In this document: one piece after another, positions 1-60,088 of the stretch
Layout: every line of letters begins with the position of its first letter
Position numbering within the stretch: the first letter of the stretch is position 1
Source: a virus
Lineage: Duplodnaviria; Caudoviricetes
Virus record (IMG/VR): IMGVR_UViG_3300021963_006531
Location: 1-60,088 of that record
DNA length: 60,088 bases
Direction: 5' to 3' (one strand)
The notes under the pieces: model-generated
The model's input: only the letters and a program-made list of their open reading frames with translations
Told to the model about the DNA's origin: nothing
Database searches by the model: none
Translations under genes and position numbers: made by a program

Positions 1-369
1 TTATTTGATGACGACATGATCAAGTACGAGTATATAATTGACTACGGAGATAAATTACCAGAGTTAGGAGAAATATATCAAATTCCACAATATTTGGTAT
101 TAGGATGTCAAAGTAAACTATGGATCAGGGACTTTGGAGACAAAAAATTAGAATTTAAAGCCTATAGTGAAGCTAAGATAGTTAGAGGTCTAGTTTCAAT
201 TATTTTAGAAATTTTTAATGGAAAAACTAAAGAGGAAATACTTGAAACTGATCCAAAAATTTTAAACAGTCTTGGAATAGCTGGACTGCTAACTCCAGGA
301 CGACAAAATGGAGTTGGAAATTTAATTACGAAAATTTATGAAATCGCCAACAAAAGAGCAGATAATTGA
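1..369 (+). CDS. sufE: SufE-family Fe-S assembly sulfur acceptor (probably 5'-truncated by the window edge)
   Basis: YEYIIDYG, V-x-GCQS-x-LW, SEAKIVRGL and LLTPGRQNG match the SufE pattern including the acceptor Cys. The frame is open from base 1. Confidence 0.85.
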   Translation, partial: LFDDDMIKYEYIIDYGDKLPELGEIYQIPQYLVLGCQSKLWIRDFGDKKLEFKAYSEAKIVRGLVSIILEIFNGKTKEEILETDPKILNSLGIAGLLTPGRQNGVGNLITKIYEIANKRADN

Positions 370-646
370 AGCAATACGCACAGTTTATGATCCTGAAATT
401 CATGTAAATATTTACGACTTAGGATTAGTTTACGATATATGCGTAGTTAATGATTTGGTCACAGTTAACATGACTTTGACTAGTGCTTTCTGCCCAGCGG
501 CGGAAACATTACCAAATGAGGTTGAAGAAGCAATAAAAGAAATACCAGAAGTCAAAGAAGTTAAACTAAACATCGTTTGGGACCCACCATGGACCAAAGA
601 TATGATGTCAGATGAAGCTAAATTGGAGTTAGGAATTTATGATTGA
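338..646 (+). CDS. DUF59/SufT (PaaD-like) Fe-S cluster maturation protein
   Basis: VYDPEI-x-VNIYDLGLVY, MTLTSAFCP and VWDPPWTKDMMSDEAKLELG are DUF59 signatures. Confidence 0.9.
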   Translation: MKSPTKEQIIEAIRTVYDPEIHVNIYDLGLVYDICVVNDLVTVNMTLTSAFCPAAETLPNEVEEAIKEIPEVKEVKLNIVWDPPWTKDMMSDEAKLELGIYD

Positions 647-944
647 AATCACTGAAGCAGCCGCAAAATATATCAAATCTAAAAGTGATATTGGTTTTAG
701 GCTGAAGGTAAAAGAAAGCGGATGTAACGGGTTCAAATATGAATGGGCTGTTGCTGATTCCGATCAAGACAACGATATTGTAATGGAACAGTACGGGGCT
801 AAAGTTTTAATAGATAAAATGACCTATCTATACGTTCAAGATTCAACAATAGATTTAGAAACAAGTACTTTTAGCTCAACATTGAAAATAATTAATCCAC
901 AAGTCAAAAATACCTGCGGCTGTGGGGAAAGTGTTAGCTTTTAA
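639..944 (+). CDS. A-type Fe-S carrier (HesB/IscA/SufA family)
   Basis: IEITEAAA, SGCNGFKY and C-terminal TCGCGESVSF contain the three conserved Cys. Confidence 0.92.
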   Translation: MIEITEAAAKYIKSKSDIGFRLKVKESGCNGFKYEWAVADSDQDNDIVMEQYGAKVLIDKMTYLYVQDSTIDLETSTFSSTLKIINPQVKNTCGCGESVSF

Positions 945-1228
945 TATTTCCCCACTGGCAAGGTACTGCTTGCTGGCATATCCCAAATCAGTCTTTTTTC
1001 TACGCCCTTTTTCTGGGCAAATCTTTTAGAGTCACAATTTGAGCAAACATGAAAATAATTGTTGCTGACTCTTTTTGGATCAACGTTCTTCTTATATCTT
1101 TTAAATTCCTGATCACAGCAGTCACACCTAAAAATCAATATAGTATTAAGTCTTGAGTAATAGTGTATCTTACCCAATTTACTCTTTCGAGTATACTCTT
1201 GTTTCTCTTTGGTGGACATTATGAACAT
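941..1228 (-). CDS. Hypothetical Cys-containing (CxxC...CxxC) phage protein
   Basis: CDCC and CSNC pairs. Start moved to ATG 1228, 5 nt after a minus-strand TAAATA, because the listed 1330 start overlaps the next gene. Confidence 0.65.
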   Translation of the reverse strand: MFIMSTKEKQEYTRKSKLGKIHYYSRLNTILIFRCDCCDQEFKRYKKNVDPKRVSNNYFHVCSNCDSKRFAQKKGVEKRLIWDMPASSTLPVGKY

Positions 1229-1233
1229 ATCGG

Positions 1234-1269
1234 TATTTACATTAAGTTTATAAAATTTTAAGGTAAATA
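1234..1269. promoter_or_regulatory. Divergent pair of TAAATA late-type promoters
   Basis: TATTTA at 1234-1239 (minus-strand TAAATA) and TAAATA at 1264-1269, between divergent genes. Resembles the T4 late promoter TATAAATA. Confidence 0.6.
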
Positions 1270-1310
1270 ATCGTAGACACCGGGCAATTGGCCCCTTTTT
1301 GGAGTTCATA

Positions 1311-4300
1311 ATGGCAAGAAAAGATATCAATATTGGTTTAACAGGTAACGACGGAACAGGCGATAGTATCCGTGATGCGTTCTCAAAAGTAAATGCTAAC
1401 TTCCAAGAGTTGTATGCCAGTCAAGGTTTAGAGTCTGGATTAACATTTAATAACTTAGTTGACGTCGTAAAACCATTAAGACCTAATACTGTTTTAGGTT
1501 TAGATAGTCTAGGAAACAACGTAGTCAGCAAAGATCTTGTAGTAGATAATGGTCTATCTATTGATTCTACTTCAGATCCTTCTAAAATTGTTCTAAGTCT
1601 AGCTGGTATACAAATCAGTTTAGATCCAAACCCAACTCTTTCAAATTCACTGAATGCTGCCAATTTTAAATTGAACAACTTAGGAGATCCTGCGGCTGAT
1701 CAAGATGCAGTAACTAGAAAATGGGTTTATCAAAATTTCCTAAATAGAGACAATATTGATTTATTATCTACAGTACAAAATCCTAATGGTAGCACTATGC
1801 GCCAAAACTTTAGGATTCAACCTACTCCAGACAACGGAAATGCTAATATTGGAGATAAGGTTATTACTATTAGAGGTGCAGACGGCACCAGTAGTAAAAC
1901 TGTTGATCTCAATGTTCAAGCTGTGTTGCCAGGTCATGCTACACGTAAAGACTATGTTGATACTAAAATTTCTTTGCAAGGAACTGAAACAATAGATCCA
2001 GGAACAGGATTAGTAAATCGTGGTGCAGGGGTAATGACTGGGCCGTTGATACTAAATGACCATCCAGGAGACTATGAGGAAATAACACTTTCACCTTTAG
2101 GCGATGCTTTTGTAGAAGAAGATTATCGAGCAGCCACTAAAGGATATGTTGATGCTAAATCCTATAGTAGTCCAAGCAACCTATATGTTAGCACAAAAGG
2201 TAATGACGACATGTGGGATTTTGACAATGATCGTCCAAATCCTGATTATGGTTATCCAGAAGAAGAAATTGGTCGTAGTTGGAGTAAAGCATTTGCAACT
2301 TTACGTCAAGCATGTAGATATGCTAAAAAGATAATGGATCGTGTTCAATTACAGAACACCCCATATCAATTATTACCCTCAGCAATTACACGTTGGGTCC
2401 CACCATTTACTAACGCTTCGTCAAGTCCAAGAACTAGAGTTCGTGTGAGTTTACAAAATCACGGATTCGTTGATGGAGATTATGTACAGGTTAGTGGTGC
2501 CATTTTAGGTACTAACAATTCAGACACTAGAAATTTAAATGGAATTTTTAGAGTCAATAAAATTAGCAACAATTTATTTGAATTAAATTTAAAATCATTA
2601 GTAAATTGGATCAATCCAGAAGTTCCACCTGGTGGAACAATTAGTGTTGCTTTGGCAAATAAGAAAGACGGTCCTTACAGCGTTTTATCTAAAGTAGATT
2701 TTGGATTTAGAGGATTCTTTATACCAAAACCAGAAATTACTATTATGGTGGAGTCTGGTGTTTATTTTGAATATTTCCCTATCATTGTTCCACCAAACGT
2801 TGCAATTAAAGGTGATGAATTTAGAAGAACATTAGTTAAGCCTAAAGAAGGACCAGTTCTTGATGTAAATGAAGAGTTAAAATTTGTTCGAGGTGACCGA
2901 ACATTAGGTGCTGACTTTTGGTATAACACACATTACTACCATCAACTTGCCTTATCCGTAGGTGTAACAAACGTAACTGGTAGCACAACTTTAGAAATTA
3001 GAAATTCAGCTTACATGCCTAAATCGGGCATGCGATTAGTTTATGGTTCCACTGGTGGTGAACCAAATGTTTATAGAATTGGTAGTGTAAGAAATATTAT
3101 CTATAAACAACCTGATCCTGATGCAAACATTGCTCCAGGAACCTATACAATGGACATTGTTGATGAGAATGGCGATCCAAAACCTCTCGCTCAATCAATT
3201 CCTGATGGCACTGTATTAGAATTCTTATTGGATAACGAACATTGTGATTCATTATTAGTCAATGATGCTTTCCAATTACGTAATATGACATTTTTAGGAT
3301 CTAAAGGCTTTACGATGGCCTTTGATCCAAACGGGCAAATTTTAACACGTTCTCCTTATGGTCAGGTTTGTGCAACTTTTGCTGGTGAAGGCGGAGGTGG
3401 TCAACTTATTGACGGTATGGCTGGTAATCAAGTTTGCTATGTATTAGACAATAGATATACTGACCCATTTACAGGAACACAAGGTGCTCAAGGAACAAAA
3501 GTTACTGTAACTGGCTTAGAGAGAAGGCCAGAAATACCAAATACCTTTTTCATTGCTAAAAAGAAATATATTATTATAGACAGTACTACTCCAGATTCAA
3601 ATGGTACTGCAACATTAACTTTAAGCTCAACAACACCTATTGAGCAAGATGACACATTCTTACCTGCAGGTTTCTTACCTAGTGGAACACAGGTAGTAAT
3701 TGAAACAGCTGGTAATCGTTCCATGTTGTCCAACGACTTTACAATGGTTAATGATTTAGGTTACGGTATTATTGCAGAAAATAACGGAGTTTGTGAAGCC
3801 GTTTCTCAATTTACATACTACTGTAGAACTGGTTATTTGGCTAGAGCAGGTGGACAGATTCGTTCTGTAGGTGGATCAAGCTGTTATGGTCTACTGGGCC
3901 TTGTATCAGAAGGTAACGACCCAAATGAAGCTATTCAAATTGGTAAGATACGAACAACTCCTGTTAATTATATAGTTCCATATATTGATAGCCCATTGGC
4001 TGACGGCAACGTTGGTGCCGTTAATATTATTGTTGGTGGTACTGATACTGTGCCGCTAAGAAACTCAACATTTAAATTAGACAAACACGAAATTGTTTTA
4101 AAGAATGTTGCTCGTGCTAGACTTCCTGGTGGTACACTAGTGGCAGGACCATTGGTAGTTACTACAGTTTATAGTCATCCTTTTAGGACAGGTGATTCAG
4201 TTCAAATGACATCTATTAGAGGTGTTGAACTAATACCAGCAGTTCCTGGTACTCCTAATATTTCAACGGACATTGATGGAAGAACTTATACTATTACTGT

Positions 4301-7300
4301 AGTAGATAAGAAAACATTTACTCTTAATGGTACAAATAGTTTGTTATACGCCAATGATTTAGGAGTATACAACTTTGGTGATTTACCTGCTAGAGCAATA
4401 TCTAATTTTGTTGAAGATGCGCCAAGTACAGTTTATACTGTTAAGGGAAATCCAAGTGAAAGAAATATCACAGGTGTTGTTCGTTTTGACACCATAAGTG
4501 ACAACGCTATTGGACAAAATATTTTAAAAGTTTATAAATTAGAACGTCCAGCAGTATTAAACATGCAGTTTGTATTGTCCGCTACCAACCCTGTGGTTGA
4601 TGAAGACAATGACAGTGTTTTCACTGTCACAGGAATAACTGCTAGGGAAATTAAATTCCAAGCTAGTCCAAGATTAGGAGAATCAGATAATGCTCCAGGC
4701 GCAACAACACTTTACATTGCCAACGTTACTTCTCCAATTGATAATTCAATTATCACAAGTTCATTAAGTCCTTGGGCACCAAAAGCCGGATGGACTTTCC
4801 AACTATTAGATACCAATTTAGAAGAACAAGACTATGCTAGATACACAGTAGTAGGAACTCCAACATATGACTCTGGGACTCAACGATGGGCAATAGCATT
4901 GGATAGAGCCCTAACATATCAAATGATAAACCAAGTAGCTTCTGCTCAATTTACAAGAGTTGACGGATACTGGGATTTAACATTGGATAAGAATTTAACT
5001 GCTTCTATCCCTGGTAATACTATTTTTACATTTAGAAATAGTTATTGGAACATTAGTATTGATCCTGCTTTAAATATTGCTCTTAAAACTTTTAATGATG
5101 CATATAATAAACCTCGAGCTTATCCATTTAATCTATATCAGTTAAGGTCTGTATCTGTAAGTCAAATTACAAATAACCCACCTATTATTAATAGCTCTGC
5201 TTTGAGATTCTCTGCTAGTAACTATGATCCAAGTATCTATCGTATTTTAGGAAAAACTTCAGATGGTGGCACAACTGTTGAAACTTACTTATTAACTGAA
5301 TCTGCTTCACCTTTAGTTGGATTTAATGCCAACGCTGTAGAAAAGTTAACAGCCAATAAGACATTCATACAACAAGAAACTATCGATTATCTGTCAACAA
5401 TATATCCAAATTTTGAATATAATCAAGATATTTGTTACAGAGATGTTGGATACATCATTGATGCAGTAGTTTACGATTTAACCTATGGAGGCAATGTTAG
5501 AAGTCGTGGAGCAGGTGCCAGCTACTATCAACAAGGTAATCCAAGTGCCGCACTAGTATTGGCTCAACAAAAAGGGATCACTGTTGATGCAATTAATTAT
5601 GCAACACAGGTAGCACAATATGTTGTAAACCAATACATTGGTGCTGTGGGAACACAACTACCTCTACCATATAATGGCTCAAATTTAAACGGAGTACAAC
5701 AATTAATTAACAATAAGCAGTTCATACAAGAAGATGTAATTGCTTATTTGAATAATCAATTTCCTGGATTTAACTACGACGAAGAAAAATGTAAGAGAGA
5801 CGTAGAAATAATCATTAACTATGTTTTAGATGACGTAATATTTGGTACAAATTATAGATCTATAACAGCTGGATTAGCTTATCTAAGAAGTTATTCTTCT
5901 AACGTTATTGCCAATCAAAAAATACCAACAATCGCAGGTATTAATAAAGCAAGAGATTTGGCACTAGCATTGATAACAAATTCAGCTGTCATTACTGATA
6001 TTACCAACAAGTTTGGGTTAGTAACTGGAATTATTAATAGTGGTCAAAATAATGCTGAGTTAGTATTTGCTAATCCGGCAGTAGTGGACACTGGTGTCTT
6101 AAATTCTGTGAATTTACTAAGAGCAAATCAAGAATTTTTACAAGAAGAATTTATTGCATTTGTAAATTATAATTTTGTTGGGTACACTTACACTCCTGCA
6201 ATTCAAACCAAATGTGAAAGAGATATTGGTTATATTATAGATGCTGCCAGATATGATACAGCTTTTGGAACAAATTTTAATTCTGTAACTGCTGGTTTAG
6301 CATATCAAAGAGCTAACTCAAATTATCTACAAACTGAACAAAAGATTCAAACTACACAAGGTATTTTAAAAGCTAAAACTTTAACTCAAACTTTAGTTAA
6401 CTCTGATCCTATCGCATTGTCCAGGGTAACTGATAGTTTTGACACTGTTGTTAGTTTATTAAACGGCGGTACTGCACCAGCTCTAACTTATCCTACCCCA
6501 ATTGGAGCTACACAAGAAAAAATTAACGCCAAAGATCAATTACAACAAAACAGAGCGTTTATTCAATCTGAAATTATAGCATTCGTTAATGTCAACAATC
6601 CTCCAGCAAACTACAACCAAACTAAGTGTAGTCGTGACGTTGGGTACATTGTTGATGCATTATGTTATGACATACTTTACGGAGGAAACAGCGCAAGTGT
6701 TAGAGCCGCTGAGGCATACTTTGTAGGAACAACTAGTCAATTAGGTGCTGGGCAAGCAGTAGCCACATTGAATGCGTACTCTAGACTGCAAGTTGTTGTT
6801 GGACAGGTAATTCAAGGAACCATTGTTGCAAGATCAAGTGGCAACAATTCAACACAGAATAGAACTGGTAGTTTTGGTTCATCAAATGAAGCATCAACTG
6901 CTAGTGGAAACATAGAAATAATTAAAGGCGTAATCACTGCTGGTAATCTAAATACACTTCCAGCAGTAGTGAATCCTTCAATTTCCTTAGTTGAATCAAC
7001 ATTAATTACTGCGGTTACTAGTATCAATAATAATAAAACAACTATTATATCTGGTGTATCTGATTATATTATCTCAGCGTTCAGCGGATATTCATATGAT
7101 CCACAACTATGTATTAGAGATGTTGAATATATACTTGATGCCGTTTCTTTTGATACCCTATACGGAGGAAATACTGCAAGTATAGGAGCAGGCAGTGCAT
7201 ATTGGAATGGTGCTGTAACCTTAATTCAGGGCCAAGTAGATGTAACTATAATTGCTTTCAATCATTTGAAAGATGTAGTAAATCAAGTTCTACAAGCACA

Positions 7301-10300
7301 AGCTGTTGTAAAAACTTCTGGAAATACAGCAAATCAAAATACTAATTTAGCTTCTGGATCGGCTGCTTCTAGAACAACTGTTTCTAATTTATTAACAGTT
7401 GTTAATACTATTGCAGAGTTTGGTGTTGGCTCCTCTCCAACTTCCATATCACCATCATATACTAATGGTGCAAATTATACTACTGCTAACAACAGCAGGA
7501 TAACAATATTAAACAATCTTAATACTATTAAGAACGGTGTTATTTCTTATTTGAATACTACTTACAGTAGTGGATTTACCTATAATCAAGCCAAGTGTCG
7601 AAGAGACGTTGGTTATATTATAGATGCAGTTGCATATGATTTAGAATATGGCGGTAATGTTAAAACTAGAATTGCAGTTGAAGCTTACTATGACGGCAGT
7701 GCTAGTTCAGACGTAGTTTTAGAAACACAAAAATTACAAACTGTTTCTGCAATTAGACATGCTAAATCAATTGCTAAATTAATTGTATTAGAAAATCCCG
7801 TAACAAGACAATTAGGAAATCCGTTACTACAAAACACAAGTGGAACAGCTGGCGTAGCTGGTGTTGATGACAACAGAATGGAAGTGTTGTTTGAAATAAT
7901 TGCAGAAGTATTAGAAGATGGATTGACTGCATTACCTGCTAGAGAATTAGGAATACCTAGAAGTTATCAAGACCCTGAAGGAGCATCATATGTTGCGCAG
8001 AATATTGATAATGCTTTAATTTCTGAAACAGGTGCAGGAGTACGTATTGGTCAATTGATGTCCCAAATAACTTCAATTATTTCTCTTGGAACTACTGGCA
8101 CACATATAATACAAGAACCACAAATTAAAGACACATTGCAATCATTATTATTCCCTCCAACAGCAACCAGCTTACAGTATGGAGGAATAATAACTGGTCC
8201 AGGAATTCCAACTAAAGGTGTAAACGGTGTTACTGAAGACACTATTATTAGAACTGTTACACAGATATTTGATGAGTCACAGAATACAATTGGTTATAGG
8301 ATAAAAATTAGTGCATTATTGACTGCAGGAATTCCTGCTGGAACTGCAATAACTGTTTCAGGTCCTGGTGCTAATTATCTATTTGACTTAAACACTGATT
8401 TAGATTCAAGACATCTTGCAGGAGATGTAATTGGTATTACCACTACATTCTCAACTGTACGTGCAACAGGACATGACTTCCTACAAGTTGGTGCTGGTGG
8501 TTATGACGATTCTAATTATCCTAATAACGTTTATGGTCCTCCAAATAATACACCAAGTTCAAGCGCAATCGTTCAAGAAATTGGCACAGGTCGTGTATTC
8601 CACGTATCTACAGATCAAGACGGTAACTTTAGAGTTGGAAGTTACTTCAACGTTAATCAAGGTGATGGTAGTGTTACTATTGCCGCTAAGATTGGTTTGA
8701 GTGCTGTTAGTTCATTAACATTCTTAACTGGTGAAACTGTACGTGCTTTCTCTGGTGATCAGAAAATGGACGACAACAGCGATAACATTGTCCCAACACA
8801 GAAAGCCATTAAAACTTACATCAACAATATTATTGCTGGTAGATTCACTGTTGACAATACATTAACACCAAACAGAGGTTTGATGACCTTAGATGGTACT
8901 AGTGTAATGAAAGGAGACATGGATATTGGATTTAATAGCATAGAAAATGCTATTAATAGTACTAGCACTGATGGCACTGGTTTGGTCAATAGAAAATACG
9001 TTGACAACGTATTTGCTGGAGGCACAATTGATTTTGATGGTAGTTATTCTATAACTACCACTGGTGTAAGAACTGGAGTTAGAGCTTTTACAATGATTGA
9101 CGATAACACTAATGTTGGTGGTGTGTTTACCAACAGAGGTGGAATTGATCTAAATTCAAATAAAATTACCAATTTAAAAACACCAACATTGTCATTGGAT
9201 GCCGCTAATAAAGTATATGTAGATCAATCTATATCAACTGGCGGTATTAGAACAGGTTGGTCAGGTTTTACATTAAATGATACTACAACACGTTATAGTG
9301 TAAGCTCTGTAACTATAACTGCCAACGGTGCAAACTATACTGTTCCTCCTGCCGTAGTATTTTATTCTACTAGCGGCACAGGAGCAACTGGTAGAGCTGT
9401 ATTAGAGGCAGGAACTAATCCAAGGGGTGTTGCATCAATAATTATTGATACTCCTGGCTATGGCTATACCAGTTCTCCATCAGTTATCATTGGCGGTAGT
9501 GTAGCCAGTGTAAATCTATTATCTCAAGGAACTGGGTACTCGTCTACTCCAACAATTACATTCAGTGTACCTCAAACAGTAGGTGGCATTAGAGCAACTG
9601 GTTATGCTGTAATGGAAGGCTCTGGAAGTACACAAAAAATAAGTCAAATTGTTATCATTAATGGTGGCGTTGGATACACAGGGGCACCGTCAATCACTGC
9701 AACCGGTGGAAATCCTGTAACTCCTGCTTCCTTCAGCGTACAACTTCAAGGTGGCAGTGGTGCAACTGCAAGTGCTGTTATTGTTGCTATACAGAAGGAC
9801 ATTAATCTTAACGGAAATAGAGTTACTGGTAGTGCAGATCCAATTCAAACAACTGATTTAGTAACATTAAATTATTTTGATAGTAAAAACTTTATCAATA
9901 AGATATCTGATGTTACTATAACAGGTGTTCCAGGAAGTGGTGATTTACTAGTATTCACTGGTGATGTTCCGTTAGGATCTGGCGGCTCTATGGTGAATGC
10001 CAGTGTAAGTATTGCAAGTAATGTCACTATAACTAGAACTGGAAATTCAGTTACTATCGCACTTAAGACTGGAGCAGATGCCCCTGTAGGAAACGACAAT
10101 GTTAAAGCAGGTGCTGGTATTCTACAGTCTAAACTAGCATTAAATAGAGCCAACGTACAAACTTCTGCTTCTAACACCACTGCAAGTGATTATGGTGTTT
10201 CTGCTTTCCTAGTTGACGAGTTCAATACCAATAGCGGATTTATATCATTAAAACAAGCTACAAATAAAGTTACTGGGGTTAGACTTGATAGATTACAACA

Positions 10301-11555
10301 TATTAGTAACTTTAAAGTTTTAGGAAGATTCTTAGGAGTTGGTACAGAAAATGATACAAGTTCTGGAACTGTAACAGAACTTAGTGCTCAAAATTTAAAA
10401 GACATCGTAGGTTTATCAAAAGAATCTGTTGTGGCATTAATTAATGATGATACATTAGGAGGTTTATTACCTAATGGTACATCTTCTGGTCTTGCAGCAA
10501 GACAAGATGGCAGTGTTTCTTATGGTGCATTGTTAAAGAATGGTGGTACAATGAGAGGTAAAATAACTCTTACACCACAATTACTAACTAACGCTCAATA
10601 TAGTATTATTGTTCCATCAGAAAATGACAGACTTGATATTGGGGAAAGTGCTACTTTAAGATTTAGAAGAGTTTGGGCAAATAGTTTCTATGGCGTTAAT
10701 CATTATGGTGACGGAACATTTGGTTCTACATCTGCGCCATCACAAATTAATACTGGAGCAACATTTAATGGTACTGCAACATACGCCAAAACTGGCGGGG
10801 CATTAGAATACGGTCTAACAGGTACTGGTTTAGGTAGCGGTGATATTGCTATTAGAGGTTCTGGAAATGTTGATATAACATTTAACGGTTCTGCGGCTGG
10901 AACTGTTTCAGTCTTAGCTGAAACTACTACTGTAAACAATACTATTGTTAGAAGAACCAGTAATGGAAGTATTAATGCTCAAACATTTACTGCAAGTACT
11001 GGAGTTACTAGTGGTGTTGGTTTTGTTGGAAGGGCAACTGCGGCTGATGGTCTTTATTTAAACGGAACAACATATACACCAACAGCTAGTTCGGCTCCAG
11101 GCGGAGTTGGTGGACTAGCAATTATCAGTGGTAATGGCACAATTAATGCAACATTGTTTAATGGAACTGCTAATTTTGCAAACTATAAAGACTTAGCTGA
11201 AAATTATGTTGCAGATAAACAATATGAACCTGGCACAGTTTTAGAATTTGGTGGTGAATTTGAAGTAACCTTAGCAGAAGATGAAACACGCAGAGTAGCT
11301 GGAGTAGTATCAACTGATCCTGCTTACTTGATGGGTAATGGACATCCAGGAGAATTTGTTGTAGCAGTTGCTTTACAAGGTCGTGTGCCATGTAAAGTTC
11401 GCGGCAAGATTCGTAAAGGTGATATGATGGTTAGTGCAGGAGGAGGTTATGCTCGACCAACTAACGATCCTAAAATTGGTACAATTATTGGTAAAGCCTT
11501 AGAAAACTTTGACGGTGTCGAAGGCGTTATTGAAGTTGTCGTAGGAAGACTATAA
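1311..11555 (+). CDS. Giant (about 3,400 aa) baseplate/tail structural protein with internal repeats and a C-terminal intramolecular-chaperone-like domain
   Basis: N-terminal gp9/gp10-like motif INIG-x-x-x-NDGTGDSIRDAF-x-K-x-N-x-NF-x-ELY; several DA-x-x-K-x-YVD motifs; six CxRD-x-x-YI-x-DA repeats; GxGY-x-x-x-P repeats; C-terminal DLAENY...PGTV...VALQGRVPCKV...IIGKALE. ATG 1311 follows GGAG. Confidence 0.8.
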   Translation: MARKDINIGLTGNDGTGDSIRDAFSKVNANFQELYASQGLESGLTFNNLVDVVKPLRPNTVLGLDSLGNNVVSKDLVVDNGLSIDSTSDPSKIVLSLAGIQISLDPNPTLSNSLNAANFKLNNLGDPAADQDAVTRKWVYQNFLNRDNIDLLSTVQNPNGSTMRQNFRIQPTPDNGNANIGDKVITIRGADGTSSKTVDLNVQAVLPGHATRKDYVDTKISLQGTETIDPGTGLVNRGAGVMTGPLILNDHPGDYEEITLSPLGDAFVEEDYRAATKGYVDAKSYSSPSNLYVSTKGNDDMWDFDNDRPNPDYGYPEEEIGRSWSKAFATLRQACRYAKKIMDRVQLQNTPYQLLPSAITRWVPPFTNASSSPRTRVRVSLQNHGFVDGDYVQVSGAILGTNNSDTRNLNGIFRVNKISNNLFELNLKSLVNWINPEVPPGGTISVALANKKDGPYSVLSKVDFGFRGFFIPKPEITIMVESGVYFEYFPIIVPPNVAIKGDEFRRTLVKPKEGPVLDVNEELKFVRGDRTLGADFWYNTHYYHQLALSVGVTNVTGSTTLEIRNSAYMPKSGMRLVYGSTGGEPNVYRIGSVRNIIYKQPDPDANIAPGTYTMDIVDENGDPKPLAQSIPDGTVLEFLLDNEHCDSLLVNDAFQLRNMTFLGSKGFTMAFDPNGQILTRSPYGQVCATFAGEGGGGQLIDGMAGNQVCYVLDNRYTDPFTGTQGAQGTKVTVTGLERRPEIPNTFFIAKKKYIIIDSTTPDSNGTATLTLSSTTPIEQDDTFLPAGFLPSGTQVVIETAGNRSMLSNDFTMVNDLGYGIIAENNGVCEAVSQFTYYCRTGYLARAGGQIRSVGGSSCYGLLGLVSEGNDPNEAIQIGKIRTTPVNYIVPYIDSPLADGNVGAVNIIVGGTDTVPLRNSTFKLDKHEIVLKNVARARLPGGTLVAGPLVVTTVYSHPFRTGDSVQMTSIRGVELIPAVPGTPNISTDIDGRTYTITVVDKKTFTLNGTNSLLYANDLGVYNFGDLPARAISNFVEDAPSTVYTVKGNPSERNITGVVRFDTISDNAIGQNILKVYKLERPAVLNMQFVLSATNPVVDEDNDSVFTVTGITAREIKFQASPRLGESDNAPGATTLYIANVTSPIDNSIITSSLSPWAPKAGWTFQLLDTNLEEQDYARYTVVGTPTYDSGTQRWAIALDRALTYQMINQVASAQFTRVDGYWDLTLDKNLTASIPGNTIFTFRNSYWNISIDPALNIALKTFNDAYNKPRAYPFNLYQLRSVSVSQITNNPPIINSSALRFSASNYDPSIYRILGKTSDGGTTVETYLLTESASPLVGFNANAVEKLTANKTFIQQETIDYLSTIYPNFEYNQDICYRDVGYIIDAVVYDLTYGGNVRSRGAGASYYQQGNPSAALVLAQQKGITVDAINYATQVAQYVVNQYIGAVGTQLPLPYNGSNLNGVQQLINNKQFIQEDVIAYLNNQFPGFNYDEEKCKRDVEIIINYVLDDVIFGTNYRSITAGLAYLRSYSSNVIANQKIPTIAGINKARDLALALITNSAVITDITNKFGLVTGIINSGQNNAELVFANPAVVDTGVLNSVNLLRANQEFLQEEFIAFVNYNFVGYTYTPAIQTKCERDIGYIIDAARYDTAFGTNFNSVTAGLAYQRANSNYLQTEQKIQTTQGILKAKTLTQTLVNSDPIALSRVTDSFDTVVSLLNGGTAPALTYPTPIGATQEKINAKDQLQQNRAFIQSEIIAFVNVNNPPANYNQTKCSRDVGYIVDALCYDILYGGNSASVRAAEAYFVGTTSQLGAGQAVATLNAYSRLQVVVGQVIQGTIVARSSGNNSTQNRTGSFGSSNEASTASGNIEIIKGVITAGNLNTLPAVVNPSISLVESTLITAVTSINNNKTTIISGVSDYIISAFSGYSYDPQLCIRDVEYILDAVSFDTLYGGNTASIGAGSAYWNGAVTLIQGQVDVTIIAFNHLKDVVNQVLQAQAVVKTSGNTANQNTNLASGSAASRTTVSNLLTVVNTIAEFGVGSSPTSISPSYTNGANYTTANNSRITILNNLNTIKNGVISYLNTTYSSGFTYNQAKCRRDVGYIIDAVAYDLEYGGNVKTRIAVEAYYDGSASSDVVLETQKLQTVSAIRHAKSIAKLIVLENPVTRQLGNPLLQNTSGTAGVAGVDDNRMEVLFEIIAEVLEDGLTALPARELGIPRSYQDPEGASYVAQNIDNALISETGAGVRIGQLMSQITSIISLGTTGTHIIQEPQIKDTLQSLLFPPTATSLQYGGIITGPGIPTKGVNGVTEDTIIRTVTQIFDESQNTIGYRIKISALLTAGIPAGTAITVSGPGANYLFDLNTDLDSRHLAGDVIGITTTFSTVRATGHDFLQVGAGGYDDSNYPNNVYGPPNNTPSSSAIVQEIGTGRVFHVSTDQDGNFRVGSYFNVNQGDGSVTIAAKIGLSAVSSLTFLTGETVRAFSGDQKMDDNSDNIVPTQKAIKTYINNIIAGRFTVDNTLTPNRGLMTLDGTSVMKGDMDIGFNSIENAINSTSTDGTGLVNRKYVDNVFAGGTIDFDGSYSITTTGVRTGVRAFTMIDDNTNVGGVFTNRGGIDLNSNKITNLKTPTLSLDAANKVYVDQSISTGGIRTGWSGFTLNDTTTRYSVSSVTITANGANYTVPPAVVFYSTSGTGATGRAVLEAGTNPRGVASIIIDTPGYGYTSSPSVIIGGSVASVNLLSQGTGYSSTPTITFSVPQTVGGIRATGYAVMEGSGSTQKISQIVIINGGVGYTGAPSITATGGNPVTPASFSVQLQGGSGATASAVIVAIQKDINLNGNRVTGSADPIQTTDLVTLNYFDSKNFINKISDVTITGVPGSGDLLVFTGDVPLGSGGSMVNASVSIASNVTITRTGNSVTIALKTGADAPVGNDNVKAGAGILQSKLALNRANVQTSASNTTASDYGVSAFLVDEFNTNSGFISLKQATNKVTGVRLDRLQHISNFKVLGRFLGVGTENDTSSGTVTELSAQNLKDIVGLSKESVVALINDDTLGGLLPNGTSSGLAARQDGSVSYGALLKNGGTMRGKITLTPQLLTNAQYSIIVPSENDRLDIGESATLRFRRVWANSFYGVNHYGDGTFGSTSAPSQINTGATFNGTATYAKTGGALEYGLTGTGLGSGDIAIRGSGNVDITFNGSAAGTVSVLAETTTVNNTIVRRTSNGSINAQTFTASTGVTSGVGFVGRATAADGLYLNGTTYTPTASSAPGGVGGLAIISGNGTINATLFNGTANFANYKDLAENYVADKQYEPGTVLEFGGEFEVTLAEDETRRVAGVVSTDPAYLMGNGHPGEFVVAVALQGRVPCKVRGKIRKGDMMVSAGGGYARPTNDPKIGTIIGKALENFDGVEGVIEVVVGRL
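5418..7670 (+). repeat. Six degenerate protein-level repeats (core C-x-R-D-V-G-Y-I-I-D-A-x-x-x-D-x-x-Y-G-G-N) in the giant structural protein
   Basis: CYRDVGYIIDA, CKRDVEIIINY, CERDIGYIIDA, CSRDVGYIVDA, CIRDVEYILDA and CRRDVGYIIDA in the translation. Boundaries approximate. Confidence 0.85.
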
Positions 11556-11830
11556 TGGCTAAAAAAACTATCAACATTGGAAGTAGTGCTAACGCTGGCA
11601 ATGGAGATCCATTGCGTGTAGCATTTAATAAAATAAATGACAATTTTAACGAATTGTATACTTTAACAGGTGGAACTGAAGGACAATTAACTGAAATAGC
11701 ACAAGATTATGCTGCCGCAATGGTCACAAATGGTGATCACAGTGGGGTTTCAGTTGATTATGATGACGATAATAATAAACTGAATTTTACAGTAAATATA
11801 GACGGCGGTGACGCATCTACAAGTTTTTAA
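11555..11830 (+). CDS. Small structural protein with gp9/gp10-like N-terminal motif
   Basis: INIGSSANAGNGDPLRVAFNKINDNFNELY, paralogous to the N-terminus of the upstream giant protein. Confidence 0.7.
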   Translation: MAKKTINIGSSANAGNGDPLRVAFNKINDNFNELYTLTGGTEGQLTEIAQDYAAAMVTNGDHSGVSVDYDDDNNKLNFTVNIDGGDASTSF

Positions 11831-11848
11831 AAATAAGGAACGGGTAAA

Positions 11849-14677
11849 ATGGCAACTCAAATTAAATTACGTAGGGATACATATCAAAATTGGTATGACA
11901 ACAATCCTATACTAGCTGAAGGTGAACCTGGCTATGATTTAACAAATAAAAAATTAAAAATAGGTGATGGGGTAGCCCTTTGGAGAGCTCTGCCATATTT
12001 TGATGATCAAGTAACAAATTTTTCAGCTGTGTCTGCTAACATTGTACCTGACACTGATAACACCAGAGATTTAGGTGCTCCTGATAAACAATGGCGTCAC
12101 GTTTATACTGCTGGTGGCAGTATCTACTTAGACGATATCAAACTCTCAAACGTAAATGGTAAATTTATTGCTACAAAAGTTATCAATCCTGGTGAAGTAA
12201 ATGAGCAAGAAGATCCAGAAGACAGCGATGCTACAAGTGACATAAGAGGTGGAGGTGGTGGATTAGGTTCTATCACTGTTCCTGCTGTGCCTCCAACACT
12301 CTACAAAGGACTACAAGTTAGCTATGGCGTGGTACACAGCAACAATAACAGCGATGAATTTAATGTCAACAAGATCGTTATACACAAGCCAACCACGGTA
12401 ACTGTGACCATTGATCCGACCGGCAATAACGATGACTTCCGTGTAAGCGGACTGGCAGACAGTGATGTCCTCGCTATGTTTATTGTTTACGGTAACGAAA
12501 ACGGTCCTAAGTCTGAAGCAACATTACAGACTTTTGCTCGAGCAGCCATTGACAATGTTGTATTAGTTGAAGGTGTAGAAGATTCATTCAATACCGTAGA
12601 CGGTATGAAAACTCAGTTTGCCAACAACTATCAAATTTTAGCCTCAGCCGCAGGAGGTTTGTATGCTAACTTTGAATTCCTTAACAATAATGTTGGTACA
12701 GTTGATGCAGGCGAACTAACTGGAGCAACTACTACTAGAGAAGGTAGTGGTGCTACATTTGCCATTGGGTCTGACGGTGCGTCTGCTATAACATTTTCAG
12801 TATTACTGGGAGGAACCAACTATCTCCCAGGACACAAGATTTTGATAACAGGAGATCAAGTAGGCGGAACCAGTCCCACCAACGATGTTATAGTCACAGT
12901 AACAACAGCCACCGCAGGAGAAATAGTCGGAGTTATAGCAGACGGAGTAATGGCTGGTCCTGATCTTCAGTTTTTAGGCGTGTCCGGCACAAACTACGAA
13001 GTAGGTAGCGGACTTAGAATTGCTTCATTATCCTTAAACAATGATGGTAGTATATCACCAAGTGTATTTGGTTTTGGCAGCAACTATGTCACAGGAGATG
13101 TATTAACTTTATTAGGTACAAGTCTTATCAGCGGAGTATCGCCTGATAACGACATGACTATTACAGTTACTGGTCCAATGAATATTACAGTTGAAGGCAC
13201 ACTTCCACAACTATGGCCAAATAACAATATCAGTGACGGTGGTGCCGATCAATATGACAACGCAAACTACATTAACACTAACCTTGTTAATCAAATTGCC
13301 TACAACAATGGTAACACAGTCTCAGATGGCACAGCGTTTGGCGAAGGTGCTACTTATAGTTTTGCCTATGAGGACAGCATGTTTGCTCTGTTTGTTAGAG
13401 ACAATGCGGCCACCTATGTTGAAACAACAGGTAACAGCGGAGCGGACGGTGGCAGTACCACAGAAGCAGGCAATCTGTTAGGCGGTGGAACACCCCAACA
13501 GACATTCACTAATGCTGTAACACACCTTAATGTAGTTGGAACACCTTGGGCAGGTCCTACTGTAACTTTTATTCACAGTGACAACGGCGACGAAGTTGAC
13601 ATCTTAATCGAAGATGACGGGGAAGGAGCAGGTGTTGGTATTACTCGTGATGGCAACAATGGTATCTACAATCCATACAGAGAAGGTTCGTGGGACAGTG
13701 ACGTCAGTCCAGGCGGTACACAGTGGAACATTGATGGATGGACTGATTTGTCAGATGTTGAATCAAGGAACTACTTGCCTTTATATGCGGCATTTGGATT
13801 TGGTGGGTTAGGTAACAAAATTGTAGGCACAGAGTGCGTGATGTATTTGCCAAACAACGGCAAGTATTATGCTGTAAAGTTTGATAGTTGGACACAAGGT
13901 TCTCAAGGTGGCGGCTTTGCCTATACCCGTAGAGAGATTAATCTCACTAAACTAGAAGAAGGTGTTAGATTCGCAGATGGTACTATTCTTAAATCTGCCG
14001 AAGGTATTGGTCGTGTTAAACTTGAAAGTACAGGCAATCGTAGGATTGAAGAAGTATATGGTTACAAGAGCGTGGCGGTAACATCAAGAGATAGACAAGA
14101 AATTACTGGGGCAACATACACAAATGTCAATGCTTATGAACTTCGAGTCAAGAAAACCACAGAAATAAATGCCTTTATCAGTCCTTACTACAATACTCCT
14201 ACTACAGCTACATGGTACATATCTTTTGACAACGTGACATTTAGACCAGCCACTCTTAATGGCGATGGCGGAAATAATTGGATGTTCTACTATGTCAATG
14301 CCAACAATCCAACAATTCAAGTAGAGGATGCTCCTTTCTACATAAGGAGAGATGTAGGTGGTGATCCAGTAGCATGGTGGGACGCCGCAGACCTTCCAAG
14401 AGGTAGCAGTAATTTTCGAGGTGCTATTATCAAGTATCACGCATATATCAGCGATTCGGGAACAATGATTGGAACTATACACATTGCCAAAGATAGCGGA
14501 GATTACAATGTTGCTCACACTGAAGTGTTAAGTGGTGGTAGTGACGGCGAAAACGTTGTACTATGGTATCAGGACGACGAGAATCAACTCAAATATCAGC
14601 GTATAGACGGCGAAAACTCTACTGTAAAAGTACAGTGGAGCGCCACTGTATTCTACGGTTCAGAATATTGGGATTAA
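11849..14677 (+). CDS. Tail fibre / receptor-binding protein with Mtd-like N-terminal domain
   Basis: QIKLRRDT...W...NPILAEGEPGYD...KLKIGDG...W-x-x-LPY is the major-tropism-determinant N-terminal pattern; Gly/Thr-rich body. Confidence 0.75.
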   Translation: MATQIKLRRDTYQNWYDNNPILAEGEPGYDLTNKKLKIGDGVALWRALPYFDDQVTNFSAVSANIVPDTDNTRDLGAPDKQWRHVYTAGGSIYLDDIKLSNVNGKFIATKVINPGEVNEQEDPEDSDATSDIRGGGGGLGSITVPAVPPTLYKGLQVSYGVVHSNNNSDEFNVNKIVIHKPTTVTVTIDPTGNNDDFRVSGLADSDVLAMFIVYGNENGPKSEATLQTFARAAIDNVVLVEGVEDSFNTVDGMKTQFANNYQILASAAGGLYANFEFLNNNVGTVDAGELTGATTTREGSGATFAIGSDGASAITFSVLLGGTNYLPGHKILITGDQVGGTSPTNDVIVTVTTATAGEIVGVIADGVMAGPDLQFLGVSGTNYEVGSGLRIASLSLNNDGSISPSVFGFGSNYVTGDVLTLLGTSLISGVSPDNDMTITVTGPMNITVEGTLPQLWPNNNISDGGADQYDNANYINTNLVNQIAYNNGNTVSDGTAFGEGATYSFAYEDSMFALFVRDNAATYVETTGNSGADGGSTTEAGNLLGGGTPQQTFTNAVTHLNVVGTPWAGPTVTFIHSDNGDEVDILIEDDGEGAGVGITRDGNNGIYNPYREGSWDSDVSPGGTQWNIDGWTDLSDVESRNYLPLYAAFGFGGLGNKIVGTECVMYLPNNGKYYAVKFDSWTQGSQGGGFAYTRREINLTKLEEGVRFADGTILKSAEGIGRVKLESTGNRRIEEVYGYKSVAVTSRDRQEITGATYTNVNAYELRVKKTTEINAFISPYYNTPTTATWYISFDNVTFRPATLNGDGGNNWMFYYVNANNPTIQVEDAPFYIRRDVGGDPVAWWDAADLPRGSSNFRGAIIKYHAYISDSGTMIGTIHIAKDSGDYNVAHTEVLSGGSDGENVVLWYQDDENQLKYQRIDGENSTVKVQWSATVFYGSEYWD

Positions 14678-14692
14678 TCAGGGGCAACTTAA

Positions 14693-16276
14693 ATGACAAA
14701 AATATATAGAATACCAACCGGCCAAGTTGATGGTAACGGTAGCAATGATAACAACACTGGTGAAGTTCGCCCTTATGGCGAAATAGGGTTGTTTATAGGT
14801 GATAACAACAAGTTAGAACTGTTAATGTTTGACGGTATAAGAACACATGTTAACAGCAAGGTTCTAAACAAAGGTACATTCTACGGTGGTGACAGAGATA
14901 GTGCTGATGGTAATGGTTATGATACTATCAAACTTGTTCCTGATGAAACTTTAAGAAGGACAGGTAGTCAACAATATATCATTGTTGAACCTACTGGCGG
15001 TGAACCAGGACATGTACACATTAGAGCAGGTGGTACTATAGATTCTAGCACCGCCGACTTATTTTTAGGTGGCGAGAAGAATAATGTGCGTGTTAGTGAT
15101 ACCAACGATCGTGTAGTTATTACCGCAGATGCTGGCGAAGATGGCACAAAGATTTGGACATTTGATAATGATGGTCGTCTAACATTCCCATCAGGTGGTG
15201 CTGTTGAATCGGTAGGAATGGGATGGACTGGCTTGACCAACGGCACAATAGGTACACCCGTCAGCATCTTGTTCAAGACTACAGCAGAAGGCTACGCAGG
15301 ACAGTCTATAGCAGATATCACTTTGACAAATAGTAGTGCCACGCAAGGTCGTGTTGAAGTCGTCACGACTGATGCAGTAGCGGCAACAAATAAAGTTTGG
15401 GCATTTGAATCTGACGGTACTTTAGTTTTCCCTAACAGTTCTGTATTGGATAGTGCCGATGGTAACATCGAATTTAGAGGCATGACCAACTTCAATGTTG
15501 AAGCAGAGGGCAATGTCAGTCTATTAACAGATTCTCAAGGCGACGGCAAAGAATGGCTGTTTGGCAGCAATGGCGATCTAACCGTTCCTGGCAATTCACA
15601 AATCATATCAGCAACATCAGCAGGATTTAGACTACAGTCTGATTACGAAACTCCAATGGTTGGCGGACCTTTGGATGGACTTATCGGCGGCGGGGTTTAT
15701 GTATCAGCTGGCCAGATCTCTGTCAACTATCAGCAAAACGACGGAATGGGCGAGTCATCCATGCACCAATGGGATTTTAATGTGTATGGCACATTTGATC
15801 TTGCTAGTGGTGGATTACGATTTGATGACAATACTACACAGACCACAGCCTGGACTGGAGGACGAGTGGTCACTGCTCCTACTCACAGTACAGGTGCTGT
15901 AGGCGATCAGGAAGGCGATCTAGCATTTGATGACAATTATATCTATTATTGTACAGCCGACTACGGTCAGGTTGGGCATCAGATTACAGTGGCCACACTC
16001 TATAACGGTGCTACAAGTGCAAATACTAACAGTTTCCAATTGACTAAAACTTCTGATACTGAGCAGATCACAGTTGGAGATACAATATCAGACGGTGATG
16101 GCGGTGCTACCTCTACAGTGGTTTCTGTTAGTTCAGACGCTAACTATACCTATGTTGGCACTGGTGGTATGGCCTACAATGCTAATTTTCCGCTAACATT
16201 TACCAGCACTGATCCTGCTTATGTTTCTGGTGGAAATATTTGGAAACGTATAGCCTGGAGCGCCGGAACTTGGTAA
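14693..16276 (+). CDS. Putative tail fibre protein
   Basis: Repeated W-x-F-x-x-x-G-x-L-x-F/V-P units and C-terminal G-x-x-GD...AFDDNYIYYC...WKRIAW; structural gene context. Confidence 0.65.
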   Translation: MTKIYRIPTGQVDGNGSNDNNTGEVRPYGEIGLFIGDNNKLELLMFDGIRTHVNSKVLNKGTFYGGDRDSADGNGYDTIKLVPDETLRRTGSQQYIIVEPTGGEPGHVHIRAGGTIDSSTADLFLGGEKNNVRVSDTNDRVVITADAGEDGTKIWTFDNDGRLTFPSGGAVESVGMGWTGLTNGTIGTPVSILFKTTAEGYAGQSIADITLTNSSATQGRVEVVTTDAVAATNKVWAFESDGTLVFPNSSVLDSADGNIEFRGMTNFNVEAEGNVSLLTDSQGDGKEWLFGSNGDLTVPGNSQIISATSAGFRLQSDYETPMVGGPLDGLIGGGVYVSAGQISVNYQQNDGMGESSMHQWDFNVYGTFDLASGGLRFDDNTTQTTAWTGGRVVTAPTHSTGAVGDQEGDLAFDDNYIYYCTADYGQVGHQITVATLYNGATSANTNSFQLTKTSDTEQITVGDTISDGDGGATSTVVSVSSDANYTYVGTGGMAYNANFPLTFTSTDPAYVSGGNIWKRIAWSAGTW

Positions 16277-16280
16277 ACGG

Positions 16281-16286
16281 TAAATA
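16281..16286 (+). promoter_or_regulatory. TAAATA late-type promoter
   Basis: TAAATA in a 29-nt intergenic gap, followed by AGGA and ATG 16306. Confidence 0.55.
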
Positions 16287-16305
16287 CTAGAAATAGGAAC
16301 GAAAT

Positions 16306-19300
16306 ATGAGCATTCAGTACGTAAACATCGGCACAAATCCCAATGACGGCACAGGTGACGATCTAAGATCAGCGTTTTTAAAGGTAAACGACAACTTTCA
16401 ACTACTGGCTACAATTGGTGGAGAAACCAATTACGGAGCTAATTTGGGGGGCGGTACTGGTGAAGTGTATGCTGGAAAAGTCAATGAAGTTCTAAATTTT
16501 AGGACCATTGCAGGTGGTCCGGGCATTGCATTAACTGTTGAGGGGAATGTTGTAAGAATAACAAATACATTTACTTCCCCATCAGCTTTTACTAAAATTT
16601 ACGGTGATGATCCAAACACCTATTTTGAAGCGCAAACACCTAGTTCAAGTTTTAGAATCATAGGTGATGGACTTATATCTACGCAAATCGTAAGTAATGA
16701 ATTAACCATATCTGGCGATTTTAACTTAATCAATGATCAATTACCAAAATTAGGTGCTGATTTAGATTTAAACAGCAATGATATTACAGGAACAGGTAAC
16801 ATTTCACATGTTGGTTCTATTCTAACAGATAATCTAACTGTAGGTAGAAGTTCTGGTCCTGGAAATTTTCCTAGTGCAACATTATTAAATGGAACATTAA
16901 CTGTACGTGCCAACTCAATTTTAGCATCAGTTTCTGCAACTACAGTCAATGCATCAACATCAGTAACTGCACCTCTCTTTAATGCAACAGGAAATGGATT
17001 TATAGGCCCGCTAGCAGGAAACACTACTGGTATACACTACGGTAATGTTAATATTAAAGGATTAGGTGTACCAGATACTGTGGTCGTTAATACTGCCACC
17101 AGTCCTGCCACCATTACTGGATCACATGTTGGAACATTCAGTGGTTCTTTAACAGGTACATTGAGTACAGGTGGATTAAATTTAAACAGTAATGATATTA
17201 CAGGAATTGGTACTATCTCAGTTACTGCGCCAGATAGTATTTCAAAATTTCCATTAATTGCTAATGCGTTTTATCATCCAGGAGGAATAAGCGGTTTTAT
17301 TGTTCCTAGTATTAGTGATTTAGGCAATTCTACAATATTGTCTATGGAACAACAAACTTTTGGTATGTCTGAATCTTTAAGATTAAGATCTACCAGTATT
17401 AATTCCAGTCAGTCTTATCCATTAGGCACTAGTATTGCATTTGAATCAGTTAATACTATTGACGAAGACCTACCAAATTACGATCCTCTCAATTTGCCTA
17501 CACAGCCAGAATATCAGTTACAAGGTTATTTAGGAATCTTAAATTATAAACCTTACGAACAATTTTCTGATCCAGCATTTACATTACCTAATGAGACAGA
17601 ATTTAGTACATTTGTAACTAGAGTTAGGAAAAGAAGTTTTTCACCAAACGACCCTTATCTATTAGATGTAATAATTGCTAGAGGTGATGGACGAGTTACT
17701 TTGGGCGAAGGTATTGATATTTTAGATTCTACCATTAGACCTTACAGAGTTTTAAACGGTGCTGGCACTGGTGAACAACCATCCATAAACGATTTAATTA
17801 TATATACGGAACGATCTGATACTTATATTAACTTTTACGGGGCTTATGCACAACCGGCTGGTAAAGGTCCTGCTCTTGGTGGGTACAGTTTTCCAAAAAC
17901 CATAGGCGCTCCAGGTCAAGTTTTAGCAGTTAGGACTCCTGATGGTATTAATCCAAATAATTTACTTGAATGGACTACGCCAAGTGGTGGAGGTGGCGGA
18001 GGTGGCGGTGCTACAACTTTCTTAAATCTAACAGATACTCCTATTAGTTATGCAGTTGGTGATGCAGGAAAAATAGTTGTTGTTAAGAGTAATTTGTCTG
18101 GTCTTGAATTCACAAACACCATTACAGCGACCTTAAACGGAAATGTTACTGGTGATGTTACTGGTAATGCTAGTACTGCCACTGCTCTACAAACAACAAG
18201 ATCAATCAACGGTAAAAACTTTAACGGAACACAAAACGTAACACTAACCACTGCTGACATTGGTGAAGTTAATAATTTATATTATACTGATGATAGAGCA
18301 AGAGGTGCGATTTCAGTAACGCCTGGAACTTCGTTAAGTTATAGTGCTGGGGTTTTAAACATTACTGAATCAACAACCAGCACTGTTAACTCATTGGTTA
18401 AAAGAACTTCTACAGGTGGTATTGAGGTAACATCTTTAAAAGTAACCACTATAGAAAAAAATACCGCAGACACTGCTATTACTATCAGTAATAGATTAGA
18501 AACAGCATCTGTTATTTCTTCAACCAACGATATAACTACTACTGGAATTGTTTCAGCAGGATTTATTAATTTAACAGGAACTGGTGATCAAACCATTTCT
18601 TCTTCAACAAAAATTATTTTAAATCCTGCATCAACAGTTGATGTTAGTGGTAAGAGGATTACTAATTTACCGTTAACTGTGCCACTTGATAATAGCGATG
18701 CTACATCTAAGAAATATGTTGATGATCAAACAAGTTCAGTTTACACAGCAAGTTTACAGAGTTTCCCAATTGCAGGTGACTCAGGAGGTAGTTTAACTGT
18801 TGTTAAAGGAACAACTGTAACTATTTCTGGAAGTACAAACATTAACACATCTACAACAGTGAATGGTGTACAGATTAGTCTAAAAACAACTATATCTGGT
18901 GTTTCTGTTAGTGGAAATTTACCTGTTTCTGGAACACTAACTGCCAACGTTGCTAAAGCTGGTAATATTAATATTACTAATAATGAAATACAACAAACTG
19001 TAACTGGTAATAATATCAATCTTGTGCCTGGAAGTAGTGGTGGTTCTATAGTAATTACTGGTGGAGACTTTAAATTAACCACTAACAGTAGATTATTTGT
19101 TACTGGATCAAATATTGTAGAAATTGCCGCAAATTCATTAGAAGTTGAAATTCCGGTAACAACGCCTGTAACATTTGTTAGGACACTAAATTGGGTAGAT
19201 GATAATGCTGCCTTAGCCTATGGTTTTATGAACGACGGAACCCAAGGACAGTATAAGACAATTATAATGCTTGACAGGGGTAATTATGGAAATGCGTTAG

Positions 19301-19443
19301 ATACAAGACCTAGACATCTTGTATTAAGAGGTAAAATAAACGGCGCATCAAGAACAGTGAATATTGCGGCTTCTGATCCCAATGGTTCAAGTACATTTAT
19401 TTTCTTGGACGGATTTTGGTGGAGAACCGCTAACGTGGCGTAA
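16306..19443 (+). CDS. Baseplate/tail fibre structural protein
   Basis: VNIGTNPNDGTGDDLRSAFLKVNDNF N-terminal motif, GNASTATALQT-x-R-x-ING fibre motif and DATSKKYVD. Confidence 0.75.
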   Translation: MSIQYVNIGTNPNDGTGDDLRSAFLKVNDNFQLLATIGGETNYGANLGGGTGEVYAGKVNEVLNFRTIAGGPGIALTVEGNVVRITNTFTSPSAFTKIYGDDPNTYFEAQTPSSSFRIIGDGLISTQIVSNELTISGDFNLINDQLPKLGADLDLNSNDITGTGNISHVGSILTDNLTVGRSSGPGNFPSATLLNGTLTVRANSILASVSATTVNASTSVTAPLFNATGNGFIGPLAGNTTGIHYGNVNIKGLGVPDTVVVNTATSPATITGSHVGTFSGSLTGTLSTGGLNLNSNDITGIGTISVTAPDSISKFPLIANAFYHPGGISGFIVPSISDLGNSTILSMEQQTFGMSESLRLRSTSINSSQSYPLGTSIAFESVNTIDEDLPNYDPLNLPTQPEYQLQGYLGILNYKPYEQFSDPAFTLPNETEFSTFVTRVRKRSFSPNDPYLLDVIIARGDGRVTLGEGIDILDSTIRPYRVLNGAGTGEQPSINDLIIYTERSDTYINFYGAYAQPAGKGPALGGYSFPKTIGAPGQVLAVRTPDGINPNNLLEWTTPSGGGGGGGGATTFLNLTDTPISYAVGDAGKIVVVKSNLSGLEFTNTITATLNGNVTGDVTGNASTATALQTTRSINGKNFNGTQNVTLTTADIGEVNNLYYTDDRARGAISVTPGTSLSYSAGVLNITESTTSTVNSLVKRTSTGGIEVTSLKVTTIEKNTADTAITISNRLETASVISSTNDITTTGIVSAGFINLTGTGDQTISSSTKIILNPASTVDVSGKRITNLPLTVPLDNSDATSKKYVDDQTSSVYTASLQSFPIAGDSGGSLTVVKGTTVTISGSTNINTSTTVNGVQISLKTTISGVSVSGNLPVSGTLTANVAKAGNINITNNEIQQTVTGNNINLVPGSSGGSIVITGGDFKLTTNSRLFVTGSNIVEIAANSLEVEIPVTTPVTFVRTLNWVDDNAALAYGFMNDGTQGQYKTIIMLDRGNYGNALDTRPRHLVLRGKINGASRTVNIAASDPNGSSTFIFLDGFWWRTANVA

Positions 19444-19446
19444 TAT

Positions 19447-22400
19447 ATGTTAAGACCAAATTGGAATACTCAATCAGGATTAATTTCATCCTTAAATGCA
19501 GGTGTGTCAATAGAATTGTCTCTAAGTGTAGACAACGCTGTTTCAGTTGAATTAATTTCTAAGACTCTGCCACCTGGTTTAAAATTGACTAATCGAACTG
19601 TTGATGACGAACTAACTTGGTTTATTTCTGGTATTCCTTTAGATTTAGGCATAGATAAAGAATATGATTTTGTTCTAAGAGCCTCTAATTTTACTGGCCC
19701 AAATAACTCAAAATTAATTCAAGATAGAACTTTTAAATTAGTAATTGTAAGTTCTACTGCGCCCGTTCTATTAGATCCAGAAGGAACTTTAAATTTAGTA
19801 AATGCTAACGAAAATTATATATTAAACAAAAGTACTATAAGTTATCAGTTTAATGCAACTTCACCATCAATTCCTCAAGGACAAAGTTTAAAATTTTATA
19901 TTGAAGAAGGATCAGGTCAACTGCCACCAGGATTAAAATTAAGTAAAACTGGCTTGCTTTATGGAACGATTGATGATGATTTGAATTTAGATTCTAATAT
20001 TGTTCAAGGAACGTATGATAGAGATTACTATGATATGAATCCTTACGATTATTCATCTACCATTGAACCAGCATTAGCTTCTGTTACTGTTAGTCAAGGA
20101 AAAATTAATAGTACTTTACTAAACTATGGTGGTAACGGATATATTTTAGATCCTGAAGTTATTATTGGCGGGTCAATTAACCAAATCACTATTGTAAACA
20201 AAGGAACTGCATATACTACCGCACCTGAAGTGTTGTTTAGTTTAAGTCCAGTTCCAGGCGGGGTAACTGCTACTGGCTATGCTGTAATGGAAGACGACCT
20301 AGCTCCAGTGCCGTTGTTCAATTCTATTATTGATGGGGAGCAAAGTGGCTCACCAACAACATCAATTCTTGATGGTGGAGATTCCTCTGAAGAAGTTCCA
20401 ACATCAGTAATAAACGGTGGTGTTGCAAATCCAATAGTGTATCAAACATTAGGAAAACGTGTAGCAGGGATTGTTATCACCAATCCTGGAACTGGATATA
20501 CTAGTGCTCCAACTATAACTTTTAGGAATCAAAACACTGGTAATGGTGCGGAAGCAACTTGTAACTTAAGAAGCGGATCTGGTGCCCAATTGGCCGCAGT
20601 AGTCAGTAATGGTTCTGTCGCAACATTAGAAATTATTAATACAGGTAGTGGTTATTCTTCCCCACCTTTGATAAGTTTTGGTCTACCTACGGCGGGCGCA
20701 AAAATTATTTCTAGAGTTTATAAATTTGCTGTTACTGTAAGTAATGGTGAAGAAACTGACACCAAAAATTATACTATACTGGTTAAGAGTGAAGATTCTT
20801 TACGTGTTGACACTACATTTATTAGTTCTGATACTGAAGATTTTGACACCAGTAAGACTTATGTACAATCTCCAATTTGGATAAGTCCAAATGTTCTTCC
20901 TACTATAAAGGGAGACAATAATTTTATATACGATTTAGAAGTATTTGATCCAACTCCAAGTATTGGAAAAATATATTTTAGTTTAATGGATGTAAACTTT
21001 GATGGAACAGAATCTCAACTTGGGCCAGCTGATGAAATTAAAAATGCAGTTGAATATCAAATAGTATCTATTGATTTAACTAGGCCTGCATCAATAACAC
21101 TTACACAATCTAGAGTGTTTAATAATGGCGATAGAATTAAATTGTCTAATATTTCTGGGACTACTCAGTTAAACAACGGAATTTTTTACGTCAAGGTAGT
21201 TGATCCTTTCAAATATCAATTATTTTCTGATAGACTTTTAATAAATCCAATAGATGCGTTACTGTATACACCATTTACAGGCACAGGTTATGCTCGTTTC
21301 CAATCAAACTATCTAAATTTAGATTTTGACGGAGGTGAAATAAGTGGATTTATACCTTATCAACCTAGCATCACAAGGACATATAATTTTACAGTCAAGT
21401 CTGTTCGAGTGATAGACGATGTTGAAGTTGCTAGTGTTTTTAAACAATTTGAACTAACCGTAAAAGGAAATATTGAAGGTGAAATAACGTTTAATAGTCC
21501 TTCGTTATTAGGAAGTATTAGTCCAAACGAACAATCATTATTTGAAGTTGAAGCAACTTCAACTATTCCTTCCAGCTCTATCCTTTATTCTTTAGTTCCT
21601 GGTTATGGAAAAACTAGCAAAACAAATTACATAGAACTCGATTTCAGTGAACAAAATGGAAAAATTTATGTAGAAGGATATGGATTAAATCCTTTTCTAA
21701 CTCTAGAAAAGGGACAAACTTATAAAATAAATGTTTCTATTAGTAACTTTACAATAAGTTTTAGAAATAGTGATAACACCTATTATAATTTTGGTTTAAG
21801 GCACAGTACTGGCGCTGTTGAAATTGCGGCTCAAGAAAAATCATCAGGGTATTATATCTTTACTCCACCATATAGTGACGTTGCATCAATTAGAATTGTC
21901 TATACAAATATTAAAAAGAATGGCTTAATAGTTGCAGTAAAAAGATTTAATAGTACCAGTTTAACTTGGGAAAGACAATATCTTCCAACAGTATATGATG
22001 ACTATCAAGCAAGTTCTTATTATGAAAAAGAACTTTTTAATAAAGTGGAAAGAGCTCCTAATTCTGGTGTATATAATTTAGTTCCTAATGGCTCGTCTGC
22101 TCTTGCAGTTTTTATTAAATGGGCCAAGGTAGAAGTAGAGATTAAAAAATATAATCCTAATACCTTTCAATGGGAAGCACAAAATTATCCAACAGTCAAA
22201 CCTTTGACACCAAATAACGGTGATTATTGGATAGATCTTAGCGAAACAAATTTTGGATTGCTAGATTTTAGATATGTAGGTTTAGCTGGTATATGGACTC
22301 CAGTAACTGTAAATGTAGTGAACAGTGTTCCATTAAATTCATTTGGTTCAAATTATAGTTTAATTGTTGTTAAATCAAACGGAACCTTTAAGGTGATGAG

Positions 22401-23943
22401 GAAGAGTAATGGAATTTGGAAATATTTGGAAAGATTGCCTTACGGAGTAAAAGGCGCATTTGATCCAAACATATTCTATACAAAATATGATGGCGAAACA
22501 CCAGTCACCAATCTTCAATATGACGTATGGTTCAAATACACTTCAATCTTTGACGGCAATAACTCAGAAATAACCTGCACATTAAAGAGCTTGGATAGTT
22601 TACCAACAGAACTTACTGTTGGTCTCAATGGAGACATCATTGGAAAAATAAGTCCAAATACTGGATCAGTTTATAAGAGTTATTACACAGAAAATAGACT
22701 GTATCTAATAAATGATGTAGTCACATTTGAGAATAATCTTTATATTTGTGTGAATCAATATAGAAGTTCAGGAAATTGGTTAAATGAAATTACTAATTGG
22801 CAACCATATTTCTTTCCTAAGAGAGTTGTTACAAGCATAGATGCTAATATATCATCTGAAACATCAAGATTTGCAATCGCAGGACCAGATGGCACTGATA
22901 ATACTACTATAGACAAATTATTTAGATTTAGAGTTAGGGCTAACGACACACAAAATGTTGGATTTATTGACAAAGACTTTAATATTGAATATCAATCCAT
23001 CTCTAATATAACATTAACTAACATATATCTACAACCGTTCTTAAGTAAAGAAGGAAGAGATTTATACTTTAATTTTATAACAGACCCAGTAATCTTTCCA
23101 CAGAACAGCATTTATAGATTAGAGGATAGTAATTTTAGTGTACAACGTGTTCCAAAAATGTTATTATTAGGTGGAATTGAAAGTACAAGTGCTGAAAGAT
23201 ATGCCAGTGCTGTGCAAAGAAATTATTACGACAGACCACTTTATTTTGGCGAAGTAAAATCTGCTATTGCTAAAAAAGGAACAAATATTGAATATGAAGT
23301 AATTTATATTGAAATAAATGATCCTTACGAAATTAATAACGTCAGTGTCGCTGAATCAATTAAGTTAGATTTTGAATATGATCTCTTAACAGCTGATTAT
23401 ACTAAACTCAGAATGGATACTAATGAAAACACAGTTGACGACACTGGATTAGATACCGTGTATCCAAGTAGTATTACACTGATGCAAAAAGGGATTGAAA
23501 ATGTTAGTTCACAAAAAATTGAAAGTGTTCTAACATTACCAACATATGATGGCCCGTATGTTGGTGACGAGCCGTTGGGTTGGGGACTAGTTGGTAATAT
23601 AGACCCTCCTACTCTTTTTGAAGATTGGGGTTTAATCAATGAGCGAGTTGCTGTAATTGATGATTTCTTAGCTGTTACAGAAGCATTGAAAAAGGACGAT
23701 AATTACAGACCTCTGTGGATGAATACCAGTCAAGACGGAACTGGTAATATCATAGGTTTCGTAAAGGCCGTGCCAATTTGCTATTTGAAGCCAGGCGAAA
23801 GTGCCAAAGTATTAGAATTGATAAAGAAGAGCAATTTTGACTTTAAAAAGTTGAATTTTACAATAGATAGAATTATAATTCAAAATCCACAGGGTAGCAC
23901 TGGGGATAAATATATTAAGTTTATTAACAGGGAAATCATATGA
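19447..23943 (+). CDS. Large baseplate-associated structural protein with putative Ig-like domains
   Basis: Repeated LPPGLKL motifs and GxGY-x-x-x-P repeats; lies in the structural block. Confidence 0.65.
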   Translation: MLRPNWNTQSGLISSLNAGVSIELSLSVDNAVSVELISKTLPPGLKLTNRTVDDELTWFISGIPLDLGIDKEYDFVLRASNFTGPNNSKLIQDRTFKLVIVSSTAPVLLDPEGTLNLVNANENYILNKSTISYQFNATSPSIPQGQSLKFYIEEGSGQLPPGLKLSKTGLLYGTIDDDLNLDSNIVQGTYDRDYYDMNPYDYSSTIEPALASVTVSQGKINSTLLNYGGNGYILDPEVIIGGSINQITIVNKGTAYTTAPEVLFSLSPVPGGVTATGYAVMEDDLAPVPLFNSIIDGEQSGSPTTSILDGGDSSEEVPTSVINGGVANPIVYQTLGKRVAGIVITNPGTGYTSAPTITFRNQNTGNGAEATCNLRSGSGAQLAAVVSNGSVATLEIINTGSGYSSPPLISFGLPTAGAKIISRVYKFAVTVSNGEETDTKNYTILVKSEDSLRVDTTFISSDTEDFDTSKTYVQSPIWISPNVLPTIKGDNNFIYDLEVFDPTPSIGKIYFSLMDVNFDGTESQLGPADEIKNAVEYQIVSIDLTRPASITLTQSRVFNNGDRIKLSNISGTTQLNNGIFYVKVVDPFKYQLFSDRLLINPIDALLYTPFTGTGYARFQSNYLNLDFDGGEISGFIPYQPSITRTYNFTVKSVRVIDDVEVASVFKQFELTVKGNIEGEITFNSPSLLGSISPNEQSLFEVEATSTIPSSSILYSLVPGYGKTSKTNYIELDFSEQNGKIYVEGYGLNPFLTLEKGQTYKINVSISNFTISFRNSDNTYYNFGLRHSTGAVEIAAQEKSSGYYIFTPPYSDVASIRIVYTNIKKNGLIVAVKRFNSTSLTWERQYLPTVYDDYQASSYYEKELFNKVERAPNSGVYNLVPNGSSALAVFIKWAKVEVEIKKYNPNTFQWEAQNYPTVKPLTPNNGDYWIDLSETNFGLLDFRYVGLAGIWTPVTVNVVNSVPLNSFGSNYSLIVVKSNGTFKVMRKSNGIWKYLERLPYGVKGAFDPNIFYTKYDGETPVTNLQYDVWFKYTSIFDGNNSEITCTLKSLDSLPTELTVGLNGDIIGKISPNTGSVYKSYYTENRLYLINDVVTFENNLYICVNQYRSSGNWLNEITNWQPYFFPKRVVTSIDANISSETSRFAIAGPDGTDNTTIDKLFRFRVRANDTQNVGFIDKDFNIEYQSISNITLTNIYLQPFLSKEGRDLYFNFITDPVIFPQNSIYRLEDSNFSVQRVPKMLLLGGIESTSAERYASAVQRNYYDRPLYFGEVKSAIAKKGTNIEYEVIYIEINDPYEINNVSVAESIKLDFEYDLLTADYTKLRMDTNENTVDDTGLDTVYPSSITLMQKGIENVSSQKIESVLTLPTYDGPYVGDEPLGWGLVGNIDPPTLFEDWGLINERVAVIDDFLAVTEALKKDDNYRPLWMNTSQDGTGNIIGFVKAVPICYLKPGESAKVLELIKKSNFDFKKLNFTIDRIIIQNPQGSTGDKYIKFINREII

Positions 23944-24557
23944 CAGCCGTAAGCGCAATCGTTTTTAGCACAATTAATGAAAATTTTCCTACAGCTGGAC
24001 AGGATAATGACAGTCAAGGCTTTAGAGATAATTTTGCTAGGATTAAAACAGCCTTGAGCACAGCTCAAACTGAGATCACATATCTTAACACAAATTCTGT
24101 TGACAAAACAACCAACAACGATCTGGGTAATAATACCCTAAGTAATTTAATATTAAAAAATTACGGAGTAAGAAGCAGTCCAGATGTAAATTCTGCTGGT
24201 ACAGTTAATGTAATTACTTTTAGCGATTTTCAATACAAAAAATATTCAGTTAACAATACAACAAATACTTTTCAAATCGATAATTGGCCCGTGGACTGCT
24301 ATGCTGAATTTAGACTAGAAATTATTTCAGCGGCTGGCACTAAAAGAGTACAGTTCCAAAAAGGCGTTATCAATAACAGTTTAGGTAGCCCTACACAATA
24401 TCTACACTTAGGACAAGGATTTGGTAACACCAATTATGTAGATTGTATTAGAGAAGCAAATAGTAAACTACAACGATACGTCTTTAAAATTTCTAGCCCA
24501 GATGGCGGTATCAATACCTTTGTAGATTTAGAAGGCGTATATCAACAACAGGCTTGA
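23940..24557 (+). CDS. Putative virion structural protein
   Basis: INENFP-x-AGQDNDSQGFRDNF N-terminus; ATGA coupling to the upstream gene; TAAATA at 23907-23912. Confidence 0.55.
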   Translation: MTAVSAIVFSTINENFPTAGQDNDSQGFRDNFARIKTALSTAQTEITYLNTNSVDKTTNNDLGNNTLSNLILKNYGVRSSPDVNSAGTVNVITFSDFQYKKYSVNNTTNTFQIDNWPVDCYAEFRLEIISAAGTKRVQFQKGVINNSLGSPTQYLHLGQGFGNTNYVDCIREANSKLQRYVFKISSPDGGINTFVDLEGVYQQQA

Positions 24558-24559
24558 TA

Positions 24560-24796
24560 ATGCACCCACTTCAGATAGATTTATCAAAGATCTCTGATAG
24601 CGAGTTAGAAGAAAAAATCAGAGATCTTACTAAAAAATACACTACCGTTTTACAGGTAAGTCCTTCAGCAAGCACCCAGCTATTAATGCTCTTAGAAGAT
24701 TATAAAATTGAAAAAGAATCTAGAGAGCAAAGAAAAATAGAAGCAATGAATAAAGATCTAGGCAAAGACCTAGATGATCTAATCAATATTGGTTGA
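24560..24796 (+). CDS. Hypothetical protein
   Basis: Short helical, charged ORF filling the gap; ATG 24560 preferred over the listed TTG. Confidence 0.6.
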   Translation: MHPLQIDLSKISDSELEEKIRDLTKKYTTVLQVSPSASTQLLMLLEDYKIEKESREQRKIEAMNKDLGKDLDDLINIG

Positions 24797-24821
24797 CATC
24801 AAACGCAAAATGTAATAAAAT
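24793..24821 (+). promoter_or_regulatory. Sigma70-type promoter, probably giving a leaderless transcript
   Basis: TTGACA (24793-24798), 17 nt, TAAAAT (24816-24821), 6 nt, ATG 24828; no Shine-Dalgarno. Confidence 0.8.
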
Positions 24822-24827
24822 ACATGT

Positions 24828-25346
24828 ATGCGTGTGAATCAGTATGGTCAAATTATTAGGTCTGAAAAAGAAGTAATTGACGCTCTTTTTCAAAATCCAA
24901 ATTTAGATATATCTATGATTGAATTTGACAACGATAATATTGTTGAAAAATTCAATAATTCTTGTGATGCTTGCGGAATCAATCTTCAAATTAAAAAGAA
25001 TAAAGAAATAGACATTACTATTGAAGAGTTTGATAAAAATAATCAACAACAATGGTTCATACCAGATGAAACAAATAACTTTGATATTGAAACATGGTTA
25101 TTTGAACAATGTCAAACTGAAAAAGAATTTTTTAGAGTAAAAGATGAATTGGAATTATATCATCAATTCAATTTACGACAAATATTGATAATTGCAAAAT
25201 ATTTGGTCGATACGTTTAGAAAAAATCAATTAGTTTGGGGTGTTGGTAGGGGTAGTAGTGTTGCCAGCTACTGTCTATACCTAATAGGTTTACACAAAAT
25301 TGATAGTCTAAAATATAATTTAGATGTCAGAGAGTTTCTAAAATAA
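24828..25346 (+). CDS. Stand-alone fragment homologous to DNA polymerase III alpha (DnaE) NTPase/palm region
   Basis: WGVGRGSSVASYCLYLIGLHKIDSLKYNLDVREFL matches the DnaE G-x-GRGS-x-x-x-SLV-x-Y-x-LGIT-x-x-DP-x-x-x-x-L-x-FERFL motif; ends before the catalytic DxD. Confidence 0.8.
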   Translation: MRVNQYGQIIRSEKEVIDALFQNPNLDISMIEFDNDNIVEKFNNSCDACGINLQIKKNKEIDITIEEFDKNNQQQWFIPDETNNFDIETWLFEQCQTEKEFFRVKDELELYHQFNLRQILIIAKYLVDTFRKNQLVWGVGRGSSVASYCLYLIGLHKIDSLKYNLDVREFLK

Positions 25347-25367
25347 GTATAAGACAAGGAGAACACC

Positions 25368-25670
25368 ATGGCTGAAAGAAAGATTTATAAGACAATGCAG
25401 GGAAAAGAAATAGATTTTGATAGTTTAAGACTATCTAATGAACTAGTTCCTGCTGTGGGAAATATGCGTGTAAACGCTCGAGGCGATGAAATACGTCCCA
25501 ATGGTGAGATTGTTCGTTCAAGAGACGAAATCACTGAAGCAAAAACACAAGTTGAAATTCAACAAATACAAGAAACTGAGTTTTCTGAGGATTTTGGTCC
25601 GGAACCAGAAATTACTCCAGAACAAGCACAGGAAATACTTGCTAAGAGAAAAAAGCCACAGGAGAAGTAA
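25368..25670 (+). CDS. Hypothetical protein
   Basis: Strong AAGGAG RBS; abuts groES. Confidence 0.7.
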   Translation: MAERKIYKTMQGKEIDFDSLRLSNELVPAVGNMRVNARGDEIRPNGEIVRSRDEITEAKTQVEIQQIQETEFSEDFGPEPEITPEQAQEILAKRKKPQEK

Positions 25671-26045
25671 ATGTCAAAAATAAAAGGAACACTTAGACCA
25701 TTGAAAGACAAAGTTATAGTAACTGACATGAACTTTGGCGAGGGTAAAACTAAAGGTGGTATTTTACTTACTAGTGATGATGGCAAAAGTAGTGGATTAC
25801 ACCCAAGATGGTGTCGTGTTTTATTCGTAGGTGATGAACAAAAAGATATCAAAGTTGGACAGTGGTTGCTTATGCAACACGGTCGTTGGACTAGAGCAAT
25901 GACTTACGAAAATGATCAAGGTGAAGAAATTAAAATTCATATGATTGATTTGGAAGGTGTGCTTTTAGCAAGTGATGAAAAACCAGAAGATGGTGATGAA
26001 AGAGTAGCAATTGGTGCTATGAACTTTAATATTCCAGGACAATAA
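25671..26045 (+). CDS. groES: Co-chaperonin GroES-like protein
   Basis: LRPLKDKVIV...GEGKTKGGILL mobile-loop motif, V-x-x-VG and IKVG. Confidence 0.8.
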   Translation: MSKIKGTLRPLKDKVIVTDMNFGEGKTKGGILLTSDDGKSSGLHPRWCRVLFVGDEQKDIKVGQWLLMQHGRWTRAMTYENDQGEEIKIHMIDLEGVLLASDEKPEDGDERVAIGAMNFNIPGQ

Positions 26046-26419
26046 TGACAAATCCATTTAAAGATCAAGAAAAATTTATGCGGGCCTGTGACCAATCAGT
26101 TGAAGGCTTTAACCAAGAGCAGTTTAATTTGTATGTTAAGCTAATTGACGAAGAATTTAACGATGAGTTAAAAACTGCAATAAGCAATAATGATCCAGTG
26201 GAGACTCTAGACGCACTTCTAGATATTCTAGTTGTAACTATTGGTGCTATACATAGTATGGGTGCAGATGGAGAAGGGGGTTGGAAAGAAGTCATGAAGA
26301 CCAACTTTGCCAAAATTGATAAAGATACCGGAAAAGTTCGTAAACGTGAAGACGGTAAGGTATTGAAACCGGTCGGATGGGTTCCTCCAAATTTACGACC
26401 GTTTAGCACTAAGCAATAA
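26045..26419 (+). CDS. MazG-like / PRA-PH family NTP pyrophosphohydrolase
   Basis: LIDEEF-x-x-EL...ETLDALLDILVV...EV-x-x-TNFAK...REDGKVLKP-x-GW-x-PP. Confidence 0.85.
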   Translation: MTNPFKDQEKFMRACDQSVEGFNQEQFNLYVKLIDEEFNDELKTAISNNDPVETLDALLDILVVTIGAIHSMGADGEGGWKEVMKTNFAKIDKDTGKVRKREDGKVLKPVGWVPPNLRPFSTKQ

Positions 26420-26425
26420 AATCAT

Positions 26426-26450
26426 AGGGTCTTGACAGGCCCTTTCTTTT
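26426..26450 (+). terminator. Intrinsic terminator whose loop carries a -35 box
   Basis: AGGGTCT-TGAC-AGGCCCT stem-loop (one G:U pair) followed by TTCTTTT. Confidence 0.7.
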
Positions 26451-26460
26451 CCTTTATAAT
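26432..26460 (+). promoter_or_regulatory. Perfect-consensus sigma70 promoter
   Basis: TTGACA (26432-26437), 17 nt, TATAAT (26455-26460); AGGAGG RBS downstream. Confidence 0.88.
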
Positions 26461-26481
26461 ATATGAAAATAGGAGGGTCTT

Positions 26482-26853
26482 ATGACTACAAAAGACTTAG
26501 AAAAAGAAATAGAATTAGCTGAAGATCTAAAAGGCAAGTTAGATCAAATTGAAGGCAAAAAAACATCAAAAAGATCAAAGAAAACCGTTTCGCAAGAAGT
26601 TAAAAGTCCAACCGACGCAGACAAAACTGCTAATGTGGGTGAATTGGATTTGATGAAACAAAAATTAGTTCAGCTGGAAGAAATTAAAGAAGAAAACAAT
26701 TATCCAGATCCAGTAAAACATAAACATATTAGTTTTATTAAAAGTGGCTTTAGAATTTTAGCAGGTGCTACTTTATTTTTTGGTGAGTTCGCTATAGCAG
26801 GTGTTTTGTTTATTGTTGCTGAGTTACTTGGCGTCTATGAAGAAATAGTATGA
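26482..26853 (+). CDS. Hypothetical protein with C-terminal hydrophobic segment
   Basis: AGGAGG RBS; charged N-terminus and hydrophobic C-terminus. Confidence 0.7.
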   Translation: MTTKDLEKEIELAEDLKGKLDQIEGKKTSKRSKKTVSQEVKSPTDADKTANVGELDLMKQKLVQLEEIKEENNYPDPVKHKHISFIKSGFRILAGATLFFGEFAIAGVLFIVAELLGVYEEIV

Positions 26854-27254
26854 GAATAGGTTTTACTTGCAGTACGTTTGATTTATTTCATGCAGGGCAT
26901 GTAATGATGCTTGAAGAAGCTAGAAAGCAATGCGAGTTTTTGATTGTTGGATTACAAAGTGATCCAACAATTGATCGTCCAGGAATCAAAAATAAACCTG
27001 TACAAGGACTTTTTGAACGTTGGGCGCAATTAAGAGCTTGTAAATTTGTAGATCAAATTGTTCCTTATAGTACTGAAAAAGAACTTAGAGATATTTTACT
27101 TTCTTTTCCCATTAATGTTAGAATATTAGGTGAAGAGTATGCAGGTAAAGAATTCACTGGTCATGACATTCCTATGGAATTTTATTTTAATCAACGTAAA
27201 CACAGTTTTTCAACAAGAGAATTAAGACAACGAGTTATAGAGGCTAATAAATGA
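26850..27254 (+). CDS. Glycerol-3-phosphate cytidylyltransferase-like (TagD family) enzyme
   Basis: STFDLFHAGH (HxGH motif), LIVGLQSDP, KNKPVQ, and FSTRELR. Confidence 0.85.
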   Translation: MRIGFTCSTFDLFHAGHVMMLEEARKQCEFLIVGLQSDPTIDRPGIKNKPVQGLFERWAQLRACKFVDQIVPYSTEKELRDILLSFPINVRILGEEYAGKEFTGHDIPMEFYFNQRKHSFSTRELRQRVIEANK

Positions 27255-28171
27255 AACAGTTATGGGTAGAAAAATATCGTCCAAAAACAGTTGACGGTTA
27301 TGTTTTTAGAGACGACAATCAACGTATGCAAGTACAGTCTTGGATTAAACAGGGAAGTATTCCACACTTACTTTTAAGTGGTAGTCCCGGCATTGGAAAA
27401 ACTACTTTGGCAAAACTTCTGCTCAATGAGTTAGAAATTCCAGATTATGATGTATTAGAGATTAATGCATCACGTGAAAGAGGTATTGGGGAAGTTAGAG
27501 ATAGAATTACTAATTTTATTAGCATGATGCCATTTGGTCCTTTCAAGGTAGTATTGCTAGACGAAGCAGACATGCTGACTCCGGAAGCGCAGGCTGCTAT
27601 GCGTGGTGTTATGGAAGAGTATGCAAGTACAAGTCGATTTATTTTGACTTGTAATCATCCTAATCAAATTATACCTGCAATACACAGTCGTTGCCAACAA
27701 TTCCACTTTGAAAAAATTGATCAAACAGAATTTACTGCTCGTGTAGCGACAATTCTTGTTGAAGAAAATATTGAATTTGATTTAGATACTTTGGACACAT
27801 ACGTTAAAGTAACATATCCAGACTTACGTAAATGTATTAATCTAGTTCAACAAAATTGTAGAGACAATTCACTAGTAGCACCCAATTCCAATGATGCAGG
27901 AATGCAAGATTGGAAAATTAAAATGGTAGAATTGTTCAAAGCTGGTAAGATACAAGATGCACGTAAGCTAATTTGTTCAAGTGCTCGACCAGAAGAATTA
28001 GGTAGTGTTTATCGTTGGATGTATGACAATTTAGATGTTTTTAGTAAAGAAGATGAAGTACAGGACCAAGCAGTACTAATCATTAAACAAGGCTTAGTTG
28101 ATCATACGTTGATTGCAGATCCAGAAATTAATCTAAGTGCAACTTTAATTAAATTAGCTAGACTATCATGA
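27251..28171 (+). CDS. Clamp loader AAA+ subunit (RFC small subunit / T4 gp44-like)
   Basis: LWVEKYRPK, Walker [15 protein letters not shown], Walker B LLDEAD and SRC motif. Confidence 0.93.
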
Positions 28172-28491
28172 CATTCTTAGTTACAGAAAATTGTATTAAA
28201 TGCAAATTTACAGACTGCGTTGCAGTTTGTCCAGTTGACTGCTTCCATGAAGGACCAAATTTTCTAGCTATTAATCCAGACGAATGTATTGATTGCGGAG
28301 TATGTGTTCCTGAATGCCCCGCTGATGCGATAGTTGCAGATAATGATGCAACTGTAGATGTTCCATTTTGGCGTGACTTGAATAAAAAATTAAGTAATCA
28401 ATGGCCTGTCATAACTAGGAAAAAAGATCCACTGCCTGATGCAGATCAATGGAACGGAACTCCAAATAAAATAAATTTATTAGAACCATAA
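28168..28491 (+). CDS. fdxA: 7Fe ferredoxin (FdxA type)
   Basis: [18 protein letters not shown]...[21 protein letters not shown] and typical C-terminal extension. Confidence 0.93.
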
Positions 28492-28970
28492 TGAGTAATT
28501 CTGCCAAAGGAAAAGACAGTTATGATTCAAAAATAGGGGATACGCTTGTCCCCTTTTTTAATCGCAATGTAACTCCTTATCCTACAGAAGTTGGCGCTCC
28601 TAATTTTGATTTAATACCTGTATCTAAACAAAAAGATATAATGATAAATCATGCTAGGATGTATGCCCAGCAAGAGTATAACAGAATTATGGAACTGGTT
28701 ACAGTTTTACAAAAACAAGCAGAGTCTATCAAAAGAAGATTAGATATTACTGATGCAGTCCATGCCGCTGAGTATCAATTTCAAGTGGTAATGGGCCAAT
28801 GTTATTGGTTAGTATGGGATACTAGAAAAGAAAAAACGTTATTGACCCACACTGGACCAAAAGACTGGAGTACTGGTGCTCCTGAAGATTATGCCTATCA
28901 AACCCGTGTAAGATATATGGGTGACCATACTTGGTTAGAAGTGGACGAAGAAGGAAATGCTAAAGAATAG
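28491..28970 (+). CDS. Conserved hypothetical protein (DUF2452-like)
   Basis: PYPTEVGAP-x-F, coiled-coil middle, G-x-x-Y-x-L and D-x-TW pattern; family assignment from memory. Confidence 0.55.
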   Translation: MSNSAKGKDSYDSKIGDTLVPFFNRNVTPYPTEVGAPNFDLIPVSKQKDIMINHARMYAQQEYNRIMELVTVLQKQAESIKRRLDITDAVHAAEYQFQVVMGQCYWLVWDTRKEKTLLTHTGPKDWSTGAPEDYAYQTRVRYMGDHTWLEVDEEGNAKE

Positions 28971-28994
28971 AAAAGGGGCAAATTGCCCCTTTTC
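28970..28994. terminator. Bidirectional intrinsic terminator between convergent genes
   Basis: GAAAAGGGGCA-AAT-TGCCCCTTTTC perfect inverted repeat with T-tracts on both strands. Confidence 0.9.
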
Positions 28995-29720
28995 TTATAA
29001 CGTGTCTCCGTAAAGTGCTAGTATTTCTTTTACAGCATCATGCCTTTCGATATCCTTAACATTAAATTCAACTAAATCTACGGCTCTATGGGTGTTAGTA
29101 GATTTGTATTTTTCAATAAAGTCAACTAGGCCGTTAGCTGTAGGACGGTCGGCTTGTTGCAGGTCGCCAGTGACCGCCATTTTGCTATTTTCTCCAAGTC
29201 TAGTTAGTAACATCTTCATTTGACTTGGCGTTGCGTTTTGCATTTCGTCAGCAATAATAAAACTGTTTTTAAAAGTCCTCCCTCTCATATAGGCCAATGG
29301 GCTAATTTCCAAGATTCCGTCTTCCATCATTCCTGCAATTTCTTGCGGAGTATAATGTTCTTCAAAGACGTCAAAAATGGGCCTAGTCCAAGGAGCCATT
29401 TTTTCATTCAACGTTCCAGGTAAGAATCCATGCTCTTCGTCAACACTGACTGCTGGGCGTGTTATAACTATTTTTTCGACAGTTCCTTCTTGCAATGATT
29501 TAATAGCCATTTGCACACCCAATAGAGTTTTGCCCGTTCCCGCAGGACCGATAGCAAATACTATATATTTTCGTGGATTTTTGAGCAGTTCTAAATAAGT
29601 TTCCTGCGATAAATTGCGAGGAACTATATGAACCTGACGTTTTTTGTGCTGAAATTTTTTAATCTCAATGAGATTGCTGTTTTGTGAACTGTTACGTTCA
29701 CGCTGTTTCGCTCTTGACAA
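28995..29720 (-). CDS. phoH: PhoH-family ATPase
   Basis: GPAGTGKT, ITRPAV, GFLPG, PLAYMRGRTF, DEMQN, GDLQQAD. Start placed at TTG 29720 behind AAGGAGG; minus-strand TAAATA at 29755-29760. Confidence 0.95.
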   Translation of the reverse strand: MSRAKQRERNSSQNSNLIEIKKFQHKKRQVHIVPRNLSQETYLELLKNPRKYIVFAIGPAGTGKTLLGVQMAIKSLQEGTVEKIVITRPAVSVDEEHGFLPGTLNEKMAPWTRPIFDVFEEHYTPQEIAGMMEDGILEISPLAYMRGRTFKNSFIIADEMQNATPSQMKMLLTRLGENSKMAVTGDLQQADRPTANGLVDFIEKYKSTNTHRAVDLVEFNVKDIERHDAVKEILALYGDTL

Positions 29721-29826
29721 TGAACACCTCCTTGTAAATCGCGACCTGCATTGATATTTAATCAGGTCTGAAAAAAGGCAGCTCATATACCCAAATTTTT
29801 TGCTAAATATCATTGAGGACTAAAAA

Positions 29827-30354
29827 ATGCTAGATATCATCGACGTAATTAAGAATACTAAAGAGGTTTATGGGGCAAATAGCAGTATCAGTATCTTGAA
29901 AGATTTCGAGAGGGTACTGGACGAGCTTGATTTGTATGTTTTTGAGAACTGGGAAGATGGCGAACTCGTTGAAGGCCCAATTGTCAATAGATATACAGTT
30001 GAATGCTCTTTTATGTGGCCGCATGATAAAATGCCTAATCCAGATGGTGGCAAACGTCTGTTAGATTACGACTGTAAAGTACTTTATAGAAAAGACAAAC
30101 TATTAAAACCACGCAAAGTATTAAGCCCTGACGACTATCGTCCAGGTAGTAAAAAAGGAAAAATTGACGAACACTCTGTTTGGGTAGTAACAATTTTAAT
30201 GCCTAAAAAATTAATGCAAGACATTTACCAAGGCTACGTTAAAAAAGAAAATGATAAAATGGCAGATGATATGAGAATTCAACAATCTTCCATTGGAGAG
30301 GCAATGCCTGATGCAAATGTAGAACAAAATGCGGAGATACAGCCAAATGCCTAA
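29827..30354 (+). CDS. Hypothetical phage protein
   Basis: TAAATA (29804-29809) and GAGGA upstream; typical codon usage. Confidence 0.75.
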   Translation: MLDIIDVIKNTKEVYGANSSISILKDFERVLDELDLYVFENWEDGELVEGPIVNRYTVECSFMWPHDKMPNPDGGKRLLDYDCKVLYRKDKLLKPRKVLSPDDYRPGSKKGKIDEHSVWVVTILMPKKLMQDIYQGYVKKENDKMADDMRIQQSSIGEAMPDANVEQNAEIQPNA

Positions 30355-31084
30355 ACAACTTAATGAAGGCTTAAAGGCCAAAGATTTAGAACATTTTGTT
30401 AATGATACATTTTTAGTTGACACCTATAAAAGTAAAATGGGTGAGGATAAAGATGTTTCAGTAATAAGCTTCAAAGTTAAGGATCGATTACCTGCATTAG
30501 ATTTAATGGAGTTTATTGAAAGAGGCTACGGATTTGTATTAGATGCAGACATAAGTAGCGGCGAAGAAGCAGACGGAAAATACAGTGTATTTGTTGAAAT
30601 TGAACGTGATCGAAAACTTGCAGAAAGAATTGAGGAAATTATCACTGGAGTAACTAAATTAACAGGCATTGATAATTGGCGTTTTAGATATCACAAAGAA
30701 TGGCAAGGAAAACCATATAGCATGGCGTTAATTGCTGAAACTATTCCATCAACTCCTGAAGCATACTTAATGTTTCTTCAAGAGTCCAAAAATGAAGAAG
30801 TGAAAACTTTTTTAAGTGATGTATTGTATGATGATATTGTTTTTGAAAATAACATTATGACAATATATAGACCGTTTGTTGACGGTCTAAAATTTCAAAT
30901 TCGTAACATTGGTGATTACAAAACAGTTATGAATGAAAGCAATGCTGATATTAAACTAGACGAGCAATCTAATGCTCAGACTGTCTTCTTAAGTAAAATT
31001 TTTAAAAATTATGAAGTAATTAAATTAGGTGAAAATTTTATGATTAGAAGAAATGATCAGTCAATACTAGTCAAACCACTATGA
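30347..31084 (+). CDS. Hypothetical phage protein
   Basis: ATG 30347 behind GGAG overlaps the upstream stop; N-terminus MPKQLNEGL. Confidence 0.7.
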   Translation: MPKQLNEGLKAKDLEHFVNDTFLVDTYKSKMGEDKDVSVISFKVKDRLPALDLMEFIERGYGFVLDADISSGEEADGKYSVFVEIERDRKLAERIEEIITGVTKLTGIDNWRFRYHKEWQGKPYSMALIAETIPSTPEAYLMFLQESKNEEVKTFLSDVLYDDIVFENNIMTIYRPFVDGLKFQIRNIGDYKTVMNESNADIKLDEQSNAQTVFLSKIFKNYEVIKLGENFMIRRNDQSILVKPL

Positions 31085-31093
31085 GGGCGAAAA

Positions 31094-31732
31094 ATGAGTT
31101 TTACATTTGATTTTAGAAAAGACCAACTAGCACAAATTATTCCTGGCAATCCTTATTTGGATCACTGGTTCCATGCACTGGAAGAAATTTTACCGGAATA
31201 CGAAATTAATACACCACAACGTGTGGCTGCTTTCTTAGCACAATGCGCTCACGAGTCGGGCGGCTTCCGTGCATTAAAAGAAAACTTAAATTACAAAGCC
31301 GCAACATTGCGTAAAATTTTTCCTAAGTATTTTCCAGATGATGCCATAGCTAATCGTTACGCCAGTTTGCCAAATAAACAAGAAGCTATCGCTAATCGTG
31401 TTTATTGCAATCGTATGGGTAACGGTGACGAAGCTAGCGGTGACGGTTATCGTTACTGTGGTCGTGGATTAATTCAGTTAACTGGTAAAGACAATTATAC
31501 TTGGTTTGCTGCCAGTTTAGAAATACCAGTTGAAGAAGCCGCAGAATATTTGCAGACATTTGAAGGCGCTGTACAAAGTGCTTGCTGGTTCTGGGAAACT
31601 AATAATTTAAATGTCCAAGCAGATGCAGGCGATATTAAGTTAATGACCAAAAAAATCAACGGCGGCTACATTGGATTAGATGACCGCGTCAAGCATTACA
31701 ATCACGCACTACACGTTTTTGGAGCACACTAA
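31094..31732 (+). CDS. Glycoside hydrolase family 19 endolysin
   Basis: AAFLAQCAHESGGF...ENLNY...GDGYRYCGRGLIQLTGKDNY...SACWFW...TKKINGG-x-x-GL-x-DR. Confidence 0.92.
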   Translation: MSFTFDFRKDQLAQIIPGNPYLDHWFHALEEILPEYEINTPQRVAAFLAQCAHESGGFRALKENLNYKAATLRKIFPKYFPDDAIANRYASLPNKQEAIANRVYCNRMGNGDEASGDGYRYCGRGLIQLTGKDNYTWFAASLEIPVEEAAEYLQTFEGAVQSACWFWETNNLNVQADAGDIKLMTKKINGGYIGLDDRVKHYNHALHVFGAH

Positions 31733-31733
31733 T

Positions 31734-32216
31734 ATGTGGCAATTTCAATGGATGTTAAGTTTAATTCCAGATAGTATTTTTGTTTGGATAACTTACATTT
31801 TGATGATCATTGGTGCTGGATTATACGTGGCCAGCAAATTAGTTAAATGGATTCCATTGATGGGACAATATAAACTCCCAGCAGAATTAATTGGTATTAT
31901 AGTATTATTAGCTGGTACATATCTATTTGGTGGCTACGGAGTAGAGATGAGCTGGAGAGATAAAGTAAAGCAACTTGAAGAAAAAATTAGAATAGCAGAA
32001 GAAAAAAGTGCTCAAGTTAATACCGTTATACAAGAAAAAATTGTATATAAAACTAAAGTTATTAAACAAAAAGAAATTGAGTACATTGATCGAATCAAAG
32101 AAGTAGAAAAAATAATCGATGCAAAGTGCGAAGTTGATCCTGTTGCTATTGACATTCTTAACAAAGCGGCTAGTGATCCAACTAAATCAGAAACTAATTC
32201 AGGAGAAACAAAATGA
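31734..32216 (+). CDS. Membrane-anchored coiled-coil protein, probable i-spanin (Rz-like)
   Basis: Two hydrophobic helices then a coiled coil with one Cys; sits between the endolysin and a lipoprotein. Confidence 0.6.
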   Translation: MWQFQWMLSLIPDSIFVWITYILMIIGAGLYVASKLVKWIPLMGQYKLPAELIGIIVLLAGTYLFGGYGVEMSWRDKVKQLEEKIRIAEEKSAQVNTVIQEKIVYKTKVIKQKEIEYIDRIKEVEKIIDAKCEVDPVAIDILNKAASDPTKSETNSGETK

Positions 32217-32476
32217 AATATTTGCTTGTTTCGCTTGTATTTTTGACCGGCTGTTCTACTACAGTTCCAGTAACATTAAAATTTCCTACTATTCCTCCAG
32301 AGCTTGCAGAAGCATGTCCTGAACTAGAAAAAACTCCAGAAGGAACTACTCAGTTAAGCAAAACTTTAGAAGTCGTAGTGAGGAATTACAGTAAGTATCA
32401 TCAATGTAAAACCAAAGTTGATGCCTGGAACGAGTGGTATCAGGAAAACAAGAAAATTTACGATTCAATTAAATAG
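32213..32476 (+). CDS. Lipoprotein, probable o-spanin (Rz1-like)
   Basis: Lipobox LTGC, Pro-rich segment and Cys pair; ATGA overlap with the Rz-like gene. Confidence 0.65.
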   Translation: MKYLLVSLVFLTGCSTTVPVTLKFPTIPPELAEACPELEKTPEGTTQLSKTLEVVVRNYSKYHQCKTKVDAWNEWYQENKKIYDSIK

Positions 32477-32497
32477 TAGCATATAAAGGAGCAACAA

Positions 32498-33061
32498 ATG
32501 GCATTACATGATACCATTTTAAAGATGATTAATAAAGAACCAAAAGATGAGGGTGCACCAAAACCCCCAGCAGGTTCACGTAGCGAGCGAGAAGCAAAAA
32601 TAAAAGACAAGGCAGGTATGGTCATTTCTGTATTTGCGTTGTTCTTAGCAGTAAATTCATGGTACGGTGGCAAGTTATCTAGCACAGTATTAAACAATAC
32701 ACTAGGTGCTAACAATGCTTGGGCACAATATCAAGCAAAAAATAACCGTTTAGTAAGTTATGAAATTGCCAGCAAGACAACTAGTGACCCTGCTCTAAAG
32801 AAAGAATTTAAAGCAGAAGCAGAACGTATGGACGGCGATAAGAAAGAAATTGCTGTTAATGCACGTAAGATGGAAGCAGATCGCGAACTAGCCAAGAAGT
32901 CTAGTCCATGGATTGGCTATGCATCAACAGCATACCAACTAGCCATTGTTGTATTATCAGCAAGTATTTTAGCAGTTAGTATGCCTATGTTTTGGGCAAG
33001 TTTTGCAGTAGCAGGTGTTGGGTTATTTTTAAGTGCCCAAGGCGTGTTACTATTTTTATAA
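32498..33061 (+). CDS. Membrane protein (DUF4337-like)
   Basis: TM helix, W-x-x-YQAK, coiled coil, then QLAIVVLSASIL and two TM helices; TAAATA at 32470-32475 and AAGGAG upstream. Confidence 0.6.
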   Translation: MALHDTILKMINKEPKDEGAPKPPAGSRSEREAKIKDKAGMVISVFALFLAVNSWYGGKLSSTVLNNTLGANNAWAQYQAKNNRLVSYEIASKTTSDPALKKEFKAEAERMDGDKKEIAVNARKMEADRELAKKSSPWIGYASTAYQLAIVVLSASILAVSMPMFWASFAVAGVGLFLSAQGVLLFL

Positions 33062-33078
33062 AAGGTTAGGAGCGACAA

Positions 33079-33600
33079 ATGAGCGAAGAAGTTAAAAGCG
33101 CAAGCGAACAGAAAAAAGAAGATTGGATGAATAGCAAATGGCGTCCAATGATGGGATGGATGTACATGGTTGTCTGTATGATGGACATGGTTGTATTTCC
33201 AATTTTATGGAGTTTACTACAAACCCTAACACATACCCAAATTACACAATGGAATCCATTAACATTACAAGGTGCTGGATTATTCCATATCGCAATGGGT
33301 GCTGTATTAGGTATTGCGGCATTTGGTCGTACACAAGAAAAATTAGGCGGAGCAAACAATGGCGGAGCACAAGTACCATCAAGCAACTTTACAGCACCTA
33401 GCGCACCTTCGTCAGGATTTGGCGCACCAACTACGCCAAGTTTCGGAGCACCAAGCACCCCAAGTAGCTTTGGCGGAGGCAGCTTTGGAGGCGCACCTAG
33501 CAAACCAGCAAGTGCTCCAACGTATAGTGCTCCAACATCAGTAATGACTAGTAGTACTGGAAAACCAATGCCAGTACAACCTGACCAACCAGAACTCTAA
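33079..33600 (+). CDS. Holin of the 3TM GTA-release family with low-complexity C-terminal tail
   Basis: W-x-x-x-x-WRP-x-x-GW and AVLGIAAFGRTQEK; lysis cassette context. Confidence 0.7.
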   Translation: MSEEVKSASEQKKEDWMNSKWRPMMGWMYMVVCMMDMVVFPILWSLLQTLTHTQITQWNPLTLQGAGLFHIAMGAVLGIAAFGRTQEKLGGANNGGAQVPSSNFTAPSAPSSGFGAPTTPSFGAPSTPSSFGGGSFGGAPSKPASAPTYSAPTSVMTSSTGKPMPVQPDQPEL

Positions 33601-33612
33601 AAGGAGAGTATT

Positions 33613-33861
33613 ATGAAAAAATTAGTAGCATTGTTAGTAGCTTCAGTATTTGCTATGCCAATTATGGCAGCAGATGCTCCTGCGAAACCAGAAACCAAAA
33701 AAGTTTGTGTAATGCAAAAAGATGCTAAAACTGGAAAAGAAAAAGAAGTTTGTAAGAATGTAAAAATCCATAAAAAGCATGAAGGCACAAAACCTGAAGA
33801 TGTTAAAAAAGCTGAACCAGCTAAAAAAGAACCAGCTAAAAAGGACGCTGTTAAGAAATGA
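33613..33861 (+). CDS. Small exported Lys-rich protein
   Basis: Sec signal peptide MKKLVALLVASVFAMPIMA, Cys pair, EPAKK repeat. Confidence 0.7.
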   Translation: MKKLVALLVASVFAMPIMAADAPAKPETKKVCVMQKDAKTGKEKEVCKNVKIHKKHEGTKPEDVKKAEPAKKEPAKKDAVKK

Positions 33862-34250
33862 AAAAATTCCTTATTGCAATCAGTATTGTTAGTTTAACAG
33901 GCTGTGCTAGTATTAAGGAAATTATCCCTAGCTTTTCAGATCCAAATCAATCTGCTAAAATTATTGATGTAAGACAAAGTGTGGAGCAACTAGATTGCAA
34001 ACAAGTCCATGCTCCACAAGCTAAAAAAATCAAAGATAATTTAGATTGGTTTGAATTATATTCTGTAAGTAAAGGATGGCGTCAAAATGATGTTCTCAAA
34101 TTGATTAAACCAATGCAAGAAACTGTAGATGAATTTTACAAGCGTAGTACTGCTGAAAAACAAGGTTCAGATGCATATTGTGAAATCAAAAAGAAAGTCA
34201 TGAAAGTTCAAGCTGAAAAAGCCGCAACGGCAATATTAGGGAGATTCTAA
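33858..34250 (+). CDS. Lipoprotein of unknown function
   Basis: MKKFLIAISIVSLTGC lipobox. Confidence 0.75.
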   Translation: MKKFLIAISIVSLTGCASIKEIIPSFSDPNQSAKIIDVRQSVEQLDCKQVHAPQAKKIKDNLDWFELYSVSKGWRQNDVLKLIKPMQETVDEFYKRSTAEKQGSDAYCEIKKKVMKVQAEKAATAILGRF

Positions 34251-34481
34251 ATGATTAATGATTTGATTACATTATCACAAGACAATGGTCCAATTGGTGA
34301 GAGAGCAAGAATTGCTTTACAGTTAACTGAGCAAGTTAATAGACAAGAAATTAGCGCAGACGAGTATCAAGAATTAATGAGAGACTTGACGAGGTTAGAT
34401 GAAGTTACCGAGCAATCAAGTTCTATTGAAATGAAAACTATGTTAGTTTCTGCTATCTATGTAGTTGCTCAATTAGCATAA
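34251..34481 (+). CDS. Hypothetical protein
   Basis: Abuts upstream stop, GGAG RBS, followed by a terminator. Confidence 0.65.
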   Translation: MINDLITLSQDNGPIGERARIALQLTEQVNRQEISADEYQELMRDLTRLDEVTEQSSSIEMKTMLVSAIYVVAQLA

Positions 34482-34500
34482 CAATGTTCTTTAACTTTCA

Positions 34501-34528
34501 AAAGGCAGCTTGACAGTTGCCTTTCTTT
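34501..34528 (+). terminator. Intrinsic terminator whose loop carries a -35 box
   Basis: AAAGGCAGCT-TGAC-AGTTGCCTTT followed by CTTT. Confidence 0.75.
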
Positions 34529-34538
34529 GTTATATAAT
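34510..34538 (+). promoter_or_regulatory. Perfect-consensus sigma70 promoter for a probably leaderless dnaJ
   Basis: TTGACA (34510-34515), 17 nt, TATAAT (34533-34538), 6 nt, ATG 34545. Confidence 0.88.
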
Positions 34539-34544
34539 AGTGCT

Positions 34545-35411
34545 ATGAAAGATTATTATGGAATATTGGGCGTACCAAAAACAGCAACACAGGATGATAT
34601 AAAAAAAGCCTTTAGAAAAATGGCTATGAAACATCACCCTGACCGCGGGGGCGACCAAGGTAAATTTAAAGAGATAAACGAAGCTCACGACATATTGAGC
34701 GACAACGACAAACGTATGATGGTAGATCAAGGAATTGATCCACTTAATCCAAATCAACGACAAGGACAGCATTTCCATAGTAGCGGTAGTCCTTTTGAAT
34801 TCCATTTTGGTGGTCATCCGCACATGGATGATATTTTAAGAGGGTTTGGATTTAACTTTGGTGGTCCACAATGGGGCAACCAACCTCCTAGAAAAAATAA
34901 ATCTCTTAATATTAATCTAAATGTTAGTTTAGAGGAAGTTTATACAGGGGTTACTAAAGAGTTAGAATTAACTTATCCTGGTAATAATGTAAGGTCTATT
35001 AAAATAGAAATCCCTAAAGGTGTAGACAATGGGGTAACTATTAGATATGAGGGCATGGGAGATAGGTCAAATGTTGGGTTTCCTCCTGGGGATCTTTTAG
35101 TAAATATCAATGTCATGCCACATCCTGCATTTGTTAGAGAAGGAATGAATTTATTAAGAGATGTGATGGTAGATTGTTTTTCAGCAATTACAGGCACAAG
35201 CGTAGCATTTGTCACTTTAGATGGTAGAAGACTTGAAGTCACTATCCCACCTGGAGTGCAATCTGGAACTACACTTGGATTAAAAAATGAAGGTATGAAA
35301 GACAATAAAGGTAACGTAGGAAAACTTTATGTAAGAGTCAATATACAAATTCCTACACATCTGTCAACAGAAGTTCTTGATTTAGTTGAGCAAATAAAAA
35401 ATAAAATTTAA
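34545..35411 (+). CDS. dnaJ: DnaJ-class (CbpA-like, no zinc finger) co-chaperone
   Basis: KDYYGILGV...IKKAFRKMAMKHHPDRGG J-domain, G/F-rich region, C-terminal domain with GDLLV and HP-x-F-x-REG; no CxxCxGxG repeats. Confidence 0.92.
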   Translation: MKDYYGILGVPKTATQDDIKKAFRKMAMKHHPDRGGDQGKFKEINEAHDILSDNDKRMMVDQGIDPLNPNQRQGQHFHSSGSPFEFHFGGHPHMDDILRGFGFNFGGPQWGNQPPRKNKSLNINLNVSLEEVYTGVTKELELTYPGNNVRSIKIEIPKGVDNGVTIRYEGMGDRSNVGFPPGDLLVNINVMPHPAFVREGMNLLRDVMVDCFSAITGTSVAFVTLDGRRLEVTIPPGVQSGTTLGLKNEGMKDNKGNVGKLYVRVNIQIPTHLSTEVLDLVEQIKNKI

Positions 35412-35419
35412 ATACTAGT

Positions 35420-35926
35420 ATGGCATTAACAATAATAAAATATCCAAATCCAATATTAGATGAAGTCATGCCAGATTTTGACTTTGAAAATCCAATAATG
35501 GATCCTAAAGAATTAGAAATAGACATGCTGGCTTGCATGTTTGCCAATAATGGGATTGGGCTTGCGGCTCCGCAAGTAGGTATCAAAACTAGAGTGTTTA
35601 CCATGGGACATGTTTCCATGCCTGAAAATAGTTTTGCAGTATTCAATCCAGTTATTGTTGATTGCAGTACTGATATACGTATGCTAGAAGAAGGATGTTT
35701 AAGTTTTCCTGGAGTCTACGCTAATGTTAAGCGACCATCGTGAATAGTTGCTGAGTACTTTGATAAGAATGGAGAAAAGAAAACAGATAAACTTGAAGGG
35801 TATAACTGTGTTTGTTTCTTACATGAAATGGACCACTTAAACGGAGTAGTTTTTAAGGATAGACTTAGTCAGTTAAAATGGGCGTTGGCTATTAAAAAAT
35901 CAAAGAAGGTAAAACATTATGCTTGA
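35420..35926 (+). CDS. def: Peptide deformylase interrupted by one in-frame TGA at 35741-35743 (readthrough, nonsense allele or sequence error)
   Basis: GIGLAAPQVG and EGCLSFPG precede the TGA. The same frame continues IVAEYFDKNGEKKTDKLEGYNCVCFLHEMDHLNGVVFKDRLSQLKWALAIKKSKKVKHYA to a stop at 35926, supplying the HExxH motif (168 codons including the TGA). Confidence 0.9.
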
Positions 35927-38195
35927 ACCAAACGAAGAATTAGAACAAATTTTTGAAAATGCTGTACTGACAGCCATAAACCATAAACACCAATACATTA
36001 CATTAGAGCATTTCCTCTATAGTATGGTTCGTAATCCAACTTTTAATCGTATTCTAACTGACTATGGTATTAAAGTTGACGATTTAGTTTCTAAATTAGA
36101 AAATTATATTAACAACGAGCTTATTAGTATTGTTGACATAGATTTAAATTCTAGACCAAAGAAAACAAATAGCGTAGAAAGAATGCTTAACAGAGCATTC
36201 ACACAAACACTATTTGCTGGAAGAACCACTATTGAACCATTAGATTGTTTCCTAAGCATATTACACGAAAAGAAAAGTCATGCTGCCTTCTATCTACGTA
36301 GTTCTGGGATTGAAAAAGACAAATTTATTGATTACTTAAACAAAGAGAATTTAAATCAATTGGGTGAAGAAAATGAAAATGTTCCTGAAAACAAACTAGA
36401 AGCTATCATTAATAATTTCTGTACCAATCTAAATAACAAGGTTAAACAAAAACAAATTGACCCAGTTATTGGTCGTGATAAAGAAATTGAGGAGATGCAA
36501 TTAGTACTTGCGAGACGTCACAAAGCCAATGTTATGTTGATTGGAGATCCAGGTGTTGGTAAAACTGCGCTTGCAGAAGGGTTAGCACGTAAGATTGTTG
36601 AAGGCAATGTCCCTAAGTTTATTCAAGACCATACAGTTTATACATTAGATATTAGTTCATTGCTTGCTGGTTCTAAGTATCGAGGAGATTTTGAAGAACG
36701 TCTTAAAACTGTACTTACTGCTATACAAAAACGTAAGAAAGCAATCTTGTTTATTGATGAAGCGCACATGATGAACGGTGCTGGTGCATCAAGCGGTCAA
36801 AGTAATGATATGGCAAATATGTTAAAACCTGCTTTAGCCAAAGGCGGATTTAAGGTTATTGCATCTACTACATGGGAAGAATATCGTAAACACTTTGAAA
36901 AGGATCGTGCGCTAATGCGTCGATTCCAACGTGTAACTATTGACGAGCCTAATGAAGAAACATGTATTAAGATTCTAAAAGGTCTTCGCAAATATTACGA
37001 AAAACACCATGGTGTTAAGATCACCAATCAAGCTATTCTTGATAGTGTCAAATATTCTATCAAATATATGAGTGATAAAAAGCTACCTGATAAGGCCATT
37101 GACTTGATAGATTGTGCATCAGCACGTTTTAAAGTTAAAGATGAAGAAGGCGGAGTAGTTGATCACGATGAGATTGTATTTGAAGTGGCAAAGATTACAG
37201 GACTCCCCTTGGAACAGATTGCCGCAAAAGAAACCAAAGTCTTACATGATTTAGAAACAAGTATTAAGTCGGAAGTATTTGGACAGGATACAGCAGTTGA
37301 ATCATTGCTAGACAAGATTTACATTGCACAAGCTGGTTTGAAATCACACAATAAGCCCGTTGGTAGTTTCTTATTTGTAGGACCAACTGGTTGTGGTAAA
37401 ACTGAAACTGCAAAGGTACTATCTGAAAAAATGGGTGTCAAACTTATTCGATTTGACATGAGTGAATTCCAAGAGAAACACTCCGTTGCTAAATTTATTG
37501 GTGCTCCTCCAGGATATGTAGGTTTTGAAGATAACGCAGGACAGTTAATTACTACTCTGCAAGAAAATCCAAATTGTGTATTATTGTTAGACGAAATTGA
37601 AAAAGCACACCCAGATGTAAGTAATGTATTACTTCAATTAATGGATAACGGTTTCGTAACTGGGTCCAACGGTAAGAAAGCAGATGCACGTAACGCTATT
37701 CTTATTATGACCAGTAATCTAGGCGCCGCTGATGGTGAGAAGAAGAACATTGGATTTGGTAATCAAGATAAGTTAGGTACTACTGACGAAGCGGTCAATA
37801 AATTCTTTGCTCCTGAATTTCGCAATCGTTTAGATGGCATTATTAAGTTTAAGAAACTTGAACATAGTGTTATGATTAAAGTAGTAGACAAGTTTATCAA
37901 AGAAATGAATTCTTTAGTTTCTGATAAAAATGTGTTTGTACAGTTAACTGATAGCACTAAAGAATTCTTAATTGAAAAAGGATTTGATCCTAAGATGGGT
38001 GCTAGACCAATGCAACGAGTAATTGATGATAAAATTAAGCGTCCTCTAAGTAGAGAGATCTTATTTGGTCGATTAATCAACGGTGGTATTGTACAAGTAG
38101 CGTATGTAAACAATGATCTAGTATTTGAATATATGGATCCACTACCAATTGCACCAAGTGTACCAGTTCAAGATGAAGAAATCATTGAAGATTAA
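35919..38195 (+). CDS. clpA: ATP-dependent Clp protease ATP-binding subunit ClpA
   Basis: Clp N-domain (HQYITLEHFL), AAA1 GDPGVGKT/FIDEAH, AAA2 GPTGCGKT/LLDEIEKAHPDV, IGF ClpP-docking loop, MGARP; no ClpB middle domain. Confidence 0.93.
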   Translation: MLEPNEELEQIFENAVLTAINHKHQYITLEHFLYSMVRNPTFNRILTDYGIKVDDLVSKLENYINNELISIVDIDLNSRPKKTNSVERMLNRAFTQTLFAGRTTIEPLDCFLSILHEKKSHAAFYLRSSGIEKDKFIDYLNKENLNQLGEENENVPENKLEAIINNFCTNLNNKVKQKQIDPVIGRDKEIEEMQLVLARRHKANVMLIGDPGVGKTALAEGLARKIVEGNVPKFIQDHTVYTLDISSLLAGSKYRGDFEERLKTVLTAIQKRKKAILFIDEAHMMNGAGASSGQSNDMANMLKPALAKGGFKVIASTTWEEYRKHFEKDRALMRRFQRVTIDEPNEETCIKILKGLRKYYEKHHGVKITNQAILDSVKYSIKYMSDKKLPDKAIDLIDCASARFKVKDEEGGVVDHDEIVFEVAKITGLPLEQIAAKETKVLHDLETSIKSEVFGQDTAVESLLDKIYIAQAGLKSHNKPVGSFLFVGPTGCGKTETAKVLSEKMGVKLIRFDMSEFQEKHSVAKFIGAPPGYVGFEDNAGQLITTLQENPNCVLLLDEIEKAHPDVSNVLLQLMDNGFVTGSNGKKADARNAILIMTSNLGAADGEKKNIGFGNQDKLGTTDEAVNKFFAPEFRNRLDGIIKFKKLEHSVMIKVVDKFIKEMNSLVSDKNVFVQLTDSTKEFLIEKGFDPKMGARPMQRVIDDKIKRPLSREILFGRLINGGIVQVAYVNNDLVFEYMDPLPIAPSVPVQDEEIIED

Positions 38196-38877
38196 AGAGT
38201 GTATAACTAAAAAGCTATTTTATAAAAAATGGCTTTATAAAATTGTCATAGAATGTGGAGGGATCAGTTCTCTCCACAGGAAAGGCATTGATTATATAAA
38301 AACTGTACAGCCCGTGCAAAGCAGTAATGTTTGGTTAAAAACGTCTTCACAAACTATTCATAGTAATAGGTCAAAACTAATTGAAATTGGTATAAAACTT
38401 GAGGACGTTCTAAAGGTTGCTCCTTATCAAATTAGGACTGAAGGAAAAAGTTGTGCTATTTTTACAAATAGTAAAAAATTAATACACGAAATATACAAAC
38501 AATTAGAAGAATATATTGTAGAATATCATAGACCTGATAATGAGACCCAAGCTGATTATCTACTATCTAACAAAAATAAGATCCTGTGTAATGATCTTCC
38601 TCTAGAAGGATATAGGTACAAAGTTTACTTTAAAAATGGTGAGATGAAAAAGGAAAGTATGAGCAACTTTCTATCATGGGCTAGAAATTTTGAAGATGGA
38701 AGGGTACATATTCCTAATGGAACTAAGAAGATCTTAAATGGGGAAACTTATCCTATGATGTACGGCAACTATTTTTACGTTAAAGATCAAAAAATAGCTA
38801 CAATGGCTCTGATGGTTATGGGTGATTATTTGAATAAGTCTGAAGAGTTCATACTAAAAAGCGAAGTAAACGCTTAA
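38173..38877 (+). CDS. Hypothetical protein
   Basis: Long ORF overlapping the clpA end; start uncertain. Confidence 0.65.
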   Translation: MKKSLKIKECITKKLFYKKWLYKIVIECGGISSLHRKGIDYIKTVQPVQSSNVWLKTSSQTIHSNRSKLIEIGIKLEDVLKVAPYQIRTEGKSCAIFTNSKKLIHEIYKQLEEYIVEYHRPDNETQADYLLSNKNKILCNDLPLEGYRYKVYFKNGEMKKESMSNFLSWARNFEDGRVHIPNGTKKILNGETYPMMYGNYFYVKDQKIATMALMVMGDYLNKSEEFILKSEVNA

Positions 38878-38887
38878 ATATACTATT

Positions 38888-39349
38888 ATGCCAAGAATCA
38901 CTAAAACACTTTTGTTTAGTACTGGGTTTGACTCCCTAGGAAACCCTACAACTAGGGAAATTGATTCTAATGGTAACAAAATTAAGAGCACTTCTATCAC
39001 ATATCCGCCACAGACTCAAGGTGCGGTGACCTATTACAGTGAAGCCATAGAAGCCAGTGGTTACTATAACGGGGCAGGACTTCACACAACCACCTATTCC
39101 CCCTGGTGGCAGGAAGGTGTGAACAACATTCTTGTAATAAACAACTTCAGAGGAAATGTCGTTATCCAAGCCACATTAGCCACTTCTCCAACAGACAACG
39201 ATTGGTTTGACGTTAGCAGTACATATAGTGAATTTGACAGCAATAATTATGGCAACATTCTACACAATTTCCGTGGAAATTATGTGTGGATACGTGCAAA
39301 AGTAGTGGTAACCGCTGGTGTTTTAAGCGAAATCGCAGTTAATCACTAA
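38888..39349 (+). CDS. Hypothetical, probably virion-associated protein
   Basis: TAAATA 7 nt upstream; beta-rich sequence (QATLA-x-x-P-x-x-x-DWF, GNYVWIRAKV). Confidence 0.65.
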   Translation: MPRITKTLLFSTGFDSLGNPTTREIDSNGNKIKSTSITYPPQTQGAVTYYSEAIEASGYYNGAGLHTTTYSPWWQEGVNNILVINNFRGNVVIQATLATSPTDNDWFDVSSTYSEFDSNNYGNILHNFRGNYVWIRAKVVVTAGVLSEIAVNH

Positions 39350-39433
39350 TTTCAATCCCGTAGGTTTTAAAATAAATACATGATGCAAAGCCGTCAAGTA
39401 TATTTGCGGCTATATAATCAGTAGAGAAAAATA

Positions 39434-39781
39434 ATGAAATTACTTGAATTCTTCAGCAAAGCAAACTCGGATGATGATGACGCTAAGATTGAGACCGATC
39501 TAAAAAAAGATTTAATGGGCTTTATTCTTGACGATGATGAACTATACAAAGAACACATTCTTCCCCTTGTATCAAAACTTAAAAAAGGCAAGGATGTTGA
39601 AAAGGAAGATTTCATGAAAGCAATCAATCAAGGATGCTTAAAGTTCTATAAAGAAAAAGAGTTTAAAAAAGATCCTAACAAAATGTTCCCAATTAAGATG
39701 CGAAAGGAAATGGCAGGAGATTTATTAACCATCAATACCAAAGGCTCAAAAAAAGATGAAAATTCAAGAACTACTGATTGA
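39434..39781 (+). CDS. Hypothetical protein with capsid-targeting-like N-terminus (MKLLEFF)
   Basis: First gene after TAAATA at 39373-39378; N-terminal motif shared with downstream genes. Confidence 0.7.
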   Translation: MKLLEFFSKANSDDDDAKIETDLKKDLMGFILDDDELYKEHILPLVSKLKKGKDVEKEDFMKAINQGCLKFYKEKEFKKDPNKMFPIKMRKEMAGDLLTINTKGSKKDENSRTTD

Positions 39782-40142
39782 GAGTATTATAAAGCCTGAC
39801 TTATTGAACATGTTCCTAAAACATTGTTCTGAAGAATTAGGACTCGAATCTTTGCCTGAGATAAATCTTGTTGATGATAAACAATACTCCATTGATCATA
39901 AATCTTTTGGAGGTTATCAACCGGGAAAGCAATCAATTATATTAGCTACCAAAGATAGACACCCTGTAGATATTTTTAGAACATTGGCACATGAACTAAC
40001 ACATTATAAACAAGATTTAGATGGACAATTAGAAGATGATAATGTAGGCGACACTGGTAGCCCACAAGAAAATGAAGCCAATGCAAGGGCAGGAATAATA
40101 ATGCGTAATTTTGGTCAGAAGTTTCCAGAAGTATTTGAATAA
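39756..40142 (+). CDS. HExxH zinc-metallopeptidase-like protein with capsid-targeting-like N-terminus
   Basis: MKIQELLIES; RTLAHELTHYKQ and downstream E-x-EANA-x-AG. Confidence 0.7.
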   Translation: MKIQELLIESIIKPDLLNMFLKHCSEELGLESLPEINLVDDKQYSIDHKSFGGYQPGKQSIILATKDRHPVDIFRTLAHELTHYKQDLDGQLEDDNVGDTGSPQENEANARAGIIMRNFGQKFPEVFE

Positions 40143-40150
40143 GGTCCGAT

Positions 40151-41167
40151 ATGCGTATTAAAGAATTATTTGAAGGAGGGTGGGATACCACAAAAACACA
40201 GAGTACAGAGTTAACACCTTCTGTAGTACGTGTGGCCCTTGGTGTGGTAGATCAATTTGTTAAAGACTTCAATAATTATACTAATTCACAAGGTATACCT
40301 CCAATACAGCGTGGTAAGCCAACAGGTAGTACTGCATACTATGAGCAAGACGAAGTAGAAAAACCAGATAACATTTACGGCGACATTGATCTTCAAATGA
40401 TTGCACCAATCAAAGAAAATGAAACAAATGCACAATTTACCAGTTACTGGAATAATTTAACTGATCAATTTGCAAAAAGTGGTCAAGTAAATTATATAGA
40501 TACCAGTGAAAGTAAACCAGGACATCCTATTATTCAAGTTGGACGTGATCAATTTGTACAAGTAGATTTTATGTGGCATCCAGGTAAATTAGCTAGATGG
40601 GGCGCGGCACGTGTAACTCCAGAGCGTGGCGTTAAAGGTATGTTATTTGGTAATATGTTTAGTGTTTTTGGTGAATTATTAGACATGAGTATACAACATG
40701 CTGGAGTACAATTAAAAGTTGTTGATGATCAACGTGTTCCATTTAGTAAGCAAAAAGGAACACAATTGATAACTGTTACTATTGAACCAGAAACGTTTGT
40801 ATTAGATACATTTAAATATCTTGCAAAAAGGATGGGTATTGATAATCCTAAAATTGATCCTTTGTTGTCAAAATTTCCTGGTAATAATATAAATGATGTT
40901 AAAATTTCCACATTAGTAAACTCTGTTAAAGGATTTGCTGCCAGTGCTCAAGCAAATGGAATGTTTGGTAAAAATGATTTAAGTAATTTTGCGTCAGGAC
41001 AGGATTTCTTAAATAAATTTTTGCAAAGATATGAAGAAAAAGCTATGATAGATGTACAAGGCAAAAAACGTGACAAAGCAACAACCCCAGAGGCACAGGC
41101 ACGTGCAGAAGCAGATAAACAAAAGATACTAAGTGGTCTTGAAATGGTTAAAGGATTATTCCAATGA
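40151..41167 (+). CDS. Pol-beta-superfamily nucleotidyltransferase with capsid-targeting-like N-terminus
   Basis: MRIKELFEGG; PTGST...YGDIDLQM...VQVDFM (GS, DxD and third Asp). Confidence 0.7.
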   Translation: MRIKELFEGGWDTTKTQSTELTPSVVRVALGVVDQFVKDFNNYTNSQGIPPIQRGKPTGSTAYYEQDEVEKPDNIYGDIDLQMIAPIKENETNAQFTSYWNNLTDQFAKSGQVNYIDTSESKPGHPIIQVGRDQFVQVDFMWHPGKLARWGAARVTPERGVKGMLFGNMFSVFGELLDMSIQHAGVQLKVVDDQRVPFSKQKGTQLITVTIEPETFVLDTFKYLAKRMGIDNPKIDPLLSKFPGNNINDVKISTLVNSVKGFAASAQANGMFGKNDLSNFASGQDFLNKFLQRYEEKAMIDVQGKKRDKATTPEAQARAEADKQKILSGLEMVKGLFQ

Positions 41168-41541
41168 GAGCAAGAGAATTTGTAAATGAGGCGACAGAAA
41201 AGAAAATAACAAATAGGCAGGGCCAATCTCTTGCTGGTTTGAACGTTTATACTGACGCTGAAAAAAGAGATGCAACTTATGTATCTTATAGATTGGGAAT
41301 GGCTGTAGCAGGAACAGATGGTGAAATTGTTCCAGATACTGATGCTAGGAGTTGGATTGGCAAACAAAAATCAACACACCCTTATACTCCTGAAGAACAG
41401 GAAATGCTCAAAGTAGCTTACAAAGTAGTTGGTGCAGAATATACAGATTTGACAAAGGGCGATATGAAAAGTCGAGAACTAAAAACTACCAATACTGTTA
41501 GTCCTGTAGCAAAAATTAAAAAGAACAAGTACGGTGTATAA
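41164..41541 (+). CDS. Hypothetical protein with capsid-targeting-like N-terminus
   Basis: MRAREFVNEA; ATGA coupling. Confidence 0.7.
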   Translation: MRAREFVNEATEKKITNRQGQSLAGLNVYTDAEKRDATYVSYRLGMAVAGTDGEIVPDTDARSWIGKQKSTHPYTPEEQEMLKVAYKVVGAEYTDLTKGDMKSRELKTTNTVSPVAKIKKNKYGV

Positions 41542-42374
41542 TGAAAATAACTGAACTATTATTTGAAAGTGGGAAACGACTTGCCAAGCAAGGTATTGAA
41601 ATATCTAGAGTAGACAAAGTTGCCTTTCTAAAAGCCAAATCTATTTTAGATCCAATACTGAAAAAAGCTAAACTAAAGGCTGGTTGGACTGCTGGAGGTG
41701 CTGGTAGTTTTGATCCTGAACATCCTTATGGTGGCGGTGGCAGAGATGACAGTGGTGACATTGATATCATGATAGATCCAGAAAATCTTTTAAGAAGTTT
41801 TCCACCAAACATTGAAGAATATAATAGAGCAAGTCCAAAACCACTTGGTCCAAAAGCTATGGCTAACACATTAGCTGATCCAAATAAAAAAGCAAGATTA
41901 GAATTAGCTGCCAGTAAATGGGCATTGGCAACTTATATGACTCAAAATGGACTTCCAACTGATCCAGGAACACTTACTGTAGAATATAGTGCTGACGGTA
42001 AAAGTCATTCAGTAGACTTAATTGTTCGTCCAGAGAGTGCATGGGAATTACATGCACATGATTTCACTAGGGATCCTGAAATGAAAGGCGGACAACTGTT
42101 TACAGACGTGTATCCAACATTGGTTAAACTAGCCAGCAAATCTACTTTTGTAGATCCAAAGACTGGAGAAGAAAAAGGAAGTTTACAGTACAGTCCAGAT
42201 AGAGGACTAGTAGATAGAGAAACTAATCAAGTGGTTGCTATCAACAAGAACGATATTGCAAAAATACTTTTAGGACCACAAGCTACTGCAAGAGATATGT
42301 CTAGCATTTCTGGCATTAGAGACGCTCTAAAAAATGATCCAGCAAAGTTAAGTCAAGTTTTCCCTCAAAGTTAA
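41541..42374 (+). CDS. Second Pol-beta-superfamily nucleotidyltransferase with capsid-targeting-like N-terminus
   Basis: MKITELLFES; GGAGSF...SGDIDIMI...HSVDLIV. Confidence 0.65.
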   Translation: MKITELLFESGKRLAKQGIEISRVDKVAFLKAKSILDPILKKAKLKAGWTAGGAGSFDPEHPYGGGGRDDSGDIDIMIDPENLLRSFPPNIEEYNRASPKPLGPKAMANTLADPNKKARLELAASKWALATYMTQNGLPTDPGTLTVEYSADGKSHSVDLIVRPESAWELHAHDFTRDPEMKGGQLFTDVYPTLVKLASKSTFVDPKTGEEKGSLQYSPDRGLVDRETNQVVAINKNDIAKILLGPQATARDMSSISGIRDALKNDPAKLSQVFPQS

Positions 42375-42391
42375 ACAAATAAATACATATT

Positions 42392-45028
42392 ATGAACTTA
42401 TTTGAACTGTTTAAACCTGTTAAAAACATTATTATGGAAGGCATTGACCATCCAGAAGACCTCATTATTTCGCAAGGTAGTGCAGGTGCCGACAGAGTTT
42501 TGGCAGATTTATCCAGCTTACAAAAAGATCCAAGTACAATCAGTGTTAAATGGGACGGGTTTCCAGCAGTAGTGTTTGGTAGAGATAGTACAGGCAAACT
42601 TGTTTTCATGGACAAACACATGTATGACAAGGTAGTCAAAGGTGCTATGGAATTTATGTCCATTAAAGATTATGACATATCTAGAGAAGCTAATCGTGGC
42701 AACCTTTGGGAAACAGAAAGTGCATTGCGTCCTACATTAGATAAAATTATTCCTAACGTAAAAGATCAATATTGGATGGGAGACTTGATGTGGACTGGTA
42801 CTCCTAAAACTTCTGATGGCTACTTTGTTTTTAAACCTAACACCGTAGAATATCGTGTTAAAATTGATGATACTCCTGGACGTGGCAATACATTAAGCGA
42901 TCAAATCGCACGTAGTATTGGTGGTATTGCGGTACATACTTTTATTCCTGGTCTTGGTCAATCAGACCAACCATTGATTGGCTTAAAAGGTTTAAGAGAA
43001 AACGAAGGAATTGTTTTTCTTGTAGGAGAAATGAGAGACAAACCAAAAGTTGGAATTAATTCAGCTTTATTAAATCAAACTAAGGCTATTATTAGTCAAC
43101 ACAGAACAGCCGTTGATAAATTTATTTCAGATCTAACAGCAATGAAGGGCAAAGCAGTTATTACTGCCATGGGGCCTTTTATTACACGTATGCTTGAAGA
43201 AGATGATATATCTGGTAATATTGTTCCAAGATTTTTAGAATTTCTAAAAGAGCGTCTAAATGACACTGCACAAAATAAATTTTTAGGCGCTAAGAAAGAC
43301 GGTTGGTTATATCAAGAACAGGGCGGTGGTCCAGGACTATTAGGTATTTGGACAATGTGGGCCGCAATTACAGAATTAAAAACTCACATAAAACAACAAA
43401 TTGACACACAGCAACAAGGTAGTGAAATTATTGCTATAACTGATGGTGTTAATGCACACGAAGGTTATGTATTTGGTTCAGGAAAAGACAAATTAAAATT
43501 AATTGATCGTTTAGGTTTTAGTCGTGCTAATTTTGCTAAACATCGTGTACCAGATGATGAAATAGAAGCAAAGAGCAAAATGCCAATGGCAACTTTTTGT
43601 TTTGGTCGTATGAATCCTCCAACACTTGGTCACGGACTTGTGATACAAAAAACTTTAGAAGTAGGTGGTGAAAATTCTTTTATCTTTTTAAGTAATAGCC
43701 ACGACGCTAGTGAAAATCCAATTGATCCAACTACTAAAGCACAATTTGTAGCGCAAATATATCCTAACGCAGCCGACAAACTTGTACAAGATTTTGTACA
43801 AGGACCAATATATGCAGCCAATTGGTTATATAGTAAAGGTTTTAGAAATATGACATTTGTTGCAGGTAGCGATAGATTAGGAAAAGAAAAAGGTAGTATT
43901 GAAAAACTTTTAACCAGTTGGAACAGTGGTCCAATACGCTCCACAGATCCTGCAGGTGCAAGAGAGCATGTTGTTATTAAATTTGAGAGTAGCGGTCAGC
44001 GTGATCCTGATTCCGAGGGGGTGACCGGTTACAGTGGAACAAAAGCTCGCCAAGCGGCGGAAACTGGCAACGAGCAGTTATTCCAGAAATATACAGGTGT
44101 TGGTCCTGACGTCGTTGTAAACGGCAAAACATTATATCAAGCAACAAGAGAAGGTATGGGGATTAAAGATGAAAAACCAACAGCCCAGTCATCTCCTGTT
44201 AAGCAACCTGCTCAACCCAATTTACAAGTAACTAAAAAAGTTCCAGGCAAGGCTCCAATTAGTAAGGAAGTAGATTCTATGAACGAATCAAAACTACGCG
44301 ACAAAGAAGATTTAAAAGCAAAACGTAAGGCTCTGCAAGATATCCAGATGGATAAACATACACATAAAGATCCAGAATTAAAAGCAGAACTAGCAAGAAG
44401 AAAAGCGTCTTTAGAAAAAGAAGCAAAGAAAATGAATCTGTCTGAATCAATCGTCCACGCATACGGTATTTTTGAAGAACAACAATCATTCTTAGACAAA
44501 ATAAAATCAGCTTTTAAAAGCCAAAGTCCTGTAAATGATAAAGTAAAGTATGGTGATACTGCTTATCCCAAATCACCTTTACAACCAGTAAGAGATAAAT
44601 TTCAATCAGGAACATTGGATGTTAATCCAGATAGTACCATTGGAAGATTAAACCAGCGCAATGCCGCAATAAAAGCAGCCGGTGATGAAGCCAATGAAGA
44701 TCGTGTTAAAATGGCTGCTAGAAAAAATGTGTCTGAAGCACCGATCCAAATGGACCCAGACAATCCAAACGATCCAATGGTCATGCCTCCTGGACTTAAC
44801 CCAGGCAAACTAAGTTATAGAAAAGCAAGAGCGGCTGCACAATTAGCAGACCTTGCACGGATGGCTGCTGAAGCAAATGAAAAAAATAGTGCTATAATGT
44901 GGGACTCAATCGTTAGACACTTTCCTGAATTAGAAACAAATATTCGTAGCATTCAACACGGACAAGACGAATTACAAAAATTAAGAAGCAAAGGCGGAGT
45001 GCGTAGTAGGGGCATAGACAAAATATGA
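42392..45028 (+). CDS. Fusion protein: ATP-dependent ligase-like domain, HxGH-type nucleotidylyltransferase and modular tail
   Basis: SVKWDGFP (KxDG motif I), MGDLMW, HEGYV (motif IV), KLKLIDR (motif V); then FGRMNPPTLGH...VAGSDR...SGTKAR. Confidence 0.7.
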   Translation: MNLFELFKPVKNIIMEGIDHPEDLIISQGSAGADRVLADLSSLQKDPSTISVKWDGFPAVVFGRDSTGKLVFMDKHMYDKVVKGAMEFMSIKDYDISREANRGNLWETESALRPTLDKIIPNVKDQYWMGDLMWTGTPKTSDGYFVFKPNTVEYRVKIDDTPGRGNTLSDQIARSIGGIAVHTFIPGLGQSDQPLIGLKGLRENEGIVFLVGEMRDKPKVGINSALLNQTKAIISQHRTAVDKFISDLTAMKGKAVITAMGPFITRMLEEDDISGNIVPRFLEFLKERLNDTAQNKFLGAKKDGWLYQEQGGGPGLLGIWTMWAAITELKTHIKQQIDTQQQGSEIIAITDGVNAHEGYVFGSGKDKLKLIDRLGFSRANFAKHRVPDDEIEAKSKMPMATFCFGRMNPPTLGHGLVIQKTLEVGGENSFIFLSNSHDASENPIDPTTKAQFVAQIYPNAADKLVQDFVQGPIYAANWLYSKGFRNMTFVAGSDRLGKEKGSIEKLLTSWNSGPIRSTDPAGAREHVVIKFESSGQRDPDSEGVTGYSGTKARQAAETGNEQLFQKYTGVGPDVVVNGKTLYQATREGMGIKDEKPTAQSSPVKQPAQPNLQVTKKVPGKAPISKEVDSMNESKLRDKEDLKAKRKALQDIQMDKHTHKDPELKAELARRKASLEKEAKKMNLSESIVHAYGIFEEQQSFLDKIKSAFKSQSPVNDKVKYGDTAYPKSPLQPVRDKFQSGTLDVNPDSTIGRLNQRNAAIKAAGDEANEDRVKMAARKNVSEAPIQMDPDNPNDPMVMPPGLNPGKLSYRKARAAAQLADLARMAAEANEKNSAIMWDSIVRHFPELETNIRSIQHGQDELQKLRSKGGVRSRGIDKI

Positions 45029-46254
45029 AAATTACACAATTATTAGAAGGCAGCAAGCCTCAAAAAATTCCTGCAAGTAAACCACGAAACTTTGTGGTCA
45101 AGAATCAGCAGACCAGTGGCGCTGGCTCACATAAAGACAAAAAGAAAGCAGCCAAGCAGGGTGATGTTAAGCATAAAAATAAAGACATGGAAATGTCTGA
45201 AGACCATTTAAACGAGTACGGCGATACTGCTAAAGGTCAGAAGATGCTGACTAAAGTTCAAAAACGTGCAGTAGATCGTGTAACAAGTAAACGAGCAGAC
45301 ACTGATCCTAAGTACGCTAAAAAGAATAGTGATACCGCTAATCGTGCTTGGGATAGAATGACAGACAAAGATTTAGAAGAAACTTTTGATGATGTTAAAG
45401 ATACTGTTGCAAAAGTTGGTGATAAAGTTAGCGACACCTTATCAAATATCTTACCAAAAGATATGCGACCTTTTGATAATGAAACAGCCGCAAAAAATGC
45501 CGCAACAAATTCTGCGGCATTTAAACCAGTTGTGAAGACTGCATCAGTAACACAAAAACCAATTAAAGAATCTAAAGTTTACGAGCAATATGTTGGCAAT
45601 GGCTCTAGTAAAAATATGCAAATGGCTGTTGACCAAGCCAAGATGCACGCCAAGATACAGGCTATGAGAGCAATACACGGTAACAATTTTCATGATAAAG
45701 AAATGGTTGCACATGAATTTGGAAAATTAGATATTCAAAGTGATGGTAAAGGCGGTTATAAAGTCAATGCTCCCATTACTGTACTACAACCAAAATCTAA
45801 TTCCATAGATAGCAGTCCAGCAACTAATAACATTTCTAACCCACCCAACAGTTATATGGATAGCAGTCCTGCTAAAGATAATGGAACAACTACTAGTAAA
45901 ATGTCTCCTATGGAAAGCATGGCAGACAGTATAGTTAAAGAAATGAATAGAAATCCAGACTTAATGAGTCAAAGCGATTATGATCGTTATCAACAAAGCC
46001 AAATGGATAATCAGAAACGCAATTTCAAACGTGACGAATTAGAACATGAACTTAGTCACGAAGACAGAGGTATGTATTGGGTTGTGGTTGCAAAAAATGG
46101 TAAATGGGAACATACTAAAGCACAGCCTAAACAAGAAGGTATGAATGCGGCCATGCGTTTGATTAGTGCATTGCATAGTAAATATCCAGGCATGCACTTA
46201 GGTATGCAATATCCTAATGGGCAAGTAGAAAATTTTGGAAAAGGTAGAAAGTAA
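45025..46254 (+). CDS. Modular low-complexity protein with capsid-targeting-like N-terminus
   Basis: MKITQLLEGS; Lys-rich patches separated by hydrophobic-x-E sites. Confidence 0.7.
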   Translation: MKITQLLEGSKPQKIPASKPRNFVVKNQQTSGAGSHKDKKKAAKQGDVKHKNKDMEMSEDHLNEYGDTAKGQKMLTKVQKRAVDRVTSKRADTDPKYAKKNSDTANRAWDRMTDKDLEETFDDVKDTVAKVGDKVSDTLSNILPKDMRPFDNETAAKNAATNSAAFKPVVKTASVTQKPIKESKVYEQYVGNGSSKNMQMAVDQAKMHAKIQAMRAIHGNNFHDKEMVAHEFGKLDIQSDGKGGYKVNAPITVLQPKSNSIDSSPATNNISNPPNSYMDSSPAKDNGTTTSKMSPMESMADSIVKEMNRNPDLMSQSDYDRYQQSQMDNQKRNFKRDELEHELSHEDRGMYWVVVAKNGKWEHTKAQPKQEGMNAAMRLISALHSKYPGMHLGMQYPNGQVENFGKGRK

Positions 46255-46255
46255 A

Positions 46256-46690
46256 ATGGACAAGTATCATTTAGCACTAAAGACAGCATTTGCTAGTGAA
46301 TATGCTTTTTATTTAAAGGCACAAAATTTCCATTGGAATGTAGAGGGAATGTTCTTTGAACAATTTCACAGTTTGTTTGGAAAAATTTATGAGGAAGTAG
46401 GTGATGTCATTGACGACTTTGCAGAAAATTTACGCAAAGTCAATGCTTATGCACCTGCTAGTTTTAGAAGATTCAGTATGCTCAGCGAAATAGATGACGA
46501 AACAGAAATCTTAGAAGCAACAAGTATGTGTGCTACCCTTCTAGCTGATAGTGAAAAAATGGAAGAGATTTTTAAAATCACTTATCAAATGGCAGAGGAT
46601 AATAGAGATTTTGGTCTAGCTAACTTCCTAGCAGAACGTCAAGATGCACATGCTAAACATAGTTGGATGTTAAGAGCCACGTTAAAATGA
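46256..46690 (+). CDS. dps: Dps / ferritin-like DNA protection protein
   Basis: YLKAQNFHWNVEG-x-x-F-x-x-x-H-x-LF...D-x-x-AE...H-x-KH-x-WML. Confidence 0.9.
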   Translation: MDKYHLALKTAFASEYAFYLKAQNFHWNVEGMFFEQFHSLFGKIYEEVGDVIDDFAENLRKVNAYAPASFRRFSMLSEIDDETEILEATSMCATLLADSEKMEEIFKITYQMAEDNRDFGLANFLAERQDAHAKHSWMLRATLK

Positions 46691-46983
46691 AACAGTACAG
46701 AGTCACTTCAGAAAATATAAACCTAAGTAGCGATGATGATTGCTATTTAGATCCAAACGATCCTATAAATGAAATCAAAGTATTACAGCATTTAGGTGGA
46801 ATCAATTCTGTAAGTAGACTACAAGAGTATCGCTTATCTCAGCAAGAAAGCAATATTAGTACTACTGCTAATGAAAATGCAAAGTTAATGAGGGAACACA
46901 ATATTAAACCTGGAACCCCTGAGTGGTTCCAACTTTGGTTTAGTTTACCGTATATGACTGGTGAAAAGAAGGTTGAAAAATGA
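46687..46983 (+). CDS. Hypothetical protein
   Basis: ATGA coupling at both ends; NIKPGTPEWFQLWF motif. Confidence 0.7.
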   Translation: MKQYRVTSENINLSSDDDCYLDPNDPINEIKVLQHLGGINSVSRLQEYRLSQQESNISTTANENAKLMREHNIKPGTPEWFQLWFSLPYMTGEKKVEK

Positions 46984-48044
46984 AAATACAAGATTTATTA
47001 GAGTTTGCTCCAACAGTGGATAAAGACTCAGCATTAGGAAAAGTATTAGGAAACCCTGATGTTCAAAACACTATTGACAAAATAGGTAATTCATTGTCCA
47101 ATGTATTCAAACCATCAGTTGAGAAAGGCGCCGATGTTGAACCTAAAAATACTGATAAGAAAACTTCAAAAAGTAAATCAAGTAGATCAGTGGATATTTC
47201 AGATATGGAGCCAGAATTTGAAAGACAAGGTATTAAAGACCCATTTGTAAAAAACGCATTGATGGGCAAGTTTCATCAAGAAGCAGGTGCAAAATTTGGT
47301 ACTACTGAGATTCCGTTTACTAACACATCAAATAAAAGAATTAAAGAAAAGTTACCGCAGTTAGCTGGTATGAATGATGACGAATTAAATGCACTTAAAG
47401 CAGATCCTAGAGCATTTTTTAATAGAGCATATGGCGGAGTATTAGATAATACTGGACCAGATGACGGTTACAAATTCCGTGGTCGTGGATTAACTGGATT
47501 AACTGGTAAAACAAATTATTCGGCTGCTTCACAAGCACTGTTTGGTGATGACAGATTAGTTAAAAATCCTGATTTACTTTTAGATCCTGAAGTAGACAAA
47601 AAGGCAGCAGTATGGTATTATAAACGTGCTGGTGCAGATAAAGTATCATTTAGTAATCAAGAAGACGCCAATATTTGGGCAATACACAAAGCTGGTGGTA
47701 AAGCCTATGCTCCAGGAACTAAGTTAGGAAATATTGCACTTGCTGATCTTAATAATAAAACTGGAAATATGACCAGTGGTACTGGCACTATGGTTGCTAA
47801 AGGCGGAGACAATACTGGCAAAATAATTGCAGGCAGTACTTTATTGGCTAAAGCAGATGAATTGATAAACAAATATAAAACAGAGTTGCCTAAATTTATA
47901 TCTTCAATTAGTGACTTATCTGGGGGTGAAGATGAAGTTGCTGTAATAATTAATGGTAAGAAAAAGAAATTTAAGAATAAAAAAGAAGCTGAACTAGCAA
48001 TAAAGTTAGCCAAAGATCAAGGACTTACAGTAGATTATGCGTAA
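46980..48044 (+). CDS. GH19/lysozyme-like hydrolase with capsid-targeting-like N-terminus (candidate virion-associated lysin)
   Basis: MKIQDLLEFA; HQEAG...DDGYKFRGRGLTGLTGKTNY...LVKNPDLL...AAVWYY. Confidence 0.75.
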   Translation: MKIQDLLEFAPTVDKDSALGKVLGNPDVQNTIDKIGNSLSNVFKPSVEKGADVEPKNTDKKTSKSKSSRSVDISDMEPEFERQGIKDPFVKNALMGKFHQEAGAKFGTTEIPFTNTSNKRIKEKLPQLAGMNDDELNALKADPRAFFNRAYGGVLDNTGPDDGYKFRGRGLTGLTGKTNYSAASQALFGDDRLVKNPDLLLDPEVDKKAAVWYYKRAGADKVSFSNQEDANIWAIHKAGGKAYAPGTKLGNIALADLNNKTGNMTSGTGTMVAKGGDNTGKIIAGSTLLAKADELINKYKTELPKFISSISDLSGGEDEVAVIINGKKKKFKNKKEAELAIKLAKDQGLTVDYA

Positions 48045-48681
48045 ACCAGAAGTTTATTTAGATATGGATGGTGTTATAGCAGACTTTTTTACAGAGTATG
48101 CTAAACTTGCTGGCATTGAAAATGGCAACTATAGAGATATACCTCCAGCAAAAACTGATCCAACATTGAACAAAATGATTGGAACAGACTTCTTTGCTAG
48201 ACTACCAAAATGTCCTAATGCAGACGCTCTAGTAGATATGATAGTGAAAACTTTTGGATACTATCATATCTGTTCAAGTCCTCTAAGAGGAGACTTTGAA
48301 AACAGTGAAAAACAAAAGAAGATTTGGTTAAAGAAGAATTTAAAGCATCAACCAACTGATGTTATCATTACACCTAATAAGGCCAAATATGCTGTTCAAT
48401 CAGACGGAACTCCTAATATACTAATAGATGACAGGGGTAGTAATATTAGTGCTTGGGAGGCAAAAGGCGGTATTGGTATCAAATATCAAGCAGATGAAGA
48501 TAGTTTACAAGTTGTCATTGACGGAATAAAAAGAGCCTTTCAAGTAATTAAAGGTGAACAGAAACACGAACCTCAAAAGCTACAAAGTTTAGATCGAAGT
48601 AGCGGCAACTTAATTGCGAAAAGTGGCGATGATGAAGAACACGGTTCTACTTCTAAGATACCAGGTAAGGAACAACAATGA
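48037..48681 (+). CDS. HAD-family 5'(3')-deoxyribonucleotidase-like phosphatase
   Basis: YLDMDGVIADF, ICSSP, K-x-x-W, NILIDD...NI-x-x-W-x-x-x-GG-x-GI. Confidence 0.85.
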   Translation: MRKPEVYLDMDGVIADFFTEYAKLAGIENGNYRDIPPAKTDPTLNKMIGTDFFARLPKCPNADALVDMIVKTFGYYHICSSPLRGDFENSEKQKKIWLKKNLKHQPTDVIITPNKAKYAVQSDGTPNILIDDRGSNISAWEAKGGIGIKYQADEDSLQVVIDGIKRAFQVIKGEQKHEPQKLQSLDRSSGNLIAKSGDDEEHGSTSKIPGKEQQ

Positions 48682-49490
48682 AAATTTCAGAATTATTAAC
48701 AGAAGCTGATATGCCTGAATCTCTAAAGGATATACCTGTGGTAAGTTTTGGTGATTATAAACTAACTGCTGGAGATGTTGCAGATGTATTACCGGGTGTT
48801 GGACCAGAAGATGTAATTGAGCAAGGAAAATATTTAAAAGATTTTCTTTCAACAAAAATTAAAGGCGATTATACAAGAGCAGATGCATTAATTGACATAG
48901 CAACGTTTTATCCAGCTTTTAGAATCAGCAAGTGGGCACTAGCGGCACGTGGTGGTGCAGGAGCCGCAGGTAAAGAAGTTGCCAAAGGAGCCTTAAGAAG
49001 AGAAGTTGGTCAACAGGTACAACAAAAAGCAGACATACTTCCCTCAATGAAAGACTCTAAAAAATCAGGATCAGGCGGAGTTTCGCCAATAGCTACTAAA
49101 ATAACATCTCCATCTAGAAAAAGAAAATATAAAGTAGGAGATCAAGTTCCAGTTGAAGTCAAAGGCAAACAAGAAGTGGGAGTCGTGTCTAATGTATTGC
49201 CTAATGGTTATGAAGTTGATATTAGTCATGTAAAAGATTCTCCGTCAAAATCAGTTAATATCCCTGAACCCATGTTTGAAGAAGCCAGCGCAGGCGCTAC
49301 TTCCGCAGGTAATATTGCCAGTACAGGGAATAGTCCTCATATAGCCGCAGGAACTCCAGCTGTTTTAAAACGATGGAGTGGGGAACCCGGAAAAATAGGA
49401 AAAAGCATTAAGCCTCCCAAAACAGAACCTCAAGATTCTGACGATAATCCTGTGACAAATCCCAAAGTTGGCAACAACTTAATTTCATAA
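48678..49490 (+). CDS. Hypothetical protein with capsid-targeting-like N-terminus
   Basis: MKISELLTEA; internal MFEEASAGATSAGNIA. Confidence 0.7.
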   Translation: MKISELLTEADMPESLKDIPVVSFGDYKLTAGDVADVLPGVGPEDVIEQGKYLKDFLSTKIKGDYTRADALIDIATFYPAFRISKWALAARGGAGAAGKEVAKGALRREVGQQVQQKADILPSMKDSKKSGSGGVSPIATKITSPSRKRKYKVGDQVPVEVKGKQEVGVVSNVLPNGYEVDISHVKDSPSKSVNIPEPMFEEASAGATSAGNIASTGNSPHIAAGTPAVLKRWSGEPGKIGKSIKPPKTEPQDSDDNPVTNPKVGNNLIS

Positions 49491-49513
49491 TAAATATAGT
49501 ATCGGAGAAATAT

Positions 49514-50926
49514 ATGCCTTTTAAGAGTAAAAAACAAAAAAGAACCATTGATGCGGCAGCACATAACCCTGCTTTTGCAAAGAAAGTAGGAATCAAGACC
49601 AGTGATGCTAAAAAAATGTCTGCACATGGCAAGGGTCAAACTAAGTTTGAAGAAGCTAAGGATACTGTAGAAAAAGATGAAAAAGGCAACGTCAAATCAT
49701 GGAAGCATGAGGGCGATTGGAAAAAATCAAACGACAAAGAAGGGCGTGGCAAAGTGACTAATTTAAGTGATAAAGCTCGTCGCAAGACAGAGAAATTAAG
49801 TAAAGCAGAAAAGGAAATGGCTGAAGCATTTGAAAATGCTATTTCAGAAGTTACTATTACTTCAGGCCCAAATAAGGGTAAGCAGTGGAGCCCAAAAAAT
49901 CCAGGACCAACAAATAAAAATTATAAAGAAATTGATGGCAATATACCAAGTCCACCAGATGGAGCAACTGCACCTCCTCCAGGATATAAGCCACCGCAGC
50001 CAAAGTCAAATAAAAGTTCGGCAGTAAATTCAGATGATGCAGAAATGACTGCTGAAGCAAAACAAACTTACGGTGGTAAAGGAAAACAAATGACTAAATC
50101 ACAACATGATGCTGATGTAAAGAAAAAGAAAGAAAAAGAAAAAATGAAAAAAATGGCTGAGGCATTTATTCAAATTGGCCGTTTAGAACAAATGATCTTT
50201 GAAGCTAAAAAGACTAAAAATAAAGAAGAGACTCCAAAAGAAGGCAATGCTTTCGGTGATGCTGTTCGTAAAGCTAAAGAAGACGGTATACAAAAAGGTG
50301 AAAAAGTCAAAGTAGGTGGCAAAGAATATCCAGTCAAAGAATCAAGCAAAGATAAAGAATGCAACCATACACCAAAAGGTAAAAAATGTCCAGTGCATGG
50401 ATTAAAAGAGTGCGGAATGTATGAAGGCAACGATGGTAATCTAGCTAACAATGCTAAACCATACGACAAAGTAACACGTGGTGATGTTATTGCTGGACGC
50501 TTGGGTAAAGACGAAATGGGTGGTAAGAAGAAAAACAAAAAAACTACTGAAACTTTTATGCCAGTAAAACCAAAACAACCTACACCATCTCCAATTGACC
50601 CAATCAAAAAAGGTTTTAAAAAAGTAGCTGATAAAATTCTAGATAAAGATCCAAAACCAAAAAGTGACATTGGGGATAAAAATATACCTGAACCAACTAC
50701 AAAACCTTTAGAAAAATCTTACGACGAATTTAATGAAGGATATACAATTAACGGAAAGAAAGTTTCTAAAGCTGCCTATGAAAAAGAAATGTCAAAAGCA
50801 GGAAAAGGAAAGAAAAAAGTAAAAGAAGGGTGGACTCATGATAGTTTAGCCGCACAACTTTTTGAAAACGGTGACGAATACGTTGTATCACTCCACAACA
50901 GATTGGCGAAACAGTTAAAAGGTTAA
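49514..50926 (+). CDS. Lys/Glu-rich modular protein, probable head-internal/core protein
   Basis: TAAATA (49491-49496) and GGAG upstream; many hydrophobic-x-E sites. Confidence 0.65.
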   Translation: MPFKSKKQKRTIDAAAHNPAFAKKVGIKTSDAKKMSAHGKGQTKFEEAKDTVEKDEKGNVKSWKHEGDWKKSNDKEGRGKVTNLSDKARRKTEKLSKAEKEMAEAFENAISEVTITSGPNKGKQWSPKNPGPTNKNYKEIDGNIPSPPDGATAPPPGYKPPQPKSNKSSAVNSDDAEMTAEAKQTYGGKGKQMTKSQHDADVKKKKEKEKMKKMAEAFIQIGRLEQMIFEAKKTKNKEETPKEGNAFGDAVRKAKEDGIQKGEKVKVGGKEYPVKESSKDKECNHTPKGKKCPVHGLKECGMYEGNDGNLANNAKPYDKVTRGDVIAGRLGKDEMGGKKKNKKTTETFMPVKPKQPTPSPIDPIKKGFKKVADKILDKDPKPKSDIGDKNIPEPTTKPLEKSYDEFNEGYTINGKKVSKAAYEKEMSKAGKGKKKVKEGWTHDSLAAQLFENGDEYVVSLHNRLAKQLKG

Positions 50927-50934
50927 ACCAATGT

Positions 50935-50960
50935 AACAGGGCACTAGTTGCCCTGTTCTT
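50935..50960 (+). terminator. Stem-loop terminator closing the late cluster
   Basis: AACAGGGCA-CTAGT-TGCCCTGTT followed by CTT. Confidence 0.75.
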
Positions 50961-50972
50961 ACGACTTGAGTA

Positions 50973-51001
50973 TTGACATTGCATAACTACTCTGCTACAA
51001 T
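50973..51001 (+). promoter_or_regulatory. Sigma70-type promoter with extended -10
   Basis: TTGACA (50973-50978), 17 nt ending in TGC, TACAAT (50996-51001). Confidence 0.8.
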
Positions 51002-51027
51002 AACAAATATAACTATTAGGAGTAATT

Positions 51028-51360
51028 ATGTCACGAGTATTTGGCGCACCTGAACAAGCTAAACTGAAACAACTGGTAAAAGATGGTTGGCAGGTTATGG
51101 ACGAAATTAAAAGTCTACAAGAAGGTCTCAATGAAACAATCAAAGCAGTAGCAGAAGAATTGGATGTCAAGCCTAGTGTTATTAAAAAAGCAATCCGTAC
51201 AGCAATGAAAGATGACTGGGAACAAACTGCTAAAGACTTTAGTGATTTGGAAGATATTGTTCATACCACAGGTCATGCTGGTCCATGGAATCAACCTGCA
51301 ACAAAAACAGTAGTAACAACACAAGGCACAAATGATTCAGACGATTCAGCACCATTTTAA
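51028..51360 (+). CDS. Putative double-stranded DNA-binding protein (T4 DsbA-like)
   Basis: Short helical protein, IK-x-VAEEL-x-x-KP-x-x-I-x-KAI pattern; upstream of the DNA polymerase; AGGAG RBS. Confidence 0.55.
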   Translation: MSRVFGAPEQAKLKQLVKDGWQVMDEIKSLQEGLNETIKAVAEELDVKPSVIKKAIRTAMKDDWEQTAKDFSDLEDIVHTTGHAGPWNQPATKTVVTTQGTNDSDDSAPF

Positions 51361-51634
51361 TTTAACACAAAAATGGATTAAAGCTGATTGGAATGACAAT
51401 CCTTGGCGTCTAATGGCGGAAACTTACAATGCCTTTACCGCATTAGCCACTGCTGTTATTTTTGCTTTAATGGCGCCAAATGTTCCTTATGGTATAACAT
51501 ATCCACTTTGGCTTAGTGGAACATTTTTAATGATATTTTGTGGACTTAGCCGTGGTAGTTTTGGTATGGTAGTAATGAGTGTTGTAATGACCATTATAGA
51601 CACTTATGGGTACATACGTTTTCTGTTACAATAA
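51332..51634 (+). CDS. Small membrane protein
   Basis: Three hydrophobic segments. Confidence 0.65.
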   Translation: MIQTIQHHFNLTQKWIKADWNDNPWRLMAETYNAFTALATAVIFALMAPNVPYGITYPLWLSGTFLMIFCGLSRGSFGMVVMSVVMTIIDTYGYIRFLLQ

Positions 51635-51653
51635 ATAACTATGAGAAAGGTTG

Positions 51654-51703
51654 ATCCAGCCATAATTGGATATTTAGGTTTGCAAGCCGTAAGTTGCAAG
51701 GAG
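51654..51703 (+). promoter_or_regulatory. Twin 8-nt-loop hairpins before the DNA polymerase RBS (candidate translational operator)
   Basis: ATCCA-GCCATAAT-TGGAT (51654-51671) and TTGCAA-GCCGTAAG-TTGCAA (51680-51699), the second overlapping AAGGAG. Confidence 0.6.
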
Positions 51704-51708
51704 AAAAA

Positions 51709-54384
51709 ATGAGTTACATTGACGCGATGTGGGATCGCGACAAAGACGTCGTTCACGTTGTTGAACGTGATGAAAAAGGCATAAGACGCTTTGTTGATTA
51801 TCCCGTAAAATACACCTTCTATTACCCAGACAACAAGGGTAAATTTCATAGCATATTTGGAGAATCGTTATCCAAAGTCACTGCTAGAAGTTTTAAAGAA
51901 TTCACCAAAGAACAAAAAATACACAGCAATCATACTTTGTATGAAAGCGACATTAATCCAGTGTTTCGTATTTTAGAAGAACATTACTTAGGCAAAGAAC
52001 CACCAAAGCTACAGGTAGCGTTTTTTGACATTGAAGTAGACTTTGATCCAGAACGTGGATACGCAAGTCCTGACGATGCGTTTATGCCTATTACTTCCAT
52101 TGCAGTTCATTTACAATGGTTAAACACGTTAGTATGTCTTGCTATACCGCCTAAAACATTAACAATGGAGCAGGCGAAAGAAGAAGTAAAGGATTTTCCA
52201 AATACAATTTTGTTTGAAACAGAAGCAGAATTATTAGATACATTTTTAACACTAATTGAAGATGCCGACGTATTAACTGGATGGAACAGCGAAGGCTATG
52301 ATATCCCTTACACAGTTAATCGTGTTGTAAAAGTTCTAAGTAAAGAAGATACAAAACGTTTTTGTTTATTTGATCAATATCCACGCAAACGTGAATATGA
52401 AAAATTTGGTCGTACAGCTATTACATACGACTTAATTGGTCGTGTACACTTAGACAGTTTGGAAGTTTATCGAAAATACAAATATGAAGAAATGCACAGT
52501 TACCGGTTGGATGTAATTGGTGAACTTGAAGTTGGTGAGAAGAAAACACAATACGAAGGTACCCTAGATCAACTGTATAATCAAGACTTTAAAACATTCA
52601 TTGAGTATAATAGACAAGACACCGCTCTACTAGACAAGATGGATCGAAAGTTAAAATTTCTAGATCTTGCCAACGTATTGGCACATGGAAATACTGTACT
52701 TCTACAAACAACAATGGGTGCTGTAGCAATGACTGAACAGGCCATTATTAACGAAGCACATCAGCATGGATTAGTTGTTCCTAGTAGGACACGCAAATCT
52801 GAACAAGGTGATACTGCGGCTGCAGGAGCGTATGTTGCATTTCCTAAAAAAGGGCTACATGATTGGATTGGTGCAATTGACATCAACTCATTGTATCCGT
52901 CTGCAATTCGTGCATTGAACATGGGTCCAGAAACCATTATTGGTCAATTACGTCAAACTAAAACAATGGAATTTATTGAAAGTCAAATGACTTTACATAA
53001 AAAATCCTTTGCAGGAAGTTGGGAAGACAAGTTTGGCACTGTTGAATATGAAGCAGTCATTAATCAAGACAAAGCTGAAGAAATTACTATTGACTGGGAA
53101 AACGGCGAAGTAAGTGTACACAGTGGAGCTGAAATTTATGAAATGATTTTTAATAGTCATAAGCCATGGATACTAAGTGCTAACGGTACGATCTTTACTT
53201 ACGAAAAAGAAGGTATTATTCCAGGCTTGTTAAAGCGTTGGTATAGTGAACGTAAGGAGATGCAGAAGAAAAGCAAGGACGCAGAAAAAGCTGGTAACAA
53301 TGTTGAAGCTGAGTACTGGGACAAGCGACAAATGGTGCGTAAAATTAATTTGAATTCACTATACGGTGCATTACTTAACCCAGGTTGCAGATTCTTTGAC
53401 AAGCGCATTGGACAGTCAACTACATTAGTTGGTCGCCAAGTCGCTAGACATATGGCTAGTAAGATTAATGAAATTATATGCGGAACTTACGATTATAAAG
53501 GTAAGAGTATTATTTACGGTGATACAGACTCTTGCTACTTTAGTGCTTGGACTACGTTAAAAACAGAAGTAGAAAAAGGTAATTTGCCTTGGGATAAAGA
53601 CACTGTAGTTTCCCTATATGATCAAATTGCTGAAGAAGTTAACTCAACTTTTCCACAATTTATGCTTGACTATTTTCATGTGCCAAAATCACGTGGGGAA
53701 GTAATTAAAGGTGGTCGAGAATTAGTTGCTGTCAAAGGACTTTTTATTACTAAAAAACGTTACGCAGTTCTTATCTATGACAAAGAAGGTAAACGCATTG
53801 ATGACAACGGCAAACCTGGCAAAATTAAAGCCATGGGTTTGGATTTGAAGCGCAGTGACACTCCTGATTATATGCAAGACTTTTTAGAAGAAATTCTATT
53901 AGATGTATTACAAGGCAAAGAAGAACAGGAAATTCTTGACAAGATTATTGAATTTAGAAGAGAGTGGAAAACTAGAGCAGGATGGGAAAAAGGTAGTCCA
54001 CGTCGCGCCAACAACATAACTGAATACGCTGAACAAGAACGTAAGCAAGGAAAAGCTAATATGCCTGGTCACGTTCGAGCCGCAATTAATTACAATAGAT
54101 TGCGGGAGATGAACGGGGACAAGTATTCAATGCAGATTGTTGATGGTATGAAAGTATACGTTTGTAAACTGAAAAACAATCCGTTAGGTTATACCAGTGT
54201 TGCTTATCCAGTTGATGAACTAAAAATTCCTAAGTGGTTTCAAGAACTTCCCTTTGATGATTCTGCTATGGAACAAACTATTATTGATAATAAGATTGAC
54301 AACCTTATTGGTATTCTCGAATGGGATATTGGTAGTACCACTGACAGCGGTAGCACATTCAATAAATTATTTGATTTTGAGTGA
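51709..54384 (+). CDS. Family B DNA polymerase with proofreading exonuclease
   Basis: ExoI FFDIEVD, ExoII GWNSEGYDIPY, ExoIII YNRQD, motif A DINSLYPS, motif B KINLNSLYG, motif C YGDTDS, KKRY. ATG 51709 behind AAGGAG. Confidence 0.96.
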   Translation: MSYIDAMWDRDKDVVHVVERDEKGIRRFVDYPVKYTFYYPDNKGKFHSIFGESLSKVTARSFKEFTKEQKIHSNHTLYESDINPVFRILEEHYLGKEPPKLQVAFFDIEVDFDPERGYASPDDAFMPITSIAVHLQWLNTLVCLAIPPKTLTMEQAKEEVKDFPNTILFETEAELLDTFLTLIEDADVLTGWNSEGYDIPYTVNRVVKVLSKEDTKRFCLFDQYPRKREYEKFGRTAITYDLIGRVHLDSLEVYRKYKYEEMHSYRLDVIGELEVGEKKTQYEGTLDQLYNQDFKTFIEYNRQDTALLDKMDRKLKFLDLANVLAHGNTVLLQTTMGAVAMTEQAIINEAHQHGLVVPSRTRKSEQGDTAAAGAYVAFPKKGLHDWIGAIDINSLYPSAIRALNMGPETIIGQLRQTKTMEFIESQMTLHKKSFAGSWEDKFGTVEYEAVINQDKAEEITIDWENGEVSVHSGAEIYEMIFNSHKPWILSANGTIFTYEKEGIIPGLLKRWYSERKEMQKKSKDAEKAGNNVEAEYWDKRQMVRKINLNSLYGALLNPGCRFFDKRIGQSTTLVGRQVARHMASKINEIICGTYDYKGKSIIYGDTDSCYFSAWTTLKTEVEKGNLPWDKDTVVSLYDQIAEEVNSTFPQFMLDYFHVPKSRGEVIKGGRELVAVKGLFITKKRYAVLIYDKEGKRIDDNGKPGKIKAMGLDLKRSDTPDYMQDFLEEILLDVLQGKEEQEILDKIIEFRREWKTRAGWEKGSPRRANNITEYAEQERKQGKANMPGHVRAAINYNRLREMNGDKYSMQIVDGMKVYVCKLKNNPLGYTSVAYPVDELKIPKWFQELPFDDSAMEQTIIDNKIDNLIGILEWDIGSTTDSGSTFNKLFDFE

Positions 54385-54391
54385 TCTAAAG

Positions 54392-54420
54392 TTGACTTTG
54401 ATCCTAAATAATATTAAACT
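54392..54420 (+). promoter_or_regulatory. Composite sigma70 plus TAAATA promoter, copy 1
   Basis: TTGACT, 17-nt spacer TTGATCCTAAATAATAT containing TAAATA, then TAAACT. Confidence 0.65.
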
Positions 54421-54438
54421 TAACTACAGGAGATTATA

Positions 54439-55176
54439 ATGAAAGATATTTTACAAGACATCGTAGGTCATACACATAACCTAGGATTTTTAAACATCGT
54501 CAAAATTACAGGTGACGATGAGGCAACAAAAATTGATAGCATGGCTGACGACCGTACTGTTATTATGCTCGGCGAAACAAATGCGCCAGTTCCACAAATG
54601 TCTGGCGTATTTGGAATGCCTCAACTTAATAAACTAAAATTTTTGTTAGATGGTAATGAATACAAAGAAAATGCCAAAATTGAATTACAATATGCGGAAA
54701 GAAATGGAAACACCATTCCCGTTGGAATTCACTTTGAAAACAAAGAAGGCGACTTTAAAAACGACTATCGTTTTATGAATACAGAAATCATTAACGAAAA
54801 ATTAAAGTCAGTTAAATTCAAAGTACCTAAATGGGACGTAGAGCTTGAGCCAAGTGTTGCCGCAGTACAACGTTTTAATTTCCAAGCAGGAGCAAATACA
54901 GAGCATACCACTTTCCTTGCTAAGACAGATGGCGATAAACTAAAGTTTATTTTTGGTGATGCTAGTACACATGGTGGTGAATTTGTTTTTGCTACAGGTG
55001 TTAGTGGTAGCCTAAATAAAGGTTGGACTTGGCCCGTTGGTCCAATATTATCGATCTTGAAAATTGCAGACGTAAACAACACTAAAATGAGTTTCAGTAA
55101 TGAAGTTGGTGCTGTTATGATCACATTAGACAGTGGAATTGCAACTTACAAGTATATTGTTCCAGCACAGGCCTAA
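54439..55176 (+). CDS. Probable DNA polymerase sliding clamp (gp45/PCNA-like)
   Basis: 245 aa, beta-rich two-domain pattern, directly after the polymerase; clamp loader present elsewhere in the window. No diagnostic motif. Confidence 0.55.
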   Translation: MKDILQDIVGHTHNLGFLNIVKITGDDEATKIDSMADDRTVIMLGETNAPVPQMSGVFGMPQLNKLKFLLDGNEYKENAKIELQYAERNGNTIPVGIHFENKEGDFKNDYRFMNTEIINEKLKSVKFKVPKWDVELEPSVAAVQRFNFQAGANTEHTTFLAKTDGDKLKFIFGDASTHGGEFVFATGVSGSLNKGWTWPVGPILSILKIADVNNTKMSFSNEVGAVMITLDSGIATYKYIVPAQA

Positions 55177-55178
55177 TT

Positions 55179-55568
55179 ATGATTAAAGGTATAACGCAAC
55201 AAGGAAGATATGTGATGGTTACTGGCGGATCTGCTAATAACCCTTATATCAGTCCAGGTGCAAGTGGTGCTGGTATGGTTCGGTGGAACCCAAACATGAA
55301 TTGCCTAGAAGTCAATGATGGTAATATGTGGAAAGAAATTAGCGGCGGGTTTGCTTCAGTGGGGCTTAGTAGCGAAGCAGAAAGTTTGTTAGACTGGGCT
55401 AGAGAAGAACGCAATAAACAGTATTCAATACAAGCAATGGCAGTGGATCACCCTGCTGTTAAAAACGCATTAGAAGCAGTTAATCGTGCTAAAGAACAAT
55501 TAGATTTAGTTTATAAACTGTCTAAAGATTTTGAAAACGAAAGTGAAGGAGAAGTGACTGGCCCATGA
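55179..55568 (+). CDS. Hypothetical protein
   Basis: Fills the gap between the clamp and the dpdA-like gene; ATGA coupling. Confidence 0.7.
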   Translation: MIKGITQQGRYVMVTGGSANNPYISPGASGAGMVRWNPNMNCLEVNDGNMWKEISGGFASVGLSSEAESLLDWAREERNKQYSIQAMAVDHPAVKNALEAVNRAKEQLDLVYKLSKDFENESEGEVTGP

Positions 55569-57073
55569 ATAGAATAGACTATACAAAAACACAAAGAGAC
55601 TATGCTGTTTATTTGCCAGCTATCAGTTCTTTCTATAACAAGATTATTAGTAATCAACGTTACAACACAAAGAGCGCAGTAGATCCAAAACGTTTCCCTA
55701 AGGGATTTGAACACGGCACAGAAAGTATGAACTTTTTAGATGCTGAACGTGGTGCATTTACTTACAAATACGGTCTGTATTCAGCAGGTCACGCACAATT
55801 AGACTTGGATAAAACACTTGTACAAGATGCAATGATACAAGAACGTAATAGAGAAAACACAATTATTTTAGGCGACTCTGGCGGGTTCCAAATTGGTAAA
55901 GGTGTTTTAAAGTTTGATTGGAGTGACTTTAAAGGCAAAGGTGCTAATAAAACTCGTGATCAAATTTTAAATTGGCTAGAGTTAACTGCTGATTGGAGTA
56001 TGGTACTTGACGTCCCAACTTGGGCGAGTAATGAATTACATCGTGAAAAGACAGGACTAAAAAGTTTTCAAGATTGCTTAGATGCAACTATTTGGAATAA
56101 TAATTATTTTGCACAAAATCGTTTAGGCAACACAAAATTCTTAAACGTGCTACAAGGTAATAGTCCAGAAGAAGCAGACGTTTGGTACGATGCAGTTAAG
56201 CATTTACCATTTGAGGGCTGGGCTATGGGTTCACAAAATATGTGTAACATGCCAATTATCCTAAATAGACTTATCACAATGCGTGATGAAGGAATGTTAA
56301 AGGATAAGAATTGGATGCACTTTTTAGGTACTGCTCCACTAGACTGGGCTTGTTACTTAACAAGTATTCAACGTCAACTACGTAAACATTGTAATCCAAA
56401 TATTACAATTAGTTTTGACTGTGCTAGTCCATATATTGCTGTTGCTTATGGCCTTTCATATACCGATCCAAGTTTCCGCAGAGACAAATGGTCAATCATT
56501 ATGGAGAAAGCACCAGATAATAAAGTATGGTCAGGCAGTGACATACCTTTCCCATGGCGAAGTAGCATTGGCGATCGTTTAACAATGGGCGACGTTTGCT
56601 ATTACAAACCAGGCGACTTGAACAAAATTGGCAAGGAAGGCAAAACTAGTTGGGACAGTTTTAGTTACGGTCTTTACATGGCTCATAATACAGAGATTCA
56701 TATTCAATCAGTACAACGTGCTAACCAATTAATGGATATGGAACGTGCTCGTTATAAGCCAGATTGGAGAAATTGGAAAAAGATGAACTCAAAAGACGAG
56801 AAGAGTGATAGTCCAAGCGAATGGGTTCCACGTAACATCTTGTATTTTGACCGTTTTGTTGAAGAGCTATTTGAAAGCGATGATCCTCAAAGTATGCTCA
56901 AACACGCACACAAGTTCCTAACAGAATTGCAGGGTGGTTTACAACGTGGCAAAGTCCAAAACGATACATTTAACAATTTGTTTGAAATGGATGATCCAAT
57001 GCCAAGTGATAACGATCTAAGTGACATGAATAACGAAAAAATTGTAGAACTTGAGCACTCTTTGGACGAATGA
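55565..57073 (+). CDS. dpdA: TGT-fold guanine transglycosylase, phage DpdA-like (7-deazaguanine insertion into DNA)
   Basis: LGDSGGFQI, VLDVP, NVLQG, GWAMG, MHFLG, SFDCASP and AHN motifs; no CxCxxC zinc motif; queD and folE nearby. Confidence 0.78.
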   Translation: MNRIDYTKTQRDYAVYLPAISSFYNKIISNQRYNTKSAVDPKRFPKGFEHGTESMNFLDAERGAFTYKYGLYSAGHAQLDLDKTLVQDAMIQERNRENTIILGDSGGFQIGKGVLKFDWSDFKGKGANKTRDQILNWLELTADWSMVLDVPTWASNELHREKTGLKSFQDCLDATIWNNNYFAQNRLGNTKFLNVLQGNSPEEADVWYDAVKHLPFEGWAMGSQNMCNMPIILNRLITMRDEGMLKDKNWMHFLGTAPLDWACYLTSIQRQLRKHCNPNITISFDCASPYIAVAYGLSYTDPSFRRDKWSIIMEKAPDNKVWSGSDIPFPWRSSIGDRLTMGDVCYYKPGDLNKIGKEGKTSWDSFSYGLYMAHNTEIHIQSVQRANQLMDMERARYKPDWRNWKKMNSKDEKSDSPSEWVPRNILYFDRFVEELFESDDPQSMLKHAHKFLTELQGGLQRGKVQNDTFNNLFEMDDPMPSDNDLSDMNNEKIVELEHSLDE

Positions 57074-57088
57074 TTTATTCAAATCGTA

Positions 57089-57117
57089 TTGACTTTACCT
57101 TTTAATAACTGTATTAT
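57089..57117 (+). promoter_or_regulatory. Sigma70-type promoter, probably leaderless
   Basis: TTGACT (57089-57094), 17 nt, TATTAT (57112-57117), 6 nt, ATG 57124. Confidence 0.7.
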
Positions 57118-57123
57118 ATTGAT

Positions 57124-57651
57124 ATGCTTAATACAAACGAACGACAGCAAGTCACCTTCTTTACTGGCTACGAAGTAGAACATACTGTTGCACATGGTAT
57201 GTATACTTTGTTTGTAGTTGGTACTCCTTCACTAGAACATATTTTAGAGTGGGCAGAACGATGCGAAGTTAAACAAATTTATTTTGGTACTAGTCAAAGT
57301 TTTAATCCACAAAATTATGAAGACTGGAAAATTTGGGACAATCGTATTATGGGTTGTCTCAATGCAGGATATTGGGTTTGCTTAGACTTTGATGTTAAGT
57401 ATGCTGAAGAATTCCATGAAGATGGTTGGACTGAGCATGATAAATTTATTCCAATGATTAGTGTAAAATTGCCGTATATCAAACTTTACAACTATAACAC
57501 AACACTTAAAATTGATGACCGTACTTGGGGTGCTACTAACCCTGGTGTATGGACACATCACCTCCCAACCCTAATGAGTAAAGACAAATTTACACATTGG
57601 GATCAATACACGCAAGATTCAGAAATAACATTACAACGCAATGATAATTAA
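57124..57651 (+). CDS. Hypothetical protein within the 7-deazaguanine cluster
   Basis: Globular, enzyme-like sequence (EVEHT...TLFVVG...IYFG...KIDD...TNPGVW); family not recognised. Confidence 0.75.
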   Translation: MLNTNERQQVTFFTGYEVEHTVAHGMYTLFVVGTPSLEHILEWAERCEVKQIYFGTSQSFNPQNYEDWKIWDNRIMGCLNAGYWVCLDFDVKYAEEFHEDGWTEHDKFIPMISVKLPYIKLYNYNTTLKIDDRTWGATNPGVWTHHLPTLMSKDKFTHWDQYTQDSEITLQRNDN

Positions 57652-58036
57652 ACAAGATATTAGACCTAACAAAATGATTTGGGTTACTTTCCGCAAAGAA
57701 GGTATTCACAAATATCCAGCAGCCGCAACTGATCCCAACCTAGCAACAGGAGATGAATATGATGTCTCGTTTTTGGCTAATCCCCATCGCCATATTTTTC
57801 ATTTTAGGGTATGGCTTAGTGTCACCCACAATGACAGAGATGTGGAATTTATACAATTCAAGCGATGGCTCGAAAAATTGTATTCTAGCAACGAAGGTGT
57901 ATTGTCGCTAGACTATAAGAGTTGTGAGATGATGAGCGATGATTTATACGCTCAGATTCACGCAAAGTATCCAGACCGTGAGGTTTGGATTGAGGTCTCC
58001 GAAGACGGAGAAAATGGTTCATTTATCAAATACTAA
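57641..58036 (+). CDS. queD: QueD / 6-pyruvoyl-tetrahydropterin synthase-like T-fold enzyme
   Basis: GIH...PHRHIFHFRV (metal-binding His), DVEFIQFK, SCEM and EVSEDGENG. Confidence 0.75.
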   Translation: MIIKQDIRPNKMIWVTFRKEGIHKYPAAATDPNLATGDEYDVSFLANPHRHIFHFRVWLSVTHNDRDVEFIQFKRWLEKLYSSNEGVLSLDYKSCEMMSDDLYAQIHAKYPDREVWIEVSEDGENGSFIKY

Positions 58037-58048
58037 CAAGAGGCTATA

Positions 58049-58342
58049 ATGGCTAAGAACTACAAGGATTATTCCTATTTTGAAAATCGTCCAGACATTG
58101 TGAAAGTTTGGGAAGATCTAGAAGCGTGGCACGACTATTGTCGTTTTAATCTGTTGGATTTTAATCCAGCACACTTGTACAAATCTCCAGAGTATAAGGA
58201 GTTTGCACGTAAGAAAAATGGTAATTACCGTTTCCAAGGAAAGAACGGAAATGCCAAATTTAACAATGGTGAGCGTAAACCATATCAAGGAAACAAACCT
58301 CGCTATGAAAATAGAAACAATGGCGAACGTTTTTCTCGTTGA
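58049..58342 (+). CDS. Hypothetical protein
   Basis: GAGG RBS; basic, Asn-rich tail. Confidence 0.65.
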   Translation: MAKNYKDYSYFENRPDIVKVWEDLEAWHDYCRFNLLDFNPAHLYKSPEYKEFARKKNGNYRFQGKNGNAKFNNGERKPYQGNKPRYENRNNGERFSR

Positions 58343-59396
58343 TTTAGAAGCAGTTGAGACAAGGTACACGGGACAATGGAAGTCCCATGTACCTGCACTC
58401 TTACGAAAGGCAGGACACAATGTTCAAATTATTGACGGCCCTGAAGATATCCCTAGGGCTACCACTCCTGGCGCTTTTCTTAACTTTGGTGGGACTAATA
58501 TCTATAAGTCTGTACAAGTTGAAAAAATTAGTAGATTATTTTGCGCTGGACGCATTCAAGCTGGCGACCATTTTATTTTTACTGATGCTTGGCATCCGGG
58601 CATTATAAATTTAAAATATATGAGTGAACTTCTTGGCATTCCTATCAAGATTCACGCATTGTGGCATGCTGGCAGTTACGATCCTCAAGACTTTTTAGGA
58701 CGTCTTATTGGCAACGCTAAGTGGGTACGGCACACTGAAAAAAGTTTTTTCTATGCTATAGATCATAATTATTTTGCCACAGATTTTCATATTGAAATGT
58801 TTGGTCTAAACTTAATAGGGTTTGATCTTGAAACTTTGAGAACAAATCATATTAAAGATAAGAAAATTATTAGATCTGGCTGGCCTATGGAGTATATGGA
58901 TGTGATATTGGATCCATATAAGAATATGAAAAAACGTGACCTCATTTTGTTTCCTCATAGAATCGCTCCAGAAAAACAAGTTGAAATTTTTAGAGATTTA
59001 AAAGAACATTTGCCACAATATGAGTTTGTAGTTTGTCAGGATCAACAACTAACAAAAAATGAATATCATAATTTGTTAGGCGAAGCTAAGATGGTGTTCA
59101 GTGCAAACTTACAAGAAACACTAGGCATTAGTTGTTTTGAAGGTGCTATTGTAGATGCTATTCCTATGGTGCCTGATAGACTTAGTTATACTGAAATGTA
59201 TTACGACACTTTCAAATATCCAAGTCAATGGACTGAAAATTTTAATTCTTATTCTATCTACAGAAAAGATTTGTGTATGGAAATAATGCAACACATGGAC
59301 AATTACGAAACAAGATTGTCAAAATTAAAAAATCAAACACAAGATTTAAAAAAGAACTTTTTCAGTGCAGACGTATTATTGGAGAATATTAAATGA
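58320..59396 (+). CDS. GT-B fold glycosyltransferase (GT4-like)
   Basis: ILFPHRIAPEKQ...EYHNLLGEAKMVFS...QETLGISCFEG...PMVPDRLSYTE (E-x7-E donor-binding motif). Start moved to ATG 58320. Confidence 0.8.
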   Translation: MANVFLVDLEAVETRYTGQWKSHVPALLRKAGHNVQIIDGPEDIPRATTPGAFLNFGGTNIYKSVQVEKISRLFCAGRIQAGDHFIFTDAWHPGIINLKYMSELLGIPIKIHALWHAGSYDPQDFLGRLIGNAKWVRHTEKSFFYAIDHNYFATDFHIEMFGLNLIGFDLETLRTNHIKDKKIIRSGWPMEYMDVILDPYKNMKKRDLILFPHRIAPEKQVEIFRDLKEHLPQYEFVVCQDQQLTKNEYHNLLGEAKMVFSANLQETLGISCFEGAIVDAIPMVPDRLSYTEMYYDTFKYPSQWTENFNSYSIYRKDLCMEIMQHMDNYETRLSKLKNQTQDLKKNFFSADVLLENIK

Positions 59397-59704
59397 AGTG
59401 GTTTGAAAAATGGATAGAAACGAAATATTATTCACATCAAGAACAAAGAGAAAGAGAGATCACTAAAATGGGAACCGCACAAGCTATACCAAAAGGGTTA
59501 ATATCAATAGATAGGGGACCAAATATTAGTCAAAATGGAATACGCTTTACTGTATATAAAGCTACTGGCGGTGTTGCTATAGAAGCTCAAATGTATGATG
59601 AACGTAATGATCGTCATAGGACCAGTTTATATGTTATCACAAGTGATAAAGATATTGGTGAAGAAATTGGCAAAATTATCACACTAGAAGCACTTAAAAA
59701 TTGA
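59393..59704 (+). CDS. Hypothetical protein
   Basis: GGAG RBS and ATGA coupling. Confidence 0.7.
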   Translation: MKWFEKWIETKYYSHQEQREREITKMGTAQAIPKGLISIDRGPNISQNGIRFTVYKATGGVAIEAQMYDERNDRHRTSLYVITSDKDIGEEIGKIITLEALKN

Positions 59705-59729
59705 CGTTGATCCTAAATAATGTTACAAT
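59701..59729 (+). promoter_or_regulatory. Composite sigma70 plus TAAATA promoter, copy 2
   Basis: TTGACG, 17-nt spacer TTGATCCTAAATAATGT, then TACAAT. Confidence 0.7.
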
Positions 59730-59759
59730 GTAAAATATTAAAGTATTTTGGAGATTAAA

Positions 59760-60088
59760 TTGGTTTATAATAAAGCATACATTAGTAATGATATTGATGA
59801 ATCAATATCATACGATAACATTGATGACAAAGGGTATCAAGAAGAAAAGTATCTAGGTAACTATCTTCGTGCTAAAATGAAACGTGAAGGTAAACGTTTT
59901 TGGGCAGGCGATAATATTAGTGAATATATTAGTAACGACCATGTTAAAGAACAACTGATTGATGAAGCCGCAGAAGCATTTGAAACTGTTCTAGATCGTC
60001 TGTTAATTGATAGAGAAAACGATCCTAATAGCAAGGGCACCGCACGTCGACTTGCTAAGATGTACTTTAACGAAATAATGGCAGGTAG
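59760..60088 (+). CDS. folE: GTP cyclohydrolase I, 3'-truncated by the window edge (absent from the ORF track)
   Basis: TTG start behind GGAG; my translation ends ...EAFETVLDRLLIDRENDPNSKGTARRLAKMYFNEIMAG, matching the FolE D-x-x-x-x-x-T-x-x-R-x-AKMY-x-x-E motif. Confidence 0.85.
   Translation, partial: MVYNKAYISNDIDESISYDNIDDKGYQEEKYLGNYLRAKMKREGKRFWAGDNISEYISNDHVKEQLIDEAAEAFETVLDRLLIDRENDPNSKGTARRLAKMYFNEIMAG

Follow-up and report, generated by a model that had tools for sequence, protein, structure and literature searches.

ASFV Pol X (174 aa) is a minimal family X polymerase of palm and thumb only, without the helix-hairpin-helix and 8-kDa parts, and partners the DNA ligase of ASFV in base-excision repair of the virus. 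In kinetoplastid U-insertion editing, the TUTase RET2 fills in the gap of a nicked duplex, which is then sealed by an OB-less RNA ligase of the Rnl2 family. RlaP (PF10127), a Pol-beta nucleotidyltransferase (NTase) encoded in operons for RNA repair and by jumbo phages, is described as tied to RNA ligase (PMC7824862) and as extending damaged RNA at the 3′ end by one or two NMPs prior to ligation (bioRxiv 10.64898/2025.12.29.696909; PMC7824862). The polyvalent proteins of phages and conjugative elements are long chains of effector domains, peptidase, lysozyme and NTase among them, and are described as probably reaching the host along with the DNA (Iyer et al. 2017, PMC5512222). In phage T4, Alt and the internal proteins are described as being loaded into the prohead by leaders of 10–20 residues, which gp21 then removes (PMC5694885, PMC3012670).

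Here we describe two neighboring NTase genes, A and B, from an uncultured giant tailed phage. The window, meaning the entire stretch of DNA analyzed, comprises 60,088 nucleotides of IMG/VR record IMGVR_UViG_3300021963_006531. Our tentative reading, to which we give a little less than an even chance, is that A and B are head-packaged enzymes that extend the 3′ ends of polynucleotides, either DNA or RNA, ahead of sealing.

The locus and its gene block

The window is a metagenomic fragment, 17% complete and without head genes, from a phage that encodes a T4-type DNA polymerase (PHROG 262, E = 8.5e-197). A and B lie within a compact gene block (Table 1), the leader-bearing ORFs of which start at positions 39434, 39756, 40151, 41164, 41541, 42392, 45025, 46980 and 48678. 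The ORF at 39756 resembles an HExxH metallopeptidase, the leader-bearing ORF at 46980 resembles a GH19/endolysin, and untagged metabolic genes (Dps-like and NT5C-like) are present in the block as well. Genes for a ClpA/B-like AAA+ protein, DnaJ and deformylase precede the tagged block in an order that is kept in related loci. The window contains no copy of the T4 late-promoter word TATAAATA.

Table 1. Positions of the ORFs, predicted leaders and sequence motifs discussed in the text
Feature	Position	Strand	Basis or remark
ClpA/B-like AAA+ protein	35919-38195		Upstream of tagged block
Gene block, 14 ORFs, all intergenic gaps <35 nt	39434..49490	+	9 of 14 ORFs begin with a CTS-like leader
ORF A, 338 aa	40151..41167	+	ORF listing; NTase, PolX-like palm + thumb at about residues 13-252, extra helical C-terminal part 253-338 (model)
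ORF A leader MRIKELFE, predicted T4-CTS-like propeptide	40151..40174	+	Predicted cut after E8, mature start GGW
ORF A TGST, residues 58-61, NTase G-S motif	40322..40333	+	G59 S60 invariant
ORF A GDIDL, residues 77-81, metal-binding DxD	40379..40393	+	D78, D80 invariant
ORF A QVDF, residues 137-140, third catalytic Asp	40559..40570	+	D139 invariant
ORF between A and B, 125 aa	41164..41541	+	Leader MRAREFVNE
ORF B, 277 aa	41541..42374	+	ORF listing; Pol-beta-fold NTase, PolX-like palm + thumb (model)
ORF B leader MKITELLFE, predicted T4-CTS-like propeptide	41541..41567	+	Predicted cut after E9, mature start SGKRL
ORF B GGAGSFD, residues 52-58, G-S motif	41694..41714	+	All seven residues invariant
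ORF B GDIDI, residues 72-76, DxD	41754..41768	+	D73, D75 invariant
ORF B SVDL, residues 157-160, third Asp	42009..42020	+	D159 invariant
ORF B HAHD, family-specific	42051..42062	+	H171, H173, D174 invariant
DUF6267 + HIGH NTase partner protein, 878 aa	42392..45028	+	Pfam and PHROG matches; domain alignment

Predicted folds of A and B

Neither A nor B has a match in Pfam, PHROGs, NCBIfam or PADLOC. Pfam returned nothing for A at E ≤ 1 and a chance-level Inp1 match for B, and the Pfam palm and thumb models of Pol X match neither protein. PDB sequences gave no match to either at E ≤ 10. AlphaFold produced confident models of both A (pLDDT 93.5, pTM 0.89) and B (pLDDT 88.3, pTM 0.82), which we compared with 48,161 chains by VIA-align, inspecting the 50 best rows per model. 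Every one of the 50 rows for A belongs to the Pol-beta superfamily, as do 49 of those for B; the exception is MiD49 (4woy_A) at rank 46. The original prediction had named structure prediction with a fold search as its own check; its claim of two divergent Pol-beta NTases is borne out by these predicted folds and by the invariant Asp triad described below. At the level of the models, both proteins have the alpha-beta-alpha-beta-alpha-beta palm of the superfamily.

Family X polymerases lead the lists for both models. Model A aligns with the palm and thumb of Pol beta (3lqc_B, Z 10.4, 181 of 194 residues, rmsd 3.9), with 3k75_D (Z 10.4, 185 residues) and with ASFV Pol X (5hr9_A, Z 9.7, 168 of 176 residues); further matches are 4rpx_A (Z 10.3), Thermus PolX (9.8), TdT (9.8) and Pol lambda (9.2). 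Model B aligns with 3k75_D (Z 9.6, 184 residues), 4rpx_A (Z 9.5), TdT (Z 8.7) and ASFV Pol X (Z 8.4, 157 of 176 residues). These matches span residues 142–335 of Pol beta or the whole of ASFV Pol X (157–185 residues), with Z values just 1–2 above those of TUTases, GLD-2, OAS, CD-NTases, CCA enzymes and MenT, which VIA-align superimposes on the palm only (about 90–121 residues). A Foldseek search of model B against the PDB gave nine matches at E ≤ 0.001 (best E 4.4e-4), and all 49 matches listed are Pol lambda, mu, beta or TdT; model A found the same families (best E 2.1e-3). Giant-virus Pol X proteins are among the structure matches in BFVD.

Beta strands are part of the second domain in both models, and this domain can be aligned with the thumb of Pol X. 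The resemblance to Pol X as a whole is confined to the predicted fold, with 9–16% identity, TM 0.3–0.45 and rmsd 3.3–4.6 Å. Upstream of the palm there is one long helix and nothing else; HhH fingers and the 8-kDa dRP-lyase domain are absent from both models. We explain the modeled core best as a family X polymerase reduced to a palm and an alpha/beta thumb, in the manner of ASFV Pol X. This specific resemblance of a two-domain core had been overlooked in the original prediction. Both ASFV Pol X and the A/B core would be viral enzymes paired with a ligase. In contrast to the ASFV enzyme, to which they are 10–13% identical, A and B are about 100–160 residues longer, occur as two paralogues with head-loading leaders, and have a DUF6267 protein as partner and no recognized DNA ligase. 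Furthermore, small DNA polymerases are generally basic, unlike mature A (pI 6.4) and B (pI 7.8).

The palm-level matches bear on two other readings. The first holds that A and B are cGAS/DncV- or OAS-like enzymes that produce decoy or interfering (oligo)nucleotides against cyclic-nucleotide defenses of the host. OAS1, CdnC, CdnE, CdnD and cGLR do appear among these matches (Z 5.2–8.3; 5.2–7.7 for CD-NTases), but they cover the palm only (100–121 residues) and rank under the Pol X chains. The helical C-terminal domain of CD-NTases did not align, neither A nor B is recognized by PADLOC or Pfam, and the genomic context favors polynucleotide enzymes, so that we consider this reading extremely improbable. 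The second starts from the fact that LicD-type enzymes have an NTase fold with G-S and DxD motifs. If the cytidylyltransferase-like HIGH domain of the partner protein made a CDP-alcohol, then A and B could act as LicD/fukutin-like phosphotransferases that move the phospho-alcohol to DNA, glycan or protein. A LicD family protein is found at BFVD rank 41 (E 0.34). The 50 best VIA rows per model contain no LicD, FKRP or fukutin chain, which is a lack of support only; Pfam gives no LicD match, and DUF6267 would have no explained role. We regard phosphotransfer of this kind as very unlikely.

Two more families were considered and rejected. CCA-adding enzymes and poly(A) polymerases match the palm only (Z 5.5–7.1), and A and B have no PF01743 or PAP match in Pfam. 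Minimal NTase antitoxins of the MNT type do not fit two-domain proteins of 277–338 aa in a block that contains no HEPN gene.

Conserved residues and kinship of the two families

The G-S, D-x-D and third Asp motifs that had been read from both ORFs are all present (Table 1), and their conservation shows that they did not arise by chance. Between the Ser of G-S and the first Asp of DxD, A and B have 17–18 residues, a further difference from ASFV Pol X. In an alignment of 58 A-family proteins, which are between 83% and 23% identical to the window protein, the residues G59, S60, D67, Y76, G77, D78, D80, D139 and G163 are invariant. The invariant columns among 52 B-family proteins (88% to 29% identity) include G52–D58, G72, D73, D75, D79, D159, H171, H173 and D174. 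The Asp triad, the loss of which in homologues would have spoken against the assignment, is therefore retained throughout both alignments. Judging by these conserved residues, A and B are catalytically intact.

A and B had also been called otherwise dissimilar. This description holds for BLASTP (best E 4.3) and fails at greater depth: profile–profile comparison aligns the strand of the third Asp and the helix that follows (E 0.0022, probability 13%), and the two models share their matches among solved chains, with an identical range covered. In two fused homologues (P0296 and P0313), the palm of the third domain matches the A profile and its C-terminal part matches the B profile. A and B are distant paralogues, a kinship that the original prediction had missed.

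The A family falls into 705 clusters when grouped at 90% identity and into 205 when grouped at 50%; the B family comprises 138 clusters. A tblastn search of 50,697 phage records from cultured phages with A and B gave nothing at E ≤ 1e-5. Pattern scans of one genome per species from 185,579 prokaryote species, which detect fairly close relatives only, gave no cellular relative of either protein.

Leaders and predicted head packaging

The original prediction had placed A and B among tagged cargo, and their N-termini support this label. The predicted leaders resemble those of T4 gp24 (MAKINELLRE), IPII/IPIII (MKTYQEFIAE) and Alt (MELITELFDE), taken from the T4 record, in length (about 9–10 residues) and in the pattern M-K-x-x-x-E-[LF]-x-x-E. 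Glu is kept at position –1 of the mature start in 157 of 162 short leaders and in 56 of 63 internal junctions, and [LIV]-x-E precedes GGW both in short leaders and inside fusions. In fusions of B, the junction reads ...VAE|AGKRL. Homologues without a leader point to the same position: 21 A proteins begin with M-GGW, directly after the predicted cleavage Glu, and distant B homologues of 280 aa begin with M-SGNALKKLGI at the predicted mature start. The models have pLDDT values below 50 over residues 1–7 of A and 1–10 of B. The T4 likeness extends to the T4-type DNA polymerase of the window phage and to the prohead protease of its relatives, since Pfam Peptidase_S77 (PF03420, the T4 prohead protease family) scores over the cut-off in five of five large related phage records. 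We infer that A and B are packaged in the head and that their leaders are cleaved. In contrast to the T4 internal proteins, the cargo of the window would consist of putative nucleic-acid enzymes outside the T4 set.

Alternatively, A and B could be unpackaged cytoplasmic enzymes of replication or repair, with a leader that serves as a recognition tag for the ClpA/B-like ATPase or as a feature of assembly or translation. Packaging is indeed a prediction from sequence; the ClpA/B-like, DnaJ and deformylase genes precede the tagged block in conserved order, and the block includes the untagged genes mentioned above. Against this reading, the leaders are near-identical to those of gp24, IPII/III and Alt, the [LIV]-x-E junction is kept inside fusions, a place in which a tag for recognition of the N-terminus would be pointless, and tagless homologues begin at the exact predicted mature residue. 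The protease present in all five related records and the tagged lysozyme-like protein at 46980, which suits an ejected protein, also argue for packaging. We judge cytoplasmic residence to be unlikely. If packaging is correct, short leaders that end in [LIV]-x-E provide a sequence rule to predict the head cargo of uncultured T4-related giant phages.

Coupling to a DUF6267-HIGH protein

A and B are coupled, by position and by fusion, to the gene that adjoins B, a link that the original prediction had missed. After a leader that ends in IIME|GIDHPED, this partner consists of a DUF6267 domain (residues 18–383; Pfam E 4.6e-33), a HIGH NTase domain from residue 403 (GRMNPPTLGH ... SGTKAR; PHROG 'cytidyltransferase', E 1.9e-31) and a long low-complexity tail. 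Among 42 loci with B homologues of at least 50% identity, DUF6267 lies directly downstream in 27, is fused in five and occurs within 3 kb in four. On the other six contigs, the sequence downstream of B is shorter than a whole DUF6267 gene, and the ORF caller skips open-ended ORFs. Distant relatives of B (<30% identity) are found without DUF6267 nearby in 23 of 28 loci, and these proteins have no leader.

Fusions occur in several orders. B, DUF6267 and HIGH form single polypeptides in six loci (L039, L040, L042, L043, L045 and L049), and one protein of 25% identity has the order HIGH, B, DUF6267 (L077). A is fused to B in L028 and follows B in P0275; DUF6267 precedes A and a B-like domain in P0296 and P0313, and a HIGH-like domain precedes A in P0273. 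In two distant A fusions (P0325 and P0351), an N-terminal region with the motifs KVDG ... EGVVMK ... FFKLV is followed by a HIGH motif. The matches of this region to Pfam RNA_ligase (E 1.1e-4 and 5.7e-4) fall short of the 27-bit cut-off. Unrelated partners are joined to the A domain as well, namely metallopeptidase, lysozyme, amidoligase and GGACT domains and a protein named ParB. Fusion may therefore reflect shared delivery, as described for polyvalent proteins (PMC5512222), and not a shared pathway.

The DUF6267 domain contains the motifs KWDG, GDLMW, EGYVF and KLKLI in this order. An alignment of 20 domain sequences shows K39, W40, D41, G42, G116, D117, Y140, E343, G344, V346 and K355 to be invariant, and we take these residues to represent, in order, the ligase motifs I, III, IIIa, IV and V, with about 200 residues between the assigned motifs IIIa and IV. 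A Pfam scan of the 20 members for ligase families returned DUF6267 alone, and the DUF6267 profile found nothing among PDB sequences (best E 0.54). Alignments by hhalign gave a probability below 1% for T4 Rnl2 and T4 DNA ligase, and no support for a relation to a 20-sequence Rnl2 alignment or to the ligase-like fusions P0325 and P0351. The sole outside hint of a ligase is a lead of 0.77 in the Atlas from DUF6267 to a cluster in which 48% of the members carry PF09414. The motif order makes DUF6267 a candidate ligase-type adenylyltransferase. A complex prediction for B with the DUF6267 domain scored 0.00, which speaks neither for nor against binding.

The related phages were searched for other ligases. 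One relative with a complete genome of 322 kb (G003) encodes a canonical ATP-dependent DNA ligase elsewhere, hence DUF6267 is not the sole ligase candidate there. Among five related records, a canonical RNA ligase occurs in one, RlaP in one, an ATP-dependent DNA ligase in two and an NAD-dependent ligase in none; this sporadic occurrence shows no clear pattern of substitution. The DUF6267 gene itself, found in 482 phage records, is a conserved gene of marine T4-like cyanophages. In cyanophage P-HM2, the gene upstream of DUF6267 was considered as a relative of A or B and is unrelated to either.

Possible function of A and B

How might these proteins work together? We propose that the T4-type leader of 8–9 residues takes A and B into the prohead and would then be cut off, after [LIV]-x-Glu, by a protease of the T4 prohead type. 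The mature proteins would then ride in the head and enter the cell alongside the DNA. There, A and B may add nucleotides to 3′-OH ends of a broken or gapped polynucleotide, and the adjoining DUF6267-HIGH NTase protein, acting jointly with them as a ligase-type adenylyltransferase, could seal the product. Candidate substrates are the incoming phage DNA, if nicked, gapped or cut by nucleases, or an RNA, for example cleaved tRNA. A more specific version, which we consider possible and on the unlikely side, is a fill-and-seal kit that a T4-related giant phage loads into its head and injects with the genome. The kit would consist of two mini Pol X-type polymerases and a new OB-less ligase fused to a HIGH NTase, and would mend breaks that host nucleases make in the incoming DNA or in tRNA before phage gene expression begins.

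This proposal follows the same logic as RlaP, an NTase genetically tied to a ligase. A and B are strongly tied to DUF6267, itself just a candidate ligase. Genuine RlaP genes occur elsewhere in the one related record noted above, and PF10127 matches neither A nor B. The C-terminal domain of RlaP is described as all-helical (bioRxiv 10.64898/2025.12.29.696909), in contrast to the Pol X-like alpha/beta thumb predicted for A and B. The RET2/Rnl2 pair likewise combines a Pol-beta NTase with a ligase, and TUTases are among the palm-level matches of A and B; in this case the match covers the palm only, and A and B show no sign of an RNA substrate or guide strand.

In composition, the A-domain fusions of 800–1700 aa with metallopeptidase, lysozyme, amidoligase, GGACT and ParB-named parts resemble polyvalent proteins. 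In contrast to polyvalent proteins, each domain in the window is encoded by a gene of its own and bears its own leader. The Pol-beta NTase of polyvalent proteins is moreover described as a minimal four-strand form, found only in conjugative elements of Firmicutes (PMC5512222), a type that differs from the Pol X-like A and B.

The occurrence of the A domain in fusions that combine several effectors (peptidase, lysozyme, amidoligase) could also indicate that A and B are injected effectors that nucleotidylate tRNA 3′ ends, as MenT does, or proteins, and thereby shut down translation or defense of the host. The CTS-tagged T4 proteins Alt and IPI are described precedents for action on the host (PMC5694885, PMC3012670), NMPylation of proteins has been proposed for the NTases of polyvalent proteins (PMC5512222), and MenT1 (Z 7.7) and ANT(2'') (Z 6.7) are among the palm-level matches of B. 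However, MenT and ANT families are single-domain and minimal, whereas A and B have a second domain that aligns with the Pol X thumb, so that their alignments to Pol X cover 157–185 residues. Action on the host would leave the recurrent fusion with DUF6267 and HIGH NTase in several orders unexplained, and no HEPN or similar partner is present. We therefore consider a host-directed role quite unlikely. Among the three roles suggested originally, nucleic-acid end repair fits the fold and the context of A and B, and nothing specific favors NMPylation of host defense factors or the synthesis of decoy nucleotides.

A literature search on DUF6267, on family X enzymes of jumbo phages and on phage PolX NTases found no description of these proteins, and supplements such as those of PMC5512222 and PMC7824862 may list the families. 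If the fill-and-seal arrangement is correct, it would be the first virion-delivered polymerase–ligase repair of a phage and a new class of prepackaged counter-defense. We know of no earlier system of this kind in a bacteriophage. Cells, giant eukaryotic viruses and ASFV are the sources from which family X-type polymerases have been known so far; tailed phages with miniature forms would then be added to them. The concept of T4 internal proteins delivered with the genome would widen from inhibitors and ADP-ribosyltransferases to nucleic-acid repair, and two unannotated families as well as DUF6267 would acquire a testable function.

Finally, the 125-aa ORF between A and B overlaps the stop of ORF A and has one base in common with the start of ORF B. 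It has no family match in Pfam or PHROGs. Related loci keep this ORF at the same place; in L028, it is part of the DUF6267 protein.

Sequence Features and Distribution of ORFs A and B

The original prediction placed a G-S pair, a DxD motif and a third Asp in each of two putative nucleotidyltransferases, and all of these motifs are present at the positions assigned to them. Conservation of the Asp triad had been set beforehand as a check. The triad is invariant in both families (58 A and 52 B sequences). The invariant columns of A are G59, S60, D67, Y76, G77, D78, D80, D139 and G163 (identity down to 23%); those of B include G52-D58, G72, D73, D75, D79, D159 and a family-specific H171-x-H173-D174 (identity down to 29%). 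P157 and K162 of A and R226 of B are conserved as well. ORF A, a 125-aa ORF and ORF B are chained through overlapping stop and start codons. As had been claimed, A and B are otherwise dissimilar: BLASTP between them shows no similarity (E 4.3).

Neither protein matched Pfam, PHROGs, NCBIfam or PADLOC, or any PDB sequence at E ≤ 10, and both failed sequence-level membership of every named family tested. Clustering at 90% identity gives 705 relatives of A, and at 50% identity 205 representatives; B has 138 clusters, and many relatives are carried by contigs of 100–350 kb. Both are absent from 50,697 deposited phage records (tblastn, E ≤ 1e-5), and pattern scans of limited reach did not find them in 185,579 prokaryote species, each represented by one genome. 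Literature searches of main texts yielded no description of these proteins. A and B represent unannotated, phage-borne families.

Features of the window and fused forms in related viruses
Feature	Position or locus	Size	Match or remark
ORF A	40151-41167	338 aa	
ORF between A and B	41164-41541	125 aa	
ORF B	41541-42374	277 aa	
Tagged HExxH protein (AHELTHY)	39756-40142	128 aa	weak zincin-like metallopeptidase match, PHROG 87, E 1.3e-5
DUF6267 partner	42392-45028	878 aa	Pfam DUF6267, E 4.6e-33
GH19/endolysin-like protein, tagged	46980-48044		Pfam E ~2e-5, just under cut-off; PHROG endolysin, E 1.7e-21
GH19/endolysin-like protein, untagged	31094-31732		Pfam E ~2e-5, just under cut-off
T4-type family B DNA polymerase	51694-54384		PHROG 262, E 8.5e-197
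DnaJ, deformylase, ClpA/ClpB-like genes	34545-38195		
Peptide deformylase	35420-35918		Pfam Pep_deformylase, E 7.5e-22
HIGH-superfamily nucleotidyltransferase-like protein	49514-50926	470 aa	PHROG 764 'cytidyltransferase' region
HIGH-superfamily nucleotidyltransferase-like protein	26850-27254	134 aa	CTP_transf_like
Fibre-like ORFs	1299-23943	3418, 942, 527, 1045, 1498 aa	one with Pfam Mtd_N, E 3.5e-14
Iron-related genes	338-944, 28168-28491, 46256-46690		
B+DUF6267+HIGH fusion	L039, L040, L042, L043, L045, L049	~880-900 aa	
HIGH+B+DUF6267 fusion	L077		~25% identity
A+B fusion	L028		
B+A fusion	P0275		
DUF6267+A+B-like fusion	P0296, P0313		
DUF6267+A fusion	P0359		
HIGH-like+A fusion	P0273		

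Predicted Fold

AlphaFold models were built from the homologue alignments of A (pLDDT 93.5, pTM 0.89) and B (pLDDT 88.3, pTM 0.82), with disorder confined to the first 7–10 residues. Fold searches with these models support the predicted Pol-beta fold for both proteins. Foldseek returned nine PDB matches to B at E ≤ 0.001, and all 49 rows among the matches listed are Pol lambda, mu, beta or TdT. The best match to A is Pol lambda (E 2.1e-3), followed by Pol beta, Pol mu and Thermus Pol X. VIA-align searched 48,161 representative chains independently of Foldseek. For both models its top match is a Pol beta palm-thumb fragment (A versus 3lqc_B: Z 10.4, 181 of 194 residues, rmsd 3.9 Å; B: Z 9.4–9.6). 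Next came TdT, Pol lambda and mu, Leishmania Pol beta, Thermus Pol X and ASFV Pol X, the last with Z 9.7 over 168 of 176 residues for A and Z 8.4 over 157 of 176 for B. The modelled second domain is similar to the thumb of Pol X. Since these matches exceed the palm-only ones by just 1–2 Z units, with identities of 9–16% and TM-scores of 0.3–0.45, the likeness to Pol X is best described as a resemblance of architecture in the models, short of proven membership. An additional helical part of A (residues 253–338), with near-invariant K306 and K309, lies outside the structural matches. In BFVD the sole close match, a 1096-aa uncultured-phage protein named ParB/Sulfiredoxin, includes an A domain. 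Below it, the first matches with names are giant-virus Pol X proteins.

TUTases, GLD-2, OAS, CD-NTases, CCA enzymes, MenT and small alarmone synthetases aligned with the palm only (~90–121 residues). We regard nucleotide-signal synthesis by A and B as very improbable, and LicD-like phospho-alcohol transfer as hardly less so.

Four observations support the notion that A and B are paralogues. Their models match the same solved chains over the same range, and the spacing from GS to DxD is equal (17–18 residues). By hhalign, the strand that bears the third Asp aligns between the two families, together with the helix after it (E 0.0022, probability 13%). Finally, in the third domain of the two DUF6267+A+B-like fusions (P0296 and P0313) the palm matches the A profile (i-E 8.3e-4 and 1.2e-5), and the C-terminal part matches that of B (2.4e-6 and 1.2e-15). 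Phages with the distant tagless B relatives encode, ~1.4 kb downstream, a 237-aa protein with a G-S ... DLDLHL pattern, read by eye (L056, 10239–10952), which is possibly another minimal nucleotidyltransferase.

Leader Peptides and Probable Head Packaging

A loose leader pattern fits 10 of the 58 ORF starts in the window, nine of them in one gap-free block (39434–49490). Because neither upstream DNA nor codon choice is conserved, the signal resides in the protein. The leaders of the window (MKITELLFE in B, MRIKELFE in A, MKIQELLIE, MKISELLTE and MRAREFVNE) differ little from the ones in the T4 record (gp24 MAKINELLRE, IPII/IPIII MKTYQEFIAE, IPI MKTFKEF... and Alt MELITELFDE). T4 gp21 cleaves after [LI]-x-E. 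Among 246 A-family sequences with an aligned N-terminus, 162 have short leaders, with Glu before the conserved GGW in 157 and L, I or V at −3 in 153; at 63 internal junctions the corresponding counts are 56 and 54. In the remaining 21 sequences M-GGW stands at the very start, and distant B relatives begin with M-SGNALKKLGI, at the residue just after the predicted cut. Fusion junctions retain VAE/AGKRL and LLE/GIEHPED. The predicted mature proteins comprise residues 9–338 of A, beginning GGWDT, and residues 10–277 of B, beginning SGKRL. Peptidase_S77, the Pfam family of the T4 prohead protease, scores above cut-off in all five large related records. The tagged block also encodes the metallopeptidase-like and one endolysin-like protein, both typical of ejected proteins. 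In T4, such propeptides, 10–20 residues long, direct Alt and the internal proteins to the prohead; gp21 then removes them (PMC5694885, PMC3012670).

From the leaders, the junction statistics, the prohead protease and the tagged proteins of ejected type, we infer with good reason that A and B are packaged in the phage head. A and B could instead be unpackaged cytoplasmic enzymes. This alternative concerns delivery and leaves the chemistry unchanged; beside the leader and junction data we consider it unlikely.

Homologues of the HExxH protein are fused to an A domain in P0254 and P0259, and others with the same leader (MKIKELLTES) occur in unrelated phages that carry distant tagless B relatives. 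As only one of the two GH19/endolysin-like proteins bears a head-loading leader (MKIQDLLE), this one is suggested to be an ejected wall-degrading enzyme and the other a lysis enzyme.

Gene Neighborhood and Fusions

We compared 80 viral loci with a B relative by matching their ORFs to the window proteins; the ORF caller ignores open-ended ORFs, and seven loci yielded no complete B ORF. In the 42 loci with B of at least 50% identity, DUF6267 lies directly downstream in 27, is fused to B in five and lies within 3 kb in four, the order in these four being B-A-DUF6267. In the other six, the sequence 3′ of B is shorter than a whole DUF6267 gene. At 30–50% identity DUF6267 is fused or adjoining in all three loci. 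Below 30% identity (28 loci) it is fused in one, within 3 kb in two and missing in 23, while two contigs end too early. A lies at most one gene from B in 20 of the 42 close loci, is fused in one, sits elsewhere in two and was not seen in 19.

Two A-family proteins (P0325 and P0351) contain a KVDG ... EGVVMK ... FFKLV region ahead of the A domain and a HIGH motif after this region, which gives a sub-threshold match to Pfam RNA_ligase (E 1.1e-4 and 5.7e-4; 22.9 and 20.5 bits, cut-off 27); P0351 has a second NTase-like stretch too. A domains are also joined to metallopeptidase-like, lysozyme-like, amidoligase and GGACT domains. These fused forms resemble the polyvalent proteins of Iyer et al. (PMC5512222), a warning that domains may be joined because they are delivered together and need not act in one pathway.

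Four of the B+DUF6267+HIGH fusions (L039, L042, L045 and L049) end in leader-like sequences (...SFKEFFKV, ...SFKEFLFKT, ...SFQSFFKSKL and ...FKNFFLSRW) that resemble their own N-terminal MNFKEFFTE. T4 Alt is processed at both ends (PMC5694885).

The DUF6267 Partner and a Possible Function

The partner protein contains a HIGH-superfamily cytidylyltransferase-like domain (PHROG E 1.9e-31; Pfam CTP_transf_like weakly). Invariant residues in 20 aligned DUF6267 domains include K39-W-D-G42, G116-D117, Y140, E343-G344-x-V346 and K355, which we take to be ligase motifs I, III, IIIa, IV and V. On this reading, with no OB domain behind the motifs, DUF6267 would be a candidate OB-less ligase-type domain. 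None of the profile-based attempts to confirm a ligase succeeded; an Atlas look-up gave, as a lead only, a score of 0.77 to a cluster with PF09414 in 48% of members. T4-like cyanophages also keep DUF6267 and a cytidylyltransferase gene, with no A or B relative upstream. Among the five large related records, one encodes a canonical RNA ligase, two an ATP-dependent DNA ligase, none an NAD-dependent ligase and one RlaP. A complete related genome of 322 kb (G003) encodes its own DNA ligase, so the role of replicative ligase does not simply fall to DUF6267 in this phage.

We tentatively favor a repair function, at somewhat less than an even chance. A and B would be mini Pol X-like enzymes with catalytic activity, loaded into the head and processed. 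As soon as infection begins, they would lengthen the 3′ ends of a damaged polynucleotide, and the DUF6267-HIGH protein would then seal or otherwise finish the repair. The Pol X-like thumb of the models favors a templated, duplex substrate, and the OB-less, RNA-ligase-like look of the partner favors RNA or hybrid nicks; the substrate may be either DNA or RNA. Against repair stand the ligase assignment of DUF6267, which no profile comparison confirmed, the mature proteins themselves, which are not basic (pI 6.4 for A and 7.8 for B), the promiscuous fusions of the A domain, and the distant B clade uncoupled from DUF6267. We judge host-directed nucleotidylation improbable.

In structure, A and B come closest to ASFV Pol X with its ligase. 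The closest functional analogue in phages is RlaP, an RNA-ligase-associated Pol-beta nucleotidyltransferase that extends damaged RNA ends by one or two nucleotides (bioRxiv 10.64898/2025.12.29.696909; PMC7824862). However, the RlaP family PF10127 matches neither A nor B, and its helical second domain differs from that of the models. The delivery predicted from the leaders would copy that of T4 internal proteins.

Genomic Context

The window is a 60,088-base fragment from the record of an uncultured virus, estimated to be 17% complete, with nearly all long ORFs on the + strand. Its DNA polymerase protein places it closest, among cultured phages, to giant myoviruses: Sinorhizobium phage Phosso (49% identity) and Agrobacterium phage Atu_ph07 (45%), then the Rak2-like group and Salicola phage SCTP-2 (~42%). 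The T4 late-promoter word TATAAATA has no match on either strand of the whole window, where shuffles expect 8.55 ± 2.6; sigma-70-like TTGACA-N17-TATAAT pairs occur in the intergenic gaps 26420–26481, 34482–34544, 50927–51027 and 57074–57123.

Directly upstream of the tagged block, genes for DnaJ (J domain and C-terminal domain), peptide deformylase and a 758-aa ClpA/ClpB-like double-AAA+ protein follow in an order conserved in related phages. A TGA ends the deformylase frame after 107 codons, upstream of the HEMDH metal motif; a 98%-identical relative of 168 aa (L008) has TGG (Trp) at this position, and the TGA arose by nonsense mutation or is a sequencing error. The window contains two more HIGH-superfamily nucleotidyltransferase-like genes; the product of the longer one starts with an N-terminal motif common to virion proteins (PHROGs 16759 and 22033). 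Several ORFs in the row of very large fibre-like ORFs begin with a common motif (INIG..N.GTGD.LR.AF.K.N.N); a Major tropism determinant N-terminal domain occurs in one ORF of the row. Auxiliary iron-related genes encode FeS_assembly_P, an IscA/HesB-type Fe-S biosynthesis protein, a 4Fe-4S ferredoxin and a Dps/ferritin-like protein, the last within the tagged block.

Follow-up and report, generated by a model that had tools for sequence, protein, structure and literature searches.

Multi-enzyme sets that process and seal ends include bacterial LigD (polymerase-phosphoesterase-ligase), ASFV Pol X with its ligase and the Pnkp + Rnl1 pair of T4. Judged by architecture only, the phage locus described here resembles them in uniting a nucleotide-adding and a ligase-type enzyme, and in some homologues a HAD phosphatase, within one protein or operon, but all three component families differ and its extra HxGH module has no counterpart. 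A second point of comparison is the capsid targeting sequence (CTS) carried by T4's internal proteins IPI-III and Alt, given as MKTYQEFIAE in PMC8442874. According to PMC9026906, the protease gp21 cleaves after L/I-x-E, and the 70-kDa Alt enzyme is packaged via the same route. Finally, polyvalent proteins are multi-domain enzymes that have been proposed to travel with invading DNA (Iyer et al. 2017, PMC5512222); the accessible sections of that study do not mention covalent ligase-type or HxGH domains of the kind reported below, and the putative delivery tag in our case takes the form of a leader in the style of T4 instead of a fusion to MuF or portal proteins.

The window (the whole 60,088-nt stretch of DNA analysed here, from a large T4-type phage) carries on its plus strand an uninterrupted ORF of 878 aa (42392..45028) with four parts. 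A leader of 16 residues (MNLFELF...IIME; 42392..42439) represents a candidate capsid-targeting propeptide whose I-x-E site abuts G17. It is followed by a DUF6267 domain (residues 17-385; 42440..43546) supported by Pfam PF19782 (E 4.6e-33) and an AF2 model, by a (T/H)xGH nucleotidyltransferase domain (residues ~399-600; 43586..44191) recognised by PHROG, Foldseek and VIA-align, and by a basic, K/E-rich tail (residues 601-878, pI 9.6) that, together with the stop codon, occupies 44192..45028. The earlier note had described the ORF as a ligase-like domain joined to an HxGH nucleotidyltransferase, and the motifs that it quoted are indeed present: the covalent nucleotidyltransferase motifs follow in the claimed order (K53-G56 KWDG, G130-L132 GDL, E357-V360 EGYV, K367-K369 KLK), and the second domain contains FGRMNPPTLGH (404-414), VAGSDR (490-495) and SGTK (548-551). 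The note had also raised the question of separate encoding in related phages, which we observed as adjacent genes in cyanomyophages and as a split in a close relative (L034).

We propose, with a probability of roughly 0.45, that the protein belongs to a virion-loaded, leader-tagged set of ligase-like and HxGH enzymes that processes and seals nucleic-acid ends. The leader would act like the T4 CTS and load the protein into the prohead, a gp21-type prohead protease would clip it after I14-M15-E16, and the mature enzyme would enter the cell together with the phage DNA. K53 (codon 42548..42550, within the DUF6267 domain) would then take on a nucleotidyl moiety, AMP being the likeliest, and hand it to a 5'-phosphate end, and broken RNA or DNA would be sealed or marked once nucleotides had been added or filled in by the putative Pol-beta-type enzyme of the upstream gene (41541..42374, plus strand). 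As for the HxGH domain, it may make or regenerate an adenylylated small molecule for the ligase step, with NAD+ as the leading candidate, or may alternatively act on another phosphorylated substrate.

The leader recurs, in the general form of an N-terminal M-K-I-x-E-L-L-x-E, on nine genes of a plus-strand array (39434..49490; starts at 39434, 39756, 40151, 41164, 41541, 42392, 45025, 46980 and 48678). Three untagged genes are interspersed in this run, including a Dps/ferritin-like and an NT5C-like gene; the content of the array is variable but its synteny is retained in relatives. The pattern was found in 9 of the 12 plus-strand ORFs of at least 60 aa between 39400 and 49000, as opposed to 0 of 62 elsewhere in the window, and a narrower version yielded 10 six-frame matches where 0.575 were expected. 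The fusion protein carries the least typical leader of the nine, MNLFELFKPVKNIIME, with the predicted cut point directly before G; it ends in the L/I-x-E form of a CTS. This segment is predicted to be disordered (pLDDT < 50 at residues 1-15), and the Pfam DUF6267 match begins at residue 18. Close homologues keep M-x-L-x-E-L-F as well as a hydrophobic-x-E directly before GIDHPEDL, with indels in between. Beyond the fusion, the leader was present on 46 of 50 stand-alone HxGH homologues and on 23 of 47 stand-alone DUF6267 proteins. The earlier note did not record the leader shared by the nine neighbouring genes.

In its length of ~9-16 residues, its N-terminal position, its M-K-x-x-(Q/E)-E/L-hydrophobic-hydrophobic-x-E pattern and its L/I-x-E end, the leader resembles the T4 CTS, and the tag is likewise common to unrelated, fast-changing, clustered genes. 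Unlike in T4, nine genes rather than three or four are tagged, and the presumed cargo includes large enzymes. No gp21-type prohead protease was found in the window, which stems from a 17%-complete record; such a protease (PF03420) was encoded in 3 of 5 relatives' records, including a syntenic one of 214 kb, the other 2 records being 21-22% complete. A protein with 27% identity to the second domain (E 3e-16) and the N-terminus MRFRQFIIE, the cytidylyltransferase S-SZBM1_140, is listed in PMC9146016 among the proteins detected by LC-MS of CsCl-purified S-SZBM1 virions, with 2 peptides. No similarity was found between the ORF at 49514..50926 and S-SZBM1_139.

Somewhat unlikely, in our view, is that the same enzymes are not virion cargo but act in the cytoplasm after synthesis during infection, with the leader serving translation efficiency, gene shuffling in the hyperplastic region as a recombination handle, or recognition by the neighbouring ClpB/DnaJ chaperones. 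Several homologues do lack the leader: L019, L021 and L026 (~50% identity) begin with MAGIAHPED, and the proteins of cyanophage P-HM2 are also untagged. The array adjoins genes for DnaJ, peptide deformylase and a ClpB-like ATPase rather than head genes, in a conserved order, and the tail channel would have to pass an 878-residue two-enzyme protein. Against this alternative stands the packaging of the 70-kDa T4 Alt by means of such a leader (PMC9026906). Furthermore, the main text of PMC9146016 does not mention the S-SZBM1 DUF6267 protein (_141), which we therefore take to be missing from the virion table, but the leader-bearing HxGH homologue was found in the same purified virions. Conservation of the leader is at the protein level and not in the DNA upstream, where the 20 bases preceding the tagged starts differ, and its gp21-site ending and close resemblance to the T4 CTS speak for loading. 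Counting against loading, late expression finds no promoter support: the late-promoter pattern TATAAATA gave 0 matches in the window (8.55 expected), the pattern AATAAATAC occurs before 39434 and 42392 yet is not enriched (2 matches, 1.69 expected), and sigma-70-like sites were fewer than in shuffles.

DUF6267 is found in cyanophages and pelagiphages as well as in many large phages that are uncultured. Its label in each of the 71 matching phage records is 'hypothetical protein', and our search found no literature naming DUF6267. We compared the AF2 model of the domain (mean pLDDT 90.8) with 48,161 chains in a Foldseek-independent search, and ranks 1-25 were all covalent nucleotidyltransferases (ligases or capping-type enzymes), the best being NgrRnl (5cot, Z 7.9, 189 residues aligned), followed by REL1 (6.8), T4 Rnl2 (6.7), LigIV (6.5) and T4 Rnl1 (6.5). 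A second-look comparison by VIA-align bore out the ligase-like character that the first reading of the sequence had assigned to the N-terminal domain: each of the 50 matches listed was an ATP-dependent RNA or DNA ligase, with NgrRnl on top (6vt0, Z 8.1, rmsd 3.9, 186 residues aligned). A Z of ~8 belongs to the 'middling' range of the tool, and the best value is only moderate because of a 118-residue helical insert (residues 224-341) between motifs IIIa and IV. Foldseek searches of the PDB with this domain returned E values of 0.076 or higher throughout; the ligase-fold assignment therefore rests on VIA-align and on the motifs.

These motifs are well preserved. The residues K53, D55, G56, D131, E357, G358 and K369 do not vary across 48 aligned stand-alone DUF6267 proteins, most of which share 25-35% identity with the query, and the motif I residues K53, D55 and G56 are also kept in 45 of 45 fused forms. 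In the model, K53-W-D55-G56 is located at the end of strand 51-53, while the residues of motifs III (D131), IIIa (F147/Y154), IV (E357-G358) and V (K369), all invariant or nearly so, are on strands and in order. By motif order and strand position, K53 is predicted to be the counterpart of the ligase catalytic lysine. Computation shows, at the level of the model, that residues 17-385 fold like ATP-dependent ligases and further covalent nucleotidyltransferases, with the residues of motifs I, III, IV and V kept. The closest structures are those of the ATP-dependent RNA ligases NgrRnl/Rnl5 (Naegleria gruberi), T4 Rnl2 and trypanosome REL1 (Z 8.1, 6.5-6.7 and 7.1, respectively), with which the domain shares the succession of motifs (I, III, IIIa, IV, V), the lysine, acidic and EG residues, and a helical accessory module in place of an OB domain. 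In contrast to these ligases, the helical module forms an insertion between motifs IIIa and IV and is not appended, motif III has Asp (D131) for Glu, only the second lysine of the KLK motif V (K369) is invariant while the first is not kept in the family, and H20, D23, K330 and R373 are additional invariant residues. Sequence methods detected no similarity to any ligase: PDB searches with the whole protein and with the DUF6267 profile gave nothing relevant and no ligase, Pfam matched DUF6267 alone even at E up to 10 (no RNA_ligase or DNA_ligase_A_M), hhalign put the probability of a match between the DUF6267 alignment and T4 Rnl2 at 0.09, and the profile found nothing in the T4 genome.

A distinctly unlikely alternative is that DUF6267 substitutes for the replicative or repair DNA ligase and seals nicks in T4-type phages without gp30, the HxGH domain supplying the cofactor. 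The complete genomes of P-HM2 and S-SZBM1 gave no match to the DNA ligase families PF01068 (ATP-dependent) or PF01653 (NAD-dependent), while the T4 control was matched, and a Pol-beta-type partner would suit a fill-and-seal scheme. The structural matches do include DNA ligases (LigIV, Z 6.5-6.7), but RNA ligases are the best ones, and the model lacks the C-terminal OB domain with motif VI that marks DNA ligases and mRNA capping enzymes: motif V is followed by two short helices (373-394) and then by the HxGH fold. To our knowledge, every DNA ligase has an OB domain. Moreover, a complete 372-kb relative (G002) encodes a canonical ATP-dependent DNA ligase (E 5.6e-12) alongside a DUF6267-HxGH fusion, and a capsid-loading tag would be needless for a replicative enzyme.

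For the second domain (AF2 model, pLDDT 88.2), the HxGH class stated in the earlier note was corroborated by Foldseek, with PPAT in the lead (E 3.4e-5, prob 1.0), and by VIA-align, in which PPAT (Z 12.0), NadM NMNAT (11.9) and archaeal NMNAT (11.8) tie. The domain carries the two signature motifs T411-L-G-H414 and S548-G-T-K-A-R553 (SxTxxR); across 51 HxGH-domain homologues, conservation reaches 90% or more for the residues of G-R-M-N-P-P-T-x-G-H, and SGTKAR keeps its S and R in every sequence. As modelled, residues ~399-600 are shown by computation to adopt a PPAT/NMNAT-type HxGH nucleotidyltransferase fold. The Rossmann-type fold is shared with PPAT (CoaD) and NadM/archaeal NMNAT over ~155 residues at Z 11.8-12.0, as are TxGH and SxTxxR, but the phage domain is 11-17% identical to these enzymes and is tied covalently to one of ligase type; we found no literature description of such an arrangement. 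Sequence families gave two PHROG 'cytidyltransferase' matches (1.9e-31 and 8e-21) and a Pfam CTP_transf_like score of 15 bits, under the 21-bit cut-off.

This structural tie bears on the second idea of the earlier note, which we regard as very unlikely: as an NMN adenylyltransferase, the HxGH domain would restore NAD+ once NADase defences of the host have been triggered. The Z scores of NadM and archaeal NMNAT favour it, but PPAT reaches an equally high score and is also first in Foldseek, and the lone NCBIfam NMNAT match (NadM model) has an E of 0.2. At motif level, TxGH is the PPAT form of the HxGH motif, while G-R-M-N-P-P-T-x-G-H resembles the GRFQPxHxGH motif of archaeal/NadM NMNATs. An NMN-making partner enzyme was not seen in the window, and the idea would offer no reason for the obligate pairing with a ligase-type domain and with a Pol-beta-type enzyme. 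In its favour, a homologue (31.5% identity in our comparison) was annotated in silico as NMNAT in the S-SCSM2R study (PMC12801897).

The proposed set of end-processing and sealing enzymes is mirrored in the way these domains are combined. With residues 1-610 as a query, 241 proteins of 482-1,537 aa were matched at E <= 1e-3, and the 120 matches listed all covered at least 75% of the query. Among 150 DUF6267 representatives, about 18 are fused to an HxGH domain and at least 31 to the domain of the upstream gene, and P-HM2, S-SZBM1 and HTVC008M retain the gene order. Sequence comparison shows computationally that DUF6267 and HxGH are fused or adjacent in many large T4-type phages, where fusions joining DUF6267 to the Pol-beta-type gene found upstream recur as well. 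The product of the upstream gene (277 aa; leader MKITELLFE) can be aligned along its entire length, at 36% identity (E 2e-46), with the first 279 residues of P0125, a three-domain fusion of upstream-gene domain, DUF6267 and HxGH. Its assignment is suggested by invariant Pol-beta-type sequence motifs (G55-S56, D73-x-D75, D159) and by ESM Atlas leads (NTP_transf_2 cluster 0.94, DNA_pol_B_palm 0.85); phmmer and profile searches of the PDB gave nothing relevant, and 28 members of the family gave no Pfam match. A predicted complex of this product with the 1-610 core scored 0.00, an outcome that is uninformative either way. The recurrent fusion with the upstream gene is absent from the earlier note.

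That note had linked the fusion protein to a neighbouring HAD phosphatase (48037..48681, plus strand; 214 aa, without leader). This link gains some support from P0111, which unites DUF6267, HxGH and a C-terminal NT5C domain in one polypeptide, but the phosphatase belongs to a deoxyribonucleotidase family (Pfam NT5C at E 7.8e-6 and 26.3 bits, the cut-off being 24.8; PHROG '5'-3' deoxyribonucleotidase', 1e-21) and not to a known polynucleotide end-healing family. Self-nucleotidylylation aside, covalent nucleotidyltransferases of ligase fold are not known to modify other proteins. An effector injected for host takeover, one that would attach nucleotidyl groups to a protein or small molecule instead of joining nucleic acids, is highly improbable, given that the structural neighbours among the matches listed are all polynucleotide ligases or capping enzymes, even though one motif V lysine is missing in the family, P0168 joins DUF6267 to a polyvalent-protein ADP-ribosyltransferase (ART-PolyVal) domain and sigma-70 region 4, and polyvalent proteins are described in PMC5512222 as multi-domain effectors delivered with DNA.

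If our reading of a virion-loaded, end-sealing enzyme set is correct, DUF6267, a domain of unknown function, would gain an identity as a ligase-type enzyme, and the presence of a 'cytidylyltransferase' in purified cyanophage particles would be explained. The idea of capsid-targeted internal proteins, derived from T4, would widen from small inhibitors to whole enzyme sets, and the leader would offer a short tag of natural origin with which enzymes could be brought into the capsids of marine and freshwater phages. A more far-reaching version, unlikely in its entirety, holds that DUF6267 adds a new branch to the ligase superfamily and forms, with the Pol-beta-type enzyme and the HxGH adenylyltransferase, a self-contained repair or end-modification machine of T4-type aquatic phages. 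Preloaded into the capsid by CTS tags and co-injected with the genome, it would act on incoming DNA or host RNA before phage gene expression, with its AMP donor, NAD+ or some related dinucleotide, made locally by the HxGH domain.

Elsewhere, an N4-like reading of a 3,418-aa ORF was rejected; the N-terminal motif of this ORF is also present in two ORFs next to it with matches to PHROG tail families. The C-terminal tail of the fusion protein (residues 601-878) gave no family match and is variable or absent in homologues, whose lengths range from ~580 to 1,464 aa around a common core of ~600 residues. Within it, residues 615-677 recur in unrelated proteins, and residues ~769-878 are 77% conserved in L034.

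The open reading frame at 42392..45028 (+) encodes 878 residues, and its product contained every motif quoted in the earlier note, in the order stated there: KWDG (residues 53-56), GDL (130-132), EGYV (357-360) and KLK (367-369) in the ligase-like domain 1, followed by FGRMNPPTLGH (404-414), VAGSDR (490-495) and SGTK (548-551) in the HxGH domain 2. The motif-bearing fusion was thus confirmed. The window (35-38% G+C) is a fragment of a large T4-type myovirus; it carries an ORF of 3,418 aa, genes for a clamp loader and a B-family DNA polymerase, and matches to PHROG tail and baseplate-wedge families. The window makes up the whole record, the completeness of which was estimated at 17%, and the longest contig in the cluster of the target protein measured 148,651 bases. 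Homologues shared a core of about 600 residues and had total lengths between about 580 and 1,464 residues. The remaining tail of the target protein (residues 601-878) was basic (pI 9.6) and matched no family. Within it, a stretch of about 40-60 residues (44234..44422, residues 615-677) had a counterpart at 57-69% identity in unrelated proteins of 854, 635 and 305 aa on other viral contigs (L042, L043, L046, L047), and by this comparison looks like a small mobile module.

Pfam assigned residues 18-383 to DUF6267 (E 4.6e-33), a family matched by 719 cluster representatives in a library-wide HMMER search (E <= 0.001); beyond DUF6267, domain 1 had no Pfam or NCBIfam match at E values up to 10. All 71 DUF6267-matching phage records were labelled 'hypothetical protein', and a full-text literature search found no paper naming the family. 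An alignment of 48 stand-alone members, whose identity to the query was mostly 25-35%, revealed the invariant residues H20, D23, K53, D55, G56, G63, D131, Y154, K330, E357, G358, K369 and R373. From this alignment, AlphaFold2 yielded a model with a mean pLDDT of 90.8 and a pTM of 0.88, in which residues 1-15 were disordered, K53 ended strand 51-53, D131 lay within strand 126-135, E357-G358 were located at strand 358-361 and K369 within strand 368-370. A helical module (224-341) was inserted after the strands of motif IIIa and before motif IV.

With this model, Foldseek against the PDB gave a best E value of 0.076 with ligases recurring among the rows (probability 0.4-0.66), and covalent nucleotidyltransferases occupied ranks 1-25 when VIA-align was run against 48,161 representative chains. 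The RNA ligase of Naegleria (5cot; Z 7.9, rmsd 4.3, 189 aligned) took the top rank, and a second VIA-align search over the top 1,000 Foldseek chains, in which all 50 rows listed were ligases, included NgrRnl 6vt0 (Z 8.1, rmsd 3.9, 186 aligned), Z scores near 8 being middling. REL1 (6.8), T4 Rnl2 (6.7), LigIV (6.5), T4 Rnl1 (6.5) and Trl1 (6.4) came next in the first search. PDB sequence searches gave no link to ligases, hhalign of DUF6267 with T4 Rnl2 gave none either (probability 0.09), and a DUF6267 profile scan of the T4 genome found no match. The assignment of a ligase-type fold was based jointly on how uniform the match list is, on how much of the non-helical core the matches cover, and on the invariant residues, whose positions coincide exactly with those of motifs I, III, IV and V. 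Since the target protein has no OB domain, it falls outside the DNA-ligase and capping-enzyme subset, and the predicted build of domain 1, a nucleotidyltransferase core with a helical module, resembles that of RNA ligases more closely. In cyanophages, DUF6267 could take the place of a DNA ligase, given that neither a PF01068 nor a PF01653 ligase was found in P-HM2 or S-SZBM1. PF01068 was likewise not detected in the 61%-complete record G001, while the T4 control carried it, as did G002, a relative with a complete genome of 372 kb; PF01653 was found in none of these five records. In G002, however, DUF6267 and a canonical DNA ligase coexist.

Residues ~399-600 matched PHROG families annotated 'cytidyltransferase' (1.9e-31 and 8e-21), and the Pfam CTP_transf_like score was 15 bits, below the 21-bit cut-off. 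A model of domain 2 (51 sequences, pLDDT 88.2) gave a Foldseek match to PPAT (E 3.4e-5, probability 1.0), and VIA-align retrieved PPAT 4nah (Z 12.0, 154 aligned), the NadM NMNAT 2qjo (11.9) and the archaeal NMNAT 1f9a (11.8). Together with the TLGH and SGTKAR motifs conserved among homologues, the PHROG, Foldseek and VIA-align matches make the predicted fold class of domain 2 secure, and the modelled folds of both domains are well supported. A cyanophage homologue has been annotated as NMNAT, in silico only (PMC12801897). A second, unrelated HxGH enzyme of 134 aa is encoded at 26850..27254 (PHROG heptose 1-phosphate adenylyltransferase, 4.9e-32). Furthermore, the lysine-rich 470-aa product of 49514..50926 matched PHROG 764 'cytidyltransferase' with residues 298-435 (5e-8) and PHROGs annotated 'virion structural protein' with its first ~50 residues; it showed no similarity to S-SZBM1_139.

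Sequence comparison indicated that domains 1 and 2 form a unit: 241 proteins of 482-1,537 residues matched target residues 1-610 (E <= 1e-3), and the 120 matches listed, located on contigs as long as 381 kb, all covered at least 75% of this query. Separate encoding in related phages, which the earlier note had proposed to look for, was indeed observed, as adjacent genes in cyanomyophages (P-HM2 PHM2_162/163; S-SZBM1 _141/_140) and as two ORFs in the 76%-identical relative L034 (7666..10019), where a leader-bearing DUF6267 ORF accompanies an untagged HxGH-plus-tail ORF. The upstream gene (41541..42374, 277 aa) aligned over its full length with residues 1-279 of the DUF6267 homologue P0125 (36% identity, E 2e-46), in which DUF6267 and then HxGH follow. 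When 150 DUF6267 representatives were annotated with HMMs from our own alignments, 67 were stand-alone, at least 31 carried the upstream-gene domain, in most cases at the N-terminus, and HxGH was present in about 18. The upstream-gene family had the invariants G55-S56, D73-x-D75 and D159, which are consistent with the Pol-beta nucleotidyltransferase signature; no match in sequence searches with the gene confirmed such an identity, and the ESM Atlas provided leads only. Other homologues extended the chain by DUF5661 and an NT5C domain (P0111) or combined a CTP_transf-like domain, DUF6267, ART-PolyVal and sigma-70 region 4 (P0168). By virtue of recurrent fusion, a functional coupling of the three putative nucleotidyl-transfer enzymes is strongly supported. 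The link to the HAD protein (48037..48681), which the earlier note had placed in a possible end-healing, end-sealing and nucleotide-restoring kit, gains some backing from the NT5C fusion in P0111, but this protein belongs to the deoxyribonucleotidase family.

Nine consecutive plus-strand genes, starting at 39434, 39756, 40151, 41164, 41541, 42392, 45025, 46980 and 48678, begin with the leader M-(K/R/N)-(I/L/A)-x-(E/D/Q)-(L/F)-(L/F/V), of the general form M-K-I-x-E-L-L-x-E; the array spans 39434..49490 and also contains three genes that are untagged. A six-frame scan found the pattern 10 times, nine of them at these starts, against 0.575 expected from mononucleotide shuffles, a comparison that overstates significance because these very data had served to define the pattern, the clustering being unaffected. 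A looser pattern occurred in 9/12 ORFs of the array and in 0/62 outside it. Leaders were also present on 46/50 stand-alone HxGH homologues, 23/47 stand-alone DUF6267 proteins, 29/44 fused forms and 9/27 upstream-gene homologues. As the 20 bases preceding the array genes were dissimilar, the leader is conserved at the protein level; close homologues of the target keep M-x-L-x-E-L-F as well as a hydrophobic-x-E that immediately precedes GIDHPEDL, with indels in the spacer. In T4, the capsid targeting sequence is MKTYQEFIAE (PMC8442874), 10 residues are enough for targeting and the prohead protease cleaves after L/I-x-E (PMC9026906). A gp21-type protease (PF03420) was encoded in 3/5 related records, including a syntenic 214-kb one; the other two were 21-22% complete. 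The array is syntenic in position, with DnaJ/PDF/ClpB-like genes on one side and DNA polymerase on the other, and varies in content between relatives like the T4 internal-protein loci (PMC3012670). Its cargo includes metallopeptidase-like (39756), Pol-beta-type motif (40151, 41541) and GH19-like (46980) proteins. An untagged Dps/ferritin-like gene (46235..46690; Pfam Ferritin, 6.3e-19) lies inside the array, also in relatives. Two GH19-type lysozyme-like genes were found, a plain endolysin adjoining a holin-like gene (31094..31732) and the leader-tagged 46980..48044. Directly upstream of the array, 34527..38195 encodes DnaJ-like, peptide deformylase and ClpB-like AAA+ proteins, in an order kept in L002, L017, L034 and L035; L019, L021 and L026 retain the DnaJ-like gene and the ClpB-like one. 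These putative phage chaperones may be linked to the leader-tagged proteins.

Loading of the target protein into the capsid is an inference, well motivated by these data and with one indirect published support. LC-MS of CsCl-purified S-SZBM1 detected the 'cytidylyltransferase' S-SZBM1_140 (2 peptides, 13.5% coverage) as well as its neighbour S-SZBM1_139 (PMC9146016). S-SZBM1_140 starts with MRFRQFIIE and shares 27% identity with domain 2 (E 3e-16). The DUF6267 protein S-SZBM1_141, which has no leader, does not appear in the main text of that report. Three observations speak against packaging: the target's own leader (residues 1-16) is the least typical among the nine, the P-HM2 proteins lack one, and the ~50%-identical fusions of L019, L021 and L026 begin leaderless with MAGIAHPED, at the residue predicted to be the first of the mature protein.

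The octamer TATAAATA, which we take to be the T4 late-promoter core, had no match on either strand of the whole window (8.55 expected, sd 2.61). AATAAATAC occurred at only two sites (1.69 expected, not above chance), one lying 55 bases ahead of the array's first gene (39371..39379) and the other 6 bases ahead of the target gene (42378..42386). The last array-side gene (49514..50926) is immediately followed by a 9-bp hairpin and then, before 51028, by a near-consensus sigma-70-like promoter (TTGACA-17-TACAAT with TG, 11/12), so that one transcription unit may end and another begin in this region (50935..51001). Finally, 1299..11555 (the 3,418-aa ORF), 11555..11830 and 16306..19443 share the N-terminal motif …INIG…G.GD.(L/I)R.AF.K.N.N and probably encode fibre proteins with a common docking end; ORF 11555 matched a PHROG annotated 'baseplate wedge tail fiber protein connector'.
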